A stretch of DNA of 64,000 nucleotides from positions 2,944,001 to 3,008,000 of the forward strand of contig OZ251539.1 of the NCBI GenBank assembly GCA_965243135.1, written 5' to 3'. Position numbers and translations under genes: made by a program. Under the pieces are notes generated by a model. The model did no database searches. It was not told the origin of the DNA and worked only from the letters and a program-made list of their open reading frames with translations. Of the stretch, positions 1 to 64,000 are shown piece by piece; the first letter of the stretch is position 1; each line of letters begins with the position of its first letter. The DNA is from Alphaproteobacteria bacterium (GTDB lineage Bacteria > Pseudomonadota > Alphaproteobacteria > MPNO01 > UBA830).

Positions 1-545
1 TGTTCCGGCGTCTTGCCCACGTACATCCCGAACGGAATGCCCGTTCCGGCGAGAAGGGAGCGCAAACGGCCGAGCTGATCCTCGGCCAGTGCGTTCATCG
101 GGTAGACGATCACCGCGCTGACGCCCGGAGCGGTTTCCCCGTCGCGCAAATCGAGGCACTTGCTGATGATCGGGTAGAGAAAGGCCTCGGTCTTGCCCGA
201 ACCCGTCCCGGTCGACACCAGCGTCGTTTTTCCGGAGCGGATGGCCCGGACCGCTTCCTCCTGATGGCCGTAGAGTCGGGAGATCTCCGCCGGAATTCGC
301 TGGCGCATGTGAGGGTGGAAAACTCCGTCGCGAACCAGTTCGTCGATGGCCGCGCCGAGACGGAAGGAACGCGAGAGGCTGACGTAGGGGCCCTTGAGCA
401 GAGGCGAGTCGCGGGTCGAATCGAGGGAGAGCAGGCGATGCATCTGAGCGCGCATGCCCTCGTCGACGAAGGGGTAGGCCGTCAGCTGGTATCGCAGAAA
501 ACTGCGGACGACTTTTTCCGTAAAAACGACGGGGTTCAGGGCCAT
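1..545 (-). CDS. DEAD/DEAH-box SF2 helicase (YprA/DUF1998-like), N-terminal part; continues beyond the window
   Basis: ATG at 545 (MALNPVVFTEKVVRSFLRYQ...) is in frame with the Q motif HQEEAV, Walker A TGTGSGKT and motif Ia YPMNAL. Absent from the ORF track because it runs off the edge. Confidence 0.85.
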   Translation of the reverse strand, partial: MALNPVVFTEKVVRSFLRYQLTAYPFVDEGMRAQMHRLLSLDSTRDSPLLKGPYVSLSRSFRLGAAIDELVRDGVFHPHMRQRIPAEISRLYGHQEEAVRAIRSGKTTLVSTGTGSGKTEAFLYPIISKCLDLRDGETAPGVSAVIVYPMNALAEDQLGRLRSLLAGTGIPFGMYVGKTPE

Positions 546-557
546 GGGCGTTCCTAA

Positions 558-2225
558 CCCGGATATCTCACCACTACTGGTTGCATGGGGCCCCCGATTC
601 GCAATACATATAGAAGAATCAACCCACTACACGACCTGCGAAAGGAAACCCCACAGACTGTAAACCGTTGCAGCTTGAGTTTCAAGGCCTCGGAAGCCGC
701 AAGGTGGTCGGCGATTTCGAGGGCGGCCGGCTCAGCACCGATGGCGCGGCGCGACGCTGCTGCGCCAGGCCGACGCGCTGCTCAACCTGACGCCGCGAAT
801 CGCAGCTTGATGACCACCGATGCCAGGAACGCCTCGAGCATCCGGTGCAGCGGCTGGTTTCGCAACGGCTGTTCGGTATTTTACAGGGTTACGAGGATGT
901 CAACGATCACGATTCGGGCCGACAGCGTGCTGGCGCTGGCCGTCGGGTGCACCGACCTGACCGGGGAGGAGCGGGTTCGGGAACGCGACCGCGGCATTCC
1001 GTTGGCCGGTTCGAGCACCTTGAACCGGGCTGGGCGTTCCCGGCGAAGCCGAGACGCACCGGTACAAGAAGATCACGGCCGGAGCGCTGGACGATCTCAA
1101 GCCTGTCCCTCGACGCCTGTCCGTCGCCGCCGAAAGAGATCTGGCTGGACGTCGACTCCACCGACGACCTGGTGCATGGCAACCAGGAGGGGCGTCACTT
1201 CCACGGCTACTACGACTCTTACTGCTACCTTCCGCTTTACATGGGACGACCTGATTTTGTGCTCGCGGTTGCGGCCTGCGAACGTCGACCCGGCGGCGGG
1301 CACGGCGGAGGAATTGGCGTGTGGAGCGCATTCGCGATCGCTGGCCCGGAGACCGGGGTTCGCGGCGACGGCGGCTTTTGCCGCGACGAACTCATGACGT
1401 GGTGCGAAGACAACGGGGTCGACTACCTGTTCGGCCTGTCCCGCAACCCCCGCCTGGCGGAGCGCATCGCCAGGCAGTTGCGCAAGTCGCGCCGCCGCTG
1501 CCTCTCGACCGGCGAGTCGTCGCGGCGGCTCTGCGACTTTCGTTACCGGACCCGAAGGTCGTGGAGCCGGACGCGGCGGGTGGTCGCGAAGGGGCTGCCG
1601 GATCCTCGCGGCCTCAACGCCCGCTTCGTCGTGACTTCGCTGGGCTGCAAGCGGGCGGGGGCGCAGGCTCTCTACGAGGACCTGTACTGCGCGCGCGGGG
1701 AGAACCGCGGAGCAGCAGCCTATTCGCCGACCGGACCTCGACCGCGACCGGCGAACCAGTTGCGCCTCGACTTTGCGACGTTCGCCAGCCGTGGCGGCGA
1801 TTCGGAGGGTCGGCCTGGCCGGCACCGGGGAGGACAGGGCGCAGGCCGGAACGATTCGGACGAAACTCCTCAAGGTCGCCGTCTGCGTTCGGAGGGTTCT
1901 GCTCTCGTTTTCGTCGGTCTGGCCCTGGAAGGATCTGTTCGTCCGGGTCCTGGCGAACCTGCAGGCGGCTGCGCCGCCAGCCCCGACCTGACGCCGCTCG
2001 CGGCCCCGACAGCCCTTTTTCGAAAGCCGGAACGCCGGCCACGGGACAGGTATGTTCGGGTACCGGATTCCACGGCGTCGGAGTCGTCCGCAACCGCTAA
2101 AGTTCGTGTTTCGTTCACAAAAAATCCTTGCTTGCCGACTGCGCCCCGCTTTTCCCGGCTCGCCGGTCGTTCCGAAAACCGCGCCCGTAACCCGAATCCA
2201 GCCCCCTGATTCGCTCTGATGCGGG
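558..2225 (+). mobile_element. IS1380-family insertion sequence, frameshifted transposase
   Basis: Transposase motifs GYEDVNDH, LDVDSTDDLVHGNQEGRHFHGYY, RGDGGF and LYCARGE are spread over several frames. Ends are CCCGGATATCTCA and CTCTGATGCGGG. A 4-bp direct repeat CTAA lies at 554-557 and 2226-2229. Confidence 0.9.
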
Positions 2226-5200
2226 CTAATCGAAAAGCGTTTTCCCGACGCCCGTTCGGAAGGCTGGAGAGAAAGCTGCTTCTGCCGGAGCCGTCAGGGG
2301 GTCTTTCTCACGCCCCGAGGTCATTGCGAGCAGTTGCGCATAGCCTTCCTTGCCCAACAGATTGCGGGCGTGCAAACGGCACTCCCTCCAGGACTCCTCG
2401 GGATCCTGGCCGAGCTGCCAGTCGAAAAAGCGCGGACCGAGGCTACCTCCGACCTTCCGGACTTCTCTCGCGCTTTCGTCGCGGCCGAGACCGTAATCCG
2501 CTAGGCGCAAGGATTCGGGAAGCATCCAGCCGTCGCCGTCGTTTTGCTCGCAGAATGCGGCGATACCCTCGTCGACGTCTCCACGTTCGGAAATTTTCCC
2601 CTGGAGATCGTCGAATGCTACGAGCGTCAGAACCGTGTGGCGCAGTTCGGGAGGCTGGCCCTTGTTGACGCGCCAAAATCCCTTCGCCGCCAATTCGCCG
2701 GCCTTCGACAGCCTGTCCGCTTCGCCGACGGGCAAGTCGCAATCCCGGAGAATGTAACGCAGATCGTCGACGGAAAGCCCGAAAAGCGCCGCAACGATGG
2801 CGTCCAGCATGCAATTCAGCCTCAATCTCTCGTGCGGCGTCGACGCCCATAGTTCCCTCCAGGCGGAATCCCGATCCCGCAGATAGAACCAGAGCGGCGA
2901 GAACACCTCGTGATTCGCCGACATCCGGGCAACCAATCGCGTCAGAATTAACCTGGTTTCCGCCGTGAGCGTTCGCGAATCAAGCAACGGAAACTGTTCG
3001 ATAACGGCATAGCTGAGATGAAGATATCCGATGCGCCGACGGACCACGAAATCGAGAACGAACGAACCCAGCAGGGCCTGAAGGGGCAAGACGTCGGGCA
3101 GGTGGGCGGGCGTCAGGCACGGAGCGGCATGGACCGCCGGCATCGGCGGGGTGAGCGCGCTGAGCATCGTTCGACGGTGAACAGCGGTGGAGATACTCTT
3201 GAAAAGCAGCCGAGCGAACCAGGGCGGTCGGTCTTCGGTTCGGTCCCGGAAATCGAGGTCGCTCATCAGGTATTCCGGTTCTATGGTTTTCTTCGACGGA
3301 TCAATCGGCTTCCACACCGCCCCTCGTCCCTTGCCCCGAACCCATCCTGAGCTGGAGAAATCGAACAGGTTGAATACCTTGGCGTTGTACACGGGCAGCG
3401 CCGTTTTTTCGATCGCTCCTTCGTCGATCCAGTGCTCTCCGTCCCGCGAGAAAACGATTCCTTCGGCATTATTCGTGCGTCCGGCGGGCATCGTGCCGGA
3501 CAAAGCTTTCCAATTGCCCTTGATCCAGCGGTTGTATTCGTCGGGACGGTATCCCTCCTCCTCCCATTTTGGTCGCGGAGGGAATAGTTTCGAGTCGCCA
3601 GTGGTATGGAAATCCGTAGTGTGGCTAACGATCCAACTTCCTGGACCATTGTCGCCGAGAAGCACGGAATCGCCATAAATTTTGTCGAGCGTCTCCAGAT
3701 CCCGCGAGGACTCGATCTCCAGGATGGACTGAGAACCCGGCGAAAGGCGGTCTATCTGATCCCGGGCGTAATCGGCGGCGCAAAGTTCCGGCCGCTCCCA
3801 ATCCTCGAGTCGCCGTCGCATGAACGCCGTCCGAACGGTTTGCGTCTTTCCGCCTTTTTCGGCGATGACGGCATTGAATTTCATGGATCTGTGGATGTCG
3901 AAAATTCCGTCGCGATTCTCGAAGCCGAATATCCATTCCCACTTCGAACGATTAAGAAAAAGCTGGCGAAGATCGCCGGTGCCATGGTCGGAGTAGAGAC
4001 CCGAGGGCACGATGAATCCAAGGCGCCCTCCGTCCTTCAGCAAGGCATGCGCTTGCTCGAGGAACAGCTTGTACCGGTTGATATCGCCGGACCCTTGGTG
4101 CCGGAAGGGGCGTTCGCCGCGAACGTAGCCCGCGCTCTTCGAACGGCTGCGCCGCCAGTGCGCATGCAATTCCCCGTTCTTCCGATGGCCCCTCACGATC
4201 GAAAAGCGCCTGTCGCCTTTTGCGCTCATCATGGAGGGGTCGCCGAAGGCGCTGTCGCGGTGCTTCACGAAGTTGGACAACGCGCGAAAACCGGCGTTGT
4301 ACGTCAGCCATTCCCTTTCGATAACTTCGTCTTTGAAATAGCAAGTTTGATAACTCAACGCCTCCTGCTTGCCGTAGGAAGGATATAGCGGGTCTCTTTT
4401 CGAGAAAAATTCCTTGGAGTACGGTTTCGCGGTATCCCACGGCGGATTGCCGAGCATGGCGTCGAAGCCGCTTTTTTCGTCCAGAAAAACGTCGGGAAAC
4501 TCGATCTCCCAATGAAAAAATCGCTCGCGGGACGCTATCCGCGCGGCGACCTCCCTGGTCGCCTCCAGCGGACCGGCGAGCGTCGACGGAAGCGGCGCGG
4601 CGGCGAGTTCGTCGGCGGGCCAGAACCAGCAGGCGCACCAAAGGTCCATCGCCTTCGAGAGCGTGCGGTAGGCGTCCGAATCGAGGATGTCGTCGTAATA
4701 TGTCCGGGCGCGCTCGTCCGCAAGGTGGACGGGCAGAGCGTGGAGGTGGGTCAGTGTGTCGAGCGCGTTGTCGTGGACGGAAATCGCTTTTTCCTGCAAG
4801 TCTTCCGAAAACAGCGTGGGGCCCGACAGGAAGACTGCGAGATCGGGCGTCAGCTTGTCTTTGACGAACGCCTTTATGGATCTGGTGCGCGCATCTTTCT
4901 TGAAATGGACCCCGTTCGAATGGGTCTTGTCGCCGCCCTCCCGGTTCTTCCAAGCCATGACCGGATAGTGCTGAAACTGGTCGAACCACGCGCCGACGAG
5001 GCTGTTGCCGCACTTGATCTTGTGATCGAGGAAAGAAAAGGGCAGCGCGCGATCCATGGTCTCGACCCAAAGCGCCAGCCTGCAAAGCTCGACGGCCAGC
5101 GGATCGAGATCGACGCCGTAGAGGCAACGCTCGACCACGTGCCTGCGGAGCACGGCCTTCAGCCGCGGTTCGAAGAGGTCGTCGGCCGGCGGACAAGGCA

Positions 5201-7223
5201 GCAGTTCCTCGCAAAGGTCTTCGCCTGGGTCGCCGGTCAACAGGCCGACAACGGAACTGTCTCCGCGGGGAGCGATCCTTCCATGGTGGTGGAGCGAAGC
5301 GTACAGGGCGTCGGTCAGGAACCGCAACGTCGCCACGGGGAACGAGCCGGAACCGCACGCCGGGTCGCAGATCTTCAAATCGAGGATTTCTTCCGGAAGC
5401 CTCGGAATCCTCTCGTCGACCGCGGTCGTCCCGGCAACTGCCGATTCGTAAGCCAGCGGCAGAAGGGCGCGCTGCACGGTGGGAACCGCGAGGCCGGGCC
5501 GGGTATAGAACGAGCCGCTGCCCTTGCGCGTTCCGCCCCAGCGCACGAGATACCATTCGCCGGACAAAACGACGCGGACGATCAGCTGACGAGCCTTGCG
5601 GGAAACGGTTTCTTCATACAACAAACGCTTCTCGGGGGTCATCTTCCCGCGCGGTTTCCGGACGAGGGCGCCGGCCTCGACTGCGCGAACGGCCCAAGCT
5701 TCGGCTCGCAGGCGGGCGTTGTGCCGCTCGTCGTCTTCCGGGATTTCCTCGCTCTCATTCGGCTCTTCCTCCGCGTCGTCTTCTGGATCGTCCTCCTCGC
5801 TCTGCGACTCCCCGTCATCGCTGGTATCCGTCATGGCCTTCAGCAGGTTTTTCAGCGCCTTGTCGTCCATCTCCTCCAGCCGGCTGAGCGGCAGCGCGGG
5901 ATGGTTCCCGACAGCAAGGAAGACCATCGGATCGTCGGGCGGCGCGGTCCGCAGCTCGAAATCGAGCAAGCCCTCGTAAAGGATGCCGATGTACTCGCTG
6001 GAGAGGTCGGAAAAATCCACCGGCGCCGGAATCCAGGTGCGCGACCAGCCTTGGCGAACCTTTATCCGCGTCCGCGTGATCCGCTCCAGAATGCGATGGA
6101 CATCGGCGTCGGCCATCACCTCCCGGTCGAAGCAGGCGGTCTCGAAAACCGAAAGCGCGCGGGAGAGCCCGTCGGAGGAATCGGGTTCGCCCGAGGCGAA
6201 GAGCGCGCCGCCGTAGGCTGGAACGGGCAAGTCCGGATGGTGCGACCCGTCGCGAATCAGACGAAAGAGGGCGAGCACCCGCGGCCAGGCGCTCCACGAC
6301 CGGGCGAGGCGGTTTCCGCCGCGAGCCGCGGTCTTTTCGAGGGACTCCAGCAAGCCGGTCAGGCCGTAGCCGCTGTGATAGAGGTCGTTGTCCCGCGGCA
6401 GCAAATCGCGCGATTCGGCAAAGAGCACGATCACCATCCGCATGACGACGCGCACGGCGGCCCGATAGATCTCGGCCGGGTCGGCGCAGCGTTCTTTCAG
6501 GGCTTGTCCGTGGCTCCGCACGAGCGCCTCGACGGCTTCCCGGACGCGCTCGCCCAAGACCTGCGAGAGTTCCGCCTGTCCCTTGCGGCTGTCGAGAATC
6601 GCTTGGAGCAACGGGGCTGGGCCGTCGCTGCCGACCGGGATCCACGCGCCGGGGGACAGCAGAGTGCGCAGGGCCGCGACCTGGTCCGACAGCTTCCCCT
6701 CTTCGAACCACAGGTCCGCGTCCCATTCGCACCAGGCATCGAAATCGAGGCCGGCGAAAACGAGGCGCCACTGCCGGCCGTTGGTGACGACGGCCAGCTT
6801 CTCGCGCCCGCCCCGCAACCACTGGAGAACGCGGCTCGTCGCCCTGCGGCCGCGGCCGACGCCCACGCGTTTCTCGCGGTCGAGAAAGACGGGCAGAACG
6901 CCGCCCCGGTCGCCGGTCCACAGATGGTCGGGTTTGATCCTCCCGCCGGCAACGGCGGCGCGGCCCTGCTCGGCGGGGACGCCGCTTCCCCGCCGCCAGC
7001 CGCTTGCAGTAAATCCGCAGACTCTCTCGAGCACGAACGCGACGAATTCCGGCGTTGACGCGAGGTCGTCGAGCATCACGGCGCTTCGCCGGCGCAATTC
7101 GCTCTCGACGGCCGGCGGCAGGGCGTCCGGCGCGAAACGCACGATCTCCTGAAGCCTTTGAGGATCGAGAAGCAGGCCCCCGTGGCGCAGCCGTTCCCAA
7201 CCTGGCAATTCCGCCCGGTTCAA
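2226..7223 (-). CDS. Large N6-adenine DNA methyltransferase (DrmMI/type IIG-like)
   Basis: Motif I DPACGSGSF, motif IV GNPPW, YLVRWGGTRKGSGSFYT. Likely TTG start at 7223 overlaps the upstream TGA. The N-terminal nuclease-like region lacks an obvious E-x-K. Confidence 0.88.
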   Translation of the reverse strand: MNRAELPGWERLRHGGLLLDPQRLQEIVRFAPDALPPAVESELRRRSAVMLDDLASTPEFVAFVLERVCGFTASGWRRGSGVPAEQGRAAVAGGRIKPDHLWTGDRGGVLPVFLDREKRVGVGRGRRATSRVLQWLRGGREKLAVVTNGRQWRLVFAGLDFDAWCEWDADLWFEEGKLSDQVAALRTLLSPGAWIPVGSDGPAPLLQAILDSRKGQAELSQVLGERVREAVEALVRSHGQALKERCADPAEIYRAAVRVVMRMVIVLFAESRDLLPRDNDLYHSGYGLTGLLESLEKTAARGGNRLARSWSAWPRVLALFRLIRDGSHHPDLPVPAYGGALFASGEPDSSDGLSRALSVFETACFDREVMADADVHRILERITRTRIKVRQGWSRTWIPAPVDFSDLSSEYIGILYEGLLDFELRTAPPDDPMVFLAVGNHPALPLSRLEEMDDKALKNLLKAMTDTSDDGESQSEEDDPEDDAEEEPNESEEIPEDDERHNARLRAEAWAVRAVEAGALVRKPRGKMTPEKRLLYEETVSRKARQLIVRVVLSGEWYLVRWGGTRKGSGSFYTRPGLAVPTVQRALLPLAYESAVAGTTAVDERIPRLPEEILDLKICDPACGSGSFPVATLRFLTDALYASLHHHGRIAPRGDSSVVGLLTGDPGEDLCEELLPCPPADDLFEPRLKAVLRRHVVERCLYGVDLDPLAVELCRLALWVETMDRALPFSFLDHKIKCGNSLVGAWFDQFQHYPVMAWKNREGGDKTHSNGVHFKKDARTRSIKAFVKDKLTPDLAVFLSGPTLFSEDLQEKAISVHDNALDTLTHLHALPVHLADERARTYYDDILDSDAYRTLSKAMDLWCACWFWPADELAAAPLPSTLAGPLEATREVAARIASRERFFHWEIEFPDVFLDEKSGFDAMLGNPPWDTAKPYSKEFFSKRDPLYPSYGKQEALSYQTCYFKDEVIEREWLTYNAGFRALSNFVKHRDSAFGDPSMMSAKGDRRFSIVRGHRKNGELHAHWRRSRSKSAGYVRGERPFRHQGSGDINRYKLFLEQAHALLKDGGRLGFIVPSGLYSDHGTGDLRQLFLNRSKWEWIFGFENRDGIFDIHRSMKFNAVIAEKGGKTQTVRTAFMRRRLEDWERPELCAADYARDQIDRLSPGSQSILEIESSRDLETLDKIYGDSVLLGDNGPGSWIVSHTTDFHTTGDSKLFPPRPKWEEEGYRPDEYNRWIKGNWKALSGTMPAGRTNNAEGIVFSRDGEHWIDEGAIEKTALPVYNAKVFNLFDFSSSGWVRGKGRGAVWKPIDPSKKTIEPEYLMSDLDFRDRTEDRPPWFARLLFKSISTAVHRRTMLSALTPPMPAVHAAPCLTPAHLPDVLPLQALLGSFVLDFVVRRRIGYLHLSYAVIEQFPLLDSRTLTAETRLILTRLVARMSANHEVFSPLWFYLRDRDSAWRELWASTPHERLRLNCMLDAIVAALFGLSVDDLRYILRDCDLPVGEADRLSKAGELAAKGFWRVNKGQPPELRHTVLTLVAFDDLQGKISERGDVDEGIAAFCEQNDGDGWMLPESLRLADYGLGRDESAREVRKVGGSLGPRFFDWQLGQDPEESWRECRLHARNLLGKEGYAQLLAMTSGREKDPLTAPAEAAFSPAFRTGVGKTLFD

Positions 7224-10200
7224 GGCGATTCTCCGGCAAGGCGGAATTCCACGACGACCGGAAAGACCTGCGCCTCGCCCGTCATCGAAAAGCGATTGGG
7301 CAGAACGCGGGCCAGAATTCGCTCGCGCTCCTTTTCGAGTTGTCCGCGCACCTCCTCGAAATTGCGCCGCCGCCGGGCGCATTCCGCCTCCTTTTCCTCT
7401 ATGGAACGGTCGATGCGTCCCAGGCGGTTCGCCTCGTCGAAGAGAGTTCCCTGGCGCTTCTCCTCCTTCAGCCTCTCGATCTCGCGTTCGAGTCTCGCGA
7501 GGGTGTTTTCCGCGATCAACGCCGAGACCTCGCCCTGACGGCTGCGGTAACGCTCGTCCTCCTCGCGCCGCGCGCGGTCTCCGTCGCGCTCGAGTTGAGT
7601 TCGCAGGCCGGCGGTCAGCGATGCCGCATGCCGGCGAACGAAAGCTCCGAGCTCGGATTCCACTTCGTCGAAAATTTCCTGGGCCCGCCGCTGCGGTTCC
7701 TCGCCCCGGGCAGGCTGCGCTCCGCGGAGTTCGCGGGCAGGGCAGTGCGGGAGGGGATCGCCGAGCGCGCCTCCGGTGACCGGGAAGCGTATCGTTCTCA
7801 CCCAGTGGTGATAGGTTTCGCGCAGATCGTTGACGGCCAGTTCCTCCAGACTGAGAAGCACGGCGGCATCGACGCCTGCCGGCAGTTCTCCGATGCTTAC
7901 CGTCCAGCGGGAAACCTGGTCGCCGGTTCCCGGAAACCGGCGGCGGCTGAGTGAAACGAGCCCTTTCTGCAGCATCGGGTGGGACAAGTGGATCAGGCGC
8001 GCGTCGGGACGCGGCGCGAAAATCTTCCGCCTGCCGGCATCTTCAAGAAAAGGTTCCACGCCGAAAGCCAGCCGCACCACCGGCCCCTTGCTCTTCCCGT
8101 CGCCCGTAGTCGCGCGCAGCGAGTCGTCGATAACATCGCTCCATTCCGGCAGGCCCGGATTGACGATCCGGCAGGTGCCGTCATGGTCCGAGCGGTCGAG
8201 TTGCGGCCGGCCTGCGCGTATCGCCATCGCGGCTTCGAGGGTGTCGCGCACGGCGGCGGGGTCGAGATCCACCTCGGCGGCGACGTTGCGCAGATCCCGG
8301 ATGCCCGCCTCCGCGCTTGCCGCATCGGTCGCAACGGCGGAATCGGCGTCAAGCGCGGCCCGACCGCGGGCCAGTTCGACGCTCCGCTCGAGATGGTGCT
8401 GGACCTGAACGAGTTCCTCGCCTTCGACCAGACGCCGATGCGCCGCTTCGTCGAATAGCTCGTTGACCGACCCCAGATCCTCGCGGATTTCGTCGGACTT
8501 GCGGATGACGTGCGCCAGAAACTGGAGATCCTGGTCCTGGTCGCTGACGAAATGGTGAATCGTCACGTCGCGCGCCTGGCCGTGGCGGTCAAGCCGCCCG
8601 TTCCGCTGCTCCAGCCTGGACGGGTTCCAGGGACAGTCGTAGTGAAGCATGTACCGTGCGGTGCGCTGAAGGTTGAGGCCCTCGGCCGCCGCGTCCGTGG
8701 CGACGAGTATTCGCACCTCGCGGGAGGGATCGTTGAAGGCGGCCTTCACGAGATCGCGCCGGAATTCGTCCATTCCGCCGAAAAGCGTGAGGATTCGTTC
8801 CTCCTGGTAGCGCTCGCGGAGGCGCCGCACGACGTAGTCGAGCGTCGTCTTGTACTCCGTGAAGACGACAAGCCGTTCGTCGTCGCGCCAGCCGCCGCCT
8901 CGCCGGAGCAACTTTTCCACGAGGCCGCACAAGGCGTCGAACCGGGCGTCTTCCGCCGGGTCGCGGTCTTCCGCGAGGCCCAGCCGTTCCACCGCGAGGT
9001 CGATCTCGTCGATCTCCCGCGCAAGCTCCGTTCCGAACGACTTGAGCCATGCGCCGACCACGGTCGAGGCCGTGGACTCGCGCAACTGGGTCTCGCGGTC
9101 GTCGGGGATGTCCTGGTGCAGGGCGCGGGCTGCGGCAACCACTTCGCTGTCCGCCGCGGGCTCGGTCTGCTCCAGACCGTCCTTGCACCTGCGCCACGAC
9201 TCGGCGAACGCAACGGGGCAACTGAGCAGCCGCTTGCCGAGAACTTCGATCGCGAAGCTGCCCGACCGTCGCCGCGTATTCTCTCCGCGGGCGATCTGCG
9301 ACCGCACCCCGGTCCGGAAAGCGGCGAACGCCCGGCTCACCGACGCTTCGGCAGGAGACAGACTCAGCTCGACCGCCCGCGGCGGCATGCGCGTGCAGAA
9401 TTTGGGCGGATCGGTGCGGTCGTTGATCTCGCTCTTGAGGCGCCGGAGAACTACTTGCTTGATGCGCTCTTTCTGCGCGGGATTCAGCTCGCCGGTCTGG
9501 CTGAATCGCAGCGGATCCAGAATCTCCAGAAGCCCCGTGAAGGAACGCGTATGGCCGTTGTGCGGGGTGGCGCTGAGAAAGATGCGATGCTCGAATTGCG
9601 GAGCGACGAGGCGCAGCATGCGGCAAAGATCGCTGTCGTCGCCGAACGGCGAGGGCATGAGGTTGTGGCACTCGTCGACGATCAGGAGATCCCAGGGCAG
9701 ATGCGGCGACCCTTCCGGCGTTCGGCAGGCGGCGAGGAATTGTTCGAGGACGTCGTCCTGCCGCAGGTAATGATAGGAGGAGATGATGCGGCTGTACGAT
9801 CGCCAGGGATTGGCGTCGAGGCCGAGGCGCTTCCGCAGCTTGTCGGTCTCGGAACGGTCGACGAGGTTGAAGTGAAGAGAGAACTTGTCCCACAACTCGT
9901 CCCGCTGCCATTGCAGGCGCAGCGAGGCCGGCGTGAGCACCAGCACCCGCTGGATCCGCCGGCGGATCAGAAGTTCGCTCAGGATCAGACCGGCCTCGAC
10001 GGTCTTCCCCAAGCCGACGTCGTCGGCGATGAGCAGGTTGACGCGCGGCATGCGCAACGCCTTGAGCAACGGCACGAGCTGGTAATCCTCGACCTGGATG
10101 GCCCCGTGGAACGGGCTCGACACCGGCAACCGGTCGACCGGTCCTTCGCCGTCGAGGTACGGCATGGTCGCCGTCCATCGCGTCGCCCGCAAGAGCGCGT

Positions 10201-10444
10201 TGAAGTCGTCGGCCGGCATCGGGTCATTATCCGTCACCCGCGGCAGCGCGTTCGGCTTCAGAACGGAGGGACGGGCTTCCAGTTCCCAGACAAGCGTCTC
10301 GTCCCGAGGCAGATGATCGTCCTTGTATTCCACCTGGACAAGGTGCAGGCGGCCCGAATCGCCATCGAACGGCTCCACGCTCGCGATAACGCCGCGGCGA
10401 TTTCTGACCGTCGCCACGGCGCCGACGAACGGATTATCGGTCAC
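7220..10444 (-). CDS. drmD: SNF2-like helicase, DISARM DrmD-like
   Basis: LIADDVGLGKT, VDECH, LSATPHNG, ATDAAAEGLNLQ, WNPSRLEQRNGRLDR; N-terminal beta-rich domain; C-terminal coiled coil. Confidence 0.8.
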   Translation of the reverse strand: MTDNPFVGAVATVRNRRGVIASVEPFDGDSGRLHLVQVEYKDDHLPRDETLVWELEARPSVLKPNALPRVTDNDPMPADDFNALLRATRWTATMPYLDGEGPVDRLPVSSPFHGAIQVEDYQLVPLLKALRMPRVNLLIADDVGLGKTVEAGLILSELLIRRRIQRVLVLTPASLRLQWQRDELWDKFSLHFNLVDRSETDKLRKRLGLDANPWRSYSRIISSYHYLRQDDVLEQFLAACRTPEGSPHLPWDLLIVDECHNLMPSPFGDDSDLCRMLRLVAPQFEHRIFLSATPHNGHTRSFTGLLEILDPLRFSQTGELNPAQKERIKQVVLRRLKSEINDRTDPPKFCTRMPPRAVELSLSPAEASVSRAFAAFRTGVRSQIARGENTRRRSGSFAIEVLGKRLLSCPVAFAESWRRCKDGLEQTEPAADSEVVAAARALHQDIPDDRETQLRESTASTVVGAWLKSFGTELAREIDEIDLAVERLGLAEDRDPAEDARFDALCGLVEKLLRRGGGWRDDERLVVFTEYKTTLDYVVRRLRERYQEERILTLFGGMDEFRRDLVKAAFNDPSREVRILVATDAAAEGLNLQRTARYMLHYDCPWNPSRLEQRNGRLDRHGQARDVTIHHFVSDQDQDLQFLAHVIRKSDEIREDLGSVNELFDEAAHRRLVEGEELVQVQHHLERSVELARGRAALDADSAVATDAASAEAGIRDLRNVAAEVDLDPAAVRDTLEAAMAIRAGRPQLDRSDHDGTCRIVNPGLPEWSDVIDDSLRATTGDGKSKGPVVRLAFGVEPFLEDAGRRKIFAPRPDARLIHLSHPMLQKGLVSLSRRRFPGTGDQVSRWTVSIGELPAGVDAAVLLSLEELAVNDLRETYHHWVRTIRFPVTGGALGDPLPHCPARELRGAQPARGEEPQRRAQEIFDEVESELGAFVRRHAASLTAGLRTQLERDGDRARREEDERYRSRQGEVSALIAENTLARLEREIERLKEEKRQGTLFDEANRLGRIDRSIEEKEAECARRRRNFEEVRGQLEKERERILARVLPNRFSMTGEAQVFPVVVEFRLAGESP

Positions 10445-10622
10445 GGTGCCGGTTTTTCATGCTTCCGTAGCCTCGCGAATCTGCAAAACGGCCCCTCCCG
10501 CGATATAGTTGCAGGATAGTCGTGGAAGGCAAGCGTTCAAGGGCCGCAAAATGCCGAACCCGCGCCCGTTATCCCGCGGCGAATTCCTTGCAGGCGCTCC
10601 GAACGGCGCGCATCGCGGCCGT

Positions 10623-11330
10623 TCAGTTGATCCTCGTCGGCAGATGCTCCGGTAGCCACCCCACGATTACTTCCTCGTCCTCGTCGTCCCGGAAGAAGTA
10701 CAGGCGGAATCCGTAACGCGAATTCCGTGCGCTGCTGCCTTTCAGGTGTCGATCCAGCTCTCGTTTCCTTCCCTTGTGCGTGAGGAAATAACTGTCCCCG
10801 TGTTCGCCGGCCCCCCGAGAACGTTCGTTGCTCCTGAATTCCTTCTGTCGCCAGCGCTTCCAGGTAGGCCTCCCTGAGTTCGTTGCCTCCTTCGCGCGGC
10901 ACATAGCGGTCTCGCAGAATGAGCAGTGCGCGGTACGCCAGCGGCACGTCTTTGAACGGGGATTTCTTCGCCCCCCGCTCGGCTGCTTGACGCTGCCCGC
11001 GAGGTGCCTGGTCGACCACTGCTGCAAATCTTCGAAACTGTCCGGAATTTCGTCTTCGACCGGCGCGCCGCGCGCCTTCCGGCCCTCCAGATACGCAATG
11101 CGCGATTTCAGACCCCAGTTTTCTTCCCTTGCCGCATGTAGCTCCGCCCGCAATTTGCGCGACTCGCTGTCGACGGTTTCGAACAGATACTCCTGCTTTT
11201 CCCGGTTGAGATCGTCGATTTCCGCCTGATACAACGCGAGAAGTTCCTGCTCGGACTTCACGGTTGCGGCTTCCGCTCGCTTTCGCAGTTTCTGAGCGGC
11301 TTTCTTGACCTCGACATAGGGCGGAAGCTA
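10623..11330 (-). pseudogene. Truncated, frameshifted hypothetical protein (coiled coil plus C-terminal RHLKG...RLYF domain)
   Basis: Coding-like sequence alternates between two frames; the 5' end abuts an IS110 remnant. Confidence 0.5.
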
Positions 11331-12290
11331 GCGTCCCTGCCGGTCGACGGTTCCAGACTTCATGCAACGACAGCCGAAGTGCATCGTGGAGGCTTGCGGC
11401 ATCTCGCACTACTGGAGCCGGGAGAAGCTTGGCCACGAGATCGTGGTTGTTGCCACCCGTCAAGCCGTTCGTCAAGCGTCAGAAGAACGACGCGGGCGGA
11501 CGCCGACCCCGGACCGACGATGCGCTTCGTCGCCGTGAAGACCGAGGAACAGCAGTGGGTGGCACGTGCGCAGCCTGGCGGCAGCGGATCCGGACGGCGC
11601 TTCGCGATCGCGGAGTTCGGTCTCGCGGTTCCCCAAGGCGCCGCCAACGTCAGAAAGGTCGAAGATGCGTTGCTGGCATCGCCTGCCCGACCTGGTACAC
11701 CGCAGCCGATCTGTTGGAGCGGCAGTCTGAAAAAGAAGATCGACGAGCAAAAGGGCGCTTGCGAAGGAGGACTCGAAGCGGAGCATCCCCGGGGTCGGTC
11801 CCTTGACCGCTTCGGCAGCCTTCGTGCCGGAAGAACTTCCGGTCGGGACGCGACTTCACGACCTGGCTGACGCCGAGAGAGGACACCACGGGCGGCAAGG
11901 TGAGACTCGGCAACGGGTCAGCGTGACGGAGCATCGGTCGTTCGTTCGGCTGGCGAAACGACGCGTGACGGGCTCGGGGCTGGCGCTTGCGACCAAGCCT
12001 CCGAAGTTGGTGGCGGCTGGCCAACGGCGCGTACCGCTTGGACGCTGCTGACGAAGAAGGAGTTCTACCAAGTGCCGACGGCGGCTGCTGACTGAGGGTT
12101 TCCCGGGGTCCGACGGCGCTTGCGCTGGACGTCGGGGGCAAGGACGGAGGGAGAGTAAGGGCAAATGGTCATAGACCGGGCAAACCAGCCGCGCTTCTTG
12201 CGTGCTTCGAGCACGCACTTGGATCCGGTCCGCGTATCGCCCGCGGCCACTGAAGTCGTTGCGAGATACGAATGTACTTGACGCACCGAG
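11330..12290 (+). mobile_element. Degenerate IS110-family (IS1111-like) element
   Basis: Fragments HYWSRE, VKPFVKRQKNDA, PTMRFVAVKTEEQQ, IAEFGL in different frames; non-coding tail downstream. Boundaries approximate. Confidence 0.7.
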
Positions 12291-12470
12291 CTTTCCAAAA
12301 TGCTTGCATCAACGGAGGCGTCTATACACATGCGTTCGCCATTTTGTCGTGTCTCGCTTCCGCCGTTTGGCGATTTCATCCAGCGGAAACTCTTGGTAGC
12401 GAATGATCGGCCGCATGCACTTGGCAGGCGGACATGCTTTCCATTTCCCGCCGATCAGCGCAATGCATTG

Positions 12471-13124
12471 TCATTCGCTGCCCAAGAAGTCAACAGCTTT
12501 CGTCACGAAGCTTGCCCCGTTCCTGACCTCGCATTCCCAAATTCAGACCTCCTGACATGGTATGCGTAACTGAAAGATTTTGCTTGATTTTCCCCAGTTC
12601 GTCGTAAATTAGAATGTACCACTTTCTGGAGAGCGCCATGTTCCAGTCCCGCTTCAACACGGCGCTTCGGGAACTTCGTGCCACTCGCGAAGGCCATGCC
12701 TACCCCGGCACCGGGCTGAAACTGGCGTTCGAGGGACCCCTGCTGGCAAATTGAATTTACGCGATGTCAGGAGGTCTGAAATTACGAGAACATCCCATCC
12801 CATTTCACGCAGCTGCGCCTGATGTTCAGCGTCTCGGACGGCGTTCCGCTCCAGTTTCGGCAGCCAGTAATCCCGGTTCGACTTGGGCTGCCGGGAGATT
12901 TTGCAATCGGGGTGCTGATGCCAGAAACAGCCGTGCACGAAGATTGCCTTCCGCCACCTCGGAAACACCAAATCCGGACTTCCGGGCAGATCCCGCCTGT
13001 GCAAGCGGTACCGGTAACCCATCGAGTGCAGCAGCCTCCGCACGGTCATTTCGGGCTTCGTGCCCTTGGACCTGATCCGGGACATGTTCTCGCTTCTGCG
13101 TTTTGGGGAAATGGTGTCAGCCAT
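12471..13124 (-). pseudogene. vsr: Very-short-patch repair endonuclease Vsr, interrupted near its 3' end by a MITE
   Basis: RSENMSRIRSKGTKPE, LPGSPDLVF, FVHGCFWHQH. Removing 12544-12778 and one AAATT copy restores VLVIWECEVRNGASFVTKAVDFLGSE*. Confidence 0.9.
12544..12778. mobile_element. 235-bp MITE / internally deleted IS
   Basis: Perfect 15-bp terminal inverted repeats CAGACCTCCTGACAT (12544-12558 and 12764-12778); 5-bp target duplication AAATT (12539-12543 and 12779-12783). Confidence 0.9.
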
Positions 13125-13265
13125 CGCGCTGTCATTATAGGCGCATTCCCGGCACGGCGCGTCCCGCCCGGTTTATCCCCAGCGGATTCGGTTGTTTCAT
13201 CTGACGATTCGCCCACCGTTCTCCCCAGATGTGCTAAGAGCCACGCTGGAGGAGGCCAATATATT

Positions 13266-14300
13266 GTGTTGCTAAGCTTGTTCTCCGGCTGCGGCGGGTT
13301 GGATCTCGGTTTTGAGCGGGCGGGGTTCGCCATCGGACTCGCCTACGATATCCGCGCCTCGTCGATCGCTTCGTGGAACCGGAATCGTCCGGGCGGCGGC
13401 AATGCGCACCTGGCTGACATTACGAATATACGGCTCGCGGACATGGACCGGGACCACAGAGACAGCTTTGCGCCGACCGGCGTGATCGGCGGTCCACCCT
13501 GCCAGAGCTTTTCACGGGCCAACAGTTCCCGTGTTCCCGACGACCCGCGCAGCAAGCTCGTAAGGCATTTTTTTTCCATCGCGCTGCGGTTTCACCGGCA
13601 CCGCCGTCCGCTCGACTTCATACTGATGGAAAATGTCCCAGGCTTGGATAAGGCGGAGGAAGGCCGCTTGCTCGCCCGCGAAATCGAGCGGCTCGAGGAG
13701 CACGGCTTTGAAGCCCGCCCCTTCTATGCCGAGGCTGTCCACCATGCCGTTCCGCAAAACCGGCGGCGCCTGTTTGTGATCGCGCTTCCGAAGTGTGTCA
13801 TGAACCAATGGGCTGCACCGACCGGCACCGATGTCCAAAGAACGGTGGGTGACGCGATCAGCGACCTGCCGCCGCCGGTGCAGTTCGAACGCGGGATTGA
13901 CAGGAAGGCGATCAAAGTCCACCCCAACCACTGGTGCATGGTGCCCAAGTCCCGTAAATTTTTTGACGGCTCACTGGTCGAAGGTTATTCGTCCGCTCGC
14001 AGCTTCAAGACACTTTCTTGGAATGAACCGAGCATCACCGTGTCGTACGGGCATCGGGAAGTTCACGTGCACCCAAGCGGGACAAGGCGGCTCAGCGTGT
14101 TCGAGGCGATGCGACTACAGGGATTCCCTGACAGCTATGTCTTGGAAGGGAGCCTTTCGGCACAGATCGATCAGGTTAGCGAAGCGGTGCCGCCGCCAAT
14201 GGCGGAAGCCGTCGCGAGATCGATCGGTTCGGCTCTCGGAAACGCTGTTCAGAAAAAAACTGATCAGGTGCCAACAGTTGCCGCGACAGCAGGGTCGTAA
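13266..14300 (+). CDS. DNA (cytosine-5)-methyltransferase
   Basis: LFSGCGG, GGPPCQSFS, MENV, QNRRR, RLQGFP. GTG at 13266 is preceded by GGAGG. Confidence 0.93.
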   Translation: MLLSLFSGCGGLDLGFERAGFAIGLAYDIRASSIASWNRNRPGGGNAHLADITNIRLADMDRDHRDSFAPTGVIGGPPCQSFSRANSSRVPDDPRSKLVRHFFSIALRFHRHRRPLDFILMENVPGLDKAEEGRLLAREIERLEEHGFEARPFYAEAVHHAVPQNRRRLFVIALPKCVMNQWAAPTGTDVQRTVGDAISDLPPPVQFERGIDRKAIKVHPNHWCMVPKSRKFFDGSLVEGYSSARSFKTLSWNEPSITVSYGHREVHVHPSGTRRLSVFEAMRLQGFPDSYVLEGSLSAQIDQVSEAVPPPMAEAVARSIGSALGNAVQKKTDQVPTVAATAGS

Positions 14301-15463
14301 CCGGCTTTCACCAGCCATATCCGCAAATTTTCGGCCATCCGGTCGTGAAGTCCGCGATCCTCTCGCATGCGGGAATCTACATTCGTCATATTATTTACTT
14401 GGTCGGCGGCGCGAATTGACGTGTCTCCGCGCGCTGCAGCGGGTACCGGATCTGCACGGGAGACTTCGAACGAATCCGGCAGGCCAGGCGGTGGCGGGAG
14501 AAACTCGAACGCAAGGCAAACCATGGTCGGAGTATCATCGCCAAGAGGCGTCGTGGAATAGCAATATGGTTGGTGAGTGTACACATCCCACTGCCTTTCA
14601 CGAGCCAAATGAAGAAACCATTTTGCCACGCCCAAGGAAAAAAGATGGAGGAAATCTTGTCCGGCAACTCTTGACACCCGATCTGCGGCGGCTCTTATGT
14701 CTTCATCGCCGCAGTTAAGCAACGTCGAGGCACGGTCTCGAAAATCGTCCTTTTCAGCGGCATTTGCGAAGATTGTCTCGCACAAACGGTCCAACGTCTT
14801 TCTGGAAACCGAATCGGGGCGTGCATCTACAGTGAGGAAAAGCAGCCACGGACCCGTCTTAAAATTTATTTGGAGTTCTAAAATTCTGTGAATCGCCTCG
14901 ATCAACCGGCTTGCGTGATTATCCGCGGGCTTCGCTATCGAACCGCATGCATCGATATTCACTATGTGAAACGGCCCTCGGCGGATCAAGTCCTTGTAGG
15001 CTTGGCTGGTCGAAGGAATTATGTCTTCAAAACGCCTCGGAAATATATGTGAATCCCCTGTAATCTGATTGGTAGCGATCAGCTGCTGTCTGGAGACGTT
15101 GGCCCGTGCGACAATGGGATTTCTGTCACCGCCAGCTTCGAACCCCGTACTTGTAAGACTGCATCCATTTTGCTGACAAATATCGGCCAGCTGCCGAACG
15201 TCGAGGTAGTCCTTCCCCGGCAGGGAAAGGTAACGGACTTCCGGTTTTTCCTTCGGCGGAATCGGCAATCCCGGCTTCCCCTTTTCCCTTCTGATGAGAC
15301 GTTCGGAATGACGAATCCACTGCTTCTCCCGGACCAACTGTTTACGCGGACGATGCCAAGGCTGTAACTGATTCAATCCCTCCGGCACCGCCAAGTCGTC
15401 GGCCGGGGCCGGCAGCACATCGTCAGCGATCCGGCGATCGGATTCTTCAGGAGGGGAGGTCAT
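14264..15463 (-). CDS. Conserved hypothetical protein, probable SAM-methyltransferase-like fold (resembles the PP_RS20740 family)
   Basis: WHRPRKQLVR, YLSLPGKDYLDVR, PFHIVNIDACG. ATGA overlap with the upstream ATPase. Family assignment is from memory, not from a search. Confidence 0.6.
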   Translation of the reverse strand: MTSPPEESDRRIADDVLPAPADDLAVPEGLNQLQPWHRPRKQLVREKQWIRHSERLIRREKGKPGLPIPPKEKPEVRYLSLPGKDYLDVRQLADICQQNGCSLTSTGFEAGGDRNPIVARANVSRQQLIATNQITGDSHIFPRRFEDIIPSTSQAYKDLIRRGPFHIVNIDACGSIAKPADNHASRLIEAIHRILELQINFKTGPWLLFLTVDARPDSVSRKTLDRLCETIFANAAEKDDFRDRASTLLNCGDEDIRAAADRVSRVAGQDFLHLFSLGVAKWFLHLARERQWDVYTHQPYCYSTTPLGDDTPTMVCLAFEFLPPPPGLPDSFEVSRADPVPAAARGDTSIRAADQVNNMTNVDSRMREDRGLHDRMAENLRIWLVKAGYDPAVAATVGT

Positions 15464-17343
15464 GAGTTGGTTTCGGGAATGCCGAGAATGTCCTCGATTA
15501 CGCGGGATCGGTCTTCGATCGGAAGTGTTGACAACAACCCGTAGGCTTCGAGGACGACAGCAAGTGCTCCTATCTTGCCCGTTCCAACAGGCTTGCCCGC
15601 GTATGTCATGATTTCACTATCCGGCCATTTGAGATCGGCATCTCCGACTGCATCCGGCAGATTGTTCACGGAAAAATCCGCGAGCGGAGGATCCGCGTCC
15701 TTTCCCAGCCGCCGGCTCCACACCTTGTCCGCATATACGAGCGCCGCTTCTCGAAGCTCCAATCTGCTGCGGGCGAGATCCTCGGCGGCCAATGTCTTGA
15801 GCCGATTGACAAGAAGGCGCAACGCCCGATGCAACCATCTCTGAATATAAAGAAAGTGGGGATGACTGTAATTGAACGACTCGCGATCTATATTGACGGC
15901 GCTGTCCAGCCCTTCGTGAACGAAAATCTCCGCCGTTATCTGCCGAAGCCTGGTTTGCTCCGAAATTTGATAGTTCAGGAAGGTTTGGTCGAAGAGCGTT
16001 CCGCTTGCTTCGCGGATTCGAATGAGCACTCCTGCAGTTTCTTTCGGAACGATCTTGCTGTTCCAATAGAGATATCCTTCAAAGGACAGAGGGCCGCCTG
16101 CTCGTCGGAGGGTTTCATTCGAAAAGGGGTTTTCCTGCTTGGCGGCAAGCACAACAGGTCCGCCTACCCGGGAATCCTTCAGCAGTTCCCGGCGCAGTCG
16201 GATCGGCCGACGGAGAGCAATTCCATCAAGTGTGACGGAAAAGGAAGGCGTTGCCTTCTGTTGGCCCGCCCGCAACCCCATATGTTCTCCGACGGATTCG
16301 GTATTGGCAAGGTCGATTTCTTGAGCTTGACCCGTCGCATCGGGTATGCCGAAAAATAACAGGCCGCTCGATCCGTCAAGTTTGAAGGGATGTTCGCCTA
16401 TATAGTCCAAAGGCAAAGACAGGCTCAATTTCCAAATTAGGCGAAGATATTCGTCGAAATGTTCAAGATTTGCTAATTGGCTTTTTGCCTTGGAAGCGCT
16501 GCCGCTCGCTTCGAACAACCGGTCGAATTTTTTCTTAGGCGGATCCGCCGCATCCCAAGGCAAAATCGGATCCTTGCGGAATTGCTCAAGGGAACAACCG
16601 ATGTGGAAATCCGGAGGCTTCCTCATGGCTTCTCCGCCGGCAGTCTCGACACTAACGGCTTCCCAACGCCTGACGCTTTGAAGCGTCCGCCGAACCTCTT
16701 CGCGCAGATCGTATAGAACCACCTCGGTGCCTTGCGACTCTATCTCGTTCTTGGGAACCTGCTCCGAAACAATCACGACCTCTCCGGCCACATAGTCCCC
16801 CCGCCGCGCCTCTTCCTCGTCGTGGGTCTGGAGTCTTACCGTGGCCGACAGTCTTTCTGCTTCGCCCGATGCCTTGGTAACGATTTGGAAATGCTGGGTC
16901 AGCTGCGCAACCGCGAACAAGCCGATGCCGATTTTCCCGATCAGTTGACGGCCCCCGGGACTCTGGTCGCGGGCGTCGGCATCGACGGTGTTGAGATCTG
17001 CTCCGGAGGATGTCCGTTTCGAGCTTCCGCCGATGTTCTTGAGAACATAGGCTAGAGTTTTCGGCGACATTCCGTTGCCGTCGTCCTTGACCGTGATGCG
17101 CCGGAATTCGGGCTGGCTGGTTTCGATCGTTACGTAGGTCGCATCGGCATCGTAGGCATTGGCCACAAGTTCACGGAAGGCGGCCCACGGCTCCCTATAG
17201 ATCCCGTCGGTGACGCGCGCGATGATGCGCTCGCTGGTGCCGAGTCTTGTTTTTACGGGTTCGCGGCGGCCTGCGCTGGCCCGGATGTCCGCTTCGAGGG
17301 TTTCGACCGTCTCGGGATCTGTGGTTGCGATTGTCATCGACAA
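15460..17343 (-). CDS. GHKL/MORC-type ATPase
   Basis: RELVANAYDA, DDGNGM, IGKIGIG, GTEV; S5-like region with NIDRESF. Confidence 0.85.
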   Translation of the reverse strand: MSMTIATTDPETVETLEADIRASAGRREPVKTRLGTSERIIARVTDGIYREPWAAFRELVANAYDADATYVTIETSQPEFRRITVKDDGNGMSPKTLAYVLKNIGGSSKRTSSGADLNTVDADARDQSPGGRQLIGKIGIGLFAVAQLTQHFQIVTKASGEAERLSATVRLQTHDEEEARRGDYVAGEVVIVSEQVPKNEIESQGTEVVLYDLREEVRRTLQSVRRWEAVSVETAGGEAMRKPPDFHIGCSLEQFRKDPILPWDAADPPKKKFDRLFEASGSASKAKSQLANLEHFDEYLRLIWKLSLSLPLDYIGEHPFKLDGSSGLLFFGIPDATGQAQEIDLANTESVGEHMGLRAGQQKATPSFSVTLDGIALRRPIRLRRELLKDSRVGGPVVLAAKQENPFSNETLRRAGGPLSFEGYLYWNSKIVPKETAGVLIRIREASGTLFDQTFLNYQISEQTRLRQITAEIFVHEGLDSAVNIDRESFNYSHPHFLYIQRWLHRALRLLVNRLKTLAAEDLARSRLELREAALVYADKVWSRRLGKDADPPLADFSVNNLPDAVGDADLKWPDSEIMTYAGKPVGTGKIGALAVVLEAYGLLSTLPIEDRSRVIEDILGIPETNS

Positions 17344-17589
17344 GCCCGTTTTTTCGCGCCGGTACGAACCGCCGCCTTTTCACAGTGCCAGACTAGCACA
17401 CTGAATCTGGAAATCCGAACCTGCTAGCGCACAACGCTCAGCCGCGGCGCACCGTCAGCGTCAGGGCGTGTTTGACGACCTGCCGGAGGCGATCAGGCTC
17501 ATGAAGAAAATACACCCCATCTTGCTTCCAGTCGTCTACCGCGGGCTGTCGTCGATCCGTTCGGGCGGCGTGACGGAAAGGGTGTAGGC

Positions 17590-17990
17590 GCGTCGTCCTC
17601 CTCGATCCTTTCGGGGTGGCGGCGCAGCACGCGGAGCAGTTCGGCGGCGCGGTCCATTTGCCGGACGCGGAGTCCGCCCGCTACAACCCCTTCGACTTGA
17701 TCCGCGACGACGAGGCCCGCGCCGTCCGCGACGTAAACGTGCTGCTCGACGCGCTGCTGACGCCGCCGGGCGGCAACGCCCACGCGAACTCGCGGCATTT
17801 CCGCGAGAGCGCCCGCTCGCTGATCGCCGGATACATGGCCTGGATCCGCTTCCGCGAGCCGCCGCGGAAGCGGAATCTCGCGTTCCTCCACGAACAGCTC
17901 TCGAAAGACGCGAAGGAACTGGAGCTGTTCGCCCGCTGCGTGACGGCGACCGACCGCTTCTGCGGTGGCGCGCCATGTCTTTGCGATGGC
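17590..17990 (+). pseudogene. Fragment of a VirD4/TraG-like coupling protein
   Basis: DPFGV...ARYNPFDLI...HFRESARSLIAG resembles an internal T4CP segment; no Walker motifs or gene ends. Confidence 0.55.
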
Positions 17991-18166
17991 GCCTGAAACG
18001 GCCTGCGAGGAATACAACCGGTTTCGGTCGGCGCTCGCAGGGCTCCCCGACAATCCTGAAGCAAGTTTCTTTTCCGCTGGCCTTTCAAGCTTGAAATGCG
18101 ACAGTTGGCGCGTGGCATGGCGGCGACCGCTTTCGCGCCGTCGCTGTAGGCGGTTCCTGCCGTCCG

Positions 18167-19351
18167 TTATGCGACGCCCGGCCAATCGAGTTTGTCCAAC
18201 TCGTGCTGCGGCAACTTTCCGTGGACTTCGAATGCCTCCTGCAGCTGATCCTCAAGCCAGTCAAATCCGCGGTCGGACAACTGCACGGCAGGTTGCTGCA
18301 TATATGCCCGTCGCGGATTCGTGTTGCCGTCGCCGCGAGCCGCATTGCGCTGCGTCGAGGCGAACGAATCGGAATCGAGGTCGTTCATCAATTGGTACAG
18401 GGAGACGCAGTTCTCCAGAGTGCCCGCGAGGAATTCAGCGTGATGAACGCGAATATACGCAGGAAAGTCCTTCTTTCGTTTGCGCTTGCGGATTTCTTCC
18501 GGCGTTGCGGTGTCCCGGTCGTCATCGTGCGCCATCGCAATGGCTCGTCCGTAGATTCGTATGTCGTTTTCGGAACCTTTCGTCAACGCGCCGATGAAAA
18601 CGACATCTCCGTCTTTGACGTTCCGCGGCCGCTTGTTTTTCGGATAGCAGACGGCCCAATGGGTTCCCGAATTTTCAAGCAGATCGAAAACCGGGACGGT
18701 CAGCGGGAGCCGGAAACTGTTCGTGCCCACGAACTTCACGAAAGCTCGGGCGGGATTCGCCTGGCCGCTGGGCGGAAATACCGATCCCGCTTGGCCACGG
18801 CTCAGCGATATCCCATGGTCTGGGAGGTCGTTTCCCGAGCCGGGTCGTCCACGGGCCATGCGATGGCGCGCGACTTTCTCGCTCCAATCATCGATTTTCT
18901 TGATTGTGAGATCGCAGCCTCCGGCTTGCGCGACATCGCTCCACAACTTCTCGAAATACGCCCCGCTCGCGGCGACGATGCCGGGATCCTCCGTGATCAG
19001 GCCGAACTCGCGATTGCGCGTGAGTGCGGCTTCGGTCAGGTTCGCGGAGGTGACAATGCCTTTGTTCCCGCCGAACAGGTAAAGCTTGGCATGCAGGTTC
19101 CGTACTCCCCTTACGGCGGCGCCTCGCTTAAGAAGTTCGCGCAAGGCATCAAGGTCGCTGACTCCTTCGAAAAAATCGGAGAGACTGAAGCGGGTGACGA
19201 CCCGAATCGATTTCTGGTTGGATGGAAAGAGACGCTTGACGGTCGATAACTTGATGAATGGGCAAACGATGCGGATTTCCCCGCGATTTCGTTTGAAGGC
19301 GGTGCGCAATTCGCGCTCCCATCCTTTGTCCACCAGACGGTTCGTGTTCAT
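18167..19351 (-). CDS. PLD-family nuclease with a C-terminal EVE/PUA-like domain
   Basis: HAKLYLF...TSANLT...NRE HKD-type motif; C-terminal VKDGDVVFI...IYGRAIA pattern. Start at 19351 has an ATGA overlap with the upstream ORF. Confidence 0.75.
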   Translation of the reverse strand: MNTNRLVDKGWERELRTAFKRNRGEIRIVCPFIKLSTVKRLFPSNQKSIRVVTRFSLSDFFEGVSDLDALRELLKRGAAVRGVRNLHAKLYLFGGNKGIVTSANLTEAALTRNREFGLITEDPGIVAASGAYFEKLWSDVAQAGGCDLTIKKIDDWSEKVARHRMARGRPGSGNDLPDHGISLSRGQAGSVFPPSGQANPARAFVKFVGTNSFRLPLTVPVFDLLENSGTHWAVCYPKNKRPRNVKDGDVVFIGALTKGSENDIRIYGRAIAMAHDDDRDTATPEEIRKRKRKKDFPAYIRVHHAEFLAGTLENCVSLYQLMNDLDSDSFASTQRNAARGDGNTNPRRAYMQQPAVQLSDRGFDWLEDQLQEAFEVHGKLPQHELDKLDWPGVA

Positions 19352-19671
19352 TTCATCGCTCCATGAACGGATTTTCTGCGTATCGGTGCGGCGCAAGCGC
19401 ATTCGCGAATACCGGCACAGCCACACCTCGTCGGCACGGCCTCGGAGATCGACAGCCGGTCCAGTACGCGGCTAACCTCTCTGCGCACGCTCTCCCGGTC
19501 GCTCGGCATTCCGGCCGCCGCCTCTGCGGCCGCTTCGAAATGCGGCGCTACCCGGCCGACCCGCTCGGCGTCGCGTTCCCGGGCCGCATGACGTTCGGTC
19601 AGGACCGCACCGAATTGTTCCACGGATACCGTCCGGGCGATCCACCGGACTTTTCCTTTGGAGATTTCCAT
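19348..19671 (-). CDS. Small hypothetical protein
   Basis: MEISKGKVRW...; its stop overlaps the PLD gene start. Start uncertain. Confidence 0.3.
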   Translation of the reverse strand: MEISKGKVRWIARTVSVEQFGAVLTERHAARERDAERVGRVAPHFEAAAEAAAGMPSDRESVRREVSRVLDRLSISEAVPTRCGCAGIRECACAAPIRRKSVHGAMK

Positions 19672-20083
19672 GTGCGTGCCTGGGTTGCGGAGACTGTTCA
19701 TCAACTCCGATTTCGGAACGCCTTCGGGTTCTCCGCCGCGACCCAGGCTTTCCGTCGACGAGCGGCCTGAGCCTCTTGCTGCCCCTCGCCGCTGCCGTGC
19801 CGCTTGCGCTCGACAGCGATAACTCGCTTGTTCCCTCGGCGTCATGGCGTTTGCCTCCTGCGCGCTCTCCGCCTCGGTGTCGCATGCCTCGCGCAGCTGT
19901 TCGGAAAGCCTCACGTTCGCGCTGCATTCGGGAGTCTTGGTCATGCCTTGCCGTCCGCACGGTGCCATGCGCGTGGAGCGTCCAACCCGGTTCGCTTGGG
20001 AGCCGACAGGGAATGGCCGTGCGGTAGGCGCCCCCTGCCGCATTCCCGGCGATACGCTCAGCCCGCCGCCCGCGTCGGCGCGG

Positions 20084-23000
20084 CTAGGAATCCGAAAGAT
20101 CGAGGCCGAACGCCGTGATTCGGACATCGTTTCGCTCTTCTATGGCCTTCGCCTCCTGCTTAAGGAAATCGACCAAACTCGGGAAATCCATTCGCGTCCT
20201 GTCCCGTTGCCAACGTTTCTTGCAGCCGCGGTAAGTGATCAGCAGGCAGCCCGCCCTGCAATGCCGCATGTACTTTCCCAGAAGTTGATCATGAAGCGCT
20301 TTCTTGAGATCGGACGCCGACCATTTGTCGGCGATTTTCAACTCGATCACCGCCTTGTGGTCTCTGGATAAAAGCCGGATGTCGGTACGCATTCCGTCGA
20401 CGACCTCTTCCTCCCGAGTGATTTGGTACATGCCCTTTGACATGAGATCCAAACGCATAGCGATAGTGCGCTGCATTCCGGTTTCGTCATTTATGCCGCG
20501 TAAGTAGTCCCGGTCGGAAAAATCGCCATGCTGAAGTTCGCGGTCGATTTTCTCCAACCGTTCGAGCATGACCGAAAACAGGCCGTTCCTGTCGCTGGGC
20601 GGCGCTTCGAGGCTCTCGACCAGTTCCACCACGTCCTCGGGGGCGAACGGGGGGAACTGGGCGTCGAAGGCGGATGCCTCAAGATTCGATGACAGAAGAC
20701 GTTCCCGGATGCCGGCAAAGTCGCTCTCCTGCGCGAGTCCGCGGACGGCCTGCCGGGCTTTCGGTCCCCGCGTGCTCAGCAGCCTGCTGAGCATGCCGTC
20801 CCGTGCAAGTTGGGCATCGTCCCGGGCAGTTGGAACGTAGCCCCCCGTGTGGACCAAATCTTCTGCAGGGCGAATATGCCGGTAGGCGCACCGGACAAGC
20901 TGTTCGAACACTTCGGTGCTCCCGCCGTCGAGACGCAAACCATCAGGGCTGCGGAAGAGCGCAGCGAACGCCTCGGTCGCCTTGCGGTCGGCATCGGTCG
21001 CCTTGGAAAGCCGGTCCGTCAGCGCCTGCGTTCCCTGCGGCGCATCGGATTCGAACAACCCTCTGAGCCAGACGAGCGCGAGCATGCTTTCCGGATTGTC
21101 GCGGTATCGTTCTGCGCATAATTCGGAAATCCGGCGTCGATCCGCTTCGCCGTCAAGCAGGACTCGCAGGACTTCTTTCAAATGAAACGCCCAAAGCGGA
21201 TTGGCAGGATCCGCGACATCTTCCGGCCATTTTTCCAGCCAGCCCAGCAAGCGAGGAGCCAATAGCCGCTTCAGGCCGTTGTCCGAGTACGCCAGATCCC
21301 GCAAGAGACGGGGGTGGTCTTGCTGGTGACCGAAGCGAAGCTGATCGAGCGCTTCGCCGCCTATCGCCTCTTCGATCGCCTTCGGACGAGACTTGGCGAG
21401 ATCGAGGATGAATGGAGCCAGGCCGTCCAACTCGACGGTCGAATAAATTGCAGCTTTCCTCGCTTCTTCGTCCGAGAGCGCTTCTGCCCACCCGGATCCA
21501 GCGGCTTCGGCCGAGATGCCGTTGAGGCCGAGAATCCATGATTGGGGAACGTCCTTCGCGCCGGGCGGCCGTTCGGACCAGAATTTCGGCTGCACGGTTC
21601 GCCAGTATGCGCAAAAGGCTTTTTCGGCGCGGTCGGCGAATTCCGGGCTGAACGCTTCGACCAACGCGCCTTTGTTCCAGACATTCCACCGACTTCGCCG
21701 AGGTTCGCGATCCTCGAGCCATTCGAAGATCCGGATGAGCGTATCCGGCCCTTTCTCCTCGGAAAAAGCGGCCTCGGGATTGTCCACCACCTGGCCGCGC
21801 CATCGCCTCCTGGCCTCCCGCTCCTCCTTCGCCTCCCGAGCTTGTTCCCTCTGCATACGTTCTACTTCACGATCCTCCTCGCTCGGTTCCGGCGGGTTCG
21901 CGGCGGCTTTCAGAACGGAGCGCAGCGCCGGGTCGTCTTTCGACGCATCGCGCATTTTCCGAAGCATTGTCTCGCTCCGCCCGCTCCCGAGGTCGATCAA
22001 GGCGTGCAGCGCGACAGGTCGGCGGGCTGGCTGTTTTTTGCCCGCAAGGGCCGCCAACAGCCAGGGACGATCCTCATCGGTCAGCGGCCCCGTGAGACCG
22101 TCCTGTGTAGCCCGATATACGCGAATCCAAGCGGCGGAGACCTGCTGAACCTTGTCCACGAACTCCAGTTCCGCCCAAAACGCCTCCCGTCGCAGCGAAC
22201 GGCGGAACCGGTCCCGGAGCGCAATGACTTCGTCTTTCCGGGCTCTCTTGGCGAACCGGGAGGCAATCGCGCAGGCGCGAATCAAGTCATGCGACGATCG
22301 ACCTGCGGCGATCTGCCGCTCGCACAGCGCAGCCAGGGAATTCGCGAAGTGTTCGAACTCGCTGCGAAAGCGCCATGGATCCTTGTCAGACCTGCGTCCC
22401 CGCAGGATCAATTCGACCATGCCGTCGCGCAGGGAGCATGCCGCGTCTGAAAGCGGGTCGATTTTCTTGAACCTCTCGCGCAGGTTCCAGGCGAATTCCC
22501 GCCCCGCGCCTTCCGGGTCGCGAGTACGCTCCATCAGCGCGATCAGAGACCCGGCTTCGATGAATTCCGGGAACAGTTCCGCTGCGACCTCGCTGACGAT
22601 TTCGTCCGGCCAGGAGCCGGGCTGGTCCAGCATCTTGCGCACGAGTTCGCGTATGTCCCTGCAGCGCTCGCATGCGGCGAGAGCAAGGACCGCGGTAACG
22701 CGATGGCGAGGCGAAAACGATTCGTCGCGAGCCGCCGACAACACCAGATCGGCGCATTCCTCGACGGGTCCCAGCCAGATCAGCTTCGTCAACAGGTTGC
22801 GCGCATCCTCGCTCGGAGGCCCGCTTCCCCAGGCGGCGCGTATCGCTTCAGCAAGCTGCGGATGCGCGAACCGGCGCACCTCGTTCATGTTCAACCCGCG
22901 CCATCCTCCACAGTTGTACTTTTCGACGAATGCCTTGACGATCTTGCGTCGGTCCTCCAATTCGAGCGATCCCGGGTCGCCGTGCGAGAGCAAGACCTCG

Positions 23001-24349
23001 GGCGCCCGTCCGATCAATTCTTTGCGGACCTCGGCATCATCCAGGGCAAGCCATGCTGCGATCGGGCGCGTGGAGGGGAGCACCAACTCGTCGCCGCCCT
23101 TTTCCGCAAACAGCAGGCGGAACAGGGCACGCCTGGACATGCCTCGCTCGCGCAGCGAACGCAGAAGCCGGGCCGACAAAAATTCCTCGACCGAACGGTG
23201 ATGGAAGCGGACGCGCCCGTAGGTGGCGGGATCGAACAGGCCGCGGCGGAGCAGCGCCTGCCGTTTGCTGTCCGACCATGACGGAAGCACTCCGGCTGGA
23301 TCGAGCGCTCCGTCGCCCGGACCGGTGCCCGGTTCCGGTGAACGAATGGTTCGCGTCCGGGTCAACGCGAGTCCGAGAGCAAGCCGTTCCGCTCCTCTGC
23401 AGGCTTCCGCGGGAGTGAGTTCGCGGCGATCGTCGCGGAAGGGATCCTCTTCCGTCAATTTCGCTTTGACGTTCGCCTCATGCTGTTCTTTCAGGGTGCC
23501 AAGTCGCCCGGCGCACTTCCAGTCTGCGATCAACATCTGCAGATCCAGGGGCCGCCGAGCGAAAGCCCACGCCCCTTGCCGTGCGATCTCCTCAAGAAAC
23601 GCGGTCGGCTCTTCGACACCGTGTTTACCAGCGAAGAGTTCGATCCTGGCGTCGTTCAGCCGACGCATGACCACCGTTCGGAACGGATCTTCCTCGGGCG
23701 AAAGCGTGTTCTGACCCTCCGAACCGAAGTGCGCTTCGTTATCCGGGACGTCCAAACCGAGGTGATCGGATGCTTCTTCATTCAGGACATCCATGAATAC
23801 TTCTTCGGACGACCGCGAGGGATTCCCGCTTTCCCTCGTCGGCACCCGCAGACGAGTCCGAAAAGCGTCCGCATCGACTTCCGGACGCCAGTCGCTGGGT
23901 CGGCAGGAAACAACGATGCGGGCGCGGGCAAGATGGTCTGCGATGTCCTTGGACAGGTTCAGAAGCACCTCATCGAGTTTGCGTTCGGTAAGCTTCAGTT
24001 CGTCCACCGCGTCGAGGAAGAACCAGGCCGTCCCGGAACCGCTCGATTTCCATTCCGCGTATCTCTTTTCCTCGTCCGGCGACAGGCATTCGGCGAGCGA
24101 TCCGCGACCGAGGCGTTCAAGCGGCAGGAAGAACGCGAACTTGTCCTCCGCGGAAAGTCGCCGCGCTTGCTCGCACATCTCGGTCGTCTTTCCCGAGCCG
24201 GCTTCCGCCAACAGAACGACCCGGCGGCATTCCAGCAATTCCGCCCAGCCGAATTCGTCGCCGAACCAAGTGTCGTGCAGCGCCAAATCCGCGTCTTCGG
24301 GGTCCTCGTTCGTCAGGTTGCGAAATCGGCGGTCGAGATCAACATACAT
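20084..24349 (-). CDS. Large STAND/NACHT-like ATPase with a C-terminal PD-(D/E)xK-like nuclease
   Basis: Walker A AEAGSGKT, Walker B FFLDAVDE, sensor VSCRP, long helical region, C-terminal REEEV...RTDIRL...IELK. ATG at 24349 follows AAGGAAG. Confidence 0.8.
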   Translation of the reverse strand: MYVDLDRRFRNLTNEDPEDADLALHDTWFGDEFGWAELLECRRVVLLAEAGSGKTTEMCEQARRLSAEDKFAFFLPLERLGRGSLAECLSPDEEKRYAEWKSSGSGTAWFFLDAVDELKLTERKLDEVLLNLSKDIADHLARARIVVSCRPSDWRPEVDADAFRTRLRVPTRESGNPSRSSEEVFMDVLNEEASDHLGLDVPDNEAHFGSEGQNTLSPEEDPFRTVVMRRLNDARIELFAGKHGVEEPTAFLEEIARQGAWAFARRPLDLQMLIADWKCAGRLGTLKEQHEANVKAKLTEEDPFRDDRRELTPAEACRGAERLALGLALTRTRTIRSPEPGTGPGDGALDPAGVLPSWSDSKRQALLRRGLFDPATYGRVRFHHRSVEEFLSARLLRSLRERGMSRRALFRLLFAEKGGDELVLPSTRPIAAWLALDDAEVRKELIGRAPEVLLSHGDPGSLELEDRRKIVKAFVEKYNCGGWRGLNMNEVRRFAHPQLAEAIRAAWGSGPPSEDARNLLTKLIWLGPVEECADLVLSAARDESFSPRHRVTAVLALAACERCRDIRELVRKMLDQPGSWPDEIVSEVAAELFPEFIEAGSLIALMERTRDPEGAGREFAWNLRERFKKIDPLSDAACSLRDGMVELILRGRRSDKDPWRFRSEFEHFANSLAALCERQIAAGRSSHDLIRACAIASRFAKRARKDEVIALRDRFRRSLRREAFWAELEFVDKVQQVSAAWIRVYRATQDGLTGPLTDEDRPWLLAALAGKKQPARRPVALHALIDLGSGRSETMLRKMRDASKDDPALRSVLKAAANPPEPSEEDREVERMQREQAREAKEEREARRRWRGQVVDNPEAAFSEEKGPDTLIRIFEWLEDREPRRSRWNVWNKGALVEAFSPEFADRAEKAFCAYWRTVQPKFWSERPPGAKDVPQSWILGLNGISAEAAGSGWAEALSDEEARKAAIYSTVELDGLAPFILDLAKSRPKAIEEAIGGEALDQLRFGHQQDHPRLLRDLAYSDNGLKRLLAPRLLGWLEKWPEDVADPANPLWAFHLKEVLRVLLDGEADRRRISELCAERYRDNPESMLALVWLRGLFESDAPQGTQALTDRLSKATDADRKATEAFAALFRSPDGLRLDGGSTEVFEQLVRCAYRHIRPAEDLVHTGGYVPTARDDAQLARDGMLSRLLSTRGPKARQAVRGLAQESDFAGIRERLLSSNLEASAFDAQFPPFAPEDVVELVESLEAPPSDRNGLFSVMLERLEKIDRELQHGDFSDRDYLRGINDETGMQRTIAMRLDLMSKGMYQITREEEVVDGMRTDIRLLSRDHKAVIELKIADKWSASDLKKALHDQLLGKYMRHCRAGCLLITYRGCKKRWQRDRTRMDFPSLVDFLKQEAKAIEERNDVRITAFGLDLSDS

Positions 24350-24789
24350 TGTCCAGTCTTCCTTGCGGCCCCCGCATGCTCCCTCGAGAATTCCGACGTC
24401 GCGCAAGGCGGTGACCTCTTCCGCCCAGGCTTTTGCATGGCTTCGCTGAAACCTCTCGGGTATCGGCTCGGCATCCTTTGAATCTCTGCCGCGAGGCCGG
24501 CCGCCCGCTGCACGGCTCGGCAAGCCGTCAACCTGCCAGCCATGTCGCCATGCGTTTGCCGCTTCGTCGGCATAACCGCGCTCTTCACCCAAGGCGTTCG
24601 CCGAAAAAATGCACGGCGCACTCCGCGCATAATCGAGCGCCCGCCGGGTCGCCGCTTCACCGGGAAACATACCGACAACAGCATTATAGCGAGCGACATG
24701 AAACTGAACCACGCCCTTGCGATGGCCACCGCCAATTGGGATATCCCTTTTTCCGGGGGCAAATTCTGGTCCGTGTACGCCACCCGCCA

Positions 24790-25232
24790 AAAGCGCCTGA
24801 CCGTTCCGCCGCGCCGCAACGCTCCACCGGAGGCCGTCCCGAACCTTCTGGAGAGAGTCGCGGCGCAAGGCGCCGAGAACGAGATCAACCTCGCCGGATT
24901 TTTCGAGACGCTCGCCGACCGACCGTGAAAAAACTCGCCGCCGCCAACCCGGAGGCAGCCACGCCGTGCGACGCCGGCAAGCAGACCGTCTGCAAGATCG
25001 TCGTCTCGTAACGGCTGCGTCAGTCCGCGTCTCTCCCCGGCGTCCTTCTCCGGCTGCAGCCGCGCTTACTCGTCCGGCCAAGCGTCGCGCCGGCGACGCG
25101 CCATGCCGTCGGCGCTGCGGAAGATGCGTTTTCCCATTTCGGGCAGGCGCGCGCCCGGCCTACCGGACCACGAGGCCAATCCCGTCCTTCCCGGCGTCGG
25201 CGACGATACCCTCGATAACAGCCTTGATCGTT
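24790..25232. pseudogene. Relic copy of the membrane-protein gene / relaxase 3'-end junction
   Basis: PPRRNAPPEAVPNLLE and GKQTVCKIVVS* match 28907-29839; on the minus strand TIKAVIEGIVADAGKDGIGLVVR matches the relaxase C-terminus. Confidence 0.8.
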
Positions 25233-26872
25233 GGGTGTACGTCAGATTTGTTGGATCATGCGGCGCGACGCTCCCAGAAGTCCTCGAAGCGCCCGCTGAG
25301 CATGCAGCACCGGAGTGCGGCGTCCGCGCCCCGAACGGTCCACCGCCCCCGTTTCAGCCGGTTGCCGACCGTTCTCTTGCAACCGGCCTCGACGACGCCG
25401 GAGGCAAACCCTGCGCACGGAATTTTGCGTACTGCATGCGCGCGCGGTTCCGTTCCAGGTAGCCTGCGGCGCCGTGCTTGCGGAGAGCCGCGATGACCTT
25501 GTCGACCTGACCGTCTTCAAGGGCGTCGCACTGCTTTTTCGCCCACGCCTCCGCAAGATCTCCGTCACCGTAGATCTCTTTCGCCCTGCTCCACAGGTGC
25601 TGTTTCGCATGGAACAGGTCGATGGGTGGCGTCTGGGAACAGTTCGTCGGCGATGTTCCCAGAGCGCTCCCCAGAACCACGCGTCGCTCGGCGTCGTGGA
25701 AGCCGCGACGGCGCGCTTCGCGCTCGACCCGTTGAGCGAAAGGCGACAGTTCCTTGTCGGTGGTCGCGGCGATGCCGACGGAGCCGAACCCTGTTCGGGT
25801 GTCCCTTCGCTTTGTTTTTCGGCCGTCCACACGGTGACGAGTTTGGCCTCGCGGGTCTTGGAAGAGCCGTCCGGCTGCTTGCCTGGCCGACCTTCCCGCT
25901 CCGAAGGGCGGGCCGGCACCCCGGTCCCGTCCATGCCGACATACATGGTCGGCCCGGACGGCGGTTCGACCTCGACCCTCTGGCGTTCATCCTCTTCGGT
26001 GCCGAGAGCCTCGGCGATACGTTCGACCATCTTGGGGGCGACCTTCAGCCCCGCCAACTCCTTCATCATGCTACTGGTCATTGCGAAGCTGCGAAGCTGC
26101 GAACCCGACCATGCGCGTGGCAGCGGGGGAGGTTTTTTCCATCGCCCGGTCCCGTGGGCAGATCCCGGTGTTGCAGGCGTTGCAGCGGTAGTAAGCCCGG
26201 TCGAACTTCGCCCAACGCCGTTGTGAAGGTTTTTGGGCGCCGGCCCGTGGGCTTCTCCTCCACATGACGCGCATGCGATTGAAGGCCCGACGTGGTCGGA
26301 ACGGTTGAACCGCTTGGCGACGGCACGGGCGCCGATCTCCGCTCGCTTCGCCGCGGTTTCGACGGCCTCCATGTCGTCCGTCACACCGTCCCCGACCAGA
26401 CGGTTTATCTCGGACGACGCTTCTGCCGCGACGACGGCCTCGAAGGCTTTTTTTTTTACTTCGTCGCCGCGAGAACGGTCCAATCGGGCGTCACATATCT
26501 CGTCGCTTACCAATTGCTGGACCAGTTCGCGAAGCCGCTTGTACTCCTCGATCTGCACGCGACTTCCGCAGCGGCGGGGATGGATCTGCATCGCGTCTTG
26601 CCCTTCACCTTTCGGGTCAGTTGAAGGTACGGCCCATGCCCCGGTCCCTTTGCGCAATGGCAACCGGGTTTGCTTGCGGTATTGGGCGGTGAGGGATCCT
26701 TGGCGAAGATCTCCGATTTCGGACAACTGACGGAGAACGTCGGCGCGATGTTGCAGAAGGGTTTCCAAGTCTTGGGACGTGGACATGGCGCATCCTGTAT
26801 GTGATTAGTACATACAGGAAATCTAGGCCCTCCTTGGCGTCAATGCAAATCTCAAGAAATTGACGTACACCC
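25233..26872 (-). mobile_element. ISKra4-family insertion sequence, frameshifted
   Basis: 12-bp inverted repeats GGGTGTACGTCA; 9-bp target duplication TTGATCGTT (25224-25232 and 26873-26881); MYVGMDGTGVP, TREAKL, DLFHAKQHL. Confidence 0.9.
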
Positions 26873-26952
26873 TTGATCGTTCGTTCATTTGCGATAGCGA
26901 CAGCTATAAGGTAGTTTGCAAGTGATGGCGTTTTCTCATCATCGGTAATGTA

Positions 26953-28557
26953 ATGGAACTGTTAACGGGATCGGCCGTTTGGCTCGGTTTATTCTCCGTG
27001 GGAGTGCTCGCGGCTTGGCTGAAGGGGTTCCTCAACCAATTCCTGCCGCCGCCGCAACGGGCGTGGTTGGCCATCACGAATTGTCGTCGGACCCGGACGT
27101 CGCGCCCCGAGGATAGGTTTCGTTTCGTGTTGTGCTGGCTGGAAGACGACACTGCGGGACGCGACACGAAAACTGTCGGGCAGGCGTTCACAGGGGTTGA
27201 GGGTGTCGAACTGGTCCGCTCCGCATGTATCGTGAAGGCATCCGGTGCAGCGGATGATTGGCGGCTGGCGATGCGTAAAGGTGCCCGCAAAGTTCTGGAC
27301 AAATGGAAGGCTGATCTGACGGTCGTCGGCTCGGTCAAGGAGTCTGGAAAAGCTCTGAACCTGTGGGTCGTTCCGCGAGAAGGCGACGGCACGCTCCGTC
27401 TAGCGGACCGGCCATACGAATTGAAGAACGTGACGCTTCAAAAGGAGTTCCACGAAGACCTCCGAGCGCAGCTTGTCGCTGTGGCGCTCAGGGCCGTGGC
27501 TCCGCTCGCCGACACCGAAGTGCGCGGTCGAGTTCTGGAAAAGGAGCTGACTGCCGCCACCAAAAAACTTGCGACTTTGCTTAAGGGCGGCACAATCACT
27601 GGGGATGACCATCGCGCTGCCTTGTCTTTGGCGTATGGTGACGCCCTAGCGGCCTTGGGTGAGCGAGAGAGCGGGTCGGAGCGTCTGGAGCAGGCCGTTG
27701 ACGCCTACACGCAGGCGCTTGAGGTGTTCACCCGTGATGGTGCGCCGCTTCAGTGGGCCGTAACGCAGAACAATCTCGGCAACGTCCATCTGATCCTGGG
27801 CGAGCGAGAGAGCTCACCTGTGCGCTTGGAGCAGGCTGTCGACGCCTACACGCAGGCGCTTGAGGTGTACACATGCGAGGACGCACCGTTCCAGTGGGCC
27901 ATGACGCAGAACAATCTCGGCAACGCCCTTCGGACCCTGGGCGAGCGAGAGAGCGGACGGGATCGTCTGGAGCAAGCCATCGCTGCCTACACGCAGGCGC
28001 TCAAGGAGTTCAAGGAGTGCACCCGCAAGCGGGCGCCGCTTGAATGGGCCATGATACAGAACAATCTCGGCAACGCCCTTTGGACCTTAGGTGCGCTCGA
28101 GCAATCGCCGACACGCGTGGAGCAAGCCATCGCTGCCTACATGCAGGCGCTCAAGGAGCGCATCCGCAAGCGTGTGCCGCTTCAGTGGGCTACGACGCAG
28201 AACAATCTCGGCAGCGCCTATCAGACCTTGGGTGCGCTCGAGAAATCGCCGACACGCGTGGAGCAAGCCATCGATGCTTATACCCAAGCGCTCAAGGAGT
28301 GCACCCGCAAGCGTGCGCCGCTTGACTGGGCCATGATACAGAACAATCTCGGCAACGCCTATCAGACCTTGGGTGCGCTCGAGAAATCGCCGAAACGCGT
28401 GGAGCAAGCCATCGCTGCCCATAACAGAGCGCTTCAGGTGTTCGACGCCGAGGCGACGCCTCAAGACTGGCAGATGGCGCAGAACAATCTCGCTCGTGCC
28501 GTCAAACTCTTGCGCGAATTGGAGGCCGCGCACGGACCGGAAGACACTCGGGATTGA
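26953..28557 (+). CDS. TPR-repeat protein with an N-terminal membrane anchor
   Basis: Six QNNL-containing repeats with a 141-bp period (one of 150 bp), CAGAACAATCTC at 27766, 27907, 28057, 28198, 28339, 28480; hydrophobic N-terminus. Confidence 0.88.
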   Translation: MELLTGSAVWLGLFSVGVLAAWLKGFLNQFLPPPQRAWLAITNCRRTRTSRPEDRFRFVLCWLEDDTAGRDTKTVGQAFTGVEGVELVRSACIVKASGAADDWRLAMRKGARKVLDKWKADLTVVGSVKESGKALNLWVVPREGDGTLRLADRPYELKNVTLQKEFHEDLRAQLVAVALRAVAPLADTEVRGRVLEKELTAATKKLATLLKGGTITGDDHRAALSLAYGDALAALGERESGSERLEQAVDAYTQALEVFTRDGAPLQWAVTQNNLGNVHLILGERESSPVRLEQAVDAYTQALEVYTCEDAPFQWAMTQNNLGNALRTLGERESGRDRLEQAIAAYTQALKEFKECTRKRAPLEWAMIQNNLGNALWTLGALEQSPTRVEQAIAAYMQALKERIRKRVPLQWATTQNNLGSAYQTLGALEKSPTRVEQAIDAYTQALKECTRKRAPLDWAMIQNNLGNAYQTLGALEKSPKRVEQAIAAHNRALQVFDAEATPQDWQMAQNNLARAVKLLRELEAAHGPEDTRD

Positions 28558-28906
28558 AGTACGCTCGGATCCTATACAGTTCGAAGCGGCAAGACGACTG
28601 GCGGCGAGGTTGAACTCGCCACCGGTGACGCCTTTGATCTTTTCAACGACCATAGGGACTCGAGTTTCTGTCGCGCTCTCGCGTTGGTTCGCTCCAAAAG
28701 GTGACCCGATTGACGGGACGGCGTTTGCAGCGCGACGTGCACGGGCTTGTCCGGAACGAACGTTTAGCATACGCCTCCGGACGCGATGCCGAAAGCCCGA
28801 ATGCGGCAATGGCCCTGTCGCCCTGTCGGCGATTACGCTGTCGCAGCCCCGCCATTTGGAGTTTTGATCGGGCAACTTGCCGAGCGGCTCAAGAGGGAAA
28901 AATGGC

Positions 28907-29839
28907 ATGACGGACCTCCAGAAGAGGACGGAACCTGCGGCGGCACCGACCGCGCCCGCATCGCCGCCGTCCGGGATTGCGCCGGAGCCTGAACCTGTCG
29001 CTCCGGACCGGCTATCTCCAGATCCTGGCTTGACTGCGCTGCCGCCCCCGTCGGCTTCGTTGTCCGCGGCCCGTCCTGCGGAACTGGTGGCGGAAACCGC
29101 CGACGCGGCGAACGAAACCGGAGACAGGTTGCTCGGAAAGATTCTCGGGCGGATCCCGGAAGCGGAAACGAACGTCAGAAAGCACATCGACGAGCGGCTG
29201 GCGGAACTGCCGGCCGCGATCGAAAGGCGCCTGACCGCCCCGCCGCGCCGCAACGCGCCGCCGGAGGCCGTTCCGAACCTGCTGGAGCTGATCTCCGCGC
29301 AGTCCGCCGAGACCGAAACCAACCTCGCCAAATTCATCGAGATGCGCACCGGCCGACTCGAAACGGCGGCGGACAAGTTCGCGGCCAACTCCCCGGAAGC
29401 CGCGGCGGTGCCCGAAGCGGCCGCCGCTCTCGAAGGCGCCGGGCAAACGGTCGTTCAGGCATCCGCGACCGCGGACGTCGTTCCGCCCGTCGCGGAAGTC
29501 GAACCCGCCGGACAGGCCGGCTCCCCCGCGAGCGTCGCGGCCGCCGCGGCCAAACTGGAAAAGCAGGTCCGCACCCACGCCGCCGACTTCCAGCGCTGGC
29601 AGTCGGTCAACCGGACCCGGAGCCGGCGGCTTGCGGCCGCCGCCGTCGCTATCGGAGCGCCGTGCCTGCTCGCCCTCGGCCTGCTCCTTCAGGCGCAGTT
29701 CGCGATCCTTCCGGCGCCGGACCCCACCAACGGCTGGCGCGACTTCGTCTGGAACCGCTTCGGCTCGGAAATCGCCGACTGCGTCCTCCGGGCGCGCGCC
29801 GCCGGCAAGCGGTCCGCCTGCGAGATCGTCGTCCCGTAG
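28907..29839 (+). CDS. Hypothetical Ala/Pro-rich protein with a C-terminal transmembrane helix
   Basis: Convergent with the relaxase; a relic paralogue at 24790-25010 supports it being a real gene. Confidence 0.65.
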   Translation: MTDLQKRTEPAAAPTAPASPPSGIAPEPEPVAPDRLSPDPGLTALPPPSASLSAARPAELVAETADAANETGDRLLGKILGRIPEAETNVRKHIDERLAELPAAIERRLTAPPRRNAPPEAVPNLLELISAQSAETETNLAKFIEMRTGRLETAADKFAANSPEAAAVPEAAAALEGAGQTVVQASATADVVPPVAEVEPAGQAGSPASVAAAAAKLEKQVRTHAADFQRWQSVNRTRSRRLAAAAVAIGAPCLLALGLLLQAQFAILPAPDPTNGWRDFVWNRFGSEIADCVLRARAAGKRSACEIVVP

Positions 29840-29842
29840 CGG

Positions 29843-32800
29843 CTACGCCTGAGACAAGCCGCCCCGGCCGGCCCGCCGCCCGGCCTCCTTCTCCCGCAAG
29901 GCGCGCCGCCGCGCCTCTTCGTCCGGCCAATGGTCGCGCCGGCAATGCGCCAGGGCGTCGGCGAGGCGGAAGATGCGTTCTCCCGTTTCGGGCGGGCGCG
30001 CGCCCCCGGCCTGCCTGACCAGGAGGCCGATCCCGTCCTTTCCGGCGTCCTCGCCGTCGGCCGCGATATCCTCGACGACGGCCTCGATCGTCCGTTCTTC
30101 CAGCGACTCCGACCACGGCCCGGCCTCGACCGTCTCCGTCCACCGGAGAACGTCGCCGCGCGCGAGGTCGGCGGGACCCGCGACGGCCGCCTCCGCGAGT
30201 TCCGCGCCCGGCGCCTCGAGCCGCGACGCGTCGTCCGGCCAGAGCGGTTTCCGGATCGCGTCGTCGCGTTCGTGAGCCTCTTCGACCTCCCGGACCGTCC
30301 AGGAGACGAGGTCGCCGCCCGCGAGGTGCGGGCCGTAGGTTTTCGCGTCCGCGAGAATGGCGCGTCCGGCGGCGAGCAGCCGTTCGCTCTCCGCCCGCCA
30401 GCCGGCGTAGGAGGGAACGTCCCTTATCGACGCCGCCGCGCTGCGTTCCCATTCCGCGAAGAGTTCCGTCCGCCGCGAGTCGTTCCTGTCCGCGGCCGCG
30501 ACGTACTCGTCGATGCGCCGCCGCGCCGCCCGTCCCTCTTCCAGATAGACCAGCGCCCGGTCGATCTGCCGTCCGGCGTCGTCGTCCAGGTCGGCGCGGA
30601 TCGCTTTCATGCGTTCGACGAACTCCGCGTGGCCATCGAGGTACATAACGTGAACTCCGACGTCGTCGGCGCGGACCGAGCGTTCCTTCCAGTCGGCGTT
30701 CAGCCGCTCCAGCCGTTCCTGAAGTCGCCGTCCTTCCGCCGCCCGTTCCGGATCGACCGGCCGCTCGCCGCGATCGATCGCCCGGAACACGTCCTCGGCC
30801 GTCCGCGCGCCGCGGAACGCCTCGCGGATCTTCTCCAGAAGCCGCGCGATCCGCGCGAACAGCCAGGAAACCTGCGCGCCGGTCTCGAGCCGGTTTTCGC
30901 TCCATCGGCGGTAGGCTTCGGCGACGGCCTCTTCGATCTGCGCCTCTTCCGGCCGGTCGGCGTAGCGCGTCCGGATGCCGAAGGCGTCGAGCCATTCGTC
31001 CCGCGCCCGCGCCGCGAGCGCTTCCCAATCGCCGTCGGAAAACGCGCCGAGATCCCGCAGCGCGTGGACGATCTCGTGCCGCAGCACGCTCCGCATCGTG
31101 CCCGGTTCGGCCAGCGCGACCTCGATGACGCCGCGGGCGTAGCGGCCCATCGCCTCGTCCGCCGGATCCGCGGTCAGCCGCAGGCCGACCGCTCCGGCGC
31201 CGATCGCGTCGAGTTCCGCCCGCAATTCCGCGAACGCCGCTTGCCGCTCCGTCTCCGGGAACGTCCGCCGCGGTCCGTCCATCTCCGCGCGACGCGCCTC
31301 GCGCGGTCCGCCGGACGCGCCCGTCAACGGGCCGAGCGCCGCCCGCAGCGCGTCCGGCCCCGGATCGAGCAGGTCGTCGTTCGCGTCCTTGCCCTGCGGC
31401 AGCGCCCGCGAAACCCGGACCTCCGAGTCGGCGAACCGCGCCTGCAGCGATTCCCACGCCCGTTCGCCCGCCGCGTCGCGGTCCTGAACCAGAACCGCCT
31501 CGCGGACCTGCGCCGGAATTTCGACGCCGGCGATCCTTCCGGCCGACAGGGTCGCCGCCACCGCCAGCCCCTGGCGCTCGCCCGGGGTCAGCACCCGCAG
31601 GACGGCCATGGCGTCCTCGATCCCCTCGCACAGCGCGACCCGTTTCGCCGTCCGCGGATCGCCGAACCAGACCGCGCCGCGACCGGGCATGCCCATGTTG
31701 CGCTTGCGGCCCTCGATTTCGGCCGGGCGGCCGTCCGGCGCGAGGAAGATGCGGTGAACCGCTTCCAGGGTTCCGTCGGGCGTCCGCACCGGCGCCAGCA
31801 GCGCCGGCAGCGCCCTGGTTTCGCCGTCCGCCTGGACCCACGCGCCGGGATGGAAGCGAAGATCCTGCGCGTCCGCCGGCGACAGCCCGCGGCGCCGGAG
31901 ATAGCGGGCCGCGGGGGTCTCGGTTCCGACGCCGCGCCCGCTGCGCAGGAACTGCTGAAGCCGCCGCGCGTCGGCCCGCGGCCGTTCCGCGCTCCCGGCT
32001 TCCCGCGCCGCCGCAGGACGGCCGCCGAGAAAGGCGCGGGCCTCGTCCATGGCGTCGACCATCCGCGCATGGCCGCTCGCCGCGCGGATCAGGTCGAGCA
32101 GGTCGCCCTTCTCGCCGGTCGCGGCGTCGGTCCACTTGCCCCGGCGGCCGCCCGCCAGATGGACGTAGAGCGACTGGCCGCGCTCTCCCGCCACCGACCC
32201 CGCCTGCCAGTAGTTGCCGGCGCGCCGGCCGTTCGGCAGCCAGGTCCGGCAGACTTCCTCCGCCCGCGCCGCCAGCGCCGCGGACAGGTCCGCCGCCGAG
32301 GGCCGCGGCGCGCTGCGCTCGGGCGCCGGCGCCATCTCCTCCTCCGCGTTCCGGAACGTGGATTCGCCGTTCCGTTCATGCCCGGGCGCGGCGGCCTTCC
32401 GGTAGCCGTCCGCGCGAAGGTACTGCGTCTCGAATTCGTCCAGGTCATCCTTGCCGATCCCGGCGACGCGGTCCAGCACCGGCGCGTAGCGGCGGGGCTT
32501 CGCCCGCCAGCGCGCCGCCATCTCCAGCGCCGCCGCGTGCCGCGCCAGCGTCGCGGCGAAGGCCGGCTCGGCCGCCACCGCCGGGCCTTCCCGGCGCGCC
32601 CGCTCGCGCAGGTATCCCCAAGCTTCCATGATCTCGCCGCGTTCGCGCGCGAAAGCGCGCATCTCCTCTCCGTAGCGCAGGTCGAGGGCGGCGTTGCGGA
32701 CGGCGCGCGCCATCCTCGCGCTCCAGTTGTCGTTCGCCGCGCGCGCCTCCGCCGTCCGCCCGGCGTCCGCGGCGTCATTGGCCGGCTCCGCGTCCCCGCC

Positions 32801-35782
32801 GCCGGCCGCCTCGCGCCGTTCCGGACCCGCGGCCCGTTCGGCGTCCGCGCGTCCGGAGTCCGGCGCAGCCCCGGAAGTTCCGGCCGACCGCGCGTTCCTT
32901 CCGGCCTTCCCGAAGGCGCCGTCCCGTCCGTCCTCGCGGCCCGGGCTCCGCCCGTCCCGCGCCGCCTCGCGTTCCGCCCGCATCCTGGCCCGCAGCTCGT
33001 CCGACATGTGGTCGACGGCCGCGACCTTCGGCTGCTCCCGCGACCACCGCTGCGCCAGATACTCCTTCACCTCTTCGTCGGTGACCGGCTCGTCCATCCG
33101 GTCTTCCGGCCGCCGCGCCGCGACGTCCATCGCCAGCGGCTCGCGGTCGACGTAGACGTCGAGACCTTTGCGATGACGGGTCGCCGCCGGATAGATCGTC
33201 TCCCTCGCCGGCTTGTCGTCGGCCAGCAGGAACGCATGGTCGACCGTCGCCCCCTGCGCCGAGGTGATCGTCAGGGCGTAGCCGTAGTCGAGCCGGATGT
33301 TGCCCCGGAAGTCCGCGATCTCGTCGTGCGCGAACGTCACCCGCCGTCCGTCTTCCGTATGCGCCTCGATCCACAGCCGGAAATCGTCCCCGCCCGAGGT
33401 CTTCCGCCCATCCGCCAGTTTCTCGATCCGGAAGTCGTCGACCGTGACGATCGTGCCGTTGAACAGCCGCTCGTCCCAGTGCGGCGCGCCGCAGCGCAAC
33501 CGGTCGCCGCGCGCGATCTCCAGCGGCGTCGCCCGCCGGTCGTCCAGTTTCCCCCGCGCGACCCGCACGACCGCCCGCTCTGCGTCCTCGCGCCCGGCGA
33601 GGACGCGCTCCCGCATCAGGAAGGACAGCGCGCCCACCTCCGCGTGCGTGCGCGCCAGAACCATCGTCGACCTGTCCGGGTTCTCGCGCCGGTAGCGGTC
33701 CCAATCGTCGACCAGCGCCGTCAGCGCGCTCTCCCGGTCCGCCGCGAGATGAAACCGCCCGCGCGCGTCCCACGCGGCGATCGCTTCCTCGGCCCGGCAG
33801 TCCTTCAGCGCCTCCGACGCCGCTACCTGCCACGGCGTGAACTCCGGCTTGTCCGCCGTCTCCGCGAACGCCCGGAGGCGCGCCTCGCGCTCCTCCGCCG
33901 GCATCATCCCGGCCTTGAGCCGCGCCGTCTCCGGGTCGAGCCCGTCGACGTGCCGCAGCACGTCGTCGATGTCAGGAAGCTGCCTGCGGATGCGGTCGAC
34001 CCGCGCGCTGCCGGCCACGTCGCGCACCAGCCGCAGTCCCGGCCCGGCCTCCACCGGCTGCTGCTGTTCGGTGTCGCCGGCCCACAGGATCTTCGCTCCC
34101 GTGAGCTTCGACAGCCGCATCAGGCTGTACGCCTGCCGCACCGAAAGCATCCCCGCCTCGTCGACGAAGATCACCGTCCGGTCGTCGATCTCGAGCTGTC
34201 CCTTCGCCGCCATCCGCAGCAGCCGGGCGACCGAATACGGCGGGATTTCGCAGTCGTTGGCGAGCGCCACCGCCGTCCGCCACGCCACCGCGGCGCCCAG
34301 CAACCTGTACCCGCGGTCCCGGTACAGGTCGGCGACCGGCCGCAACGTCGTCGTCTTGCCCGATCCCGCCGCGCCCTCGATGATCGTCACCCGGCCGGCG
34401 CGCCCGGCCGCGTGCCGGATCGCCTCCGTCTGCTCCTCCGACAGCGGGTAGCCGTCCTTCAGCAGCAGCTCGATCTTCGCTTCGATCTCCTGGGCCGGCA
34501 CCGCGAAGCCGGCGGCGCGGACGGCCTCTTCGGCCATATCCCGGATCTCCTCCTCCATCCCGACATGCGCCTTCGTCGAGAAGGCCCGCGTATGCGCGAG
34601 CCCGGCCTCCGCGTCCGCCGAGTCCTCCGGCTTGTCCATGCGCACGATCTCTTCATGGCGCAGCGCGCGCTCCAGGCAGGTCGCGATCGCGTCGCGGTCG
34701 AGCAGCCCCGCGGTCGCGTTCTGAACCCGCTCGACGATGTCGGGCAGGCGGAACACCGCTTCCTCGCGGGTGAGGTCGGCGGGCAGCTTCTCCAGGGTTT
34801 CCGTGAGCTTCCGGATCGCTTCCTGCGTCGTCTCGATCTCGTGCCCGGCCGCTTTTTCGATCATCTCGCGGACGTTCTCGACGAACGCTTCCGCCTCGCG
34901 CCGCCAGCGTTCGTGGCGCTCCTCCGAACCGTTGTCGTGATATTCCTTCCGCGCCCGGGACGACAGGTTCGCCTGCGCCGCCCGCGACGCGTTGCCCTTC
35001 ACCGAATATCCCTTCTTCGCCGCTTCCTCCTCGATCGTCCGCCGCCGCTTCGACCATTCCTCGACCAGATCCTCGGGGATCCCGACGATGCGCGTGAACT
35101 CGCCCCGCGCGCCGTACCGCTCCGTCCGGATGCCGAGCCGCTCCCGGAGGTTCCACGCCAGCGCGTTGCGGTAGGTCGCGCCGGCCGCCATTTTCCATCG
35201 GTAGAGCGGGTACTGGTGGACCGCCCGGAACTTCCCGTCGAAATGCGCCCGCGCGACGTTCAGGATCACGCAGTGCGTATGCAGTTGCGGGTCGTTCGCC
35301 CGCGACGAGCCGTGCTGGAACGTCGCCGCCATCAGGTCGGCGTCGACGACCTTGATGATGCGCTCTCGCGTCCGGATCCGCGTGTAGCTGCAATGCGCGA
35401 CGACGACCTCCTCGAGCGCCGTCCGCGCCGCGTCGTTGTGCGCCCGCTCGATCTCCGCCCGCAGTTCGGGGTCCGCCACCGCCCACAGCGCCGACACCGT
35501 CTTGTCCGCGGAGAACGTCATGTCGAGGCCGGCCGAACGGCCTTCCTTGCCCGCGTTCTGCGTCAGCGCCGACCCGTCGACCGGGGAAAAGCCGCCGTAG
35601 AGAGCCATCCAGTCGGCGGTCTCGACCTTGCCGCCGTCGGCGAGATCGAACAGGCCGGACGGATTGAACCAGACTCCGTCCGGCTCCTCGCCGCCGACGT
35701 AGTACGAATCGGCCGGCCGGTACGACTGTTGGCATTCCATGTAATAGGCGGCGTCCGCCGCCTGGCCGAGCGAGCAGACCAT
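29843..35782 (-). CDS. MobF (TrwC/TraA-like) relaxase-helicase fused to Toprim primase, zincin-like and C-terminal domains
   Basis: YY...YY tyrosines, GLDMTFSADK, FQHGSSRANDPQLHTH, GAAGSGKT, VDEAGM, YGYALTITSAQG; LCEGIEDA and QDRDAAG (Toprim); RHEIVH. Confidence 0.92.
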   Translation of the reverse strand: MVCSLGQAADAAYYMECQQSYRPADSYYVGGEEPDGVWFNPSGLFDLADGGKVETADWMALYGGFSPVDGSALTQNAGKEGRSAGLDMTFSADKTVSALWAVADPELRAEIERAHNDAARTALEEVVVAHCSYTRIRTRERIIKVVDADLMAATFQHGSSRANDPQLHTHCVILNVARAHFDGKFRAVHQYPLYRWKMAAGATYRNALAWNLRERLGIRTERYGARGEFTRIVGIPEDLVEEWSKRRRTIEEEAAKKGYSVKGNASRAAQANLSSRARKEYHDNGSEERHERWRREAEAFVENVREMIEKAAGHEIETTQEAIRKLTETLEKLPADLTREEAVFRLPDIVERVQNATAGLLDRDAIATCLERALRHEEIVRMDKPEDSADAEAGLAHTRAFSTKAHVGMEEEIRDMAEEAVRAAGFAVPAQEIEAKIELLLKDGYPLSEEQTEAIRHAAGRAGRVTIIEGAAGSGKTTTLRPVADLYRDRGYRLLGAAVAWRTAVALANDCEIPPYSVARLLRMAAKGQLEIDDRTVIFVDEAGMLSVRQAYSLMRLSKLTGAKILWAGDTEQQQPVEAGPGLRLVRDVAGSARVDRIRRQLPDIDDVLRHVDGLDPETARLKAGMMPAEEREARLRAFAETADKPEFTPWQVAASEALKDCRAEEAIAAWDARGRFHLAADRESALTALVDDWDRYRRENPDRSTMVLARTHAEVGALSFLMRERVLAGREDAERAVVRVARGKLDDRRATPLEIARGDRLRCGAPHWDERLFNGTIVTVDDFRIEKLADGRKTSGGDDFRLWIEAHTEDGRRVTFAHDEIADFRGNIRLDYGYALTITSAQGATVDHAFLLADDKPARETIYPAATRHRKGLDVYVDREPLAMDVAARRPEDRMDEPVTDEEVKEYLAQRWSREQPKVAAVDHMSDELRARMRAEREAARDGRSPGREDGRDGAFGKAGRNARSAGTSGAAPDSGRADAERAAGPERREAAGGGDAEPANDAADAGRTAEARAANDNWSARMARAVRNAALDLRYGEEMRAFARERGEIMEAWGYLRERARREGPAVAAEPAFAATLARHAAALEMAARWRAKPRRYAPVLDRVAGIGKDDLDEFETQYLRADGYRKAAAPGHERNGESTFRNAEEEMAPAPERSAPRPSAADLSAALAARAEEVCRTWLPNGRRAGNYWQAGSVAGERGQSLYVHLAGGRRGKWTDAATGEKGDLLDLIRAASGHARMVDAMDEARAFLGGRPAAAREAGSAERPRADARRLQQFLRSGRGVGTETPAARYLRRRGLSPADAQDLRFHPGAWVQADGETRALPALLAPVRTPDGTLEAVHRIFLAPDGRPAEIEGRKRNMGMPGRGAVWFGDPRTAKRVALCEGIEDAMAVLRVLTPGERQGLAVAATLSAGRIAGVEIPAQVREAVLVQDRDAAGERAWESLQARFADSEVRVSRALPQGKDANDDLLDPGPDALRAALGPLTGASGGPREARRAEMDGPRRTFPETERQAAFAELRAELDAIGAGAVGLRLTADPADEAMGRYARGVIEVALAEPGTMRSVLRHEIVHALRDLGAFSDGDWEALAARARDEWLDAFGIRTRYADRPEEAQIEEAVAEAYRRWSENRLETGAQVSWLFARIARLLEKIREAFRGARTAEDVFRAIDRGERPVDPERAAEGRRLQERLERLNADWKERSVRADDVGVHVMYLDGHAEFVERMKAIRADLDDDAGRQIDRALVYLEEGRAARRRIDEYVAAADRNDSRRTELFAEWERSAAASIRDVPSYAGWRAESERLLAAGRAILADAKTYGPHLAGGDLVSWTVREVEEAHERDDAIRKPLWPDDASRLEAPGAELAEAAVAGPADLARGDVLRWTETVEAGPWSESLEERTIEAVVEDIAADGEDAGKDGIGLLVRQAGGARPPETGERIFRLADALAHCRRDHWPDEEARRRALREKEAGRRAGRGGLSQA

Positions 35783-35938
35783 CAGCCGCGCTCCCGCGGC
35801 GGTGCCGGGCGGCGGTTTCCGCGCCCGTCCGGCGGGCGGATTCCCCCTTCTTTTCGGCGCTTTCGGGGCCCGGCGGGCGCCGTCAGGCGGAGCCGCGGGC
35901 GGGTCGGCCCCGCAGCCGCGCGCGCCGGAGGTGCACAG

Positions 35939-37274
35939 GTGTGAAGACCAGACATGACCTTTTCGCGGTTGCGGGGGATGGAGTATAGGCGCCGGTCACT
36001 GAAGAGCAAGGGGGACGGGGAGCGGTCGTGAGAGTCCGAGGCCGCCGCTCGCGAGCGTTTCGTTGCGCTGGGGGCCGCGCCGAGGGGGCAGGTTGGAGCG
36101 GCTATCGGGTACCGCCTCTGCCTTCGGGGCGAAATGGACGGCGCGCGAGCGCAATGGCAGCGGCGCGAACAGGCATCGGTTCCCCCGGGCGGCAGGGCCT
36201 GGTCAGCGAAGGGGCGGTACGACCGTCAACCGTTCAGCGGCGCTTGCCGCCTTCGTTTGCGATCGGAGCCGGAAGATCCTTCAGGCGGTCCGGGGGATCC
36301 TGCGCTCAGAGTCCGATCGCCGCATCGGGATCGCCGGCGGCGAGCGCATTCATCCAACCGAGGCAAAGCTCGCGGGATCGGAAGCTTCCGTAAGCCGCGG
36401 CTTCCTGACGTTGAACGATCGGAAAAGTCGAGTAGACGTACCGGACATCGTCGCGGTCGGTCACGCCGTAAAGGTGAAAGAAAACGGCGTCCAGCTTCGC
36501 GCGAAGCGAGAGGCGGCGATCCTCGTCCCAAAGAAACGGCGGCAGGACTTCGCCGTTTCCGTCTACGTGGTCGAGGGCGCTGGCAAAAGGGGCCATGTCG
36601 TGGGCCGTGTGAAGACCAGACATGACCTTTTCGCGGTTGCGGGGGATGGAGTATAGGCGCCGGTCACTGAAGAGCAAGGGGGACGGGGAGCGGTCGTGAG
36701 AGTCCGAGGCCGCCGCTCGCGAGCGTTTCGTTGCGCTGGGGGCCGCGCCGAGGGGGCAGGTTGGAGCGGCTATCGGGTACCGCCTCTGCCTTCGGGGCGA
36801 AATGGACGGCGCGCGAGCGCAATGGCAGCGGCGCGAACAGGCATCGGTTCCCCCGGGCGGCAGGGCCTGGTCAGCGAAGGGGCGGTACGACCGTCAACCG
36901 TTCAGCGGCGCTTGCCGCCTTCGTTTGCGATCGGAGCCGGAAGATCCTTCAGGCGGTCCGGGGGATCCTGCGCTCAGAGTCCGATCGCCGCATCGGGATC
37001 GCCGGCGGCGAGCGCATTCATCCAACCGAGGCAAAGCTCGCGGGATCGGAAGCTTCCGTAAGCCGCGGCTTCCTGCCGTTCAACGATCGGAAAAGTCGAG
37101 TAGACGTACCGGACATCGTCGCGGTCGGTCACGCCGTAAAGGTGAAAGAAAACGGCGTCCAGCTTCGCGCGAAGCGAGAGGCGGCGATCCTCGTCCCAAA
37201 GAAACGGCGGCAGGACTTCGCCGTTTCCGTCTACGTGGTCGAGGGCGCTGGCAAAAGGGGCCATGTCGTGGGCC
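35939..37274. repeat. 668-bp tandem duplication (35939-36606 and 36607-37274)
   Basis: Near-identical copies with two substitutions seen (CCTGACGTTGAAC vs CCTGCCGTTCAAC); GTGT microhomology at the junctions. Confidence 0.95.
35982..36009 (-). promoter_or_regulatory. Putative sigma70 promoter upstream of the relaxase (second copy at 36650-36677)
   Basis: Minus strand TTGCTC-N16-TATACT. Confidence 0.45.
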
Positions 37275-40200
37275 GTGTAGGTCAGTTCCAGCACCGCCTC
37301 GCGGACGATTTCTCCTGCCGACTTCGGTCCGAAATTGATCGTCTCGTAGCGTTCCCGAGGAACGACGGGAAGTTGCTCGATTATGAACAGGTTCAAGTTC
37401 TGTCCCTGGACCTTCTGGCGGACGACGTAATCCAGCGGAACCGAATTGAGGTTGGCGACCAGCAGTGCGGTAGTGCCTGCCGGATCTTCGCCGACGTTGA
37501 GCAACGGCAGGGAATTTCCGGCTCCGCACACGGGCAGGACCGCGGCGATCATCGACCGCATGTTCGTTGGAGAGGTGACATGTTTCAAGCCGAGAACGTA
37601 CGACGTACCGGGAAGTTCCGCCCCTTCCTTCAACACCCAGAATTGCGGATCAGGCAGCCAGTCCGGGTCCTGGTGCTGCTTTGCCGTCGCCGGCGCCGGC
37701 TGTGCGGGACGGTGCACGTTCTCCCGGTTCACGGCGACGCTGGCTGCCCGGTGGTCGTACGCCTGCACCATCTTGCCTTCGTAGAGCGGCAGCCACTCGC
37801 CCTTCGGGCTGTCGTAGCGATTTCCGCCGACCAACCAGGCGCCTTCCTTTTCCTCGAGTTCCCACCGCATCCGGAAAAGATGGGAATCGTTGGTCATGTC
37901 GAACATCCGGGTATAAGTCACCGGCCAGACGGCGACCGGCTCGCCCCCCGAACGGTCGACCAGAACCGGCAGGCGTTCGTAGATGGCCGTCGTCAGTTCC
38001 GCGTCGCGGGGGGTGCGGAATATCGGCGCGGTGCCGGTGTTGGGATTAACCCGCGCGAACTCCGCAGCGGTCAGCGGAAAACTGCGCTCCGGGATTTCGG
38101 AAACGGCATGCATGTAGAACGCGCACCGCGCCGGCGCGCCGGTCGGCGACCCGGAAGCGACAAAGACGCAGAATTTGAAACGGCTGTCCACATCCGGAAA
38201 AAAGCCTCTTTTGTTCTCGAAGTCGTACAGCGCCCTGAGTCGGCCCGCGGTCGCTACGCTCTTGAAGAAATCGGCAGCGGTCTTATCCGAGGCGATGCCG
38301 GAAGGCGTGAGCAGTCCGACGATGCCTTCCGGCCGGATCAGCGCCATGGCGCGCTCGACGAACAACGCATAAAGGTTCATGTCGCCGCATGACAACAGGG
38401 GATAATCGTTCGAGGCGCGCGCCATGCGCGCCATGGCCTCGGCACGTTCGCGGGCTTCGTCGTATTCCGCCGCGAGCGGATCCTCTTCCCGTTCCATAGC
38501 GGCAATCATGCGCCTGCGGTCAGCGGCGCGGGTCGCTGCCGCGATCTCCAGACGCCGCGCCGCAAACCACTCCACCTGTTGCAACTTCACCCGGTCCCAG
38601 GGTGGATTGCCGACAACCGCATCGAAACCCCCCTCGCGGTCACGCGCCTGCCAATTTCTCCAGACGCCGGGAAACGCCACCTGCCAGCTGAGAAATCGTT
38701 CGTCGGCCATCAACCCGAAGGCACGTCGGAGAAGCCCGGCGAAACGTTCCGCATCCGCGCCGGTGGCCGCCACGCCTGTCCGCCCCAGCGCTATGTCGAG
38801 CGGATCTCCGAATTGGCCGTCGAAGAAGGCATGCACGGCGCTAGTGTCTTCAGGTTCGCAAATCCAGTCGAGGGCGTGCACCAGCGAAAGAAAGGCGTCC
38901 AGCGGCGCTGTGCGTTCGCGAACGTCGTCAAAAATTTCCGCCGATCTGTCGGCTTCCGCGATTTCGGCGTCCGTCAGCGCCTCGATCGTCTCCATTTCCC
39001 TTTCCGCGGAGGTCGCCCGCCGCAACGGTTCGTGCAGCAGCAGCGGCGACCCGTGCGCGGCCGCCCGGTCGGTTCCCTCCCGAACCCAGGATCCGAACAG
39101 GCTGTTCCCGCAGCGGAGGTGGTGATCAAGGAAGCTCAGCGGCGCTCCGACAGTGAAGGTATGCAACCAGAGCGCCACCTTCGCGAGCTCTACCGCCATC
39201 GGATTCTTGTCTACGCCGTAGACGCAACGCTTGAGCACCATCCGCCGAACGATGTGACGGTCGTCGAGCCGCTCCGGGTCGATAGTCCAGCTCCCGGCCT
39301 CCGCGTTGGCCAGCACGGTGCGGCGGATGTCCGCGATGCGCGCGTTCAACGGCGAACGGTAGCCGTCTACCGCCGCCTCCGCATCGGCGATCGCGGCAAG
39401 AGTGCGATCCGATAGGTAATCCACCACGCCGACCAAGAAATGCCCTGAACCCATCGACGGATCGCACACCTTGAGCAGCAAGATCGCTTCCGCAGGATCG
39501 AGTCTCTCGAGCGATTTTTCTCCGGCCCGGGCAGCGTCCATAAACGCATCGAGGCGGGCGTCAATCAGCGGGTCGAGCGTCTCCCGCAAGACTACCCCGA
39601 CGAGGTCGTCCGGCGTGTAATAGCTCCCTGAGCTTTTGCGGGCGAAGAGGTTGGGGCGAATCGCTATGCCGCCCTCCTCGCGCGCGATCTCCTGCTCCAG
39701 CAAACGCTCGTAGATGGATCCGAGTTGTCCGACGCCGAGGTCCCGGTAGTTGATGTATCGGCGTCCGGGACCCTCGTAAGACAGGATGTCGATCACTTCC
39801 GACATCACGTCGTCGCCGATCCTGATGCGCTCCAGAAGCGGCATCCGCCTCCGGTCGAACAACCCGCCGTTGTATGGCGGCAGTCCGATCCTCGGGTCTC
39901 CCTCGCCGACGATTCGGCAGAGATCGTCGATCGCCGTCCAGTAGCGGGTGGTGGCCGGCGAAAACGGAAGCCCCTGGTTCAAGCGATTTCCGATCTCGCC
40001 TCGCACCTTTTCCCGCAGGGCGTAGTCCGCGTAACGGGGATCGCGGACCGGAAGCAGGTCGCGATCCTCCGCATAGAGAATGAAGAGCAGCCGGTAAAGC
40101 AGAATCAGCGTGGCTTCCCGTACCTCGGCAGCCGCCGCGTCCGGCGCGCCGGCCGCGATCGCGCCGGCGAGCACCGGGAAGACCCGCCCGAAGATCGTTT

Positions 40201-40951
40201 CCGACAGATTGGCGGCGACGCGTTGTTCGTAGAAACGGCTTTTCTCGATGGAGCGCTCGTGGAACGTTCGCTCGTCCGCCGGTCCGGGACGGAAGCTGTT
40301 CCGCTGGAAGAGCAGCGAGAAAACCTTGAACCACCAGCGGCGCTCGTCGGGAGAAAGTTCTCCCGAAAGGCCGAGCGCTGCCGACAGATCGACTTCCAGA
40401 AACTGTTCGGCGATCGAGCGGGCGCCGGAAAAATAGAGTCGCCACCGTTCGCCGTTCGACAGGATCCCCCAGCGAATGGCGCCGTCCGTGAGGATTTCGG
40501 CGCGGCGGAGATAGTGGATCATCTGGTGCGACGGCGCGGACAGTCCGCCGCGGTCCGACGCGCGGTCCAGCGGGAGACGCCAGCGTTTCGCCTCGACGAT
40601 GGCGAGCCCGAGCGTGTAGCGGCGCGCTTCGTCGGCAAACTCGTTAGCTCGCATTTTCGCCGCGTCGTCGAGAAAAAGAAGCCCGTCCGGAACTTCGCTT
40701 CGCCCGCGGATCGAAAGGTTCTGCTGGCGAAGGTTCGCCGTCCAGCCGAGCCGATCCAGCACCGGCCAGATCAGGTCGTCCTCGGTCTGCGTCTCGTTCG
40801 GCGTCCCGCCCGTCGGAAAAACGTCGAAAATGCCGCGGATTTCCCTTTCGAGATCGTCCGCATCACCGAGACCGCGCCACTCCGGGGTCTCGGCGATAGT
40901 GTCGGTCAGGAAATCTTCAGCGAACAGGCTGCCGCGAATAGGTATGCTCAC
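36974..40951 (-). CDS. Type IIG (Eco57I-like) fused restriction endonuclease-methyltransferase
   Basis: VPDGLLF...VEAKRW nuclease motif, KSSGSYYTP, DPSMGSGHF, GNPPW. GTG at 40951 follows GGAGG. Confidence 0.9.
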   Translation of the reverse strand: MSIPIRGSLFAEDFLTDTIAETPEWRGLGDADDLEREIRGIFDVFPTGGTPNETQTEDDLIWPVLDRLGWTANLRQQNLSIRGRSEVPDGLLFLDDAAKMRANEFADEARRYTLGLAIVEAKRWRLPLDRASDRGGLSAPSHQMIHYLRRAEILTDGAIRWGILSNGERWRLYFSGARSIAEQFLEVDLSAALGLSGELSPDERRWWFKVFSLLFQRNSFRPGPADERTFHERSIEKSRFYEQRVAANLSETIFGRVFPVLAGAIAAGAPDAAAAEVREATLILLYRLLFILYAEDRDLLPVRDPRYADYALREKVRGEIGNRLNQGLPFSPATTRYWTAIDDLCRIVGEGDPRIGLPPYNGGLFDRRRMPLLERIRIGDDVMSEVIDILSYEGPGRRYINYRDLGVGQLGSIYERLLEQEIAREEGGIAIRPNLFARKSSGSYYTPDDLVGVVLRETLDPLIDARLDAFMDAARAGEKSLERLDPAEAILLLKVCDPSMGSGHFLVGVVDYLSDRTLAAIADAEAAVDGYRSPLNARIADIRRTVLANAEAGSWTIDPERLDDRHIVRRMVLKRCVYGVDKNPMAVELAKVALWLHTFTVGAPLSFLDHHLRCGNSLFGSWVREGTDRAAAHGSPLLLHEPLRRATSAEREMETIEALTDAEIAEADRSAEIFDDVRERTAPLDAFLSLVHALDWICEPEDTSAVHAFFDGQFGDPLDIALGRTGVAATGADAERFAGLLRRAFGLMADERFLSWQVAFPGVWRNWQARDREGGFDAVVGNPPWDRVKLQQVEWFAARRLEIAAATRAADRRRMIAAMEREEDPLAAEYDEARERAEAMARMARASNDYPLLSCGDMNLYALFVERAMALIRPEGIVGLLTPSGIASDKTAADFFKSVATAGRLRALYDFENKRGFFPDVDSRFKFCVFVASGSPTGAPARCAFYMHAVSEIPERSFPLTAAEFARVNPNTGTAPIFRTPRDAELTTAIYERLPVLVDRSGGEPVAVWPVTYTRMFDMTNDSHLFRMRWELEEKEGAWLVGGNRYDSPKGEWLPLYEGKMVQAYDHRAASVAVNRENVHRPAQPAPATAKQHQDPDWLPDPQFWVLKEGAELPGTSYVLGLKHVTSPTNMRSMIAAVLPVCGAGNSLPLLNVGEDPAGTTALLVANLNSVPLDYVVRQKVQGQNLNLFIIEQLPVVPRERYETINFGPKSAGEIVREAVLELTYTAHDMAPFASALDHVDGNGEVLPPFLWDEDRRLSLRAKLDAVFFHLYGVTDRDDVRYVYSTFPIVERQEAAAYGSFRSRELCLGWMNALAAGDPDAAIGL

Positions 40952-41109
40952 AGGCCTCCGCTCCTCGACGTTCCACCGCACTTGGCGACCTCCTTACCAT
41001 GCGCGCCGCGATTCAGGAACTCAGACGCGAAACGTGGGGTTAGCGATGCGGGAATTCTTGCCAACGCCCTGACGCCGGGCTTGTTCTTCCGGGGCTTGCG
41101 ACGCCCGCG

Positions 41110-41200
41110 ACAACGGCGAAACAATAGTGGCGGCCCTGCTCGACGCCGGTGCCAATGTCGAGGCGCGGACTAAATTCGGATCGACGCCCCGACGCCCCTG
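41110..41200 (+). pseudogene. Ankyrin-repeat gene fragment
   Basis: IVAALLDAGANVEARTKFGSTP. Confidence 0.55.
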
Positions 41201-42236
41201 CACATATGGGCACGGTCCAGCGCGTCCTTTTCCGTGGCGTCGGCGCTCGTCGACGCCGAAGTATATGCGCGGGATAGACGGGGCGTCTGCTGGCGGCTCA
41301 ACGACGCACGCTTCGAATGACCGCCATCCTGCAGCAAACAGGACCGTCAAGGAACCCAGGCAATACGCTTCCGCGAGACCCGCCGACGGCATACCCGGAA
41401 CGGCTTGCCGAAACTTCCGCGGGGCCGGGAGCGTGACTGAAACGGGCATGACCGGCGTCAACCGCCGCTCTATGGAAGCCTCGCCGAAGTTGCCCCGTAG
41501 AGGTTTTCAAGTCGGACTTCCGGGCGGCGGCGGAAAACAAAAATCCGCGCCGACCGTCCGGGAAGCCCCGACATGCCGAACCCGGCGTTCGCTTGCCCTT
41601 GTGGCGGGAGGATTTGGCGATGCGGAACGCCTGCGACTTCTTCTTCGCTTCCCGGCGGCGCGTCAAAGCATCGGGCGGCTGGACGACATGCCGAGTTCTG
41701 CGTCGGGATCGCTTCCGGCGCGACGAGGGCGGGTCCGGCGCGGCGGACGCCCGGAACGGGGATCCGTGGCTCCCGCAAAGGCGCTTGAATAGCGGAAGTT
41801 CGCCGCTCCCGGGGGCCGTGCAAGCGGCTGCCCTCTTTTCGGTCCGGCGGGCCGCTTATCCGATATTCTCCTCGGTTCGTTGCGGGCGCGTTCCCGCGCC
41901 GACGCCGCGCTCTTTCAGCAGCAAGGGATCCTGCGGCCAACCGGACCGCAACAACGCGGCACCGACGAGGGACAGCGTGCGATGGCGACAGCACGATGGC
42001 CTCGACAGCTCTCCCGGCATCGTTGAAATCCTGGTTCGGGGCGTTGTTGGCGGCTTCGGCATCGCCCGCGCCGCCCGGAGACGCACGCCAGTCTGCGCAG
42101 CCTTCTCCCGCTTCAGGGGGACGTCCGGCGCCCATAGCGGTCGGGGCAGGGCGACCGCGCTTTTTTCGTTGCAATGGCATCCGTCCCTGGCAGCATCGGA
42201 CTGGTCGCAACGATCGGACGCAGGGAAGGAGACGGG

Positions 42237-42539
42237 ATGCAGGAAGAAGAACGCCTTATTTCTCTTCGCGCCGAACTCGAGAAAGTGAAGGCCGCCGGGG
42301 GACCGAGTTACCGGGAAGCCGTCGAAAGGCTGCGCAGCGTCCTCTTGCAAAAGGTCGCGGAAGGCGCGACGTTGAAGGCGCTCGCCGCGCCGTTCGGGGC
42401 GAACGGGGTCAGGATCCGGGAAACGTCTCTCGCGGCGTTCGTCGAGACCGGCCGTTGGCCCGGACGCATACCCTTGCGGGAACGGATACTGGCGGTGACG
42501 GACGATCTCGTCGCCGAGGGAGAAAACGATGACCGATAG
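42237..42539 (+). CDS. Small helical protein, paralogue 1 (TraK/StbA-like DNA-binding candidate)
   Basis: RBS AAGGAG; LRAELEKV...KVAEGATLKALA...FVETGR aligns with the next gene. Confidence 0.65.
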   Translation: MQEEERLISLRAELEKVKAAGGPSYREAVERLRSVLLQKVAEGATLKALAAPFGANGVRIRETSLAAFVETGRWPGRIPLRERILAVTDDLVAEGENDDR

Positions 42540-42846
42540 CCGAAGCGTGAAGGCCGTGGACCTCGACCGGGACGCGCTGCGCACCGAACTGCGCAAGGTC
42601 AGGCCCGAGCGGGTGACCTACCAGGAAGTGCTGGAGGAAATGGCCGATCTGCTGAAGGAGAAGGTCGCGGAAGGCGCATCCGTCAAGGCGCTCGCCGAAG
42701 CTCTCGCGAGGCAGGGCATCAAGGTCGGGGAACGCGGGCTGAAGTCTTTCCTCGACACCGGACGACTTCCCGCGCGCAAACCTTCCGCGCCGAAGAAGCC
42801 CGGCCCCGAGGAATTCCTGAACCAGCCGGAGGCGACCGGCGCCTGA
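42529..42846 (+). CDS. Small helical protein, paralogue 2
   Basis: LRTELRKV...KVAEGASVKALA...FLDTGR; overlaps paralogue 1. Confidence 0.7.
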   Translation: MTDSRSVKAVDLDRDALRTELRKVRPERVTYQEVLEEMADLLKEKVAEGASVKALAEALARQGIKVGERGLKSFLDTGRLPARKPSAPKKPGPEEFLNQPEATGA

Positions 42847-43009
42847 AGCGCACCTCCCGTCAACGCCCCCATTTCAACTGCCGTCGGCAGTTGTCGTTGA
42901 CCCGGAGCATTCCCAGACTCCGCTGCGGCAAACACGTGGTTTGGTACGTCAGGCAGATGCCGGCCGGCCCCGGAAAGGATTGACCGTCAACTGCCGCTCC
43001 GGCCTCGCC

Positions 43010-43150
43010 AGACAGAACGACCCCGGACGGCTGCAGCGCGCCCTATGCTGGCCGCCGCCAATCATGTCGGCTACCGGAGCATCGGCGTCGAGCTGTCCGA
43101 GTGATATCCGGAATTGGCGGAACGGGCGATGCTCGAAGCGATCAAGTGCA
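43010..43150 (+). pseudogene. C-terminal remnant of an N4/N6 DNA methyltransferase
   Basis: LAAANHVGYRSIGVELSE*YPELAERA. Confidence 0.45.
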
Positions 43151-43725
43151 CACCCAGCTGTCGCGGAGCTTGCCTTCCCTGTGGAGCGTAGCAGTGCGGG
43201 TGCCCAGCTCGCCTCGCGGGTTCCTGCGAAAGTCCTCCACGCCGACGCGCCCGAGGTAGACTTCGGTGAACTTCACCGGTCCATCGCAGGTTCGGTCTCG
43301 TTGTCGACCCGGTAGACGAAGACGCACTTGCTCCCGCGCTCCGTGGATGTCCACCGCTCCGCCGGTTTTGCGCGTGCTCTTCACCTCCACGCCCGTTCTT
43401 CGGCCTGCACCGAGTTGCCCGCGTAGACGCCGTCGACGATCAGGTCGGGGTGGCAGTTGTGGTAGCTGTTCTCGACGAGCGCACGCGTGCCGCGCCATGC
43501 TCGCCATCATCATGTCGGAGCTGATGCAGGGGCGGCAATCCGTCGAAATCCCGTGCATTTACCTCAGCGCCGAAGCCCGCGAGGCAGCGCGTCACGTCCG
43601 AGGCCGCGCCTTCTCGAAGAAGGCCCGCGTGTTCCATTCCTCGCAGGCTGCCTGCGCGACCGCAACGGTTGTCGGCACAAACCACCAGACAACGCATGCC
43701 GCCGCCAGAATTTTCAACGTCATTT
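43145..43725 (-). pseudogene. Chimeric remnant: secreted ankyrin protein N-terminus joined to a PD-(D/E)xK endonuclease C-terminus
   Basis: Signal peptide MTLKILAAACVVWWFVPTTVAVAQA, then CEEWNTRAFFE and GAEVNARDFDGLPPLH; followed by HPDLIVDG...VEVKSTRK...RGELGTRTATL, with frameshifts. Confidence 0.5.
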
Positions 43726-44027
43726 CCTAGACGAGGGTTCCTGTATGTAGGATAAGGCGGAGCTTGGGGTGTTGCCCGTCCGTATGCAGCCGAGACTTAT
43801 GCGAATCTGCAAATCGATCACCGTGTTGTGCTGGATGGTGTTGCACCATACCCGGGAATTCATGATGCCCGCGCAGCTCGTGGGCGCACTCTCGGCGTGG
43901 TGATCAATGCTGCGAACCCGCCGAAGCTGGCGTCCGCACGCATGGCTACGCTCGGTTCGATCCAGAGCACGGAAGACAGTTGGCGGCCGGCGTCGAGCTG
44001 CATCGAAGTGGAGTCGGAGGCATACGA

Positions 44028-44912
44028 GTGACGGACAAGGTTACCTATAAAGATCCGCTCTACGTCTTGGCTCGGCTGGACACGGCGCTGAAGAAGGAAT
44101 GGCAGAAGTATATAGCGACACCTGTGACGTCGGATATGGCCCCAGATCACATGGTCGCGCAGGCTTGGGGATACGTCGTCGCGGGGTACTTTCTGATCGA
44201 GCAAGGCCTCAAGGCCATTCTTTACATGCGCGGTGGTAAGCCACCCAAAACACACGCACTGTCCGTCCTGTTCACCAAATTACCAGCTGAGGATCAGAAC
44301 GTCCTGAGGAAGCATTACGACGACTTCCGCCATGCGTTCCCTGGCATGAGTTCGTTTCCGCTGACAACGCTCGACGATTTTCTGGTGAACCTGGACGGTG
44401 GGCAGAATAGCCAAGGCCGGTACATCGGCTCCTTCGATTGGCGATACTTCCTGACGGAGTCGGGAAGCGGCATGTCGATGCCGTTTGTCAGCATCAACGT
44501 CATGCATGAGGTCGTGTACGGATGCGTGCAGTTGGTCGAGGCAATCCACAAGGGAGACAATGAGGCAGCCGGGACTACTTACAGTTGGCGACTCCGACAG
44601 TGGAGATCGAGGCTCCACCGGGACTGGTTGACGGTTCGCATGAATTCGCCAGGATGGGGACAGGAAGGAGATCGGATCGAGATCCTATGGGGACCGGACT
44701 ACAGCGGCCGGTACGACTACTTCGTGTTCAAAAGCGATAGGCGCCAGTCGTTCTTTGCGCCGCTTCCGAATGCGGAGAAAGTCAAATTAGCAATGATCGA
44801 TAAGCGGAAAGAGCTGGAGTCGTTCGACCCAAAGAAAGGATTTCGGAGCATCGGGACCTCAGTAAGCTGGTCGGTGGGGCGGCAGGAACCCGAGTTCCAT
44901 CTGATGTATTAG
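44028..44912 (+). CDS. HEPN-like domain protein
   Basis: IEQGLKAIL...KPPKTHALSVLF and FDWRY; GTG after GGAGG. Confidence 0.55.
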   Translation: MTDKVTYKDPLYVLARLDTALKKEWQKYIATPVTSDMAPDHMVAQAWGYVVAGYFLIEQGLKAILYMRGGKPPKTHALSVLFTKLPAEDQNVLRKHYDDFRHAFPGMSSFPLTTLDDFLVNLDGGQNSQGRYIGSFDWRYFLTESGSGMSMPFVSINVMHEVVYGCVQLVEAIHKGDNEAAGTTYSWRLRQWRSRLHRDWLTVRMNSPGWGQEGDRIEILWGPDYSGRYDYFVFKSDRRQSFFAPLPNAEKVKLAMIDKRKELESFDPKKGFRSIGTSVSWSVGRQEPEFHLMY

Positions 44913-45739
44913 GGCAAACATCGGGACAATACGAGCTCGTGGCTTCGTTCTTGTCGCGTCGCAGGTATTGAGCGGAAGATGAGAGGGGCATGGAGATATG
45001 TCGGTCACCCAAGACCTACGCTGATTTGTCCGACCTGTCGTTCTCACCTTACTCCGCAACGAGTCTGTTAGTAATGGTCGGTTCGCGGCTGATCCGCGCC
45101 CTCCAGTCCCTGACCGTCTCGGTATCGATTCCCGTCGTCTGGGCCACAGCTCGGTCGAGGCAGTCGCGCATGTCGTCATCGGCTCCATTGTTCCATGGTT
45201 TGACAGGCATGTGCTTGGTGCGCTCGTAGTCGACGGTAGGCGCGCCGAGCGTCATATTGCAGGCGGCGGGCTGGATGCCGTGCGGTTGACGTCGAGGCCG
45301 CTATGAGCGCTCACGATAATCGGCAGTTTCAGGTGCAAAATAATCGAGGATGCCGCGCCTAGAAGGAAGGCGTTTCCGTTTCCTGTCACGCCTGAGAGTG
45401 ATGGGGCCGGGAAACGCCGTTTTCTTTCAACACAGCCCGCAGCGCCATGGCGTGGCCCTGGAAGGCAACCAGTGAACTCGGCTGCTGTCATGAGCCTTTT
45501 GATCGAGCTCTTCAAATGTTTCCATCGATTACCATGCCCATGCAGGTCGCCGCGCTCGCTACAGAGAGATGATTCCCGGCCGTGCGCCGTAACTGTGACC
45601 CCCGTACACGAGGTCGTTGAGAAGCTGTTCCCGCACGCGAAAGAGGGGTGCGGCCGTCACTTGGCCTGTCGGCACGGCAAAACGGGCGTTCACATGCAGA
45701 AAATGCGCACTGCCTTCGAGTTCGAAACACGGGCTTGTC

Positions 45740-45960
45740 CAAAGCGCCGCGGGCGGTTTTTCTGGACTCAACCCGGAAGCCAGATTGCCGGAGGACACGA
45801 TCTCCAGGCGGTCGTCGTAGACCGTCACGCTCACGAGGCCGCCGCGAATCGCGTAGGGCAAAAGGCGTTCACGAGAGCCACCGACGCCGCCTGCACACCG
45901 GCGTTCCGCTTGCGAACGCGACAATCCTGTCCACTCTCTTTCGCAGCCTGTCCTCATTCA
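45740..45960 (-). pseudogene. Fragment of a RecG-C/HATPase_c_4-type ATP-binding regulator
   Basis: GGLVSVTVYDDRLEIVSSGNLASGLSPE. Confidence 0.45.
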
Positions 45961-46029
45961 TGGCCGTGCGGTCGATGCACTGGAGCTGATCCCGGGCGAA
46001 CCAGATCGGCAGAGACGATTCCCTGAACG

Positions 46030-46260
46030 ATTACAGTGGGGGCATCGTCGAGATCCTTCGGAAAGTTCGGCGGCTCCTGCCCGGACCGGCACGGTCTGGC
46101 TCAACGTCGGGAACTCCTACGCTTCCGGAAACCGCATATATCGGGCGGCTGACCGGAAGAACCGCGCCCGCGCCATGGCTGTTCGACCTCCGACGCCGGG
46201 AGGGCTCAAGCCGAAGGATCGGGATCCCCTGGCGTCTGGCGCTGCAGTCCGAACGGCAGG
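46030..46260 (+). pseudogene. Fragment of a beta-class DNA methyltransferase
   Basis: ILRKVRRLL...GTVWLNVGNSY...GLKPKD...IPWRLA across frameshifts. Confidence 0.5.
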
Positions 46261-46373
46261 CGGTTGCGAACGGTCTAGCATTGCGGCCCCACGGGCTTTT
46301 GGCCGGTTCCATCGTGCTGTGGTGTATTGAAGCGTGGCCCCGCAGCGCCCCGAGATACCGATGCGTCACCGGG

Positions 46374-47228
46374 TTAGAAGCGCATCCGGTAAGGTTCTGG
46401 CGTAGGCGGAGACGCCGGAAGCGGAGGCTGTGCCGGATCCTGCCACAAGGGCCGAAACCAAAGCGGCGAACCTTGGGGTGTCGTGATGTAGCGGCTCAAC
46501 AGCACGATCTTGCCCCATACGTCGATGTCCTCGGTCTCCGCATAATCCAGGAGTTCGGCATCGCTATGCGGAGAAAGTCGATCCATCGCATACGTGATGT
46601 TGTCGTCAAGGACGAGCCACCAAAAGTCGATTCCCTTCGCTCGCCCGTCTTTACGCACTTTTCGGGCTTTTGCGCTTATCGCCGAGGCGATTGCCCGACC
46701 CAGTTCGTCGCCATAAAGGATTCTGCCGATGTCCGTGCCCCACCAGTTCAAGGTTGGATTTACCGTCTCCGGCCCGACCGCAATCAATACGATGCCTCGT
46801 CCTGCTATCCTGTCCTGTGGACTGATCTGAAATTCCCGCCACGGTATATAGCATGCTTTCGTGGCTCGAACGGCCTCCCTTATTCTCTGCTTAAGTCGAT
46901 CCTTCGAAGATTTTGGAGGAAGCGGCTCCCTTTCGTCGTACTGGCAGATCCAATCAAAGCCCGAAACTATTTTCTCCTCTGCCTCGACCATTCGGATCAA
47001 CTTCTCGATCCTTCTGTGGAACGCCGTCTCCGCTGTTCTTCCCCAGCCATCTTCAATCTCCAACAGGCGCACTTCGACAGCGATTTTCTTGCCCATGAAT
47101 TCGCATGTGAAGTCCGGCGGACCTTCTCCGTGTCCCCGGCCCACATAGCGAATTTCGGTCGCCCCGATCTGCTTCAGCCACCGCTCGACGGGGATTTCGC
47201 TGTCTTTAGGTGTATCAGTGCACGCCAT
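46374..47228 (-). CDS. Hypothetical PD-(D/E)xK nuclease-like protein
   Basis: GEGPPDFTCEFMGKKIAVEVR motif; lower GC. Confidence 0.55.
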   Translation of the reverse strand: MACTDTPKDSEIPVERWLKQIGATEIRYVGRGHGEGPPDFTCEFMGKKIAVEVRLLEIEDGWGRTAETAFHRRIEKLIRMVEAEEKIVSGFDWICQYDEREPLPPKSSKDRLKQRIREAVRATKACYIPWREFQISPQDRIAGRGIVLIAVGPETVNPTLNWWGTDIGRILYGDELGRAIASAISAKARKVRKDGRAKGIDFWWLVLDDNITYAMDRLSPHSDAELLDYAETEDIDVWGKIVLLSRYITTPQGSPLWFRPLWQDPAQPPLPASPPTPEPYRMRF

Positions 47229-47624
47229 TCGCTTTCCTCCGCTTGCAGGCTATTTTGCGGACGCCAAGACGAAACCCCGTCCGCAACCTGTTTTCAACCT
47301 CGTCCGACTGAAACCAGAACAAAAATGTGGCTCCAGAAGACGCTTTTGGGGTTCAACTCGCCCGGCTCCTCGCTCACCCAATGTTCAGCCAATCCCTGTT
47401 CGAAGACGGAGTGGCGCTCAACCGCTTTCGGGTCTGCTCCACGGCGATTTTCAGTCGCACACATGTTTCCTCCCATCTCCCTCGGCAGGGATATAGAGAC
47501 CTTACGGCTGCCTCGCAACGGCGCAGTCAAAATATCCGGTTGTTGTTTTCGAGGGAACTACCGGTTATGTTTCCTTCCCTGTACCTGTTCCGCTTGGTGG
47601 AACTCAACAATGGAAAGAAGATCG

Positions 47625-47897
47625 ATGACGGGTTTTGACGAAAACCAACTCACGAAAGGCCAGCTTCGCAAACTGATGGCGCTGCGAAAATCCCTCGGCC
47701 CCGATATCGCCGACGAGGCGTTCGCGAAATGGATCGCCCGGCAAAGCAAATCGGTTCCTGAAGACCGCAATGCCGCCGTGATCGCCGAGGCGCTCATGCC
47801 GCTGGTCGAACAAGGCAAGTTGAGAATTCCGCGAGGAGGTTACCTCGTTCGCCGCGGCCGCGGCCGGGTGATCGCGGAGCCCGTAAAGGAAGAGTGA
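47625..47897 (+). CDS. Small basic hypothetical protein (90 aa)
   Basis: MTGFDENQLTKGQLRKLMALRKSLG...RGGYLVRRGRGRV; typical codon usage; purine-rich upstream sequence. Confidence 0.6.
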   Translation: MTGFDENQLTKGQLRKLMALRKSLGPDIADEAFAKWIARQSKSVPEDRNAAVIAEALMPLVEQGKLRIPRGGYLVRRGRGRVIAEPVKEE

Positions 47898-48004
47898 CCG
47901 CGGAACGGCGGCCGGCAACGACAGCCGCCCGCTGAGCAGCGGTCAGACGCCGCCGGCCCGAGACAGCGGAAAAACAGGATCGACCTCGGGGCCGCGCCCA
48001 TGTT

Positions 48005-48873
48005 CTGCTTCGGCCTGTCCCGCAACCCCCGCCTGACGGAGCGCATCGCCAGGCAGTTGCGCAAATCGCGCCGCCGCTGCGTCTCGACCGGCAAGGCGTC
48101 GCGGCGGTTCTGCGACTTCCGTTACCGGACCCGAAGGTCGTGGAGCCGGACGCGGCGGGTAGTCGCGAAGGGGCTGCCGGGTCCTCCGGCCTCAACGCCC
48201 GCTTCGTCGTGACTTCGCTGGGCTGCAAGCGGGCGGGGGCGCAGGCTCTCTACGAGGACCTGTACTGCGCGCGCGGGGAGAACCGGTCGCCGGATGCCGG
48301 AATCACACGGAGTTTCCGACCTGTACTGCGCGCGCGGGGAGAACCGCATCAAGGAACAGCAGCTCGACCTGTTCGCCGACTGGACCTCGACCGCGACCGG
48401 CGAACCAGTTGCGCCTCGACTTTGCGACGTTCGCCAGCCACCTGGTGGCGGCGATTCGGAGGGTTGGCCTGGCCGGCACCGGGGAGGACAGGGCGCAGGC
48501 CGGAACGATTCGGACGAAGCTCCTCAAGGTCGCCGTTTGCGTTCGGAGGGTTCTGCTCTCGTTTTCGCCGGTCTGGCCGTGAAAGGAGTTGTTGGCCCGG
48601 GTCCTGGCGAACCTGCAGGCGGCTGCGCCGCCGGCCCCGACCTGACGCTGCTCGCGGACAGCCCTTTTTTGAAAGCCGGAACGCCGGCCACGGGACAGGT
48701 ATGTTCGGGCGCTGGATTCCACGGCGTCGAAGTCGTCCGCAACCGCGCAAGTTTGCGTTTCGTTCACGAAAAAGCCTTGCTTGCCGACTGCGCCCTGCTT
48801 CCCCGGCTCGCCGGTCGTCCCGAAAACCGCGCCCGCAACCCGCATCCAACCCCCTGATTCGCTCTGATGCGGG
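48005..48873 (+). mobile_element. Partial IS1380 copy (3' half and right end)
   Basis: High identity to 1428-2225; same terminus CTCTGATGCGGG followed by CTAG. Confidence 0.9.
48257..48346 (+). CRISPR. Single repeat-spacer-repeat unit (29/32/29 bp) resembling type I-E geometry, inside IS1380
   Basis: GACCTGTACTGCGCGCGCGGGGAGAACCG at 48257-48285 and 48318-48346 flanks the unique 32-mer GTCGCCGGATGCCGGAATCACACGGAGTTTCC. The other IS copy has one repeat and no insert. CRISPR origin is inferred. Confidence 0.5.
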
Positions 48874-49329
48874 CTAGGGCGTTGCCGCATCTGAACGCCC
48901 CGACCGCGCCGCTCTGCGCCACGCTGTAGCGGGGTTGAAGATTCAGCGGCGCGACAGACCGAAGAACGGGTCGGTTTGGTTCGTGGCAAGCGTCTCCGCG
49001 AACTGCCCGCACCCGTCCGTCGTTCGGGCGGAATCACTTCACCGGTATGGCAACCCGCGAGTTCGCTCGTTCGTTGACGTTGTAAATCAGAACTTCGAGC
49101 GCCCGGAATGAAATGTTCGGTTTCGTGAACCCACGCTCGATGCGACCGGGGTATACGACACGGTTTCCTCACCTTGCGCAACTCCTTCTTGATCGCGTGC
49201 GCCTCCGTACTCGCGTTGGTGCCGGAAAGGCCGCCGCCGTTCCTATCGCGGTGCCCCGCTGGAAGCCTTTCGGCTTCCGGCGGCTCGCGGTCATTCGAGA
49301 ACCCGCACGACAAGCGCGTCGACGCACGG

Positions 49330-50210
49330 GCGCACCGTCATCTCGAACTCTCCCTTTTCGGCCGTCGGCGAGACATCGATTCGCTCGGCCAAAACTTCAG
49401 CAACGCGTCCCGCCGGGTTTCGTCGTTCGCGGCGGCGGCGGCGAACCCCTCAAGCACGCACTTCAGGGTCCAAAGCAGGTCCGCTGTCGAGCGTTCTTAC
49501 GGACGGCGCATGGACTTCACCTCGATCATCAGGGCGGCGACCGATCGCTCCAGATCACCGATGCGCCGCACGATCGCCCGGGGATCCTTTCCTCCCCGCT
49601 CGATGCTCTCAACCAGCAGCGCTATCCTTTCCCTCCCGCCTTCGATCTTCGCCTCAAGGCGGTTCCTTACTTTGCTCGTACTCGCGGATTGCGGAAGCGA
49701 GCAGCGCGTAACCTTCCCGCCACGCTTCGACCCATCAGTGCGCGGAGCGCCCGGTCTTCCGTCCACCTGACGTCGATGCGTATCCCGTTGTCGCAACCCC
49801 GCCTGTCGTACCACCTCTTGCAGGCGCAGCCTCTGCCGCTCCCTGATGGCACCGCCGCAGGTGAGCACTGCCGTCAGGGGATGCGGAACGCGTTTTCCGC
49901 CCTCCGGGACCGGTCGCTGCCTGCGTGACCCCGCAACTGCGCCCGCTCCCAGAGCTCGTCGCCCCGCGCCGCAAATACGGCACTTTCGGAACCGTCCACT
50001 CGGATTCCGGCACGGGACGCGGACCGCTTCGCCCCGCCTTGGGGTCTGTAAACCGGCGGATCCGGCCGTACACCAGAATCCCGCCGTACAGCTTGTTGTG
50101 CAGTATGCCGATCCCACGCTTCCTCCAACCCGAGGGGGCCCATTCGCACCATTCCCTGCTCCTCGAACCCGGAACGCCTCCTCGTTGGGGATCCGGCGGT
50201 CTCGCCCTCG
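49330..50210 (-). pseudogene. Degenerate large serine recombinase, C-terminal part
   Basis: GILHNKLYGGILVYGRIRRFTDP...PESEW and IALLVESIERGG...RRIGDLERSVA match the intact recombinase at 57815-59341. Confidence 0.8.
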
Positions 50211-50214
50211 GGGA

Positions 50215-50251
50215 CCCCATGCAACCAGTAGTGGTGAGATATCCGGGTTAG
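50215..50251 (-). mobile_element. Isolated IS1380 left-end copy
   Basis: 37-bp exact reverse complement of 554-590. Confidence 0.8.
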
Positions 50252-50439
50252 CTTGTTCCGTCCCCTTTCTCCATATGTTGTGGTTCAACAGCATCAACGG
50301 GATGCCGCCGGAGAGGAGCCACATCGCAGTTGAGAGCCGTTTGCGCTCTGCCATTTTTTGTCGGCCTGCCGCCCGGCCGACGCCCCGCGAACCGCTCCGC
50401 CCGCCGGCGGCCCGCAAGGGCCTCGCGGGTGCTCGGTCT

Positions 50440-50730
50440 TCAGAACAAACGCTCATGATCGGCGCCTGCTCGCCCCGTAGCAGGTAACTGGTTGTTTTGC
50501 TGGCGTCGCGCCGCAAACCCGGTGCAAGCCGGGCCGTGGCCTGAACGCAGGCGGCCAGGGGCGGCGCCCGGCCGGCCGTGGGGTGGAATCTGCGAAAATC
50601 GCGGTCCCGGTGCGGAGAATTCGCAGTTTTCCGTACCCGAGGAAAAATTCGGTACTCCTGAAAGCTGTCCGCATTTCAAGGCGTTGCGGACAGCACACGC
50701 GGCTCGTTGATTAGGGAGCTTGTGAACACA
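50440..50730 (+). mobile_element. Possible non-autonomous IS110 derivative
   Basis: 50444-50510 closely matches the reverse complement of the IS110 left end (about 53117-53183); ends in GTGAACAC, similar to the GTTACAC right ends. Confidence 0.45.
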
Positions 50731-50833
50731 TATAGGCTATGCTACAATATTTCAGATCTTGCATGAAGCTTGAGTGAAAAGCAAAAGCTTGGTCTGCATT
50801 GCGCTTGAGAAGGCATGCTATGGGGGTGTAGCC

Positions 50834-51442
50834 ATGAAGAAAACGGTAAGTACAAAGACCAAACCAGAGATTTTCATCGTTGAGTCGCTTAGTCTAGATG
50901 ATGAGAACCGTGGACGCCAAGAAGGAGACATTATTTCCCGTCTACTGCATATTGCAGGTAAGACCAAAACAAAATACTACTACATTCGAACGCGTCAAGA
51001 GCTAGAAAAGATACTCGATATCTTCGGCAAATCAAATTATCGATATTTGCATATTTCCTGTCATGCCGACTCGAAGAGCATGTACACTACGCTTGATAAA
51101 GTGTCTTACACAGATCTGGGAAAAATGCTAAGGCCGTACCTGAATAAGAGGCGTATATTTGTTTCAGCTTGTAAAATGGCGAATTACCGTCTAGCCAAAG
51201 AGCTGTTTTATGACACTAACTGTTATTCGCTTATTGGACCAGAAATCGACATAAAATACGCTGATGCTGCTACTTTCTGGATCTCGTTCTACCATCTGAT
51301 GTTCAAGAAGAATGAAGCAAAAATGAGTCGAGAAAACATGAAAGAGTGCGTAAAAAATCTATCCAAACTGTATAATGTAAAAATCAGTTATTTTGCCGCG
51401 AGCAAAATGCAAGAGAAAAATTTCGTGCGAGTCAAAATGTAA
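50834..51442 (+). CDS. Low-GC caspase/CHAT-like (clan CD) single-domain protein
   Basis: YLHISCHA and IFVSACK match the His/Cys dyad pattern; markedly AT-rich relative to its flanks. Confidence 0.55.
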   Translation: MKKTVSTKTKPEIFIVESLSLDDENRGRQEGDIISRLLHIAGKTKTKYYYIRTRQELEKILDIFGKSNYRYLHISCHADSKSMYTTLDKVSYTDLGKMLRPYLNKRRIFVSACKMANYRLAKELFYDTNCYSLIGPEIDIKYADAATFWISFYHLMFKKNEAKMSRENMKECVKNLSKLYNVKISYFAASKMQEKNFVRVKM

Positions 51443-51523
51443 GCGTATGCTCATGGGATGACTCTTGCTTATTAGAATATTCCCTGCAGGTAAGAGTACG
51501 CTCGTGCAGCGACGATTTATGCT

Positions 51524-53183
51524 GTGTAACTACCCCCGATCTGCCGGCCGCACAAAGCCGTTCCGCGAGATTTTTTCGCGGCGGCGTTCGCCGTTCGGAG
51601 ATTTTGCGGCGCTGAGGGCTGCCCCGTAACGCCCTGTCTTTACGCCGCGCTGCCTGGACCCGGAACGGCTATGTCGCGGCGCTCAGGCCGCCTGTCGCGC
51701 TCGCGGCACCCGTGCTCTTGGTGCCCGTGTCCGTGCCGCCCGTTGCTGCTTGACATGCAGGCGACCTTCTTCGTCCTGCGATGTTGTACATTTCGAGCAT
51801 CCAGCGAGGAGCGTTGCGCTTCACCGCCTGGTAGTCGGTCTCGGGGTCGCGGTAAGGCTTGCCGGTCCTAAGGACGCAGTAGACCACGCGAAGCAGCTTG
51901 TGCGCAGTGGCGACGATGGCGCGTTCCGCAGCGGACCTGAAGCGCCTTATGGTAGCCTTGGAATTGACAGTTGGCGGTTCGCGCGGCGCCGTGCGCACAC
52001 CAACACCAACACCCTGCGCAGCGTTGGGTTGCCCCTGCGGCTTCGTCCGCTGCGTCGCTTGCCGGCGCTTTTGTCGTTGCCGGGACAGACGCCCGACCAG
52101 GCGGCGCAGCGGATGGAGGAACCGAACACGCCGATGTCGGGGCCAAGCTCTATAGCGCACGCCGATTCCCTGCCCGGGGATCGTCTGCAAGAGAAGAAGC
52201 TGCTTCTCGAAGCTGTCGAGGCCTTCCGAGTCTATCGTAGCATGCGATCTTCTGACTCGCATAGTCGTGGCAATCGAGCAGGTCGCCTTGCCGACTGTAC
52301 GGGTCGAGGTTGTAAGCGAGAGCTTCGCGTATCGCGTTTGTCGGCAACATGGCGGGACAGCGACGCGACGATCTCCTCCCGAGGCTCTTCGGCGACTATT
52401 CCGCGAAGAATGCGCATCCCGTTGACGCCGAACACGTCCGAGAGCACTCCGCCGATGCCGTCGCGGTCCAGGATCTTGTGAACGCGGTTGCGCAGCCGGG
52501 CGCAGTCGTCGATCATCCGCCGGGCGGCTCAGCACGCGTAGACGCCGGAACTCTCGCGGCAGGACCAGACTCGGAGCCGCCAGACCGAATTGGCAGGTCA
52601 GCCACATGCTGTCGGCGACATCGGTTTTCCGGCCCCTGCTTGACGTGCTGCGCGTGCAACAGGTCGACGCCGGCGTCTTCCAGCGCGGAAGTTCCCAAGC
52701 CGGTCGCCTCCATCGCCGCGGCGGTCACGCCGTGACCACGCAACCACGCCACGAGATCGCGCATTCCGCTCTCCAGGGTGCCGAAAGCTTCGGTCTCGGT
52801 CTCGCCGCCCTCCGGCGAACACACGTCGCAGTGATCTCCATCTTGTGGACGTCCAGACCCGCCGCACGCGGGTGGACGACATGCATTTTGTCGGTTAGCA
52901 TCGACGCCTCCATGTGAGAGTTGGCGGGTGCGGGGGACCTTCGGAACGCAAGTCACGCACCGGTTCGGCCATTTTGCTGTACGTCCACAGCGCGGGGCCG
53001 GGAACAGTACGGGGCTCGAGGCCGTCGGCACAGTTTGTTTTCGGGAAACCAGCGTTCACCGCAAAAAAATCGTCCACGTGCCCGCCAACAGTCTAACCCA
53101 ATGATCGTCGGGCAGGCACGACGCCAGCAAAACCACCAGTTACATGCTACGGGGCGAGCAGGCTCCGATCATGAGAGTTTGTT
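51524..53183 (-). mobile_element. IS110-family element with frameshifted recombinase and a ~270-bp upstream non-coding end
   Basis: AAGLDVHK, AAMEATG, LSDVFGVNG, CPGNDKSAGKR, ATAHKLLR; GTGTAAC at 51524 and 53184. Confidence 0.88.
52915..53110 (-). ncRNA. Putative IS110 bridge-RNA region
   Basis: Lies in the left non-coding end upstream of the recombinase, as known for IS110-group elements. Structure not computed; boundaries approximate. Confidence 0.4.
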
Positions 53184-54109
53184 GTGTAACTAACCCGAGC
53201 TGCCGGCCGCACGAAACCGTTCCGCGAATCGAAGATTTTTTTGCGGCGGAACTTGCCGTTCGGAGGTCTCGGGATTGCGGCGCTGAGGGCTGCCCCGTAT
53301 AGCCCTGTCTTCGCGCCGCGCCGCTTGAACGCGGAACGGTTATGTCGGCGCACGATAGCGGCTGGACGACTGTGCTCGACTGCGCAACCGCAAATCTTGG
53401 ATCGTGACAGCATCCGCATCGGCGGATTGCTCTCGGATGTGTTCGGCGTCAACTGCATCCTTCGTGGAGGCAATGAGACACAGAGCGTCGCATCTCTCTC
53501 GCCATGTCGCTGCCAAATACCATATATTAGAAGAGGTTCTTGTCTACGACCTCGCAGTCGGCAAGTCCTGAGCGACCTGCTCGACTGTTATGAGTTTTCG
53601 AATAAGAAGATTGCACACTGACTCATCTGGGAAGGCTTCAAGGACTTTGAGTAGGAGGTTTTTCTTCTGCATTCCGGAATCGATAAGGAATCGGCCCGCG
53701 CCATACTATCGAACTCGGGCCCGACATCGTCTGCTCCGCCTACCGTTGCGCCACTTGGTCGGGTATCTGTCCCGGCAGAAGCGCCGGAAAACATGGTCGG
53801 AAGGGCGATCCGATGCTATGCACAAACTGCGTCGTGTGAGTGTTCTTCGATGCCCTATCGGGATCCTGAAATCGACTACGAGGTGATGAAACGGAACGCT
53901 CCTCTCTAGTTGCTCCAGATACATCGTCGAGCAGGATGATGAAGGCCGTATGCGTGTGAAACGGGCGGCAGCGTAACGTTGTGACATAACCGTTCTTGGG
54001 AAGGGGCAGAACAGAGAGTACGGGGCAGTCTCGCACTCCCAACGCTTGGACGCACCGCGAAAAGCCGTTGATTCGCCGATAATATGACCAACTGTGGAGA
54101 TTGTTACAC
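53184..54109. mobile_element. Second IS110 right end (minus, 53184-53360) and an inverted degenerate IS110 (plus, about 53364-54109)
   Basis: 53184-53345 resembles 51524-51675; ILDRDSIRIGGLLSDVFGVN on the plus strand; ends GTTACAC at 54103-54109. Confidence 0.75.
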
Positions 54110-54165
54110 GTCAAAGAAGCGTCGGCCGAAGCAACTTGAAGAGCTCAGTCGGCGGGCCGCTGGTC

Positions 54166-54375
54166 TTACGCAGAGTTCTCTGGCAGATGGTTCGGATCCC
54201 ATGACCACTCGGCGACCACGAGGTCCGCCAACTCCGCGCAGGACGACACCGCCGTCATCCCGCTGGCGTGCCACCGGACGACGGCGTCATGCCCGCGGAT
54301 TTCGACCACCTCGCCGTGATCGTCCCACTCGCCGCCCTCGAAGATCTGCACCTTCGTCCCGATGTCGAACTTCAT
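54166..54375 (-). CDS. Small SH3/Tudor-like beta-barrel protein (69 aa)
   Basis: MKFDIGTKVQI...GEVVEIRGHDAVVRW; RBS GAGG just after the ardC stop. Confidence 0.6.
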   Translation of the reverse strand: MKFDIGTKVQIFEGGEWDDHGEVVEIRGHDAVVRWHASGMTAVSSCAELADLVVAEWSWDPNHLPENSA

Positions 54376-54391
54376 TTCCGCCTCTCCCCGC

Positions 54392-55750
54392 CTACGCCGA
54401 AACGCCGTAGCTTCGGGCGTGCGCCCGCTGCGCCGCCCGCTCGGCGTTCTTTTCTTCGAGGGCATTCTGCCGCTCCGTTCCTTCCTTTCCGGCGCTCCGC
54501 TCGCCCCGGAACAGGTCGTTGCCGGTTCTGCTGATGCGGTCGCCGGCTTCGAGCGCGACGGTCCCCTCGGAATTCCGGACGAGGAGGCTAACCGCATCTT
54601 CGCCCGCGTCGTCGGCGTCGACCACGAAATCCTCGACCACGGCCTCGACCGTGCGCCGGCCAGCGACCGAGGGCCACGGCCCGGTGCGGACCTCTTCGGT
54701 CCACCGGATCAGGTCGCCGCGGACGATGTCGTCCGGTCCCGCCAAAGCGTGCGCCGGGACGCCCCGGAACAGTTCCCCCTGCACCGCAGGCTCCGTGGTC
54801 ACCGACGGCGTCGCTCCCACCGCGACCGTCTCTTCCCGGGTTTCCTCCAAGGTCTCCGTCCGCCGGTAACCTTCGGTCAGCCCGTTCAGGAACTCGGCCG
54901 CCTTCGCGGCGTGCGACGCCGCCGTGAAGAATGCTTTCTTGTCGTCCTTCATCACCGCCATCCAAGCGCCGATGTAGGCCGCATGGTCCTCGCGCACCTC
55001 CGGCGCGATCCCCGTCTCGGCGCCGACGAAGGCGGAACCCAGCTCGGCCGTCAGCTCCTCCATCGCGTAGCCGTTGTCGCCGAAGCGCTTCTGCCCGAAA
55101 TTCCGGTCCAGACGGTCCGGATGCCGCGTCCAGTGGGTGATCTCGTGCATCGCCGTCGCGTAGTAGCCGAGCGGCTCCCGGAACGCCGCGAAGGACGGCA
55201 ACTGAACGTAATCGCCGGCCGGGCTGTAGTAAGCCTTGTCGCCGCCGTGCCGCAGTTCCACGCCGGTCGCCTGGAGCCACGCCTCCGCCCCCTCGATCCG
55301 CGCCGCCGGGCTCATCTCCTCCGACTTCCGCTCGTAGTACTGTTGCGGCAGGCCGTCGATCTGGGCGACGTTGAAGACGGTGTAGCCCTTCATGACCGGA
55401 ACTTCCTTCTCCTCCTCGATTCCGGTCTCGGGATCGACCTCCTTCTTCGTCCAGGTCTTGGCGAAGGTGACGAGGACGCCCTTTTCGCCCTTGCGGACAT
55501 TGCCGCCGAGTTCCTGCGCCTGACGGTAGGTCATCCAGGTGGGCTTGTCGTAGCCGCGCTCGGAGGCGGCGGACCAGAGGAGAACGACGTTGGTGCCGCG
55601 GTAGGGTTCGCCGTTGTGGCGGAGGGGCAGGGTCGGAGCCGGCTTCTCCGCCTCGACGCCGGTCTCCCACGGCCGCTGCCACGGGCGCACGCCTTTTTCG
55701 AGCTGCGCCAGGATCGTATCGGTGACCTCCTGGTAGATGTCTCTCGCCAT
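54392..55750 (-). CDS. ardC: ArdC antirestriction ssDNA-binding protein with an extra C-terminal domain
   Basis: PWQRPW, YRGTN, WMTYRQA, VRKGEKG, YTVFNVAQ, HEITHWT, YAMEELTAELGSA. Confidence 0.92.
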   Translation of the reverse strand: MARDIYQEVTDTILAQLEKGVRPWQRPWETGVEAEKPAPTLPLRHNGEPYRGTNVVLLWSAASERGYDKPTWMTYRQAQELGGNVRKGEKGVLVTFAKTWTKKEVDPETGIEEEKEVPVMKGYTVFNVAQIDGLPQQYYERKSEEMSPAARIEGAEAWLQATGVELRHGGDKAYYSPAGDYVQLPSFAAFREPLGYYATAMHEITHWTRHPDRLDRNFGQKRFGDNGYAMEELTAELGSAFVGAETGIAPEVREDHAAYIGAWMAVMKDDKKAFFTAASHAAKAAEFLNGLTEGYRRTETLEETREETVAVGATPSVTTEPAVQGELFRGVPAHALAGPDDIVRGDLIRWTEEVRTGPWPSVAGRRTVEAVVEDFVVDADDAGEDAVSLLVRNSEGTVALEAGDRISRTGNDLFRGERSAGKEGTERQNALEEKNAERAAQRAHARSYGVSA

Positions 55751-55937
55751 CGACTCCCTCTTTCCGGCCCGCGGCGCGAACGGGACGAGGGAAACTACTA
55801 CGCTCTTCCGGCGACAGAAAAAAGGTTTGCAACCGGTCGCCGGAACCCGTGCGCCCCGCCCGCGGCGTCTGCGAAGTTTCGCGAAACCGGCGAATCCGTT
55901 CGTTGCGCGCAGACCTCTGTCCGCGCCGCGGCGACCG

Positions 55938-56858
55938 TCACTCGTTCTCGGTCTTGGCCCGCCACTCTTCCGCCATGCGTTGCGCGCGCCCGAGTTCCGA
56001 TTTCGACAGACGCCCCGCGATGCCATCGCGCAACTCGACGGCCTTCTCGCGTTCCTCGCCGGCCAGCCGGGAGGCGGCCAGGTTCATCCATACATGCGCT
56101 CGAAGGTAGTTCTGGGGAACGCCCACGCCGAGGAAGTACATGCTCCCAAGCCTGCGCTGAGCCCCGGTGTGTCCCTGTTCGGCGGCGCGGCGGGACCACT
56201 TCGCCGCCTCGGCGGCGTCCTCTGCAACGCCCTCGCCGCTGGTGTACATGATCCCGAGGTTGAACTGAGCTTCGGCGTGTCCCTGCTCGGCGGCGCGGCG
56301 ATACCACTTCGCAGCCTCCGCAGCGTCCTCTGCAACGCCCTCGCCGCTGGTGTACATGATCCCGAGGATGAACTGAGCCTTGGCGTGTCCCTGTTCGGCG
56401 GCGCGGCGATACCACTTCGCAGCCTCGACCACGTCCGCCGCAACGCCCTTGCCGAGATTGTACATGCCCCCGAGCCTGAGCTGAGCTACGGCGAAACCCT
56501 GTTCAGCAGCACGGCGGTACCACTTCACAGCCTCGGCGTCATCCTCCGCAACGCCCTCGCCGATGGCGTACATGTGCCCGAGGAGAAACTGAGCGCCGAC
56601 GTCCCCCTGTTCGGCGGCGCGGCGATACCATTTCGCCGCCTCGGCGTCGTCCTTCGGGACGCCCTGGCCGTTGTCGTACATGAGCCCGAGCCAGGACTGA
56701 GCATAAGCGTTTCCCTGTTTGGCCAGCCGTTGAAAGCCGCGCAAGGCCGTTGCGTAATCGCCACGATCATAGGCCGCCTGGGACTCTTCGAACGTCTGGG
56801 CTGTCGCCGACGCGGCAAACGTCGCCAAGACGAGCGCAAGTACAAGGAAAATCTTCAT
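55938..56858 (-). CDS. Secreted Sel1-repeat protein
   Basis: Signal peptide MKIFLVLALVLATFAASATA; five to six 36-aa repeats (AAKWYRRAAEQG.A.AQ..LG.MY..G.GV). Confidence 0.92.
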   Translation of the reverse strand: MKIFLVLALVLATFAASATAQTFEESQAAYDRGDYATALRGFQRLAKQGNAYAQSWLGLMYDNGQGVPKDDAEAAKWYRRAAEQGDVGAQFLLGHMYAIGEGVAEDDAEAVKWYRRAAEQGFAVAQLRLGGMYNLGKGVAADVVEAAKWYRRAAEQGHAKAQFILGIMYTSGEGVAEDAAEAAKWYRRAAEQGHAEAQFNLGIMYTSGEGVAEDAAEAAKWSRRAAEQGHTGAQRRLGSMYFLGVGVPQNYLRAHVWMNLAASRLAGEEREKAVELRDGIAGRLSKSELGRAQRMAEEWRAKTENE

Positions 56859-57126
56859 CGGCCGACTGCCTCCCGTGCGCGCGTCCAGGCGAATCGTCCC
56901 ACGATAACCCGCGCCGTTGCCGAAACCAAACCGCCCCGCAACGACCGCTTTCCCGAACGCCGGCCGACCGCCGCAGGTCGCGATTGACAGGCCGGCCGGC
57001 GGGATGCAGGATTCGTCCATGAACGTCTGGCCCGATTGACCGGAGCGCGGACTTGCTTCCGCCGCCGCCCCGGTGCGCCTCCCGGACCCGCCCGGGAAGC
57101 CACCGCATCCTGGGCGCCCGCCCGCC

Positions 57127-57783
57127 GTGAGCGAACGCCCCTGGACGCAGGCCAGGTTTCGGGCCTTCGCCGCCGTCGCTTTCGGATCCTCCCTCGATCC
57201 GGTGCGCGACCTCGCGGAAGCCCTCTCCATCCCCTTGTGGGCCGCCCGCGGCTGGGCGTCCGGCGAGAACCCGATCCCGACCGAACGAAGCCGAAGGTTC
57301 GCGGAATTCTACCGCCGCGCCACCCGGCAGATCGCGCATTTTCGCCGCGAAGCATGGCTGTACGCGTTCAGCCCGCTGGACGAGGCCGGCGAGTCGCGGA
57401 AGTACGTCGTCCACCTCGACGATCCGCCGACGGTGACCGCCATCCGGGAAGACGGATCCCCCTCCCCGGGACCGCCCGGCGAATGGCTGCTCGCGCACGG
57501 CGATGACCCGGACGAGGAGGGCGGCTACCGCCAGTATCTGATCCACTTCCCCACGCCGCAATTCGTGTGCCGGGTCGTGACCTGCGGCCTGGACGGCAAG
57601 GCGTTCGCCTGGGAAGGCGAAGTCGACGGCGTGACCGGGATCCGCTGGCGAGCCGATTCCGACATCCTGTTCTGCGAATTCCAGTGGATCGACCCGGCAC
57701 CCGAACCCGAGGTTCTGCTCGAACTGCTGCAGGTCGCGGGAGACATTCAGATGGACGACGCCGCGCGGAACGCCCGCCGCTGA
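57127..57783 (+). CDS. Hypothetical protein with an N-terminal HTH-like motif
   Basis: VRDLAEALSIPLWAARGWASGENPIP; start uncertain. Confidence 0.55.
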   Translation: MSERPWTQARFRAFAAVAFGSSLDPVRDLAEALSIPLWAARGWASGENPIPTERSRRFAEFYRRATRQIAHFRREAWLYAFSPLDEAGESRKYVVHLDDPPTVTAIREDGSPSPGPPGEWLLAHGDDPDEEGGYRQYLIHFPTPQFVCRVVTCGLDGKAFAWEGEVDGVTGIRWRADSDILFCEFQWIDPAPEPEVLLELLQVAGDIQMDDAARNARR

Positions 57784-57814
57784 CGAGCGCTCCGCGCGCC
57801 GGAAACGCGTCGGT

Positions 57815-59341
57815 TCATTCGATCGCGAAGGCGATCATGGCGTCGACCCGCGGATGCAGCCGAAGCTCGAACGTCTTGCTTCCGCGGTGCACTTCCAATT
57901 CGATGCGATCGACCAGTTCCCGGAACCGCAGCAGGGCCTCCTTTCGGGTCTCGTTCTTCGCGGCGGCTTCGGCGAGGCGATCGAGGTTGGCCTTCAGGTT
58001 CCCGAGCAAGGCCTCCGGCGACCGAACCTCGGGGCGGGACATGGAGTCCAGTTCCATCTTCCGGACGGCGACCGATCGCTCCAGCTCGTCGATGCGCCGG
58101 TTCACGGCGCCGGGACGGCGTCCTCCCTGCTCGATGCTGTCGAGCAGGTGGGCGATCTTGCTTTCCCCGTCTTCGATTTCGCTGGTTGCGATCCGCCGCC
58201 TTTCCTCGAGTTCCCTGACCGCCGCGGCGATCAGCGCCCGGCCTTCGTCCCAGCGCTCCGCCCATCGGATCGCCTCCTGGATCGCCCGATTCTCGACCTT
58301 CCTCACCGCCGCGTGGCCGATGGCGTCGCAACCCATCCGCTGGGACCGCGACTTGCAGAAATAATTTTCGCCGGCCATGACCCACATCGCGCCGCCGCAT
58401 TGCGAGCAAACGAGCCTCGCGGTCAGCGGATTGGGAATGCGCTTTCCTCGGCCCCTGGACCGGTCGGCGCCCGCCCGCCGCCGCAGCTGCACCCGGTGCC
58501 AGAGATCCTCGTCGACGATCTGCAGGCTTGGCATTTCCTTGACGATCCAGTCGCTCTCCGGATTGTGGCGCGGCTGCGGCTGATTCGTGACCGGGTCCGT
58601 CACCGTGCGCGTGCGGCCGTACACGGCGAGACCCCGGTACATCGCATTGTTGAGCACCCCGCTTCCCAGATTCCTCTGACCGTTGATGGAGTTCTGGTTC
58701 CACAGCTGTCCGCGCGGCCCCGGAACGCCTTCCTCGTTGAGGGTGAACGCGATCCTGCTCGGGGTCGCGCCATCGGCGTACATGCGAAAGATTCTCCGCA
58801 CGATTTCCGCTTCCTCGGGAACGATCGTGCGCTTTCCGCGCGGCTCGTCGGGACGGCGGGGCGGGATTTCGTAGCCGTAACCCGGCGGCCCCTGCATGCG
58901 GCCGCGGTGCACGGCGCCCTGCTTGCCCCGCCGCGTCTTGTGCGAGAGAGCCGTGAGAAAGGCCTCGTTGATGATCCCCTTGAGCCCGACGTGCATGGAC
59001 GTGATCTCTCCCTCTTCGCAGGTGAACAGCTCGATCTCGTGGAAGGTCAGGCGCTTGTAGATTTGGATCGTATCGGCCTGATCCCGGCTGAGGCGGTCGA
59101 GCGCCTCCGCCCAGACCACGTCGAATTCGCCGCGCTCCGCCGCGTCCATCAGCTGGGCCAGCCCGTCCCGCCAACGCGTGCTCGCGCCCGAAAGCGCCCT
59201 GTCGGTGAACGTGGCCACGACCACGTCGCCGCATTCCTCGATCCGCCTCCTGCACAACGCGATCTGGTCCTCGATCGACCTCGGATTCTGCGAGAACGAC
59301 GAGTAACGGGCGTAAATCGCCGCGCGCTTGGGTTGCTTCAT
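57815..59341 (-). CDS. Large serine recombinase (integrase)
   Basis: AIYARYSS catalytic Ser, LDRLSRD, PGYGY, recombinase domain, CSQCGG...C zinc ribbon, coiled coil. Confidence 0.93.
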   Translation of the reverse strand: MKQPKRAAIYARYSSFSQNPRSIEDQIALCRRRIEECGDVVVATFTDRALSGASTRWRDGLAQLMDAAERGEFDVVWAEALDRLSRDQADTIQIYKRLTFHEIELFTCEEGEITSMHVGLKGIINEAFLTALSHKTRRGKQGAVHRGRMQGPPGYGYEIPPRRPDEPRGKRTIVPEEAEIVRRIFRMYADGATPSRIAFTLNEEGVPGPRGQLWNQNSINGQRNLGSGVLNNAMYRGLAVYGRTRTVTDPVTNQPQPRHNPESDWIVKEMPSLQIVDEDLWHRVQLRRRAGADRSRGRGKRIPNPLTARLVCSQCGGAMWVMAGENYFCKSRSQRMGCDAIGHAAVRKVENRAIQEAIRWAERWDEGRALIAAAVRELEERRRIATSEIEDGESKIAHLLDSIEQGGRRPGAVNRRIDELERSVAVRKMELDSMSRPEVRSPEALLGNLKANLDRLAEAAAKNETRKEALLRFRELVDRIELEVHRGSKTFELRLHPRVDAMIAFAIE

Positions 59342-60387
59342 GTTTTTCTCCCTTCGATTGACGCATGCTCGTTCGCATGCGCGGCCTGCATATCGGGCGC
59401 TCCCGCGGCTTGCGACCGGCCCCCGCCGATCCAGTGCAGGAACGCCTCGCGTTCGGCTTCGTTCGCCATGCGCCACGCCCGGCGGAGCGCCGCCAACCGA
59501 CGGCTCTCCGGAGTCCCGCGCCGCGCCGCCCGGCCTTCCGTTCCGGCCCTCCGGGCCCGTCCGAGGGCCTCGTCGAGGGTTTTCGGCGGCTCGCCGCCGT
59601 CCCGGACGATTTCCGCGATCCGGCGCTGCTCCTCGGGGCGCATTTCGGCCAACCTCTCCAGGTCGCGTTGCCTGTCCGCCAGCGGCGTGCCGTCCAGGGC
59701 GTCCGCAAGTTCGGGGGCGATCTCCTTTCCGATCCGCACGGCGCGTCGCACCGTCCGCGGCGACAATCCGGTCCGCTGTCCGGCGTCTTCGGCGAACGCC
59801 GCGGCCGCCGGCCCGGAGCAGGTGGCCAACTTGGCCTCTTGCTCTCCATCGCCCGGAGCCTCGTCCACGGAGCAAGTGGACAAGTTGGCCACTTGCGACC
59901 TGGCCCCGCCGTGCCGGGTTTCCGGATGCAGCCGCTCGTAGATTTCCTTCCGCGCCGCCAGGAACCGCGCCCGGTCGAGCGCCGATAGTTCGGCACGGGC
60001 GAGGTTCTCGTCGATCTCCACGAGTCGCGCCTCGTCGAGCGGAACGTCGATCACAAGCGCCTCGATCGCGGTCCAGCCGAGTTTCCGCGCCGCTTTGATC
60101 CGGTGCGCGCCGGCGACCAGGGCGAACAGGCCGGCTTCACGGCGCCCGCTTTCCGGGTCGCGGTGCGGACGCAGCACGACGGGAGACTGCAATCCGATCT
60201 CCCGCATCGACTCGGCGATTCGCGCCACCTGTTCGGCGTCGAGCCGTCCCCGCAGCCTGGCCTCGATCCGTATCGCGTCGAGCGCGACCGGCACCGTCCT
60301 GCGCGGACGCGCCTCGTCGACCTCAAGGCCGCCCGCCGCCGCGCGCGATCGTTCAAGCGCCGCGGCCAAGCTCTTGCGGCGGCTCAT
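59338..60387 (-). CDS. parB: ParB/RepB-family partition protein
   Basis: SMREIGLQSPV, LVAGAHRIKA, IDENLARAEL, HTH TGLSPRTVRRAVRI. Confidence 0.88.
   Translation of the reverse strand: MSRRKSLAAALERSRAAAGGLEVDEARPRRTVPVALDAIRIEARLRGRLDAEQVARIAESMREIGLQSPVVLRPHRDPESGRREAGLFALVAGAHRIKAARKLGWTAIEALVIDVPLDEARLVEIDENLARAELSALDRARFLAARKEIYERLHPETRHGGARSQVANLSTCSVDEAPGDGEQEAKLATCSGPAAAAFAEDAGQRTGLSPRTVRRAVRIGKEIAPELADALDGTPLADRQRDLERLAEMRPEEQRRIAEIVRDGGEPPKTLDEALGRARRAGTEGRAARRGTPESRRLAALRRAWRMANEAEREAFLHWIGGGRSQAAGAPDMQAAHANEHASIEGRKT
59817..59897. repeat. Two 27-bp palindromes inside parB (parS candidates)
   Basis: AGCAGGTGGCCAACTTGGCCTCTTGCT (59817-59843) and AGCAAGTGGACAAGTTGGCCACTTGCG (59871-59897), starts 54 bp apart. 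Confidence 0.65.
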
Positions 60388-61013
60388 GCCGCCGCTCCGG
60401 CCGAAGCGCAGGCGCGGGCGGCGACCTCCTCGTAGAGGCGATCCGCCTCGCAGGCCGCTTTCCCGGCCGGCTCGAATTCCTGCGTCGACAGGCCCGCCGT
60501 GAGCGAATGGACGAACGCCTGCCGATGTCCGAGGGATTGGCGCAACGCCGGAAGGCCGAGCCCGGCGAGCGCCGCGCGCGCCTCCTCGGCCAGCCGCCCC
60601 CTCGGCGGAACGGCGTTGAGCGCCGCCACGGCCGGCGTCGCGGCGATGCGGGCGAGATCGACGCTCGCCTTCACGGCGTCGAGATCGAAGAGCGACGGGC
60701 GGCAGGGAACGACCACGAGATCGGCGGCGCTGGCGGCCGCCAGCGCCGCGTCCGACGCCTGCGGCGCCGTGTCGAGAACGACGAGGTCGTGGGCGCCGCC
60801 GGCCAGCTCCCGCCCGAGACGCCGCGACAGGCACGGCCGCACCTCCGGCCGCTCGGCCGCGCGGTTGTCGGACCACAGCACGGCCGAGCCTTGCGGGTCG
60901 AGATCGAAGATCGCCGCCCGCCTTCCCGCGCGTTCGGCGGCGACGGCGAGATGAAGGGCGAGGGTCGTCTTTCCGGCTCCGCCCTTCTGGCACAGGATTG
61001 CGATCACGGTCAT
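60384..61013 (-). CDS. parA: Short ParA-family ATPase
   Basis: QKGGAGKTT, DLDPQGS, LDTAP. Confidence 0.92.
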   Translation of the reverse strand: MTVIAILCQKGGAGKTTLALHLAVAAERAGRRAAIFDLDPQGSAVLWSDNRAAERPEVRPCLSRRLGRELAGGAHDLVVLDTAPQASDAALAAASAADLVVVPCRPSLFDLDAVKASVDLARIAATPAVAALNAVPPRGRLAEEARAALAGLGLPALRQSLGHRQAFVHSLTAGLSTQEFEPAGKAACEADRLYEEVAARACASAGAAA

Positions 61014-62443
61014 TGCATTGCTCCTTCTTCGGTTGACGGCCGGCCGGGCAGGGACGGCGCGGGGACGCCGCCCGCCGCGGCAAGCGGAAAAGCGTCCTTG
61101 GCAAGGCCGAACACGCTCCGGTCGAGGCGGAGGTCGCCCTCGACGCCGCGCCGGACGATTCCGCGCAGATAACCCCCCGGCGAGGCGATCAGGCCCCGCG
61201 CCTTCTTGGCGGCGATCACGATGAGGGCGATCGTTGCGGTCTGCCGGCCCAGCCGATAGCCGGCCTCGCGCCATGCGTGAGCGGAAATGCCGAGGTCCTC
61301 GGCGACGCGGCTCGCGGCGGAGTTCAGCTCGCTCCAGCCGATCCGGCGGCCGGGCGGCAGATGTCCGAGGAACTCGTCGCCGAGCAGATCCAGGAGCGTC
61401 GAGAAGGCGATCGGGCGTTCGCCGTCCGCCGCGCCGCCGACGGACCCCGCGCCCGCCCTTCTTTCCCGGCGGCCTTCAGCTACAGTAATTTTTTCTAACG
61501 TACCTTCTCGGTTTGTATTGTAATATTCTTGCGCGCCGCATTCGTGCGGCCCCTGGGCCGCATTTTCGGCGGCCGGGGGCCGCAGGAATGCGGCGCAGGG
61601 CATCAAATCCGCGGGCCTGTCCACAGGGTTTTCCAGAAAATCCGCGGACTTTTCCACAGAATCCGCGGAGTTGCCCACAGCCTCCGGAGCATCGCCGGAC
61701 GCCGCCGGCTCGACGCCGATCTCCGCCGCCACGCGCTCGTCGAGGCGAGTCAGGCCGGCGAACCGCCGCCTCAGTTCGTCGAGCGGCGTCCGCTCCCGGA
61801 CGCGCCCGCCCAGGCGCTCGAGTTCGGCGCGCAACGGTTCGGCCGCGTCGCCGGCCACGCGCGAGTCGGCAGCCGCGCAATCGAGAGCGGCGCGAATGCG
61901 CCGCCGCGCCGCCGAAATCTCCCGCTTGAGCTTCAGGAACTCTTCGCGCTCCCCGGCGGCTCGCTCGACCAGTCGCCTGAGTTCGGGCAGCAACGCGGCG
62001 CAAGGCGACAGATCGAGACCCCACGCCTCCAGCAGCCGTCCGTCGCCGTCCCGCCGTCCGCTGCGCCGGAAGTTGCCGGAGTCGCGGAAGGCGATCGCGC
62101 CGAGCTCCATGAGGCGGCGCTCGTTGCGCTGGATCTGCGAGACCGAGATCCCCAGCTTGTGCGCCGCCGTCTGCACCTTCAGGTAGACGATCGGACGGTT
62201 CCCGAGCCACCAGTCCTGCGGGCGGGTGTAGCCGATCAGCAGTTCGAGATGAGCGATCAGCCGGTTGTTCCAGCCCGCCCGGCGTCCGACTTCCCGGAGC
62301 GCGCGGACGACGGCGTAACGATCCTCGCCGTCGGGCAGGCCGGCATAGGCGGCGGCGGCCGCTTCGGCCCGGTAGTGGTTTTCGCGGCGGGGACGCCCGC
62401 CGGCGGCGGGACAGGGGCCGCCGCCCGATTCGTTGTGGTCCAT
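61010..62443 (-). CDS. repC: RepC-family replication initiator
   Basis: YTRPQDW...PIVY, FRDSGNFRR, WGLDLSP, LGISAHAW, IASPGGYLRG. Confidence 0.85.
   Translation of the reverse strand: MDHNESGGGPCPAAGGRPRRENHYRAEAAAAAYAGLPDGEDRYAVVRALREVGRRAGWNNRLIAHLELLIGYTRPQDWWLGNRPIVYLKVQTAAHKLGISVSQIQRNERRLMELGAIAFRDSGNFRRSGRRDGDGRLLEAWGLDLSPCAALLPELRRLVERAAGEREEFLKLKREISAARRRIRAALDCAAADSRVAGDAAEPLRAELERLGGRVRERTPLDELRRRFAGLTRLDERVAAEIGVEPAASGDAPEAVGNSADSVEKSADFLENPVDRPADLMPCAAFLRPPAAENAAQGPHECGAQEYYNTNREGTLEKITVAEGRRERRAGAGSVGGAADGERPIAFSTLLDLLGDEFLGHLPPGRRIGWSELNSAASRVAEDLGISAHAWREAGYRLGRQTATIALIVIAAKKARGLIASPGGYLRGIVRRGVEGDLRLDRSVFGLAKDAFPLAAAGGVPAPSLPGRPSTEEGAMQ
61480..61680. promoter_or_regulatory. 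Putative oriV inside repC
   Basis: AT-rich tract 61480-61530; three GCCGCA-type palindromes with a 22-bp period; three 21-bp repeats ending in DnaA-box-like sequences. Confidence 0.6.
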
Positions 62444-62548
62444 GGTCGCATTTGCCGGCCCGGCGGAAGGCGCGACCTTCGCGAAAAAATCCCTGCCCGC
62501 CGCAAAATTCCTGTTGACGGGCGCAAAGCTTCCCTGTACCTTCGCCGA

Positions 62549-62658
62549 CAGCTTTTCAGGGCTTGTCGGGAAACGCGGTGTTCGGTGCGCTGTCCTTGCA
62601 GCGGAGCAGCGGGTTTTCACGAAGACGAACAGGGGTCGGCGGCAACCGGCCCCTTTTT
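62549..62658 (+). ncRNA. Putative counter-transcribed RNA controlling repC
   Basis: Promoter TTGACG-N17-TACCTT (62514-62542); terminator at 62631-62658; antisense and just upstream of repC, as in repABC replicons. Confidence 0.6.
62631..62658 (+). terminator. Rho-independent terminator
   Basis: AGGGGTCGG-CGGCAA-CCGGCCCCT-TTTT. Confidence 0.75.
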
Positions 62659-62947
62659 CGTGTCTGTTGACGAAACGCCTTTTCCGGGTTACGGTCCCTT
62701 CTCTGTCCCCGCATGTTCAACACGGCGTGAACGCTGGCTGGGGGACAGTCTCGGTCGTTACGACTGCCCGGATCTTATGTACTTGCCCCTCTCGACGAGG
62801 CGGCGCGCATGGTCCGTCTTGTCGACGTAGTAGCAGTCCATCCCCCGGATCTCCCGGAGGGAGGAAAAGCCGATCGGAAGCATGCGTTTCGTCATCCGAA
62901 GAGGGTAGGCCGCCGCGCCGGAGCCGTCAAGAAGTCGGCGGCGGCAG

Positions 62948-64000
62948 TGTCAGTAACAGATGATATGTCCGGTCCATGTACCCTGTCCGGTTTTAGAACG
63001 CTTCCAAACCAAAGGAGGTGGCGGCGGACGGAACAACGACAGGGACTGAGGAAGGAGGTGTCGCACCCGTGTGCTGAGCCAAGGCGAGGCGGCGGAGGGC
63101 GTATCGGAACGCACCTTCCGGCGCTGGCGCTACGAGGCGGAGGGCGCAGAAGGGTTGTACGACCGCCGCCTGGGCCGGGTCTCGGCGCGCCGGGCCGACG
63201 CGGACGAGGTGGCGCAGGTTCTCGAATTGTTCGACACCCGGTACCGGGACTTCAACGCCAGGCACTTTCACGAGAAGCTGGTCGCCTGCCATGGCGTCCA
63301 GCGCAGCTACAACTGGGTCCGGTTGACCTTGCAGGCCCATGGCCGCGTGCGAGCCGCTCCGCGGCGCCCACCGGCGCAAGCGCCCGCGGCGGGCGCTGCC
63401 CGGCGCTCCACCAGGACGGCTCGCGCCACGAGTGGGTGTCGGGTCGGCAGTGGGCGTCACCATGGACGACGCCACCAGCGAGGTCTCCTCGGCCTTCTTC
63501 GTCGCCGAGGAAGGCACCCTTTCCAGGCGCTTCGCGAGGTGGTCGGCGAGCGCGGGCTGTTCTGCTCGCTCTACACCGGCAGCCACTACTTCCACACGCC
63601 CGAGGCCGGCGGCAAGGTCGACAAGGACAACCCGACCCAGGTCGGGCGCGCCCTTCGCCGGCGTCGAGCACATCGCCGCCTACTCGCCCGAGGCCCGCGG
63701 GCGCTCGGAGCGGGTGTTCGGCACCCTGCAGAAACGCCTGTCCCAAGAACTCAGGCTCGCCGGCGTCGCCGACATGGCCGAGGTCAACCGCTTCCTCAAG
63801 CAGGTCTACCTGCCGGGCCACAACCGGCGCTTCGCCACCCCGCCCGAGAGGGTCGGCCTTCGTGCCCTTCGCCGGCACCCTGGACGACATCCTCTGCGTC
63901 CACGAGGACCGTCTCGAACGACACGCGGTACAAGGGACGCACCCTGCAGATCCCGGCCGACCGCCACCACTACGTCAAGGCCAAGGTCCGGGTCCACGAG
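62948..64000 (+). mobile_element. IS1202/ISNCY (IS481-like) element, frameshifted; runs off the window
   Basis: Starts TGTCAG with subterminal TGTCCGGT repeats; HFHEKL, HQDGSRHEW, MDDATS, SPEARGRSERVFGTLQ. Confidence 0.8.

Follow-up and report, generated by a model that had tools for sequence, protein, structure and literature searches.

What process placed a 61-bp insertion in a remnant of an IS1380-family element on the chromosome of an alphaproteobacterium? The insertion lies in the window, the 64,000-nucleotide stretch of DNA that was analyzed. The original prediction was that the Cas1-Cas2 integrase of a type I-E CRISPR system had acted off target at a mimic of the 3' half of its repeat. 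This is supported here by the cas operon of the genome, the register of the target, the homology of the spacer, and eleven sister loci. From the sequence, we infer Cas1-Cas2 as the agent: very probably, the native type I-E integrase made the insertion in a single off-target spacer integration.

The direct repeat GACCTGTACTGCGCGCGCGGGGAGAACCG is found at window positions 48257-48285 and 48318-48346 (29 bp, 100% identity, 61 bp from start to start), and a unique 32-mer, GTCGCCGGATGCCGGAATCACACGGAGTTTCC, fills 48286-48317 between both copies. An exact 29-bp repeat flanking a unique 32-bp insert had been reported earlier and was confirmed at both coordinates. The total of 61 bp also stood, but its division into 29 + 32 did not. 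Since the exact repeat seen is 29 bp (48257-48285), the frame of the duplication is ambiguous by one base; the preferred reading, which matches the canonical array of this genome, is 28 bp of duplicated target followed by 33 bp of spacer. In this frame, exact-repeat finding and in-register alignment place the first copy of the target duplication, ACCTGTACTGCGCGCGCGGGGAGAACCG (28 bp), at 48258-48285, and exact-repeat finding places the second 28-bp copy at 48319-48346. The integrated spacer, GTCGCCGGATGCCGGAATCACACGGAGTTTCCG (33 nt), occupies 48286-48318, with 48286-48317 as its unique portion. All three features are given for the + strand. A GC-rich tract of alternating CG forms the target. 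The flanks of the insertion are IS coding sequence and contain no leader-like AT-rich stretch.

The host of the insertion, at 48009-48877 (+ strand), consists of the 3' ~850 of 1770 bp of the IS1380-family element. This copy is truncated at its 5' end and has many indels; with its frameshifts, several older indels, and no complete ends, it is a remnant and not a complete IS1380 member. The transposase of the intact IS copy matches NF033539 (IS1380 family) with 353.7 bits, above the cut-off of 180, and also PF13701. The insertion had been thought to shift the transposase frame, which was in fact already broken by the truncation and the older indels. A proto-array on a mobile element had also been proposed. 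The host is only the ~850/1770-bp remnant, a pseudogene truncated before the spacer arrived, and the proto-array is therefore not self-mobile. The region around the insertion is full of IS fragments.

The state before integration can be seen in other copies of the same element. Copy comparison identified a full-length but degenerate copy at 554-2221 of the window (+ strand) as an unoccupied target, with the 29-mer present once at 1679-1707 (+ strand; genome position 2945679). The two window copies match without a difference over the 99 bp that end with the repeat. An alignment of all six IS copies in the genome, a check called for by the original prediction, found the 61-bp insertion in this copy only, while the other five hold the site once. 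The claim that the second copy has one repeat and no insert was therefore borne out, and four further empty copies were added to it. The identical 29-mer, again single, is present in two of the five empty copies, at genome positions 2945679 and 2794036. Paralogous IS copies were used for the empty state because the 30 relatives available are too distant: when the 5 kb around the insertion was compared with them, no orthologous empty site was found and there were weak IS matches only, the best with 71% identity (G003). A 61-bp skip in run X4 was considered as an empty allele of this locus and rejected, since other differences present show that it comes from another IS copy.

An error of assembly among copies of a multi-copy IS would also give an apparent insertion. 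Six IS copies are present, and short-read contigs do break at the repeat. Those of run X1 end at the repeat boundaries, as is expected of a multi-copy element. However, the genome is a single contig of 6.1 Mb, and one 131-nt contig of run X3, which may be the sample from which the genome was assembled, lies on 48244-48346 and crosses the repeat-spacer-repeat with 0 substitutions and 2 gapped positions. The reads thus support the junction in part, through one short X3 contig with two gaps, while the X1 contigs stop at the repeat ends. Nor would an assembler make up 33 nt that differ from part of a distant gene by 3 substitutions. An assembly artifact is extremely improbable.

Integration by Cas1-Cas2 would call for a type I-E system, and the rest of the genome was examined for cas1, cas2, and arrays. 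An intact operon and a 78-repeat array are present. Profile searches found Cas3, Cse1, Cse2, Cas7, Cas5e, Cas6e, Cas1e, and Cas2e in one operon beside the array. Cas1e (TIGR03638, 301 bits, profile positions 2-268 of 269) and Cas2e (TIGR01873, 95 bits, positions 1-86 of 87) are full length and above their cut-offs, and Cas6e, at 41 bits, is slightly under its curated cut-off of 45. The window was correctly said to contain no cas genes, which lie 2.3 Mb away. The canonical array (G000 5302437-5307163) has 78 repeats of 28 bp and a unit of 61 bp, and its spacers are 33 nt in 75/77 cases and 34 nt in 2/77. Its repeat also occurs in three MAG chromosomes. The duplication in the IS (28 bp plus one ambiguous base) matches the length of this cognate repeat, and the insert (33 nt in a 61-bp unit) matches that of the cognate spacer.

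The canonical repeat aligns in register with the duplicated segment, as the original prediction implied, with 15/28 identity. A GCGGG motif at 48273-48277 (+ strand) falls at positions 16-20 of the 28-bp segment, as the equivalent of inverted repeat 2 (IR2), and the insertion point, the repeat-spacer boundary, is exactly 8 nt downstream of it. The second anchor, inverted repeat 1, is absent at the IS1380 site, where positions 8-12 are CTGCG and not CCGCG. In the two-ruler model, which explains how type I-E systems determine repeat size, the place of the cut is measured from two anchors: it lies 8 nt downstream of the GCGGG of inverted repeat 2 and 16 nt downstream of the CCCCGCG of inverted repeat 1 (Goren et al. 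2016, PMC5039180). The GCGGG at 8 nt agrees with this ruler. In E. coli, mutating either inverted repeat reduced adaptation ~100-fold in that study; unlike in E. coli, one-anchor sites were used here, as would be expected if rare events had built up over evolutionary time.

In the proposed mechanism, the integrase carrying a 33-bp prespacer would dock on the IS1380 pseudogene, with GCGGG occupying the place that inverted repeat 2 has in a real repeat. The enzyme would attack the two strands at points 28 bp from each other, cutting on the spacer side 8 nt downstream of GCGGG. Repair of the gaps would then duplicate the 28-bp segment and leave a repeat-spacer-repeat with the canonical 61-bp unit.

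The choice of this site among the IS copies was also considered. A crude similarity score fails to split occupied from unoccupied IS variants, which all score 15-16/28. Because of these similar scores, and because ~2% of random 28-mers are as good, sequence alone leaves the choice of the IS1380 site unexplained. Three degenerate IS copies have a common 6-bp deletion that produces GCGGGGA. The deletion as maker of the target is no more than a weak idea, as the identity score is 15-16/28 in deleted and intact copies alike and only 1/3 deleted copies is occupied.

The spacer at the IS1380 site has a sole other match, at genome positions 2151815-2151847 (minus strand, 30/33), in a tctC-family gene (PF03401). 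The insert had been open to being an IS end or a slippage product and was found instead to be a 33-nt piece homologous to this gene; no IS terminal repeats or inverted ends were found at its ends. Each of the three mismatches falls on the third base of a codon, so the tctC-like gene itself was probably not the source, but a homologue that has diverged from it. No exact protospacer was found (best match 30/33), nor any match in phages and plasmids at E up to 1 or, with 3 or fewer mismatches allowed, in another 77 genomes of the order. The AAG nearest the tctC-like match is off by one base and at the end opposite to that predicted by the orientation of the repeat. The proposed search with the 32-mer therefore yielded a chromosomal homologue but no phage or plasmid source, and the AAG-like PAM sought with it was displaced and at the opposite end.

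The arrangement exceeds what chance would give. Pairs with at least 26/28 matching positions at spacings of 40-100 were collected from the whole genome minus its three canonical arrays. There were 27 pairs at a spacing of 61, 10 at 42, 5 at 84, and 0-4 at each other spacing, with 0 at both immediate neighbors of 61 (60 and 62). The genome also carries a type II array (66-bp unit) and a type III-B array (~75-bp unit); these systems were rejected as the source, since only 3 and 0 off-array pairs, respectively, occur at their spacings. The pairs at 61 form 12 loci, including the IS1380 site, with 2-11 repeats each and a different repeat sequence at each. Four loci have 2-3 spacers and one (2742k, 11 repeats) has 10. 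Single-site paralogues exist for loci 2742k, 2208k, 1968k, and 973k/1912k, the last pair being one and the same position in a repeated element that is present as two diverged copies, each with different spacers. A Pfam search of ten long stop-free frames around four of the loci gave no match, and these frames are probably spurious since the genome is 65% GC. The only named genes are the paralogue of the 2742k host (PF04754) and the tctC gene.

The repeats of these loci resemble the canonical repeat in register, with identities of 13-17/28 at 11 loci and 25/28 at one (by chance, at least 15 is expected with a probability of 0.018 and at least 17 with 0.0012). An exact anchor, either CCGCG at positions 8-12 or GCGGG at 16-20, is present in 10/12 loci (null 0.016, binomial P = 9e-17), although the motif had some part in setting the 28-nt frame where duplications are 29-30 bp and a tolerance of +/-1 base would, by estimate, raise the null about threefold. 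At these positions the anchors lie 16 and 8 nt from the cut, in agreement with the published rulers of the E. coli enzyme. These counts bear on a second alternative, in which no CRISPR enzyme took part and a short tandem duplication, with filler DNA captured from elsewhere, arose through break repair or replication slippage. Filler can be homologous to a chromosomal gene, as this insert is, and a GC-rich alternating CG target is prone to slippage. However, such repair would not explain an exact 28 + 33 = 61 geometry at 12 loci with none at spacings of 60 or 62, nor anchors in register together with the AA flank of the spacer sources described below, nor growth to 11 repeats at one locus. We consider it highly improbable.

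The origin of the spacers sets the off-target loci apart from the canonical array. Self-matches (at least 30/33) were found for 14/27 distinct off-target spacers (52%) versus 2/77 canonical ones (2.6%; Fisher P = 2e-8). Seven of the 14 match at 33/33 and are exact copies of unrelated chromosomal genes. The exact matched run in self-matches at the sister loci is 33 nt in 5/8, 34 nt in 2/8, and 35 nt in 1/8. An AA, as in an AAG-type PAM, directly adjoins the 33-nt protospacer in 9/16 self-matching spacers (null 0.080, P = 9e-7), and both self-matching canonical spacers have AAG at the wrong end. At three loci the anchor motif and the AA flank indicate the same orientation, and at four they indicate opposite ones; spacers may enter off-target sites in either direction, or the palindromic core CGCGCG may have misled the orientation calls. 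Searches with the 11-repeat locus at 2742k gave no phage match and four weak plasmid matches, which were taken as chance.

The same data speak to a third alternative, in which the insertion is the footprint of an IS1202-type element that made a long target duplication and was mostly deleted later. The length of the direct repeat, 29 bp, falls among those of target duplications in the IS1202 group, and the surroundings are rich in IS fragments. Such a footprint would not account for an insert that has no IS ends and is a tctC-like coding piece differing at third codon positions, or for seven other inserts of the same size that are exact copies of unrelated genes. No full-length element with a 29-bp duplication was seen, and the repeat-N32-repeat pattern had 0 matches in genome_contigs and metagenome_contigs, where the window's own genome was possibly left out. 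This reading is scarcely credible, and off-target integration remains the preferred one.

This type of event is already known as neo-CRISPR, which was described for over-expressed E. coli type I-E Cas1-Cas2 (Nivala, Shipman and Church 2018, Nat Microbiol 3:310); here it occurs naturally and on an unusual scale. The integrase subtype is the same, as is the repeat-length duplication of a non-CRISPR site around one spacer-length insert. In both cases, the sites resemble parts of the repeat and the loci can seed new arrays (Nivala et al. 2018). Unlike the laboratory events as described there, those reported here are fixed at 12 loci of a wild genome that encodes its own operon, and empty paralogous sites are visible. 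One locus has reached 11 repeats, and self DNA accounts for half of the spacers. The natural evidence in that account was circumstantial only and came from two other species. Off-target integration, the origin favored for the loci here, is also one of three proposed for isolated arrays, those at a distance from cas genes (Shmakov et al. 2020, CRISPR J 3:535). No natural multi-locus case was found in the main texts searched on off-target integration, and natural cases showing both the before and after states are scarce in the literature searched.

Although the mini-array has the 28-bp repeat, 33-bp spacer, and 61-bp unit of the canonical array, and the AA(G) protospacer flank recurs among the self-matching spacers, the canonical array differs in its strong stem-loop (-13.1 kcal/mol), its adjacent cas genes, and its few self spacers (2/77). 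This bears on whether the product of Cas1-Cas2 could also be a functional mini-array, transcribed and processed into guide RNA. Off-target arrays in the laboratory work are reportedly expressed and processed. The genome encodes a Cas6e (the 41-bit match noted above), and off-target integration can spawn novel arrays, according to accounts citing Nivala et al. (2018). However, the repeat at the IS1380 site is predicted to fold with only -5.4 kcal/mol and no canonical stem-loop, and its 3' 8 nt, the would-be guide handle, are unlike the canonical ones. Without a stem-loop for Cas6e, the mini-array would yield no working guide RNA, and a functional mini-array is very unlikely. The lack of a working guide would explain how self-derived spacers are tolerated at off-target loci, and these loci would thus retain an unselected sample of Cas1-Cas2 captures, half of it self DNA.

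A broader reading, which we offer tentatively, is that the chromosome is a natural record of array birth. CGCGCG-rich sequence would offer more mimics of the repeat than other sequence. Arrays would be seeded repeatedly by the native type I-E integrase at one-anchor mimics, seeds would be re-used and grow, captured DNA would be sampled without selection, and some loci would possibly become working arrays. One genome with a dozen events, empty sites, exact sources, and cut positions provides a natural test of target choice under the two-ruler model, and these events show that a single anchor motif suffices. They also reveal what the integrase captures once selection against self-targeting is lifted (52% self versus 2.6% in the real array). 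For annotation, mini-arrays with odd repeats and 61-bp units in type I-E genomes can be real integration products and not false positives. For recording technologies based on Cas1-Cas2, the events indicate which chromosomal sequences are at risk of off-target integration. Among the loci, the repeat at 385k, which has four repeats, is predicted to fold into a canonical-like 7-bp stem (-14.0 kcal/mol), and 385k may be the best candidate for an array on its way to working.

An identical 29-mer, GACCTGTACTGCGCGCGCGGGGAGAACCG, was found at window 48257-48285 and 48318-48346, 61 bp from start to start and with 32 unique bases between the copies, which confirms the repeated unit of the original prediction. 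The genome is a single contig of 6,103,318 bp (65% G+C), of which the window is positions 2944001-3008000, and the element that hosts the insertion is 1770 bp in full and is present in six copies. The transposase, 475 aa long in the intact copy, belongs to the IS1380 family (it hits NF033539 at 353.7 bits, cut-off 180, and also PF13701). The intact copies are a near-identical pair at genome 2592k and 4805k, with a copy 95.6% identical to them at 2766k; full-length but degenerate copies lie at 2793k and 2945k (window 554-2221), and the copy with the insertion retains only its 3' ~850 bp (window 48009-48877). All six copies were aligned around the site, and the 61-bp insertion was in this last copy alone. 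Three degenerate copies have a 6-bp deletion in common compared to the intact ones (...GCGCGCGGCGAAATGGAGAACC... to ...GCGCGCGGGGAGAACC...), and two of the three hold the identical 29-mer once, without an insert, at window 1679-1707 and genome 2794036. Therefore, the state before insertion is visible, as had been proposed. The ideas that the insertion placed a proto-array on a mobile element and freshly broke the transposase frame both fail because truncation had turned this IS copy into a pseudogene beforehand.

The junction was also compared with contigs from sequencing runs, most of those containing the stretch being labelled sponge metagenome. One 131-nt contig of run X3 spans window 48244-48346 with 0 substitutions and 2 gapped positions; this support is partial, and the run may be the source sample. 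Contigs of run X1 stop at the repeat ends. A 61-bp skip in run X4 was considered as an empty allele and rejected, as it carries other differences and represents another IS copy.

Several other repeats were seen in the window. A 44-nt inverted match (98%) joins window 554-597, the end of a full-length IS1380 copy, to 50208-50251, a solitary IS1380 end 1.3 kb past the truncated copy, and the region is therefore littered with IS remains. Two exact copies of a 300-nt sequence, in direct orientation and 668 bp apart, lie at 35939-36238 and 36607-36906, and diverged tandem-repeat arrays with periods of ~141-150 and 108 nt, probably within coding sequence, lie at 27641-28513 and 56010-56723.

When scanned for Cas1, the genome showed three loci at 5.26-5.31 Mb, where type II, type III-B and type I-E systems stand side by side (genome 5262000-5316400). 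The type I-E cas1/cas2 genes and arrays that off-target integration calls for are thus present: the operon is complete on the minus strand (Cas3, Cse1, Cse2, Cas7, Cas5e, Cas6e, Cas1e and Cas2e), and Cas1e and Cas2e cover their profiles end to end. The adjoining canonical array has 78 repeats of 28 bp, reading GCTTCCCCCGCACACGCGGGGATGTACC in the operon sense, and its spacers are 33 nt in 75 of 77 cases and 34 nt in the other two, so the canonical unit is 61 bp. The type II system (Cas9) has a 36-bp repeat in a 66-bp unit with ~115 repeats, and the type III-B system (Cmr) has a unit of ~75 bp. Three public Alphaproteobacteria MAG chromosomes (~3.55 Mb; records L029-L032) share the canonical type I-E repeat exactly: one record has two arrays, and two others have one exact copy each.

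Beyond these arrays, 61-bp units are spread through the genome. Pairs were counted where a 28-nt window matched the sequence d bases on at at least 26 positions, outside the three canonical arrays and leaving long tandem repeats aside. There were 27 pairs at d = 61, 10 at 42 and 5 at 84; no other d of 40-100 gave more than 4, and 60 and 62 gave none. Only the type I-E unit length is enriched outside the canonical systems. A looser threshold added one older, diverged pair; with it, the 27 pairs form 12 distinct loci, each with its own repeat sequence. Two repeats are present at 973350, 1912721 (with a further copy at 1922849), 1968210 (diverged; also copied at 1988847), 2992257 (the insertion in the window), 4477871 and 5621021; three at 2208565, 2510624 and 2545732; four at 385672 and 4812991; and 11, with one spacer present twice, at 2742314. 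The repeat at 4812991 is 25/28 identical to the canonical one, and this locus is possibly an old true array. One more weak pair, at 5803368, falls outside the 12 loci.

Empty sites, defined as paralogous sequence in which the site occurs once with the flanks directly on either side, were found for the loci at 2742k (4504662-87), 2208k (3781345-63) and 1968k (1963259-86 and 1958197-224), and there are more than ten for the element hosting 973k and 1912k. The paralogue for 2742k is 79% identical, and its gene has a YhgA-like PF04754 domain. The 973k and 1912k loci occupy the identical position in two diverged copies of one repeated element (973100-973700 and 1912300-1913200) and carry different spacers; therefore, the same mimic was struck twice, independently. 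Members of this family are a few hundred bp long and 80-94% identical, and occur in more than 15 other places, e.g. 2761k, 1995k, 2770k, 4121k, 270k and 3074k.

The targets resemble the canonical repeat in register. Compared without sliding, the duplicated 28-mers of eleven loci have 13-17/28 identity to it; for random genome 28-mers given equal freedom of strand and one-base offset, the probability of at least 15 is 0.018 and of at least 17 is 0.0012. Goren et al. (PMC5039180) showed that two rulers set the E. coli type I-E cut: one places it 8 nt downstream of GCGGG, a motif of the second inverted repeat, and the other 16 nt downstream of CCCCGCG, a motif of the first. In the canonical repeat of this genome, the last bases of the two motifs fall at positions 20 and 11-12. 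GCGGG at 16-20 or CCGCG at 8-12, in one orientation, is present at 10 of the 12 loci; at random positions the rate is 1.6% (binomial P = 9e-17). When the canonical-like locus is left out and 973k/1912k are counted once, the anchor is in 8/10 loci (the computed P = 3.7e-11 is for 7/10). The 28-nt frame at 29-30-bp duplications was chosen partly by motif; correcting for this would give a null higher by an estimated factor of about three and would leave the conclusion unchanged. In the 28-mer at window 48258-48285, GCGGG likewise occupies positions 16-20 (window 48273-48277), and exactly eight bases, GAGAACCG, separate it from the spacer. The suspected likeness of the 29-mer to the canonical repeat holds in register.

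The cognate operon, the 61-bp geometry and the in-register anchor support off-target type I-E Cas1-Cas2 integration at a repeat mimic, and we are highly confident that the insertion is real and has this as its core interpretation. According to papers that cite it, Nivala et al. (2018) found off-target integration in E. coli over-producing Cas1-Cas2, reported that it can spawn new arrays, and had circumstantial evidence from two other species; another citing paper ties such integration to IHF-like sites. Shmakov et al. (2020) are cited for the proposal that arrays apart from cas genes have three origins, off-target acquisition being one of them. In the literature that was searched, one paper uses the term 'neo-CRISPR', and no natural multi-locus case was found. 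The insertion is a new natural member of an already known kind, and its interest lies in how extensive and how clear the phenomenon is within a single genome.

The spacer GTCGCCGGATGCCGGAATCACACGGAGTTTCCG (window 48286-48318) matches genome 2151815-2151847, minus strand, at 30/33 positions (29/33 with the frame one base earlier), inside a TctC-family gene for a periplasmic receptor (PF03401). The three mismatches, at 2151847, 2151826 and 2151817, are all third codon positions in the frame starting at 2150909 (chance ~0.04), and all 22 non-third positions are unchanged. Since the two 29-bp repeats are also still identical, the sequence points to a diverged homologue of this gene, e.g. from a related organism's DNA, as the source; decay of the spacer after capture seems less likely. 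The search with the insert yielded this chromosomal homologue; plasmids, phages and 77 further genomes from the order gave no closer source.

Of 27 distinct off-target spacers, 14 match the host chromosome elsewhere (at least 30/33), compared to 2/77 canonical spacers (Fisher P = 2e-8). Seven are 33/33, and the 5621k spacer also reaches 33/33 once its frame is moved by one base. The exact runs are 33 nt in 5/8, 34 nt in 2/8 and 35 nt in 1/8, which settles the anatomy: 28 bp are duplicated, and the spacer is 33 bp long. Folding gives the canonical repeat a stem of 6 bp and a loop of 4 nt (-13.1 kcal/mol); the repeat in the window folds at -5.4 kcal/mol with a different, weak pairing, and its flanks are pseudogene sequence. 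We infer that this mini-array yields no guide RNA, which would explain why self-derived spacers persist at off-target loci.

In E. coli type I-E, protospacers follow an AAG rule, and the same pattern is seen here. On one strand or the other, the 33-mer is immediately flanked by AA for 9 of 16 self-matching spacers, compared to a null of 8.0% (P = 9e-7), and in five of the nine the first spacer base after AA is G in the genome. In the TctC-family homologue, AAG is one base off the 33-mer and flanks the other end from the one that the orientation of GCGGG predicts. The sole canonical self-matches are spacers 35 and 37 (5304541-5304573 and 5304663-5304695; 33/33 at 4133743 and 30/33 at 5244039), and both have AAG on the wrong end for interference. 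This is expected if a self-targeting spacer in the right orientation kills the cell when it sits in a real array, as if only flipped ones survive there.

A 0.29-Mb stretch holds five of the 14 self protospacers (4658567, 4716795, 4740655, 4913378 and 4935965). It is close to the minimum of GC skew at ~5.16 Mb, where replication probably starts, and cumulative GC skew reverses locally at 4.6-4.8 Mb. The cluster may represent an integrated element, one that formerly replicated, or a hot spot of acquisition.

What the first reader, a model, noticed from the sequence alone, without database searches (positions are those of the whole stretch)
54392..54750. ArdC and the relaxase share a C-terminal domain: candidate common T4SS export tag
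Seen: ArdC ALAGPDDIVRGDLIRWTEEVRTGPW...RTVEAVVED...DAGEDAVSLLVR...EAGDRISR aligns without gaps to relaxase AVAGPADLARGDVLRWTETVEAGPW...RTIEAVVED...DAGKDGIGLLVR...ETGERIFR (about 29965-30190), 39/74 identical by hand count. Both then end in a charged helix and an Arg-rich tail (RAHARSYGVSA; RRAGRGGLSQA). A third, decayed copy lies at 25010-25230. Known: Bartonella BID domains plus a positive tail are shared by relaxases and effectors, while typical ArdC is about 300 aa without this extension. Inference: a non-BID, possibly SH3-like translocation signal that co-delivers the anti-restriction protein with the DNA.
Basis: partly seen in the sequence, partly recalled or inferred. Interest (0 to 1): 0.85.

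Follow-up and report, generated by a model that had tools for sequence, protein, structure and literature searches.

The report
Shared tail domain: ArdC and relaxase
An anti-restriction protein and the DNA-transfer enzyme of an integrated conjugative element end in the same small folded domain, which is a diverged branch of a family otherwise found mostly in phages; it may be a delivery tag, but that is untested.

Summary
ArdC (54392-55750, minus strand) and the MobF relaxase (29843-35782, minus strand) share an ungapped C-terminal module: 50/108 residues identical, E 1e-25. The third copy (25012-25231) is a frameshifted remnant of a relaxase 3' end.

The module is not an orphan. It is a diverged relative of Pfam DUF7699 (profile-profile probability 99.5%, E 6.5e-23), although Pfam's own model does not detect it. 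The predicted fold is a small SH3/Tudor-like beta-barrel followed by an Arg-rich helix.

The main DUF7699 branch is basic. It occurs as ~130-aa stand-alone proteins in tailed phages (8 of 8 sampled loci carry phage packaging or structural genes) and inside polyvalent proteins.

The window's branch is acidic. It sits at the extreme C-terminus of MobF relaxases, ArdCs and a few unknown proteins. Among 61 related genomes it occurs only in those that encode an I-type (Dot/Icm-like) conjugation system.

A role as a T4SS docking tag remains plausible (about 0.4) but is not shown. Two sister elements in this genome have relaxases without the module. The family's phage branch argues for a function in the newly entered cell. 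Co-folding with the coupling protein could not be run.

The parts
54392..55750 (-). ardC gene, 452 aa: ArdC-N ssDNA-binding domain, zincin-like metallopeptidase, a linker of about 50 aa, then the shared C-terminal module
54494..54754 (-). ArdC module, beta-barrel part (about residues 333-419); acidic, net charge about -9
   Evidence: AlphaFold2 model: pLDDT 82, strands 8-10, 22-30, 37-52, 60-71, 80-84 and 92-94 of the 127-aa segment; charge
54395..54478 (-). ArdC module, C-terminal helix (about residues 425-449) and the last three residues; Arg-rich, net charge +2
29843..35782 (-). MobF relaxase-helicase-primase gene, 1979 aa
29846..30187 (-). Relaxase copy of the module (residues 1866-1979): acidic barrel, Arg-rich helix, ending in an R-G-G-L-S-x-x motif
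25012..25231 (-). Decayed third copy: remnant of a relaxase 3' end in two reading frames, with an in-frame stop after each of the first two pieces
24789..25217 (.). DNA duplicate (80-85% identical) of 29223-30068. It covers the relaxase 3' end and the 3' end of the convergent 320-aa ORF (28877-29839, +)

Best explanation
Shown: ArdC and the relaxase of this integrated I-type (Dot/Icm-like, IncI-like) conjugative element end in the same module of about 110 aa. The module is a diverged, acidic branch of the DUF7699 family, with a predicted small SH3/Tudor-like beta-barrel followed by an Arg-rich helix. This branch sits at the very end of MobF relaxases, ArdCs and a few unknown proteins. Among the 61 related genomes searched, it was found only in genomes that encode the I-type system. 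Inferred: in this branch the barrel plus helix, together with the short terminal R-G-x-[LFMW]-[SG]-x motif, acts as a modular docking signal. The signal would bring the carrier protein to the element's coupling protein or its adaptors. The relaxase, and with it a donor-made ArdC, would then be delivered to the recipient ahead of or with the DNA. This would be a two-part signal analogous to BID plus tail, built on a different fold that was taken over from a phage or polyvalent-protein domain.
For: Homology: 50/108 identical, E 1e-25. hhalign against 47 Pfam-verified DUF7699 proteins gives probability 99.5%, E 6.5e-23. A profile built only from those DUF7699 proteins hits ArdC 340-444 (5.7e-23) and relaxase 1871-1972 (3.3e-17). 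Position: of the 32 family proteins longer than 200 aa, 24 carry the module within 40 residues of the C-terminus. All 6 relaxases found in relatives carry it at the extreme C-terminus, with a weaker tandem copy upstream. Carriers: relaxases are known T4SS substrates. pSa ArdC, RP4 TraC1 and IncI Sog are described as transferred during conjugation (PMC5512222 and PMC7213743, passages). Recurrent fusion: the ArdC copies fall on two separate branches of the tree, and the window's ArdC and relaxase copies are sister groups (SH-aLRT 94). Link to the machine: the genes upstream of the window encode DotI/IcmL, PilS, PilV-like, secretin, two T2SSE ATPases and a 702-aa coupling protein. In the same 61 genomes, all 6 with the module are among the 8 with DotI/IcmL, and 0 of the 53 without DotI/IcmL have it. 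Divergence from the phage branch: the barrel is acidic (mean -4.6; -9 in the window) against +4.2 in the phage branch, and the motifs conserved in the phage branch are lost. Precedents: folded C-terminal signals are known in BID, XVIPCD and the TraI TSA domain (PMC6509941 and PMC8740702, passages).
Against: No binding or translocation data exist. Co-folding with the coupling protein could not be run. The main DUF7699 branch is in tailed phages: 84 relatives in IMG/VR, and 8 of 8 sampled loci have terminase, portal or tail genes. Phages have no T4SS. The domain is internal in 8 family proteins, four of which have polyvalent-type architectures. Two sister elements in this genome have ArdCs with the module, but their 1600-aa relaxases lack it and keep only the terminal motif. 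The coupling protein of at least one of these sister elements is 82% identical to this element's. Two of the 8 DotI-positive genomes lack the module. This coupling-protein family is common (540 hits at E <= 1e-20), while the module is rare. R388 ArdC is needed in the recipient, not the donor (PMC7213743, abstract). The co-occurrence with DotI is expected from physical linkage alone, and the genomes come from only two genera. The split between the two branches of the tree has weak support (75, quick method).
Confidence: 0.4

Rival explanations
1. Recipient-side establishment module. The barrel plus helix binds the incoming DNA, a host factor or a defence protein in the newly entered cell. Phages make it as a small early protein or as part of an injected polyvalent protein. 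Conjugative elements fuse it to proteins that enter the recipient or are made there first. On this reading the C-terminal position is only a common site for domain accretion.
For: The family spans stand-alone phage proteins, polyvalent proteins carrying ddrB-ParB, ART-PolyVal plus LPD38, ADP-ribosyltransferase plus SprT-like peptidase, or a weak N6-methylase match, and ArdC and relaxases. This is the set that Iyer et al. link to the early phase of invasion (PMC5512222, passages). The phage branch is basic (median pI 9.8), as expected for a nucleic-acid binder. SH3/Tudor-like barrels such as CarD and the UvrD C-terminal domain, which contact RNA polymerase, appear among the fold matches. R388 ArdC acts in the recipient (PMC7213743, abstract).
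Against: The window's branch has an acidic barrel and has lost the polar motifs conserved in the phage branch, so it need not share that branch's activity. This reading does not explain the strict extreme C-terminal position on every relaxase found, or the tandem copies. No target is known.
Confidence: 0.3
2. Homotypic tether. The acidic barrel of one copy binds the basic helix of another. ArdC would then ride on the relaxase-DNA complex, or both proteins would join one relaxosome, without the module touching the secretion machine.
For: The two halves of the module carry opposite charges. The ArdC and relaxase copies within this element are each other's closest relatives. Tandem copies occur in relaxases of relatives.
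Against: Not tested; the only co-folding job went to another pair and was never run. In the two sister elements ArdC has the module but the relaxase does not, so no partner copy is present there.
Confidence: 0.1
3. Neutral product of recombination. The many relaxase 3'-end remnants in this genome show frequent rearrangement. The module may have been copied from the relaxase onto ardC by chance and have no role there.
For: Relaxase 3'-end remnants lie at 25012-25231 and at several other genome sites.
Against: The ArdC and relaxase copies are only 46% identical at protein level yet keep an open frame and the predicted fold. All three ArdC paralogues keep the module at 89-92% identity to one another. 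An independent ArdC lineage carries another version of the module (P0017, P0026). Seven further 454-458-aa ArdC clusters carry it.
Confidence: 0.05

Closest known systems
Pfam PF24766 (DUF7699), a domain of unknown function
   Same: Profile-profile match over 107 columns at 99.5% probability. AlphaFold2 models of the window's copy and of a typical member have the same order of strands and helix. ESM Atlas nearest clusters also carry PF24766.
   Different: Pfam's model does not detect the window's copies, even at E <= 10. The window's branch has an acidic barrel and lacks the polar motifs conserved in typical members. Typical members are stand-alone phage proteins. A full-text search for 'DUF7699' found 0 papers.
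BID domain plus positively charged tail (Bartonella effectors and alphaproteobacterial relaxases)
   Same: A folded domain of about 100 aa at the C-terminus, followed by a short charged tail, shared between relaxases and other proteins and sometimes present in tandem (PMC6509941, abstract and passages).
   Different: BID is a four-helix bundle with a hook and is linked to VirB/VirD4 systems (PMC6509941). This module is predicted to be a beta-barrel plus one helix. The machine here is I-type: DotI/IcmL is present and no VirB4 family match was found. BID's signal function is proven; this module's is not.
XVIPCD of Xanthomonas T4SS effectors
   Same: A C-terminal domain of about 120 aa with a tail, shared by unrelated proteins; it binds the all-alpha domain of VirD4 (PMC8740702, abstract).
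   Different: XVIPCD has an alpha-alpha-beta-beta-beta core and a Gln-rich tail (PMC8740702). This module has five to six strands followed by a helix and an Arg-rich end. No sequence link was seen in the Pfam scans.
TSA translocation-signal domain of TraI (plasmid R1/F)
   Same: A relaxase-borne folded signal. Its SH3-like subdomain (4l0j_A residues 635-706) superposes on the model at Z 5.7, rmsd 2.9, 66 residues; TraI 9f0x_H residues 632-710 superpose at Z 5.8, rmsd 4.0, 73 residues.
   Different: These matches are tied with dozens of unrelated Tudor, Sm and SH3 barrels (64 chains at Z >= 5, none at Z >= 8). TSA is internal and part of a helicase-like fold, not a terminal module.
Polyvalent proteins of phages and conjugative elements (Iyer et al. 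2017)
   Same: The ArdC peptidase is the polyvalent-type MPTase. DUF7699 occurs together with ddrB-ParB, ART-PolyVal and LPD38 in multi-domain proteins of 1.5 to 4.1 thousand residues.
   Different: The paper's main text does not contain the words 'SH3' or 'barrel'. Its supplementary domain lists could not be seen, so the domain may be listed there under another label.

Membership tests
Pfam PF24766 DUF7699 | Match to the Pfam model at or above its 27-bit cut-off | tested here: not met
   No Pfam match for four copies even at E <= 10. No match in the whole genome at E <= 1.
Pfam PF24766 DUF7699 | Homology to members by profile methods, and the same predicted fold | tested here: met
   hhalign probability 99.5%, E 6.5e-23. 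A profile of members only hits both window proteins. 68 of the 105 profile hits that were scanned carry PF24766. The two models show the same order of secondary-structure elements.
BID domain bipartite T4SS signal | [quoted passage not shown] | tested here: not met
   The model is a beta-barrel plus one helix. The BID fold is taken from PMC6509941.
BID domain bipartite T4SS signal | Genetic link to a VirB/VirD4-type system | tested here: not met
   DotI/IcmL and type IV pilus genes lie upstream. No PF03135 (VirB4 family) match was found in the genome.
XVIPCD | Alpha-alpha-beta-beta-beta core with conserved motifs and a Gln-rich tail | tested here: inconclusive
   The order of elements and the tail composition differ. 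No dedicated XVIPCD profile comparison was run.
TraI TSA/TSB translocation-signal domains | Structural likeness standing above unrelated folds | tested here: inconclusive
   4l0j_A scores Z 5.7 and 5.2, tied with many Tudor, Sm and SH3 chains.
T4SS substrate signal (functional class) | Binds the coupling protein or its adaptors | not tested
T4SS substrate signal (functional class) | Necessary and sufficient for transfer of a reporter | not testable with these tools
   Needs a bench assay.
ArdC anti-restriction protein | ArdC-N ssDNA-binding domain plus zincin-like metallopeptidase | tested here: met
   PF08401 E 7.8e-43 and PF18818 E 5.7e-50.
MobF relaxase | TrwC relaxase domain plus SF1 helicase | tested here: met
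   PF08751 E 1.6e-64, PF13604 E 6.3e-37. NF041492 scores 197 bits against a cut-off of 100.
Polyvalent-protein domain repertoire | Occurs in multi-domain proteins together with polyvalent-type domains | tested here: met
   P0056 (ddrB-ParB), P0063 (ART-PolyVal plus LPD38), P0075 (ADP-ribosyltransferase plus SprT-like), P0098 (4104 aa).

The most novel reading that the evidence does not exclude
A small beta-barrel domain that phages use as a stand-alone basic protein has been taken over by I-type (Dot/Icm-like) integrative conjugative elements. There it has been remodelled into an acidic, strictly C-terminal docking module shared by the relaxase, ArdC and other establishment proteins. This would be a new structural class of conjugative type IVB substrate signal. 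It would let the donor ship ready-made anti-restriction protein with the DNA, unlike R388 ArdC, which must be made in the recipient.
Probability: 0.3. Interest if true: 0.75.

Novelty: new variant of a known kind. Interest (0 to 1): 0.55.

Why it matters
Substrate recognition by I-type/type IVB conjugation systems is poorly understood. Known folded signals (BID, XVIPCD, TraI TSA) come from other system types. If this module is a signal, it gives a sequence handle for finding the protein cargo of such elements, including the unknown 265-376-aa carriers found here. It would also show that anti-restriction proteins can be donor-supplied. Independently of function, this work gives a first context for Pfam DUF7699. 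It links the family to phages, polyvalent proteins and conjugative relaxases, and it extends the family to members that Pfam's model misses.

Tried and rejected
1. Direct family scans of the module found nothing: Pfam and NCBIfam and PHROGs (0 of 57 alignment members).

2. tblastn found nothing: the window module against PLSDB plasmids, and a typical DUF7699 protein (P0067) against GenBank phages and PLSDB.

3. Pattern scans with the window-type alignment A1 found no relatives in genome contigs, IMG/VR or metagenome contigs.

4. PF24766 was found in 0 of 401 genomes sampled from the phylum, but the control also rang nowhere, so this is weak evidence.

5. The word-indexed search for longer proteins returned only 7 close ArdC clusters, because candidates were crowded out.

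6. 44 of the 138 profile hits are long proteins with several partial matches to the module profile. All 11 that were Pfam-scanned carry a Por_Secre_tail (T9SS) domain; some also carry bacterial Ig-like domains. They match only the narrow 5-sequence profile, not the DUF7699-only profile or the combined profile. I treat them as artefacts, not family members.

7. Fold searches gave no match at E <= 0.001 in Foldseek PDB or BFVD, and the profile search of PDB sequences gave nothing below E 0.8. VIA-align gave only generic small-barrel matches with Z below 8.

No result of any kind was obtained.

9. Alignments A3 and A2 were too diverse for the search for related loci.

10. Considered and rejected: that the similarity is a compositional artefact of high G+C (the alignment is ungapped, has a strong E-value and matches a profile built from unrelated low-G+C phage proteins); and that the third copy is an independent gene (it is a frameshifted DNA duplicate).
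Full report
OBSERVATION. The ardC gene is 54392-55750 on the minus strand and encodes 452 aa. Pfam places ArdC-N at residues 4-126 and the zincin-like MPTase-PolyVal domain at 154-280. That leaves a linker of about 50 residues and a C-terminal extension. The relaxase gene is 29843-35782 on the minus strand and encodes 1979 aa. It has TrwC, AAA_30, DUF7146 and Toprim_3 domains and passes the NCBIfam MobF model. BLASTP aligns ArdC 335-442 to the relaxase end with 50/108 identities, no gap and E 1e-25.

The "third copy" consists of three pieces at 25163-25231, 25069-25134 and 25012-25065 (minus strand), in two frames, with an in-frame stop after each of the first two pieces. It lies inside a DNA duplication, 24789-25217 against 29223-30068, that is 80-85% identical. 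It is a remnant of a relaxase 3' end. The 6.1-Mb single-contig genome holds two more ArdC paralogues with the module (92% and 89% identical to the window's copy) and several further relaxase 3'-end remnants.

WHAT THE MODULE IS. Pfam and NCBIfam scans of the module give nothing, even at E <= 10. I built a profile of five copies from this genome (A1) and searched it against 1.84 billion representative proteins. It found 138 proteins at E <= 0.001. I Pfam-scanned 105 of these. The 33 left out were all long proteins with several partial matches. Of the 105, 68 carry PF24766 (DUF7699): 20 of 40 and 48 of 65.

Three further results confirm the link to DUF7699:
- hhalign of A1 against an alignment of 47 Pfam-verified DUF7699 proteins (A2) gives probability 99.5%, E 6.5e-23 over 107 columns.
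- A local profile of A2 alone hits ArdC 340-444 (5.7e-23) and relaxase 1871-1972 (3.3e-17).
- The ESM Atlas feature search independently lands on DUF7699 clusters, with scores of 0.94 and 0.93.

Of the 138 hits, 44 are long proteins with several partial matches to the profile. They match only the narrow A1 profile and neither A2 nor the combined alignment A3. All 11 that I Pfam-scanned carry a T9SS sorting domain. I treat these 44 as artefacts.

FOLD. AlphaFold2 on a 57-row alignment gives pLDDT 82 and pTM 0.73. The model has five to six strands forming a small barrel, followed by a helix of about 25 residues. A typical DUF7699 protein gives the same order of elements at pLDDT 93. Foldseek finds nothing at E <= 0.001 in PDB or BFVD. 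VIA-align against 48,161 chains gives a best Z of 7.3 (Pelota N-domain, rmsd 3.9, 90 residues). After that come Tudor, chromo, Sm and SH3-like barrels at Z 5-7; 64 chains reach Z >= 5 and none reaches Z >= 8. Two TraI entries are in that tied group: 9f0x_H (Z 5.8, rmsd 4.0, 73 residues) and the R1 TraI translocation-signal domain 4l0j_A (Z 5.7, rmsd 2.9, 66 residues). The same holds for the typical DUF7699 model (4l0j_A Z 5.2). A specific link to TraI TSA is not.

WHO CARRIES IT. Local re-scoring gives 94 family members among the 138 hits. Of these, 62 are proteins of 200 aa or less, 24 are longer proteins with the module within 40 residues of the C-terminus, and 8 have it internally.
- Named partners at the C-terminus are ArdC (P0003, P0017, P0026) and TrwC relaxases (P0004, P0010, P0097).
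- Four of the eight internal copies sit in polyvalent-type proteins: ddrB-ParB (P0056); ART-PolyVal plus LPD38 (P0063); ADP-ribosyltransferase plus SprT-like peptidase (P0075); and a 4104-aa protein with a weak N6-methylase match (P0098).
- Some unassigned "C-terminal" hits (P0088, P0116, P0119, P0029) match relaxase C-terminal regions beyond the module, so they are probably relaxase fragments.
- Others (P0018, P0083, P0111, P0140) share only the module.

Among 60 related genomes, 5 have the module. They carry it on six TrwC/AAA_30 relaxases, at the extreme C-terminus and with a weaker tandem copy about 85 residues upstream. They also carry it on two 346- and 376-aa proteins with no Pfam family. 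In one relative of the same genus, the 376-aa carrier lies about 10 kb from a normal-length ArdC (355-aa frame) without the module. Both sit in a decayed element that has RepC-like and ParB-like genes.

THE PHAGE BRANCH. A 16-protein alignment of typical members (A4) finds 84 relatives (78 loci) in IMG/VR and 32 loci in genomes of many phyla. I scanned 150 ORFs from 8 of the 78 viral loci against PHROGs. All 8 loci hold terminase, portal, tape-measure, baseplate or tail-fibre genes within 8 kb. In six loci the gene lies between recombination/replication genes and the terminase. In one locus it lies among baseplate genes of a 290-kb phage. In one locus the domain is inside a 2065-aa ORF next to tail-fibre genes. 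The DUF7699 ORFs themselves match no PHROG.

Typical members and window-type copies both failed to match GenBank phages, PLSDB plasmids or PHROGs by the queries used. PF24766 was found in 0 of 401 genomes sampled from the phylum, with a control that rang nowhere.

TWO BRANCHES. A quick maximum-likelihood tree of 99 module sequences splits them into two parts. A 32-row part holds all 10 relaxase and all 4 ArdC copies. A 67-row part holds the typical stand-alone and polyvalent copies. The split has weak support (75). The window's ArdC and relaxase groups are sisters (SH-aLRT 94), while the P0017/P0026 ArdC copies lie on another branch.

The branches also differ in charge:

| Group | Barrel net charge (mean) | Median pI | Helix net charge (mean) |
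|---|---|---|---|
| 14 conjugative-type copies | -4.6 | 5.45 | +2.3 |
| 74 typical copies | +4.2 | 9.8 | +2.6 |

The window's two copies each have a barrel charge of -9. I chose the conjugative group from the tree and from the partner proteins, so this contrast is partly circular. The polar motifs that are invariant in typical members are absent from the window's copies. Over 86 members with the module near the end, the last 30 residues have a mean net charge of +2.1; 41% have +3 or more and 29% have 0 or less. "Arg-rich helix" therefore describes the end better than "positive tail".

THE ELEMENT. The window is chromosomal (C1:2944001-3008000). The 40 kb upstream encode DotI/IcmL, PilS-like pilin, a shufflon-type PilV, a secretin, two T2SSE ATPases, TcpQ, and a 702-aa coupling protein with PF02534, TraG-D_C and TrwB_AAD_bind domains. 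No VirB4 family match exists in the genome. This is an I-type (IncI/Dot-Icm-like) system. The window also holds a serine recombinase, ParA and a RepC-like protein beside ardC.

The genome has three such elements, shown by three coupling proteins and three DotI genes. In the other two, ArdC carries the module. Their 1600-aa relaxases (TrwC, DUF7146, Toprim, no AAA_30) do not match any of the three profiles, and neither does a fourth, 1303-aa relaxase.

All of the full-length relaxases examined, with or without the module, end in a motif of the form R-G-x-[LFMW]-[SG]-x. The ArdC ends are looser versions of it. The terminal motif is thus more widely kept than the barrel.

In the same 61 genomes, 8 have DotI/IcmL and 6 have the module. 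All 6 are among the 8, and none of the 53 DotI-negative genomes has the module (Fisher 5e-7). The genomes come from only two genera, they are related to one another, and physical linkage alone would give this pattern.

FUNCTION. Folded C-terminal signals shared by relaxases and other cargo are a known kind: BID plus tail, the TraI TSA domain (PMC6509941, abstract and passages) and XVIPCD (PMC8740702, abstract and passages).
- the strict terminal position on every relaxase found;
- recurrent fusion to ArdC in two lineages and to unknown small proteins of the same elements;
- tandem copies;
- the close kinship of the two copies within this element;
- the tie to one type of machine;
- the remodelled surface relative to the phage branch.

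Relaxases are T4SS substrates. pSa ArdC, RP4 TraC1 and IncI Sog are described as transferred (PMC5512222, passages; PMC7213743, Discussion passage).

- the family's main branch is in phages;
- there are internal copies, four of them in polyvalent-type proteins;
- the sister elements' relaxases lack the module;
- 2 of the 8 DotI-positive genomes lack it;
- the coupling-protein family is widespread (540 hits at E <= 1e-20) while the module is rare;
- R388 ArdC (297 aa, no extension) is needed in the recipient and not in the donor (PMC7213743, abstract).

I rate the docking-signal reading at about 0.4, a recipient-side establishment function at about 0.3, a homotypic tether at about 0.1 and neutral shuffling at about 0.05.

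NOVELTY. The domain family exists in Pfam as a DUF. Full-text searches found no paper with "DUF7699" and none combining ArdC, relaxase, "translocation signal" and C-terminal. The main text of the polyvalent-protein paper contains neither "SH3" nor "barrel"; its supplements could not be seen and may list the domain under another label. Earlier notes of this scan describe analogous shared C-terminal modules on other conjugative elements. I treat those as leads only. The finding is a new, undetected branch of a known family in a known kind of arrangement, with an open function.

Noticed in passing
window 3-19471 and 36977-40993; L013:15149-19999: A large defence island lies inside the element, between the T4SS genes and the relaxase. 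PADLOC matches: DruE-like helicase running into window 3-626; a type IIG RM/DrmMI-like 1938-aa frame at 2229-8042 (E 0); DrmD at 7223-10456 (E 9e-195); HEC-07-like at 10626-11327; Vsr plus a C5 methylase at 12657-14300; DrmC-like PLD at 18170-19471 (E 3e-121); and a second DrmMI/IIG-like gene at 36977-40993.
   Followed up: partly
window 17574-17993 (+): A 140-aa open frame matches the middle of the T4SS coupling-protein family (PF02534 positions 107-191, E 3e-5). It is probably a fragment of a coupling-protein gene inside the defence island.
   Followed up: partly
genome C1: about 373-497 kb, 2.90-3.01 Mb, 5.41-5.55 Mb: The chromosome holds three related I-type conjugative elements, each with its own coupling protein, DotI/IcmL, ArdC and MobF relaxase. 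Relaxase 3'-end remnants are scattered at other sites.
   Followed up: partly
L014:1657-6456 and L015:1394-6262 (genome C1:433717 and C1:5475544): The relaxases of the two sister elements have TrwC, DUF7146 and Toprim domains but no AAA_30 helicase match and no shared module. They end in a Gly/Glu/Arg-rich low-complexity stretch plus the same terminal motif.
   Followed up: partly
C-termini of relaxases: window 29846-29875, L014, L015, L016, L036-L041: All of the MobF relaxases examined end in a short motif, R-G-x-[LFMW]-[SG]-x, whether or not they carry the barrel. This may be the more general terminal signal.
   Followed up: partly
window 27641-28513 (+), within ORF 26953-28557: Five tandem copies of a unit of 141-150 nt (60-71% identical) encode TPR_10/TPR_12 repeats in a 534-aa protein that lies between the relaxase remnant and the relaxase.
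   Followed up: no
window 55938-57230 (-): A Sel1-repeat protein (six repeats, E 2e-57) lies directly upstream of ardC, followed by a large serine recombinase (within the open frame 57818-60136), ParA and a RepC-like gene.
   Followed up: no
window 20084-25081 (-): A 1665-aa ORF has a weak NACHT-type NTPase match (E 5e-5). Its annotated upstream end reads through the relaxase remnant in another frame, so the true start is probably further downstream.
   Followed up: no
L096:4146-10340 (IMG/VR contig): A 2065-aa phage ORF with no PHROG match carries a typical DUF7699 domain internally and lies next to tail-fibre genes. It is a candidate virion-borne polyvalent protein.
   Followed up: no
proteins P0007, P0012-P0015, P0019, P0021, P0022, P0030, P0033, P0041 and 33 others: Long proteins match positions 5-75 of the narrow window profile many times over (up to 19 stretches), but they do not match the broader family profiles. 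All 11 that were Pfam-scanned carry a T9SS sorting domain. This is a warning about false positives from low-diversity profiles.
   Followed up: yes
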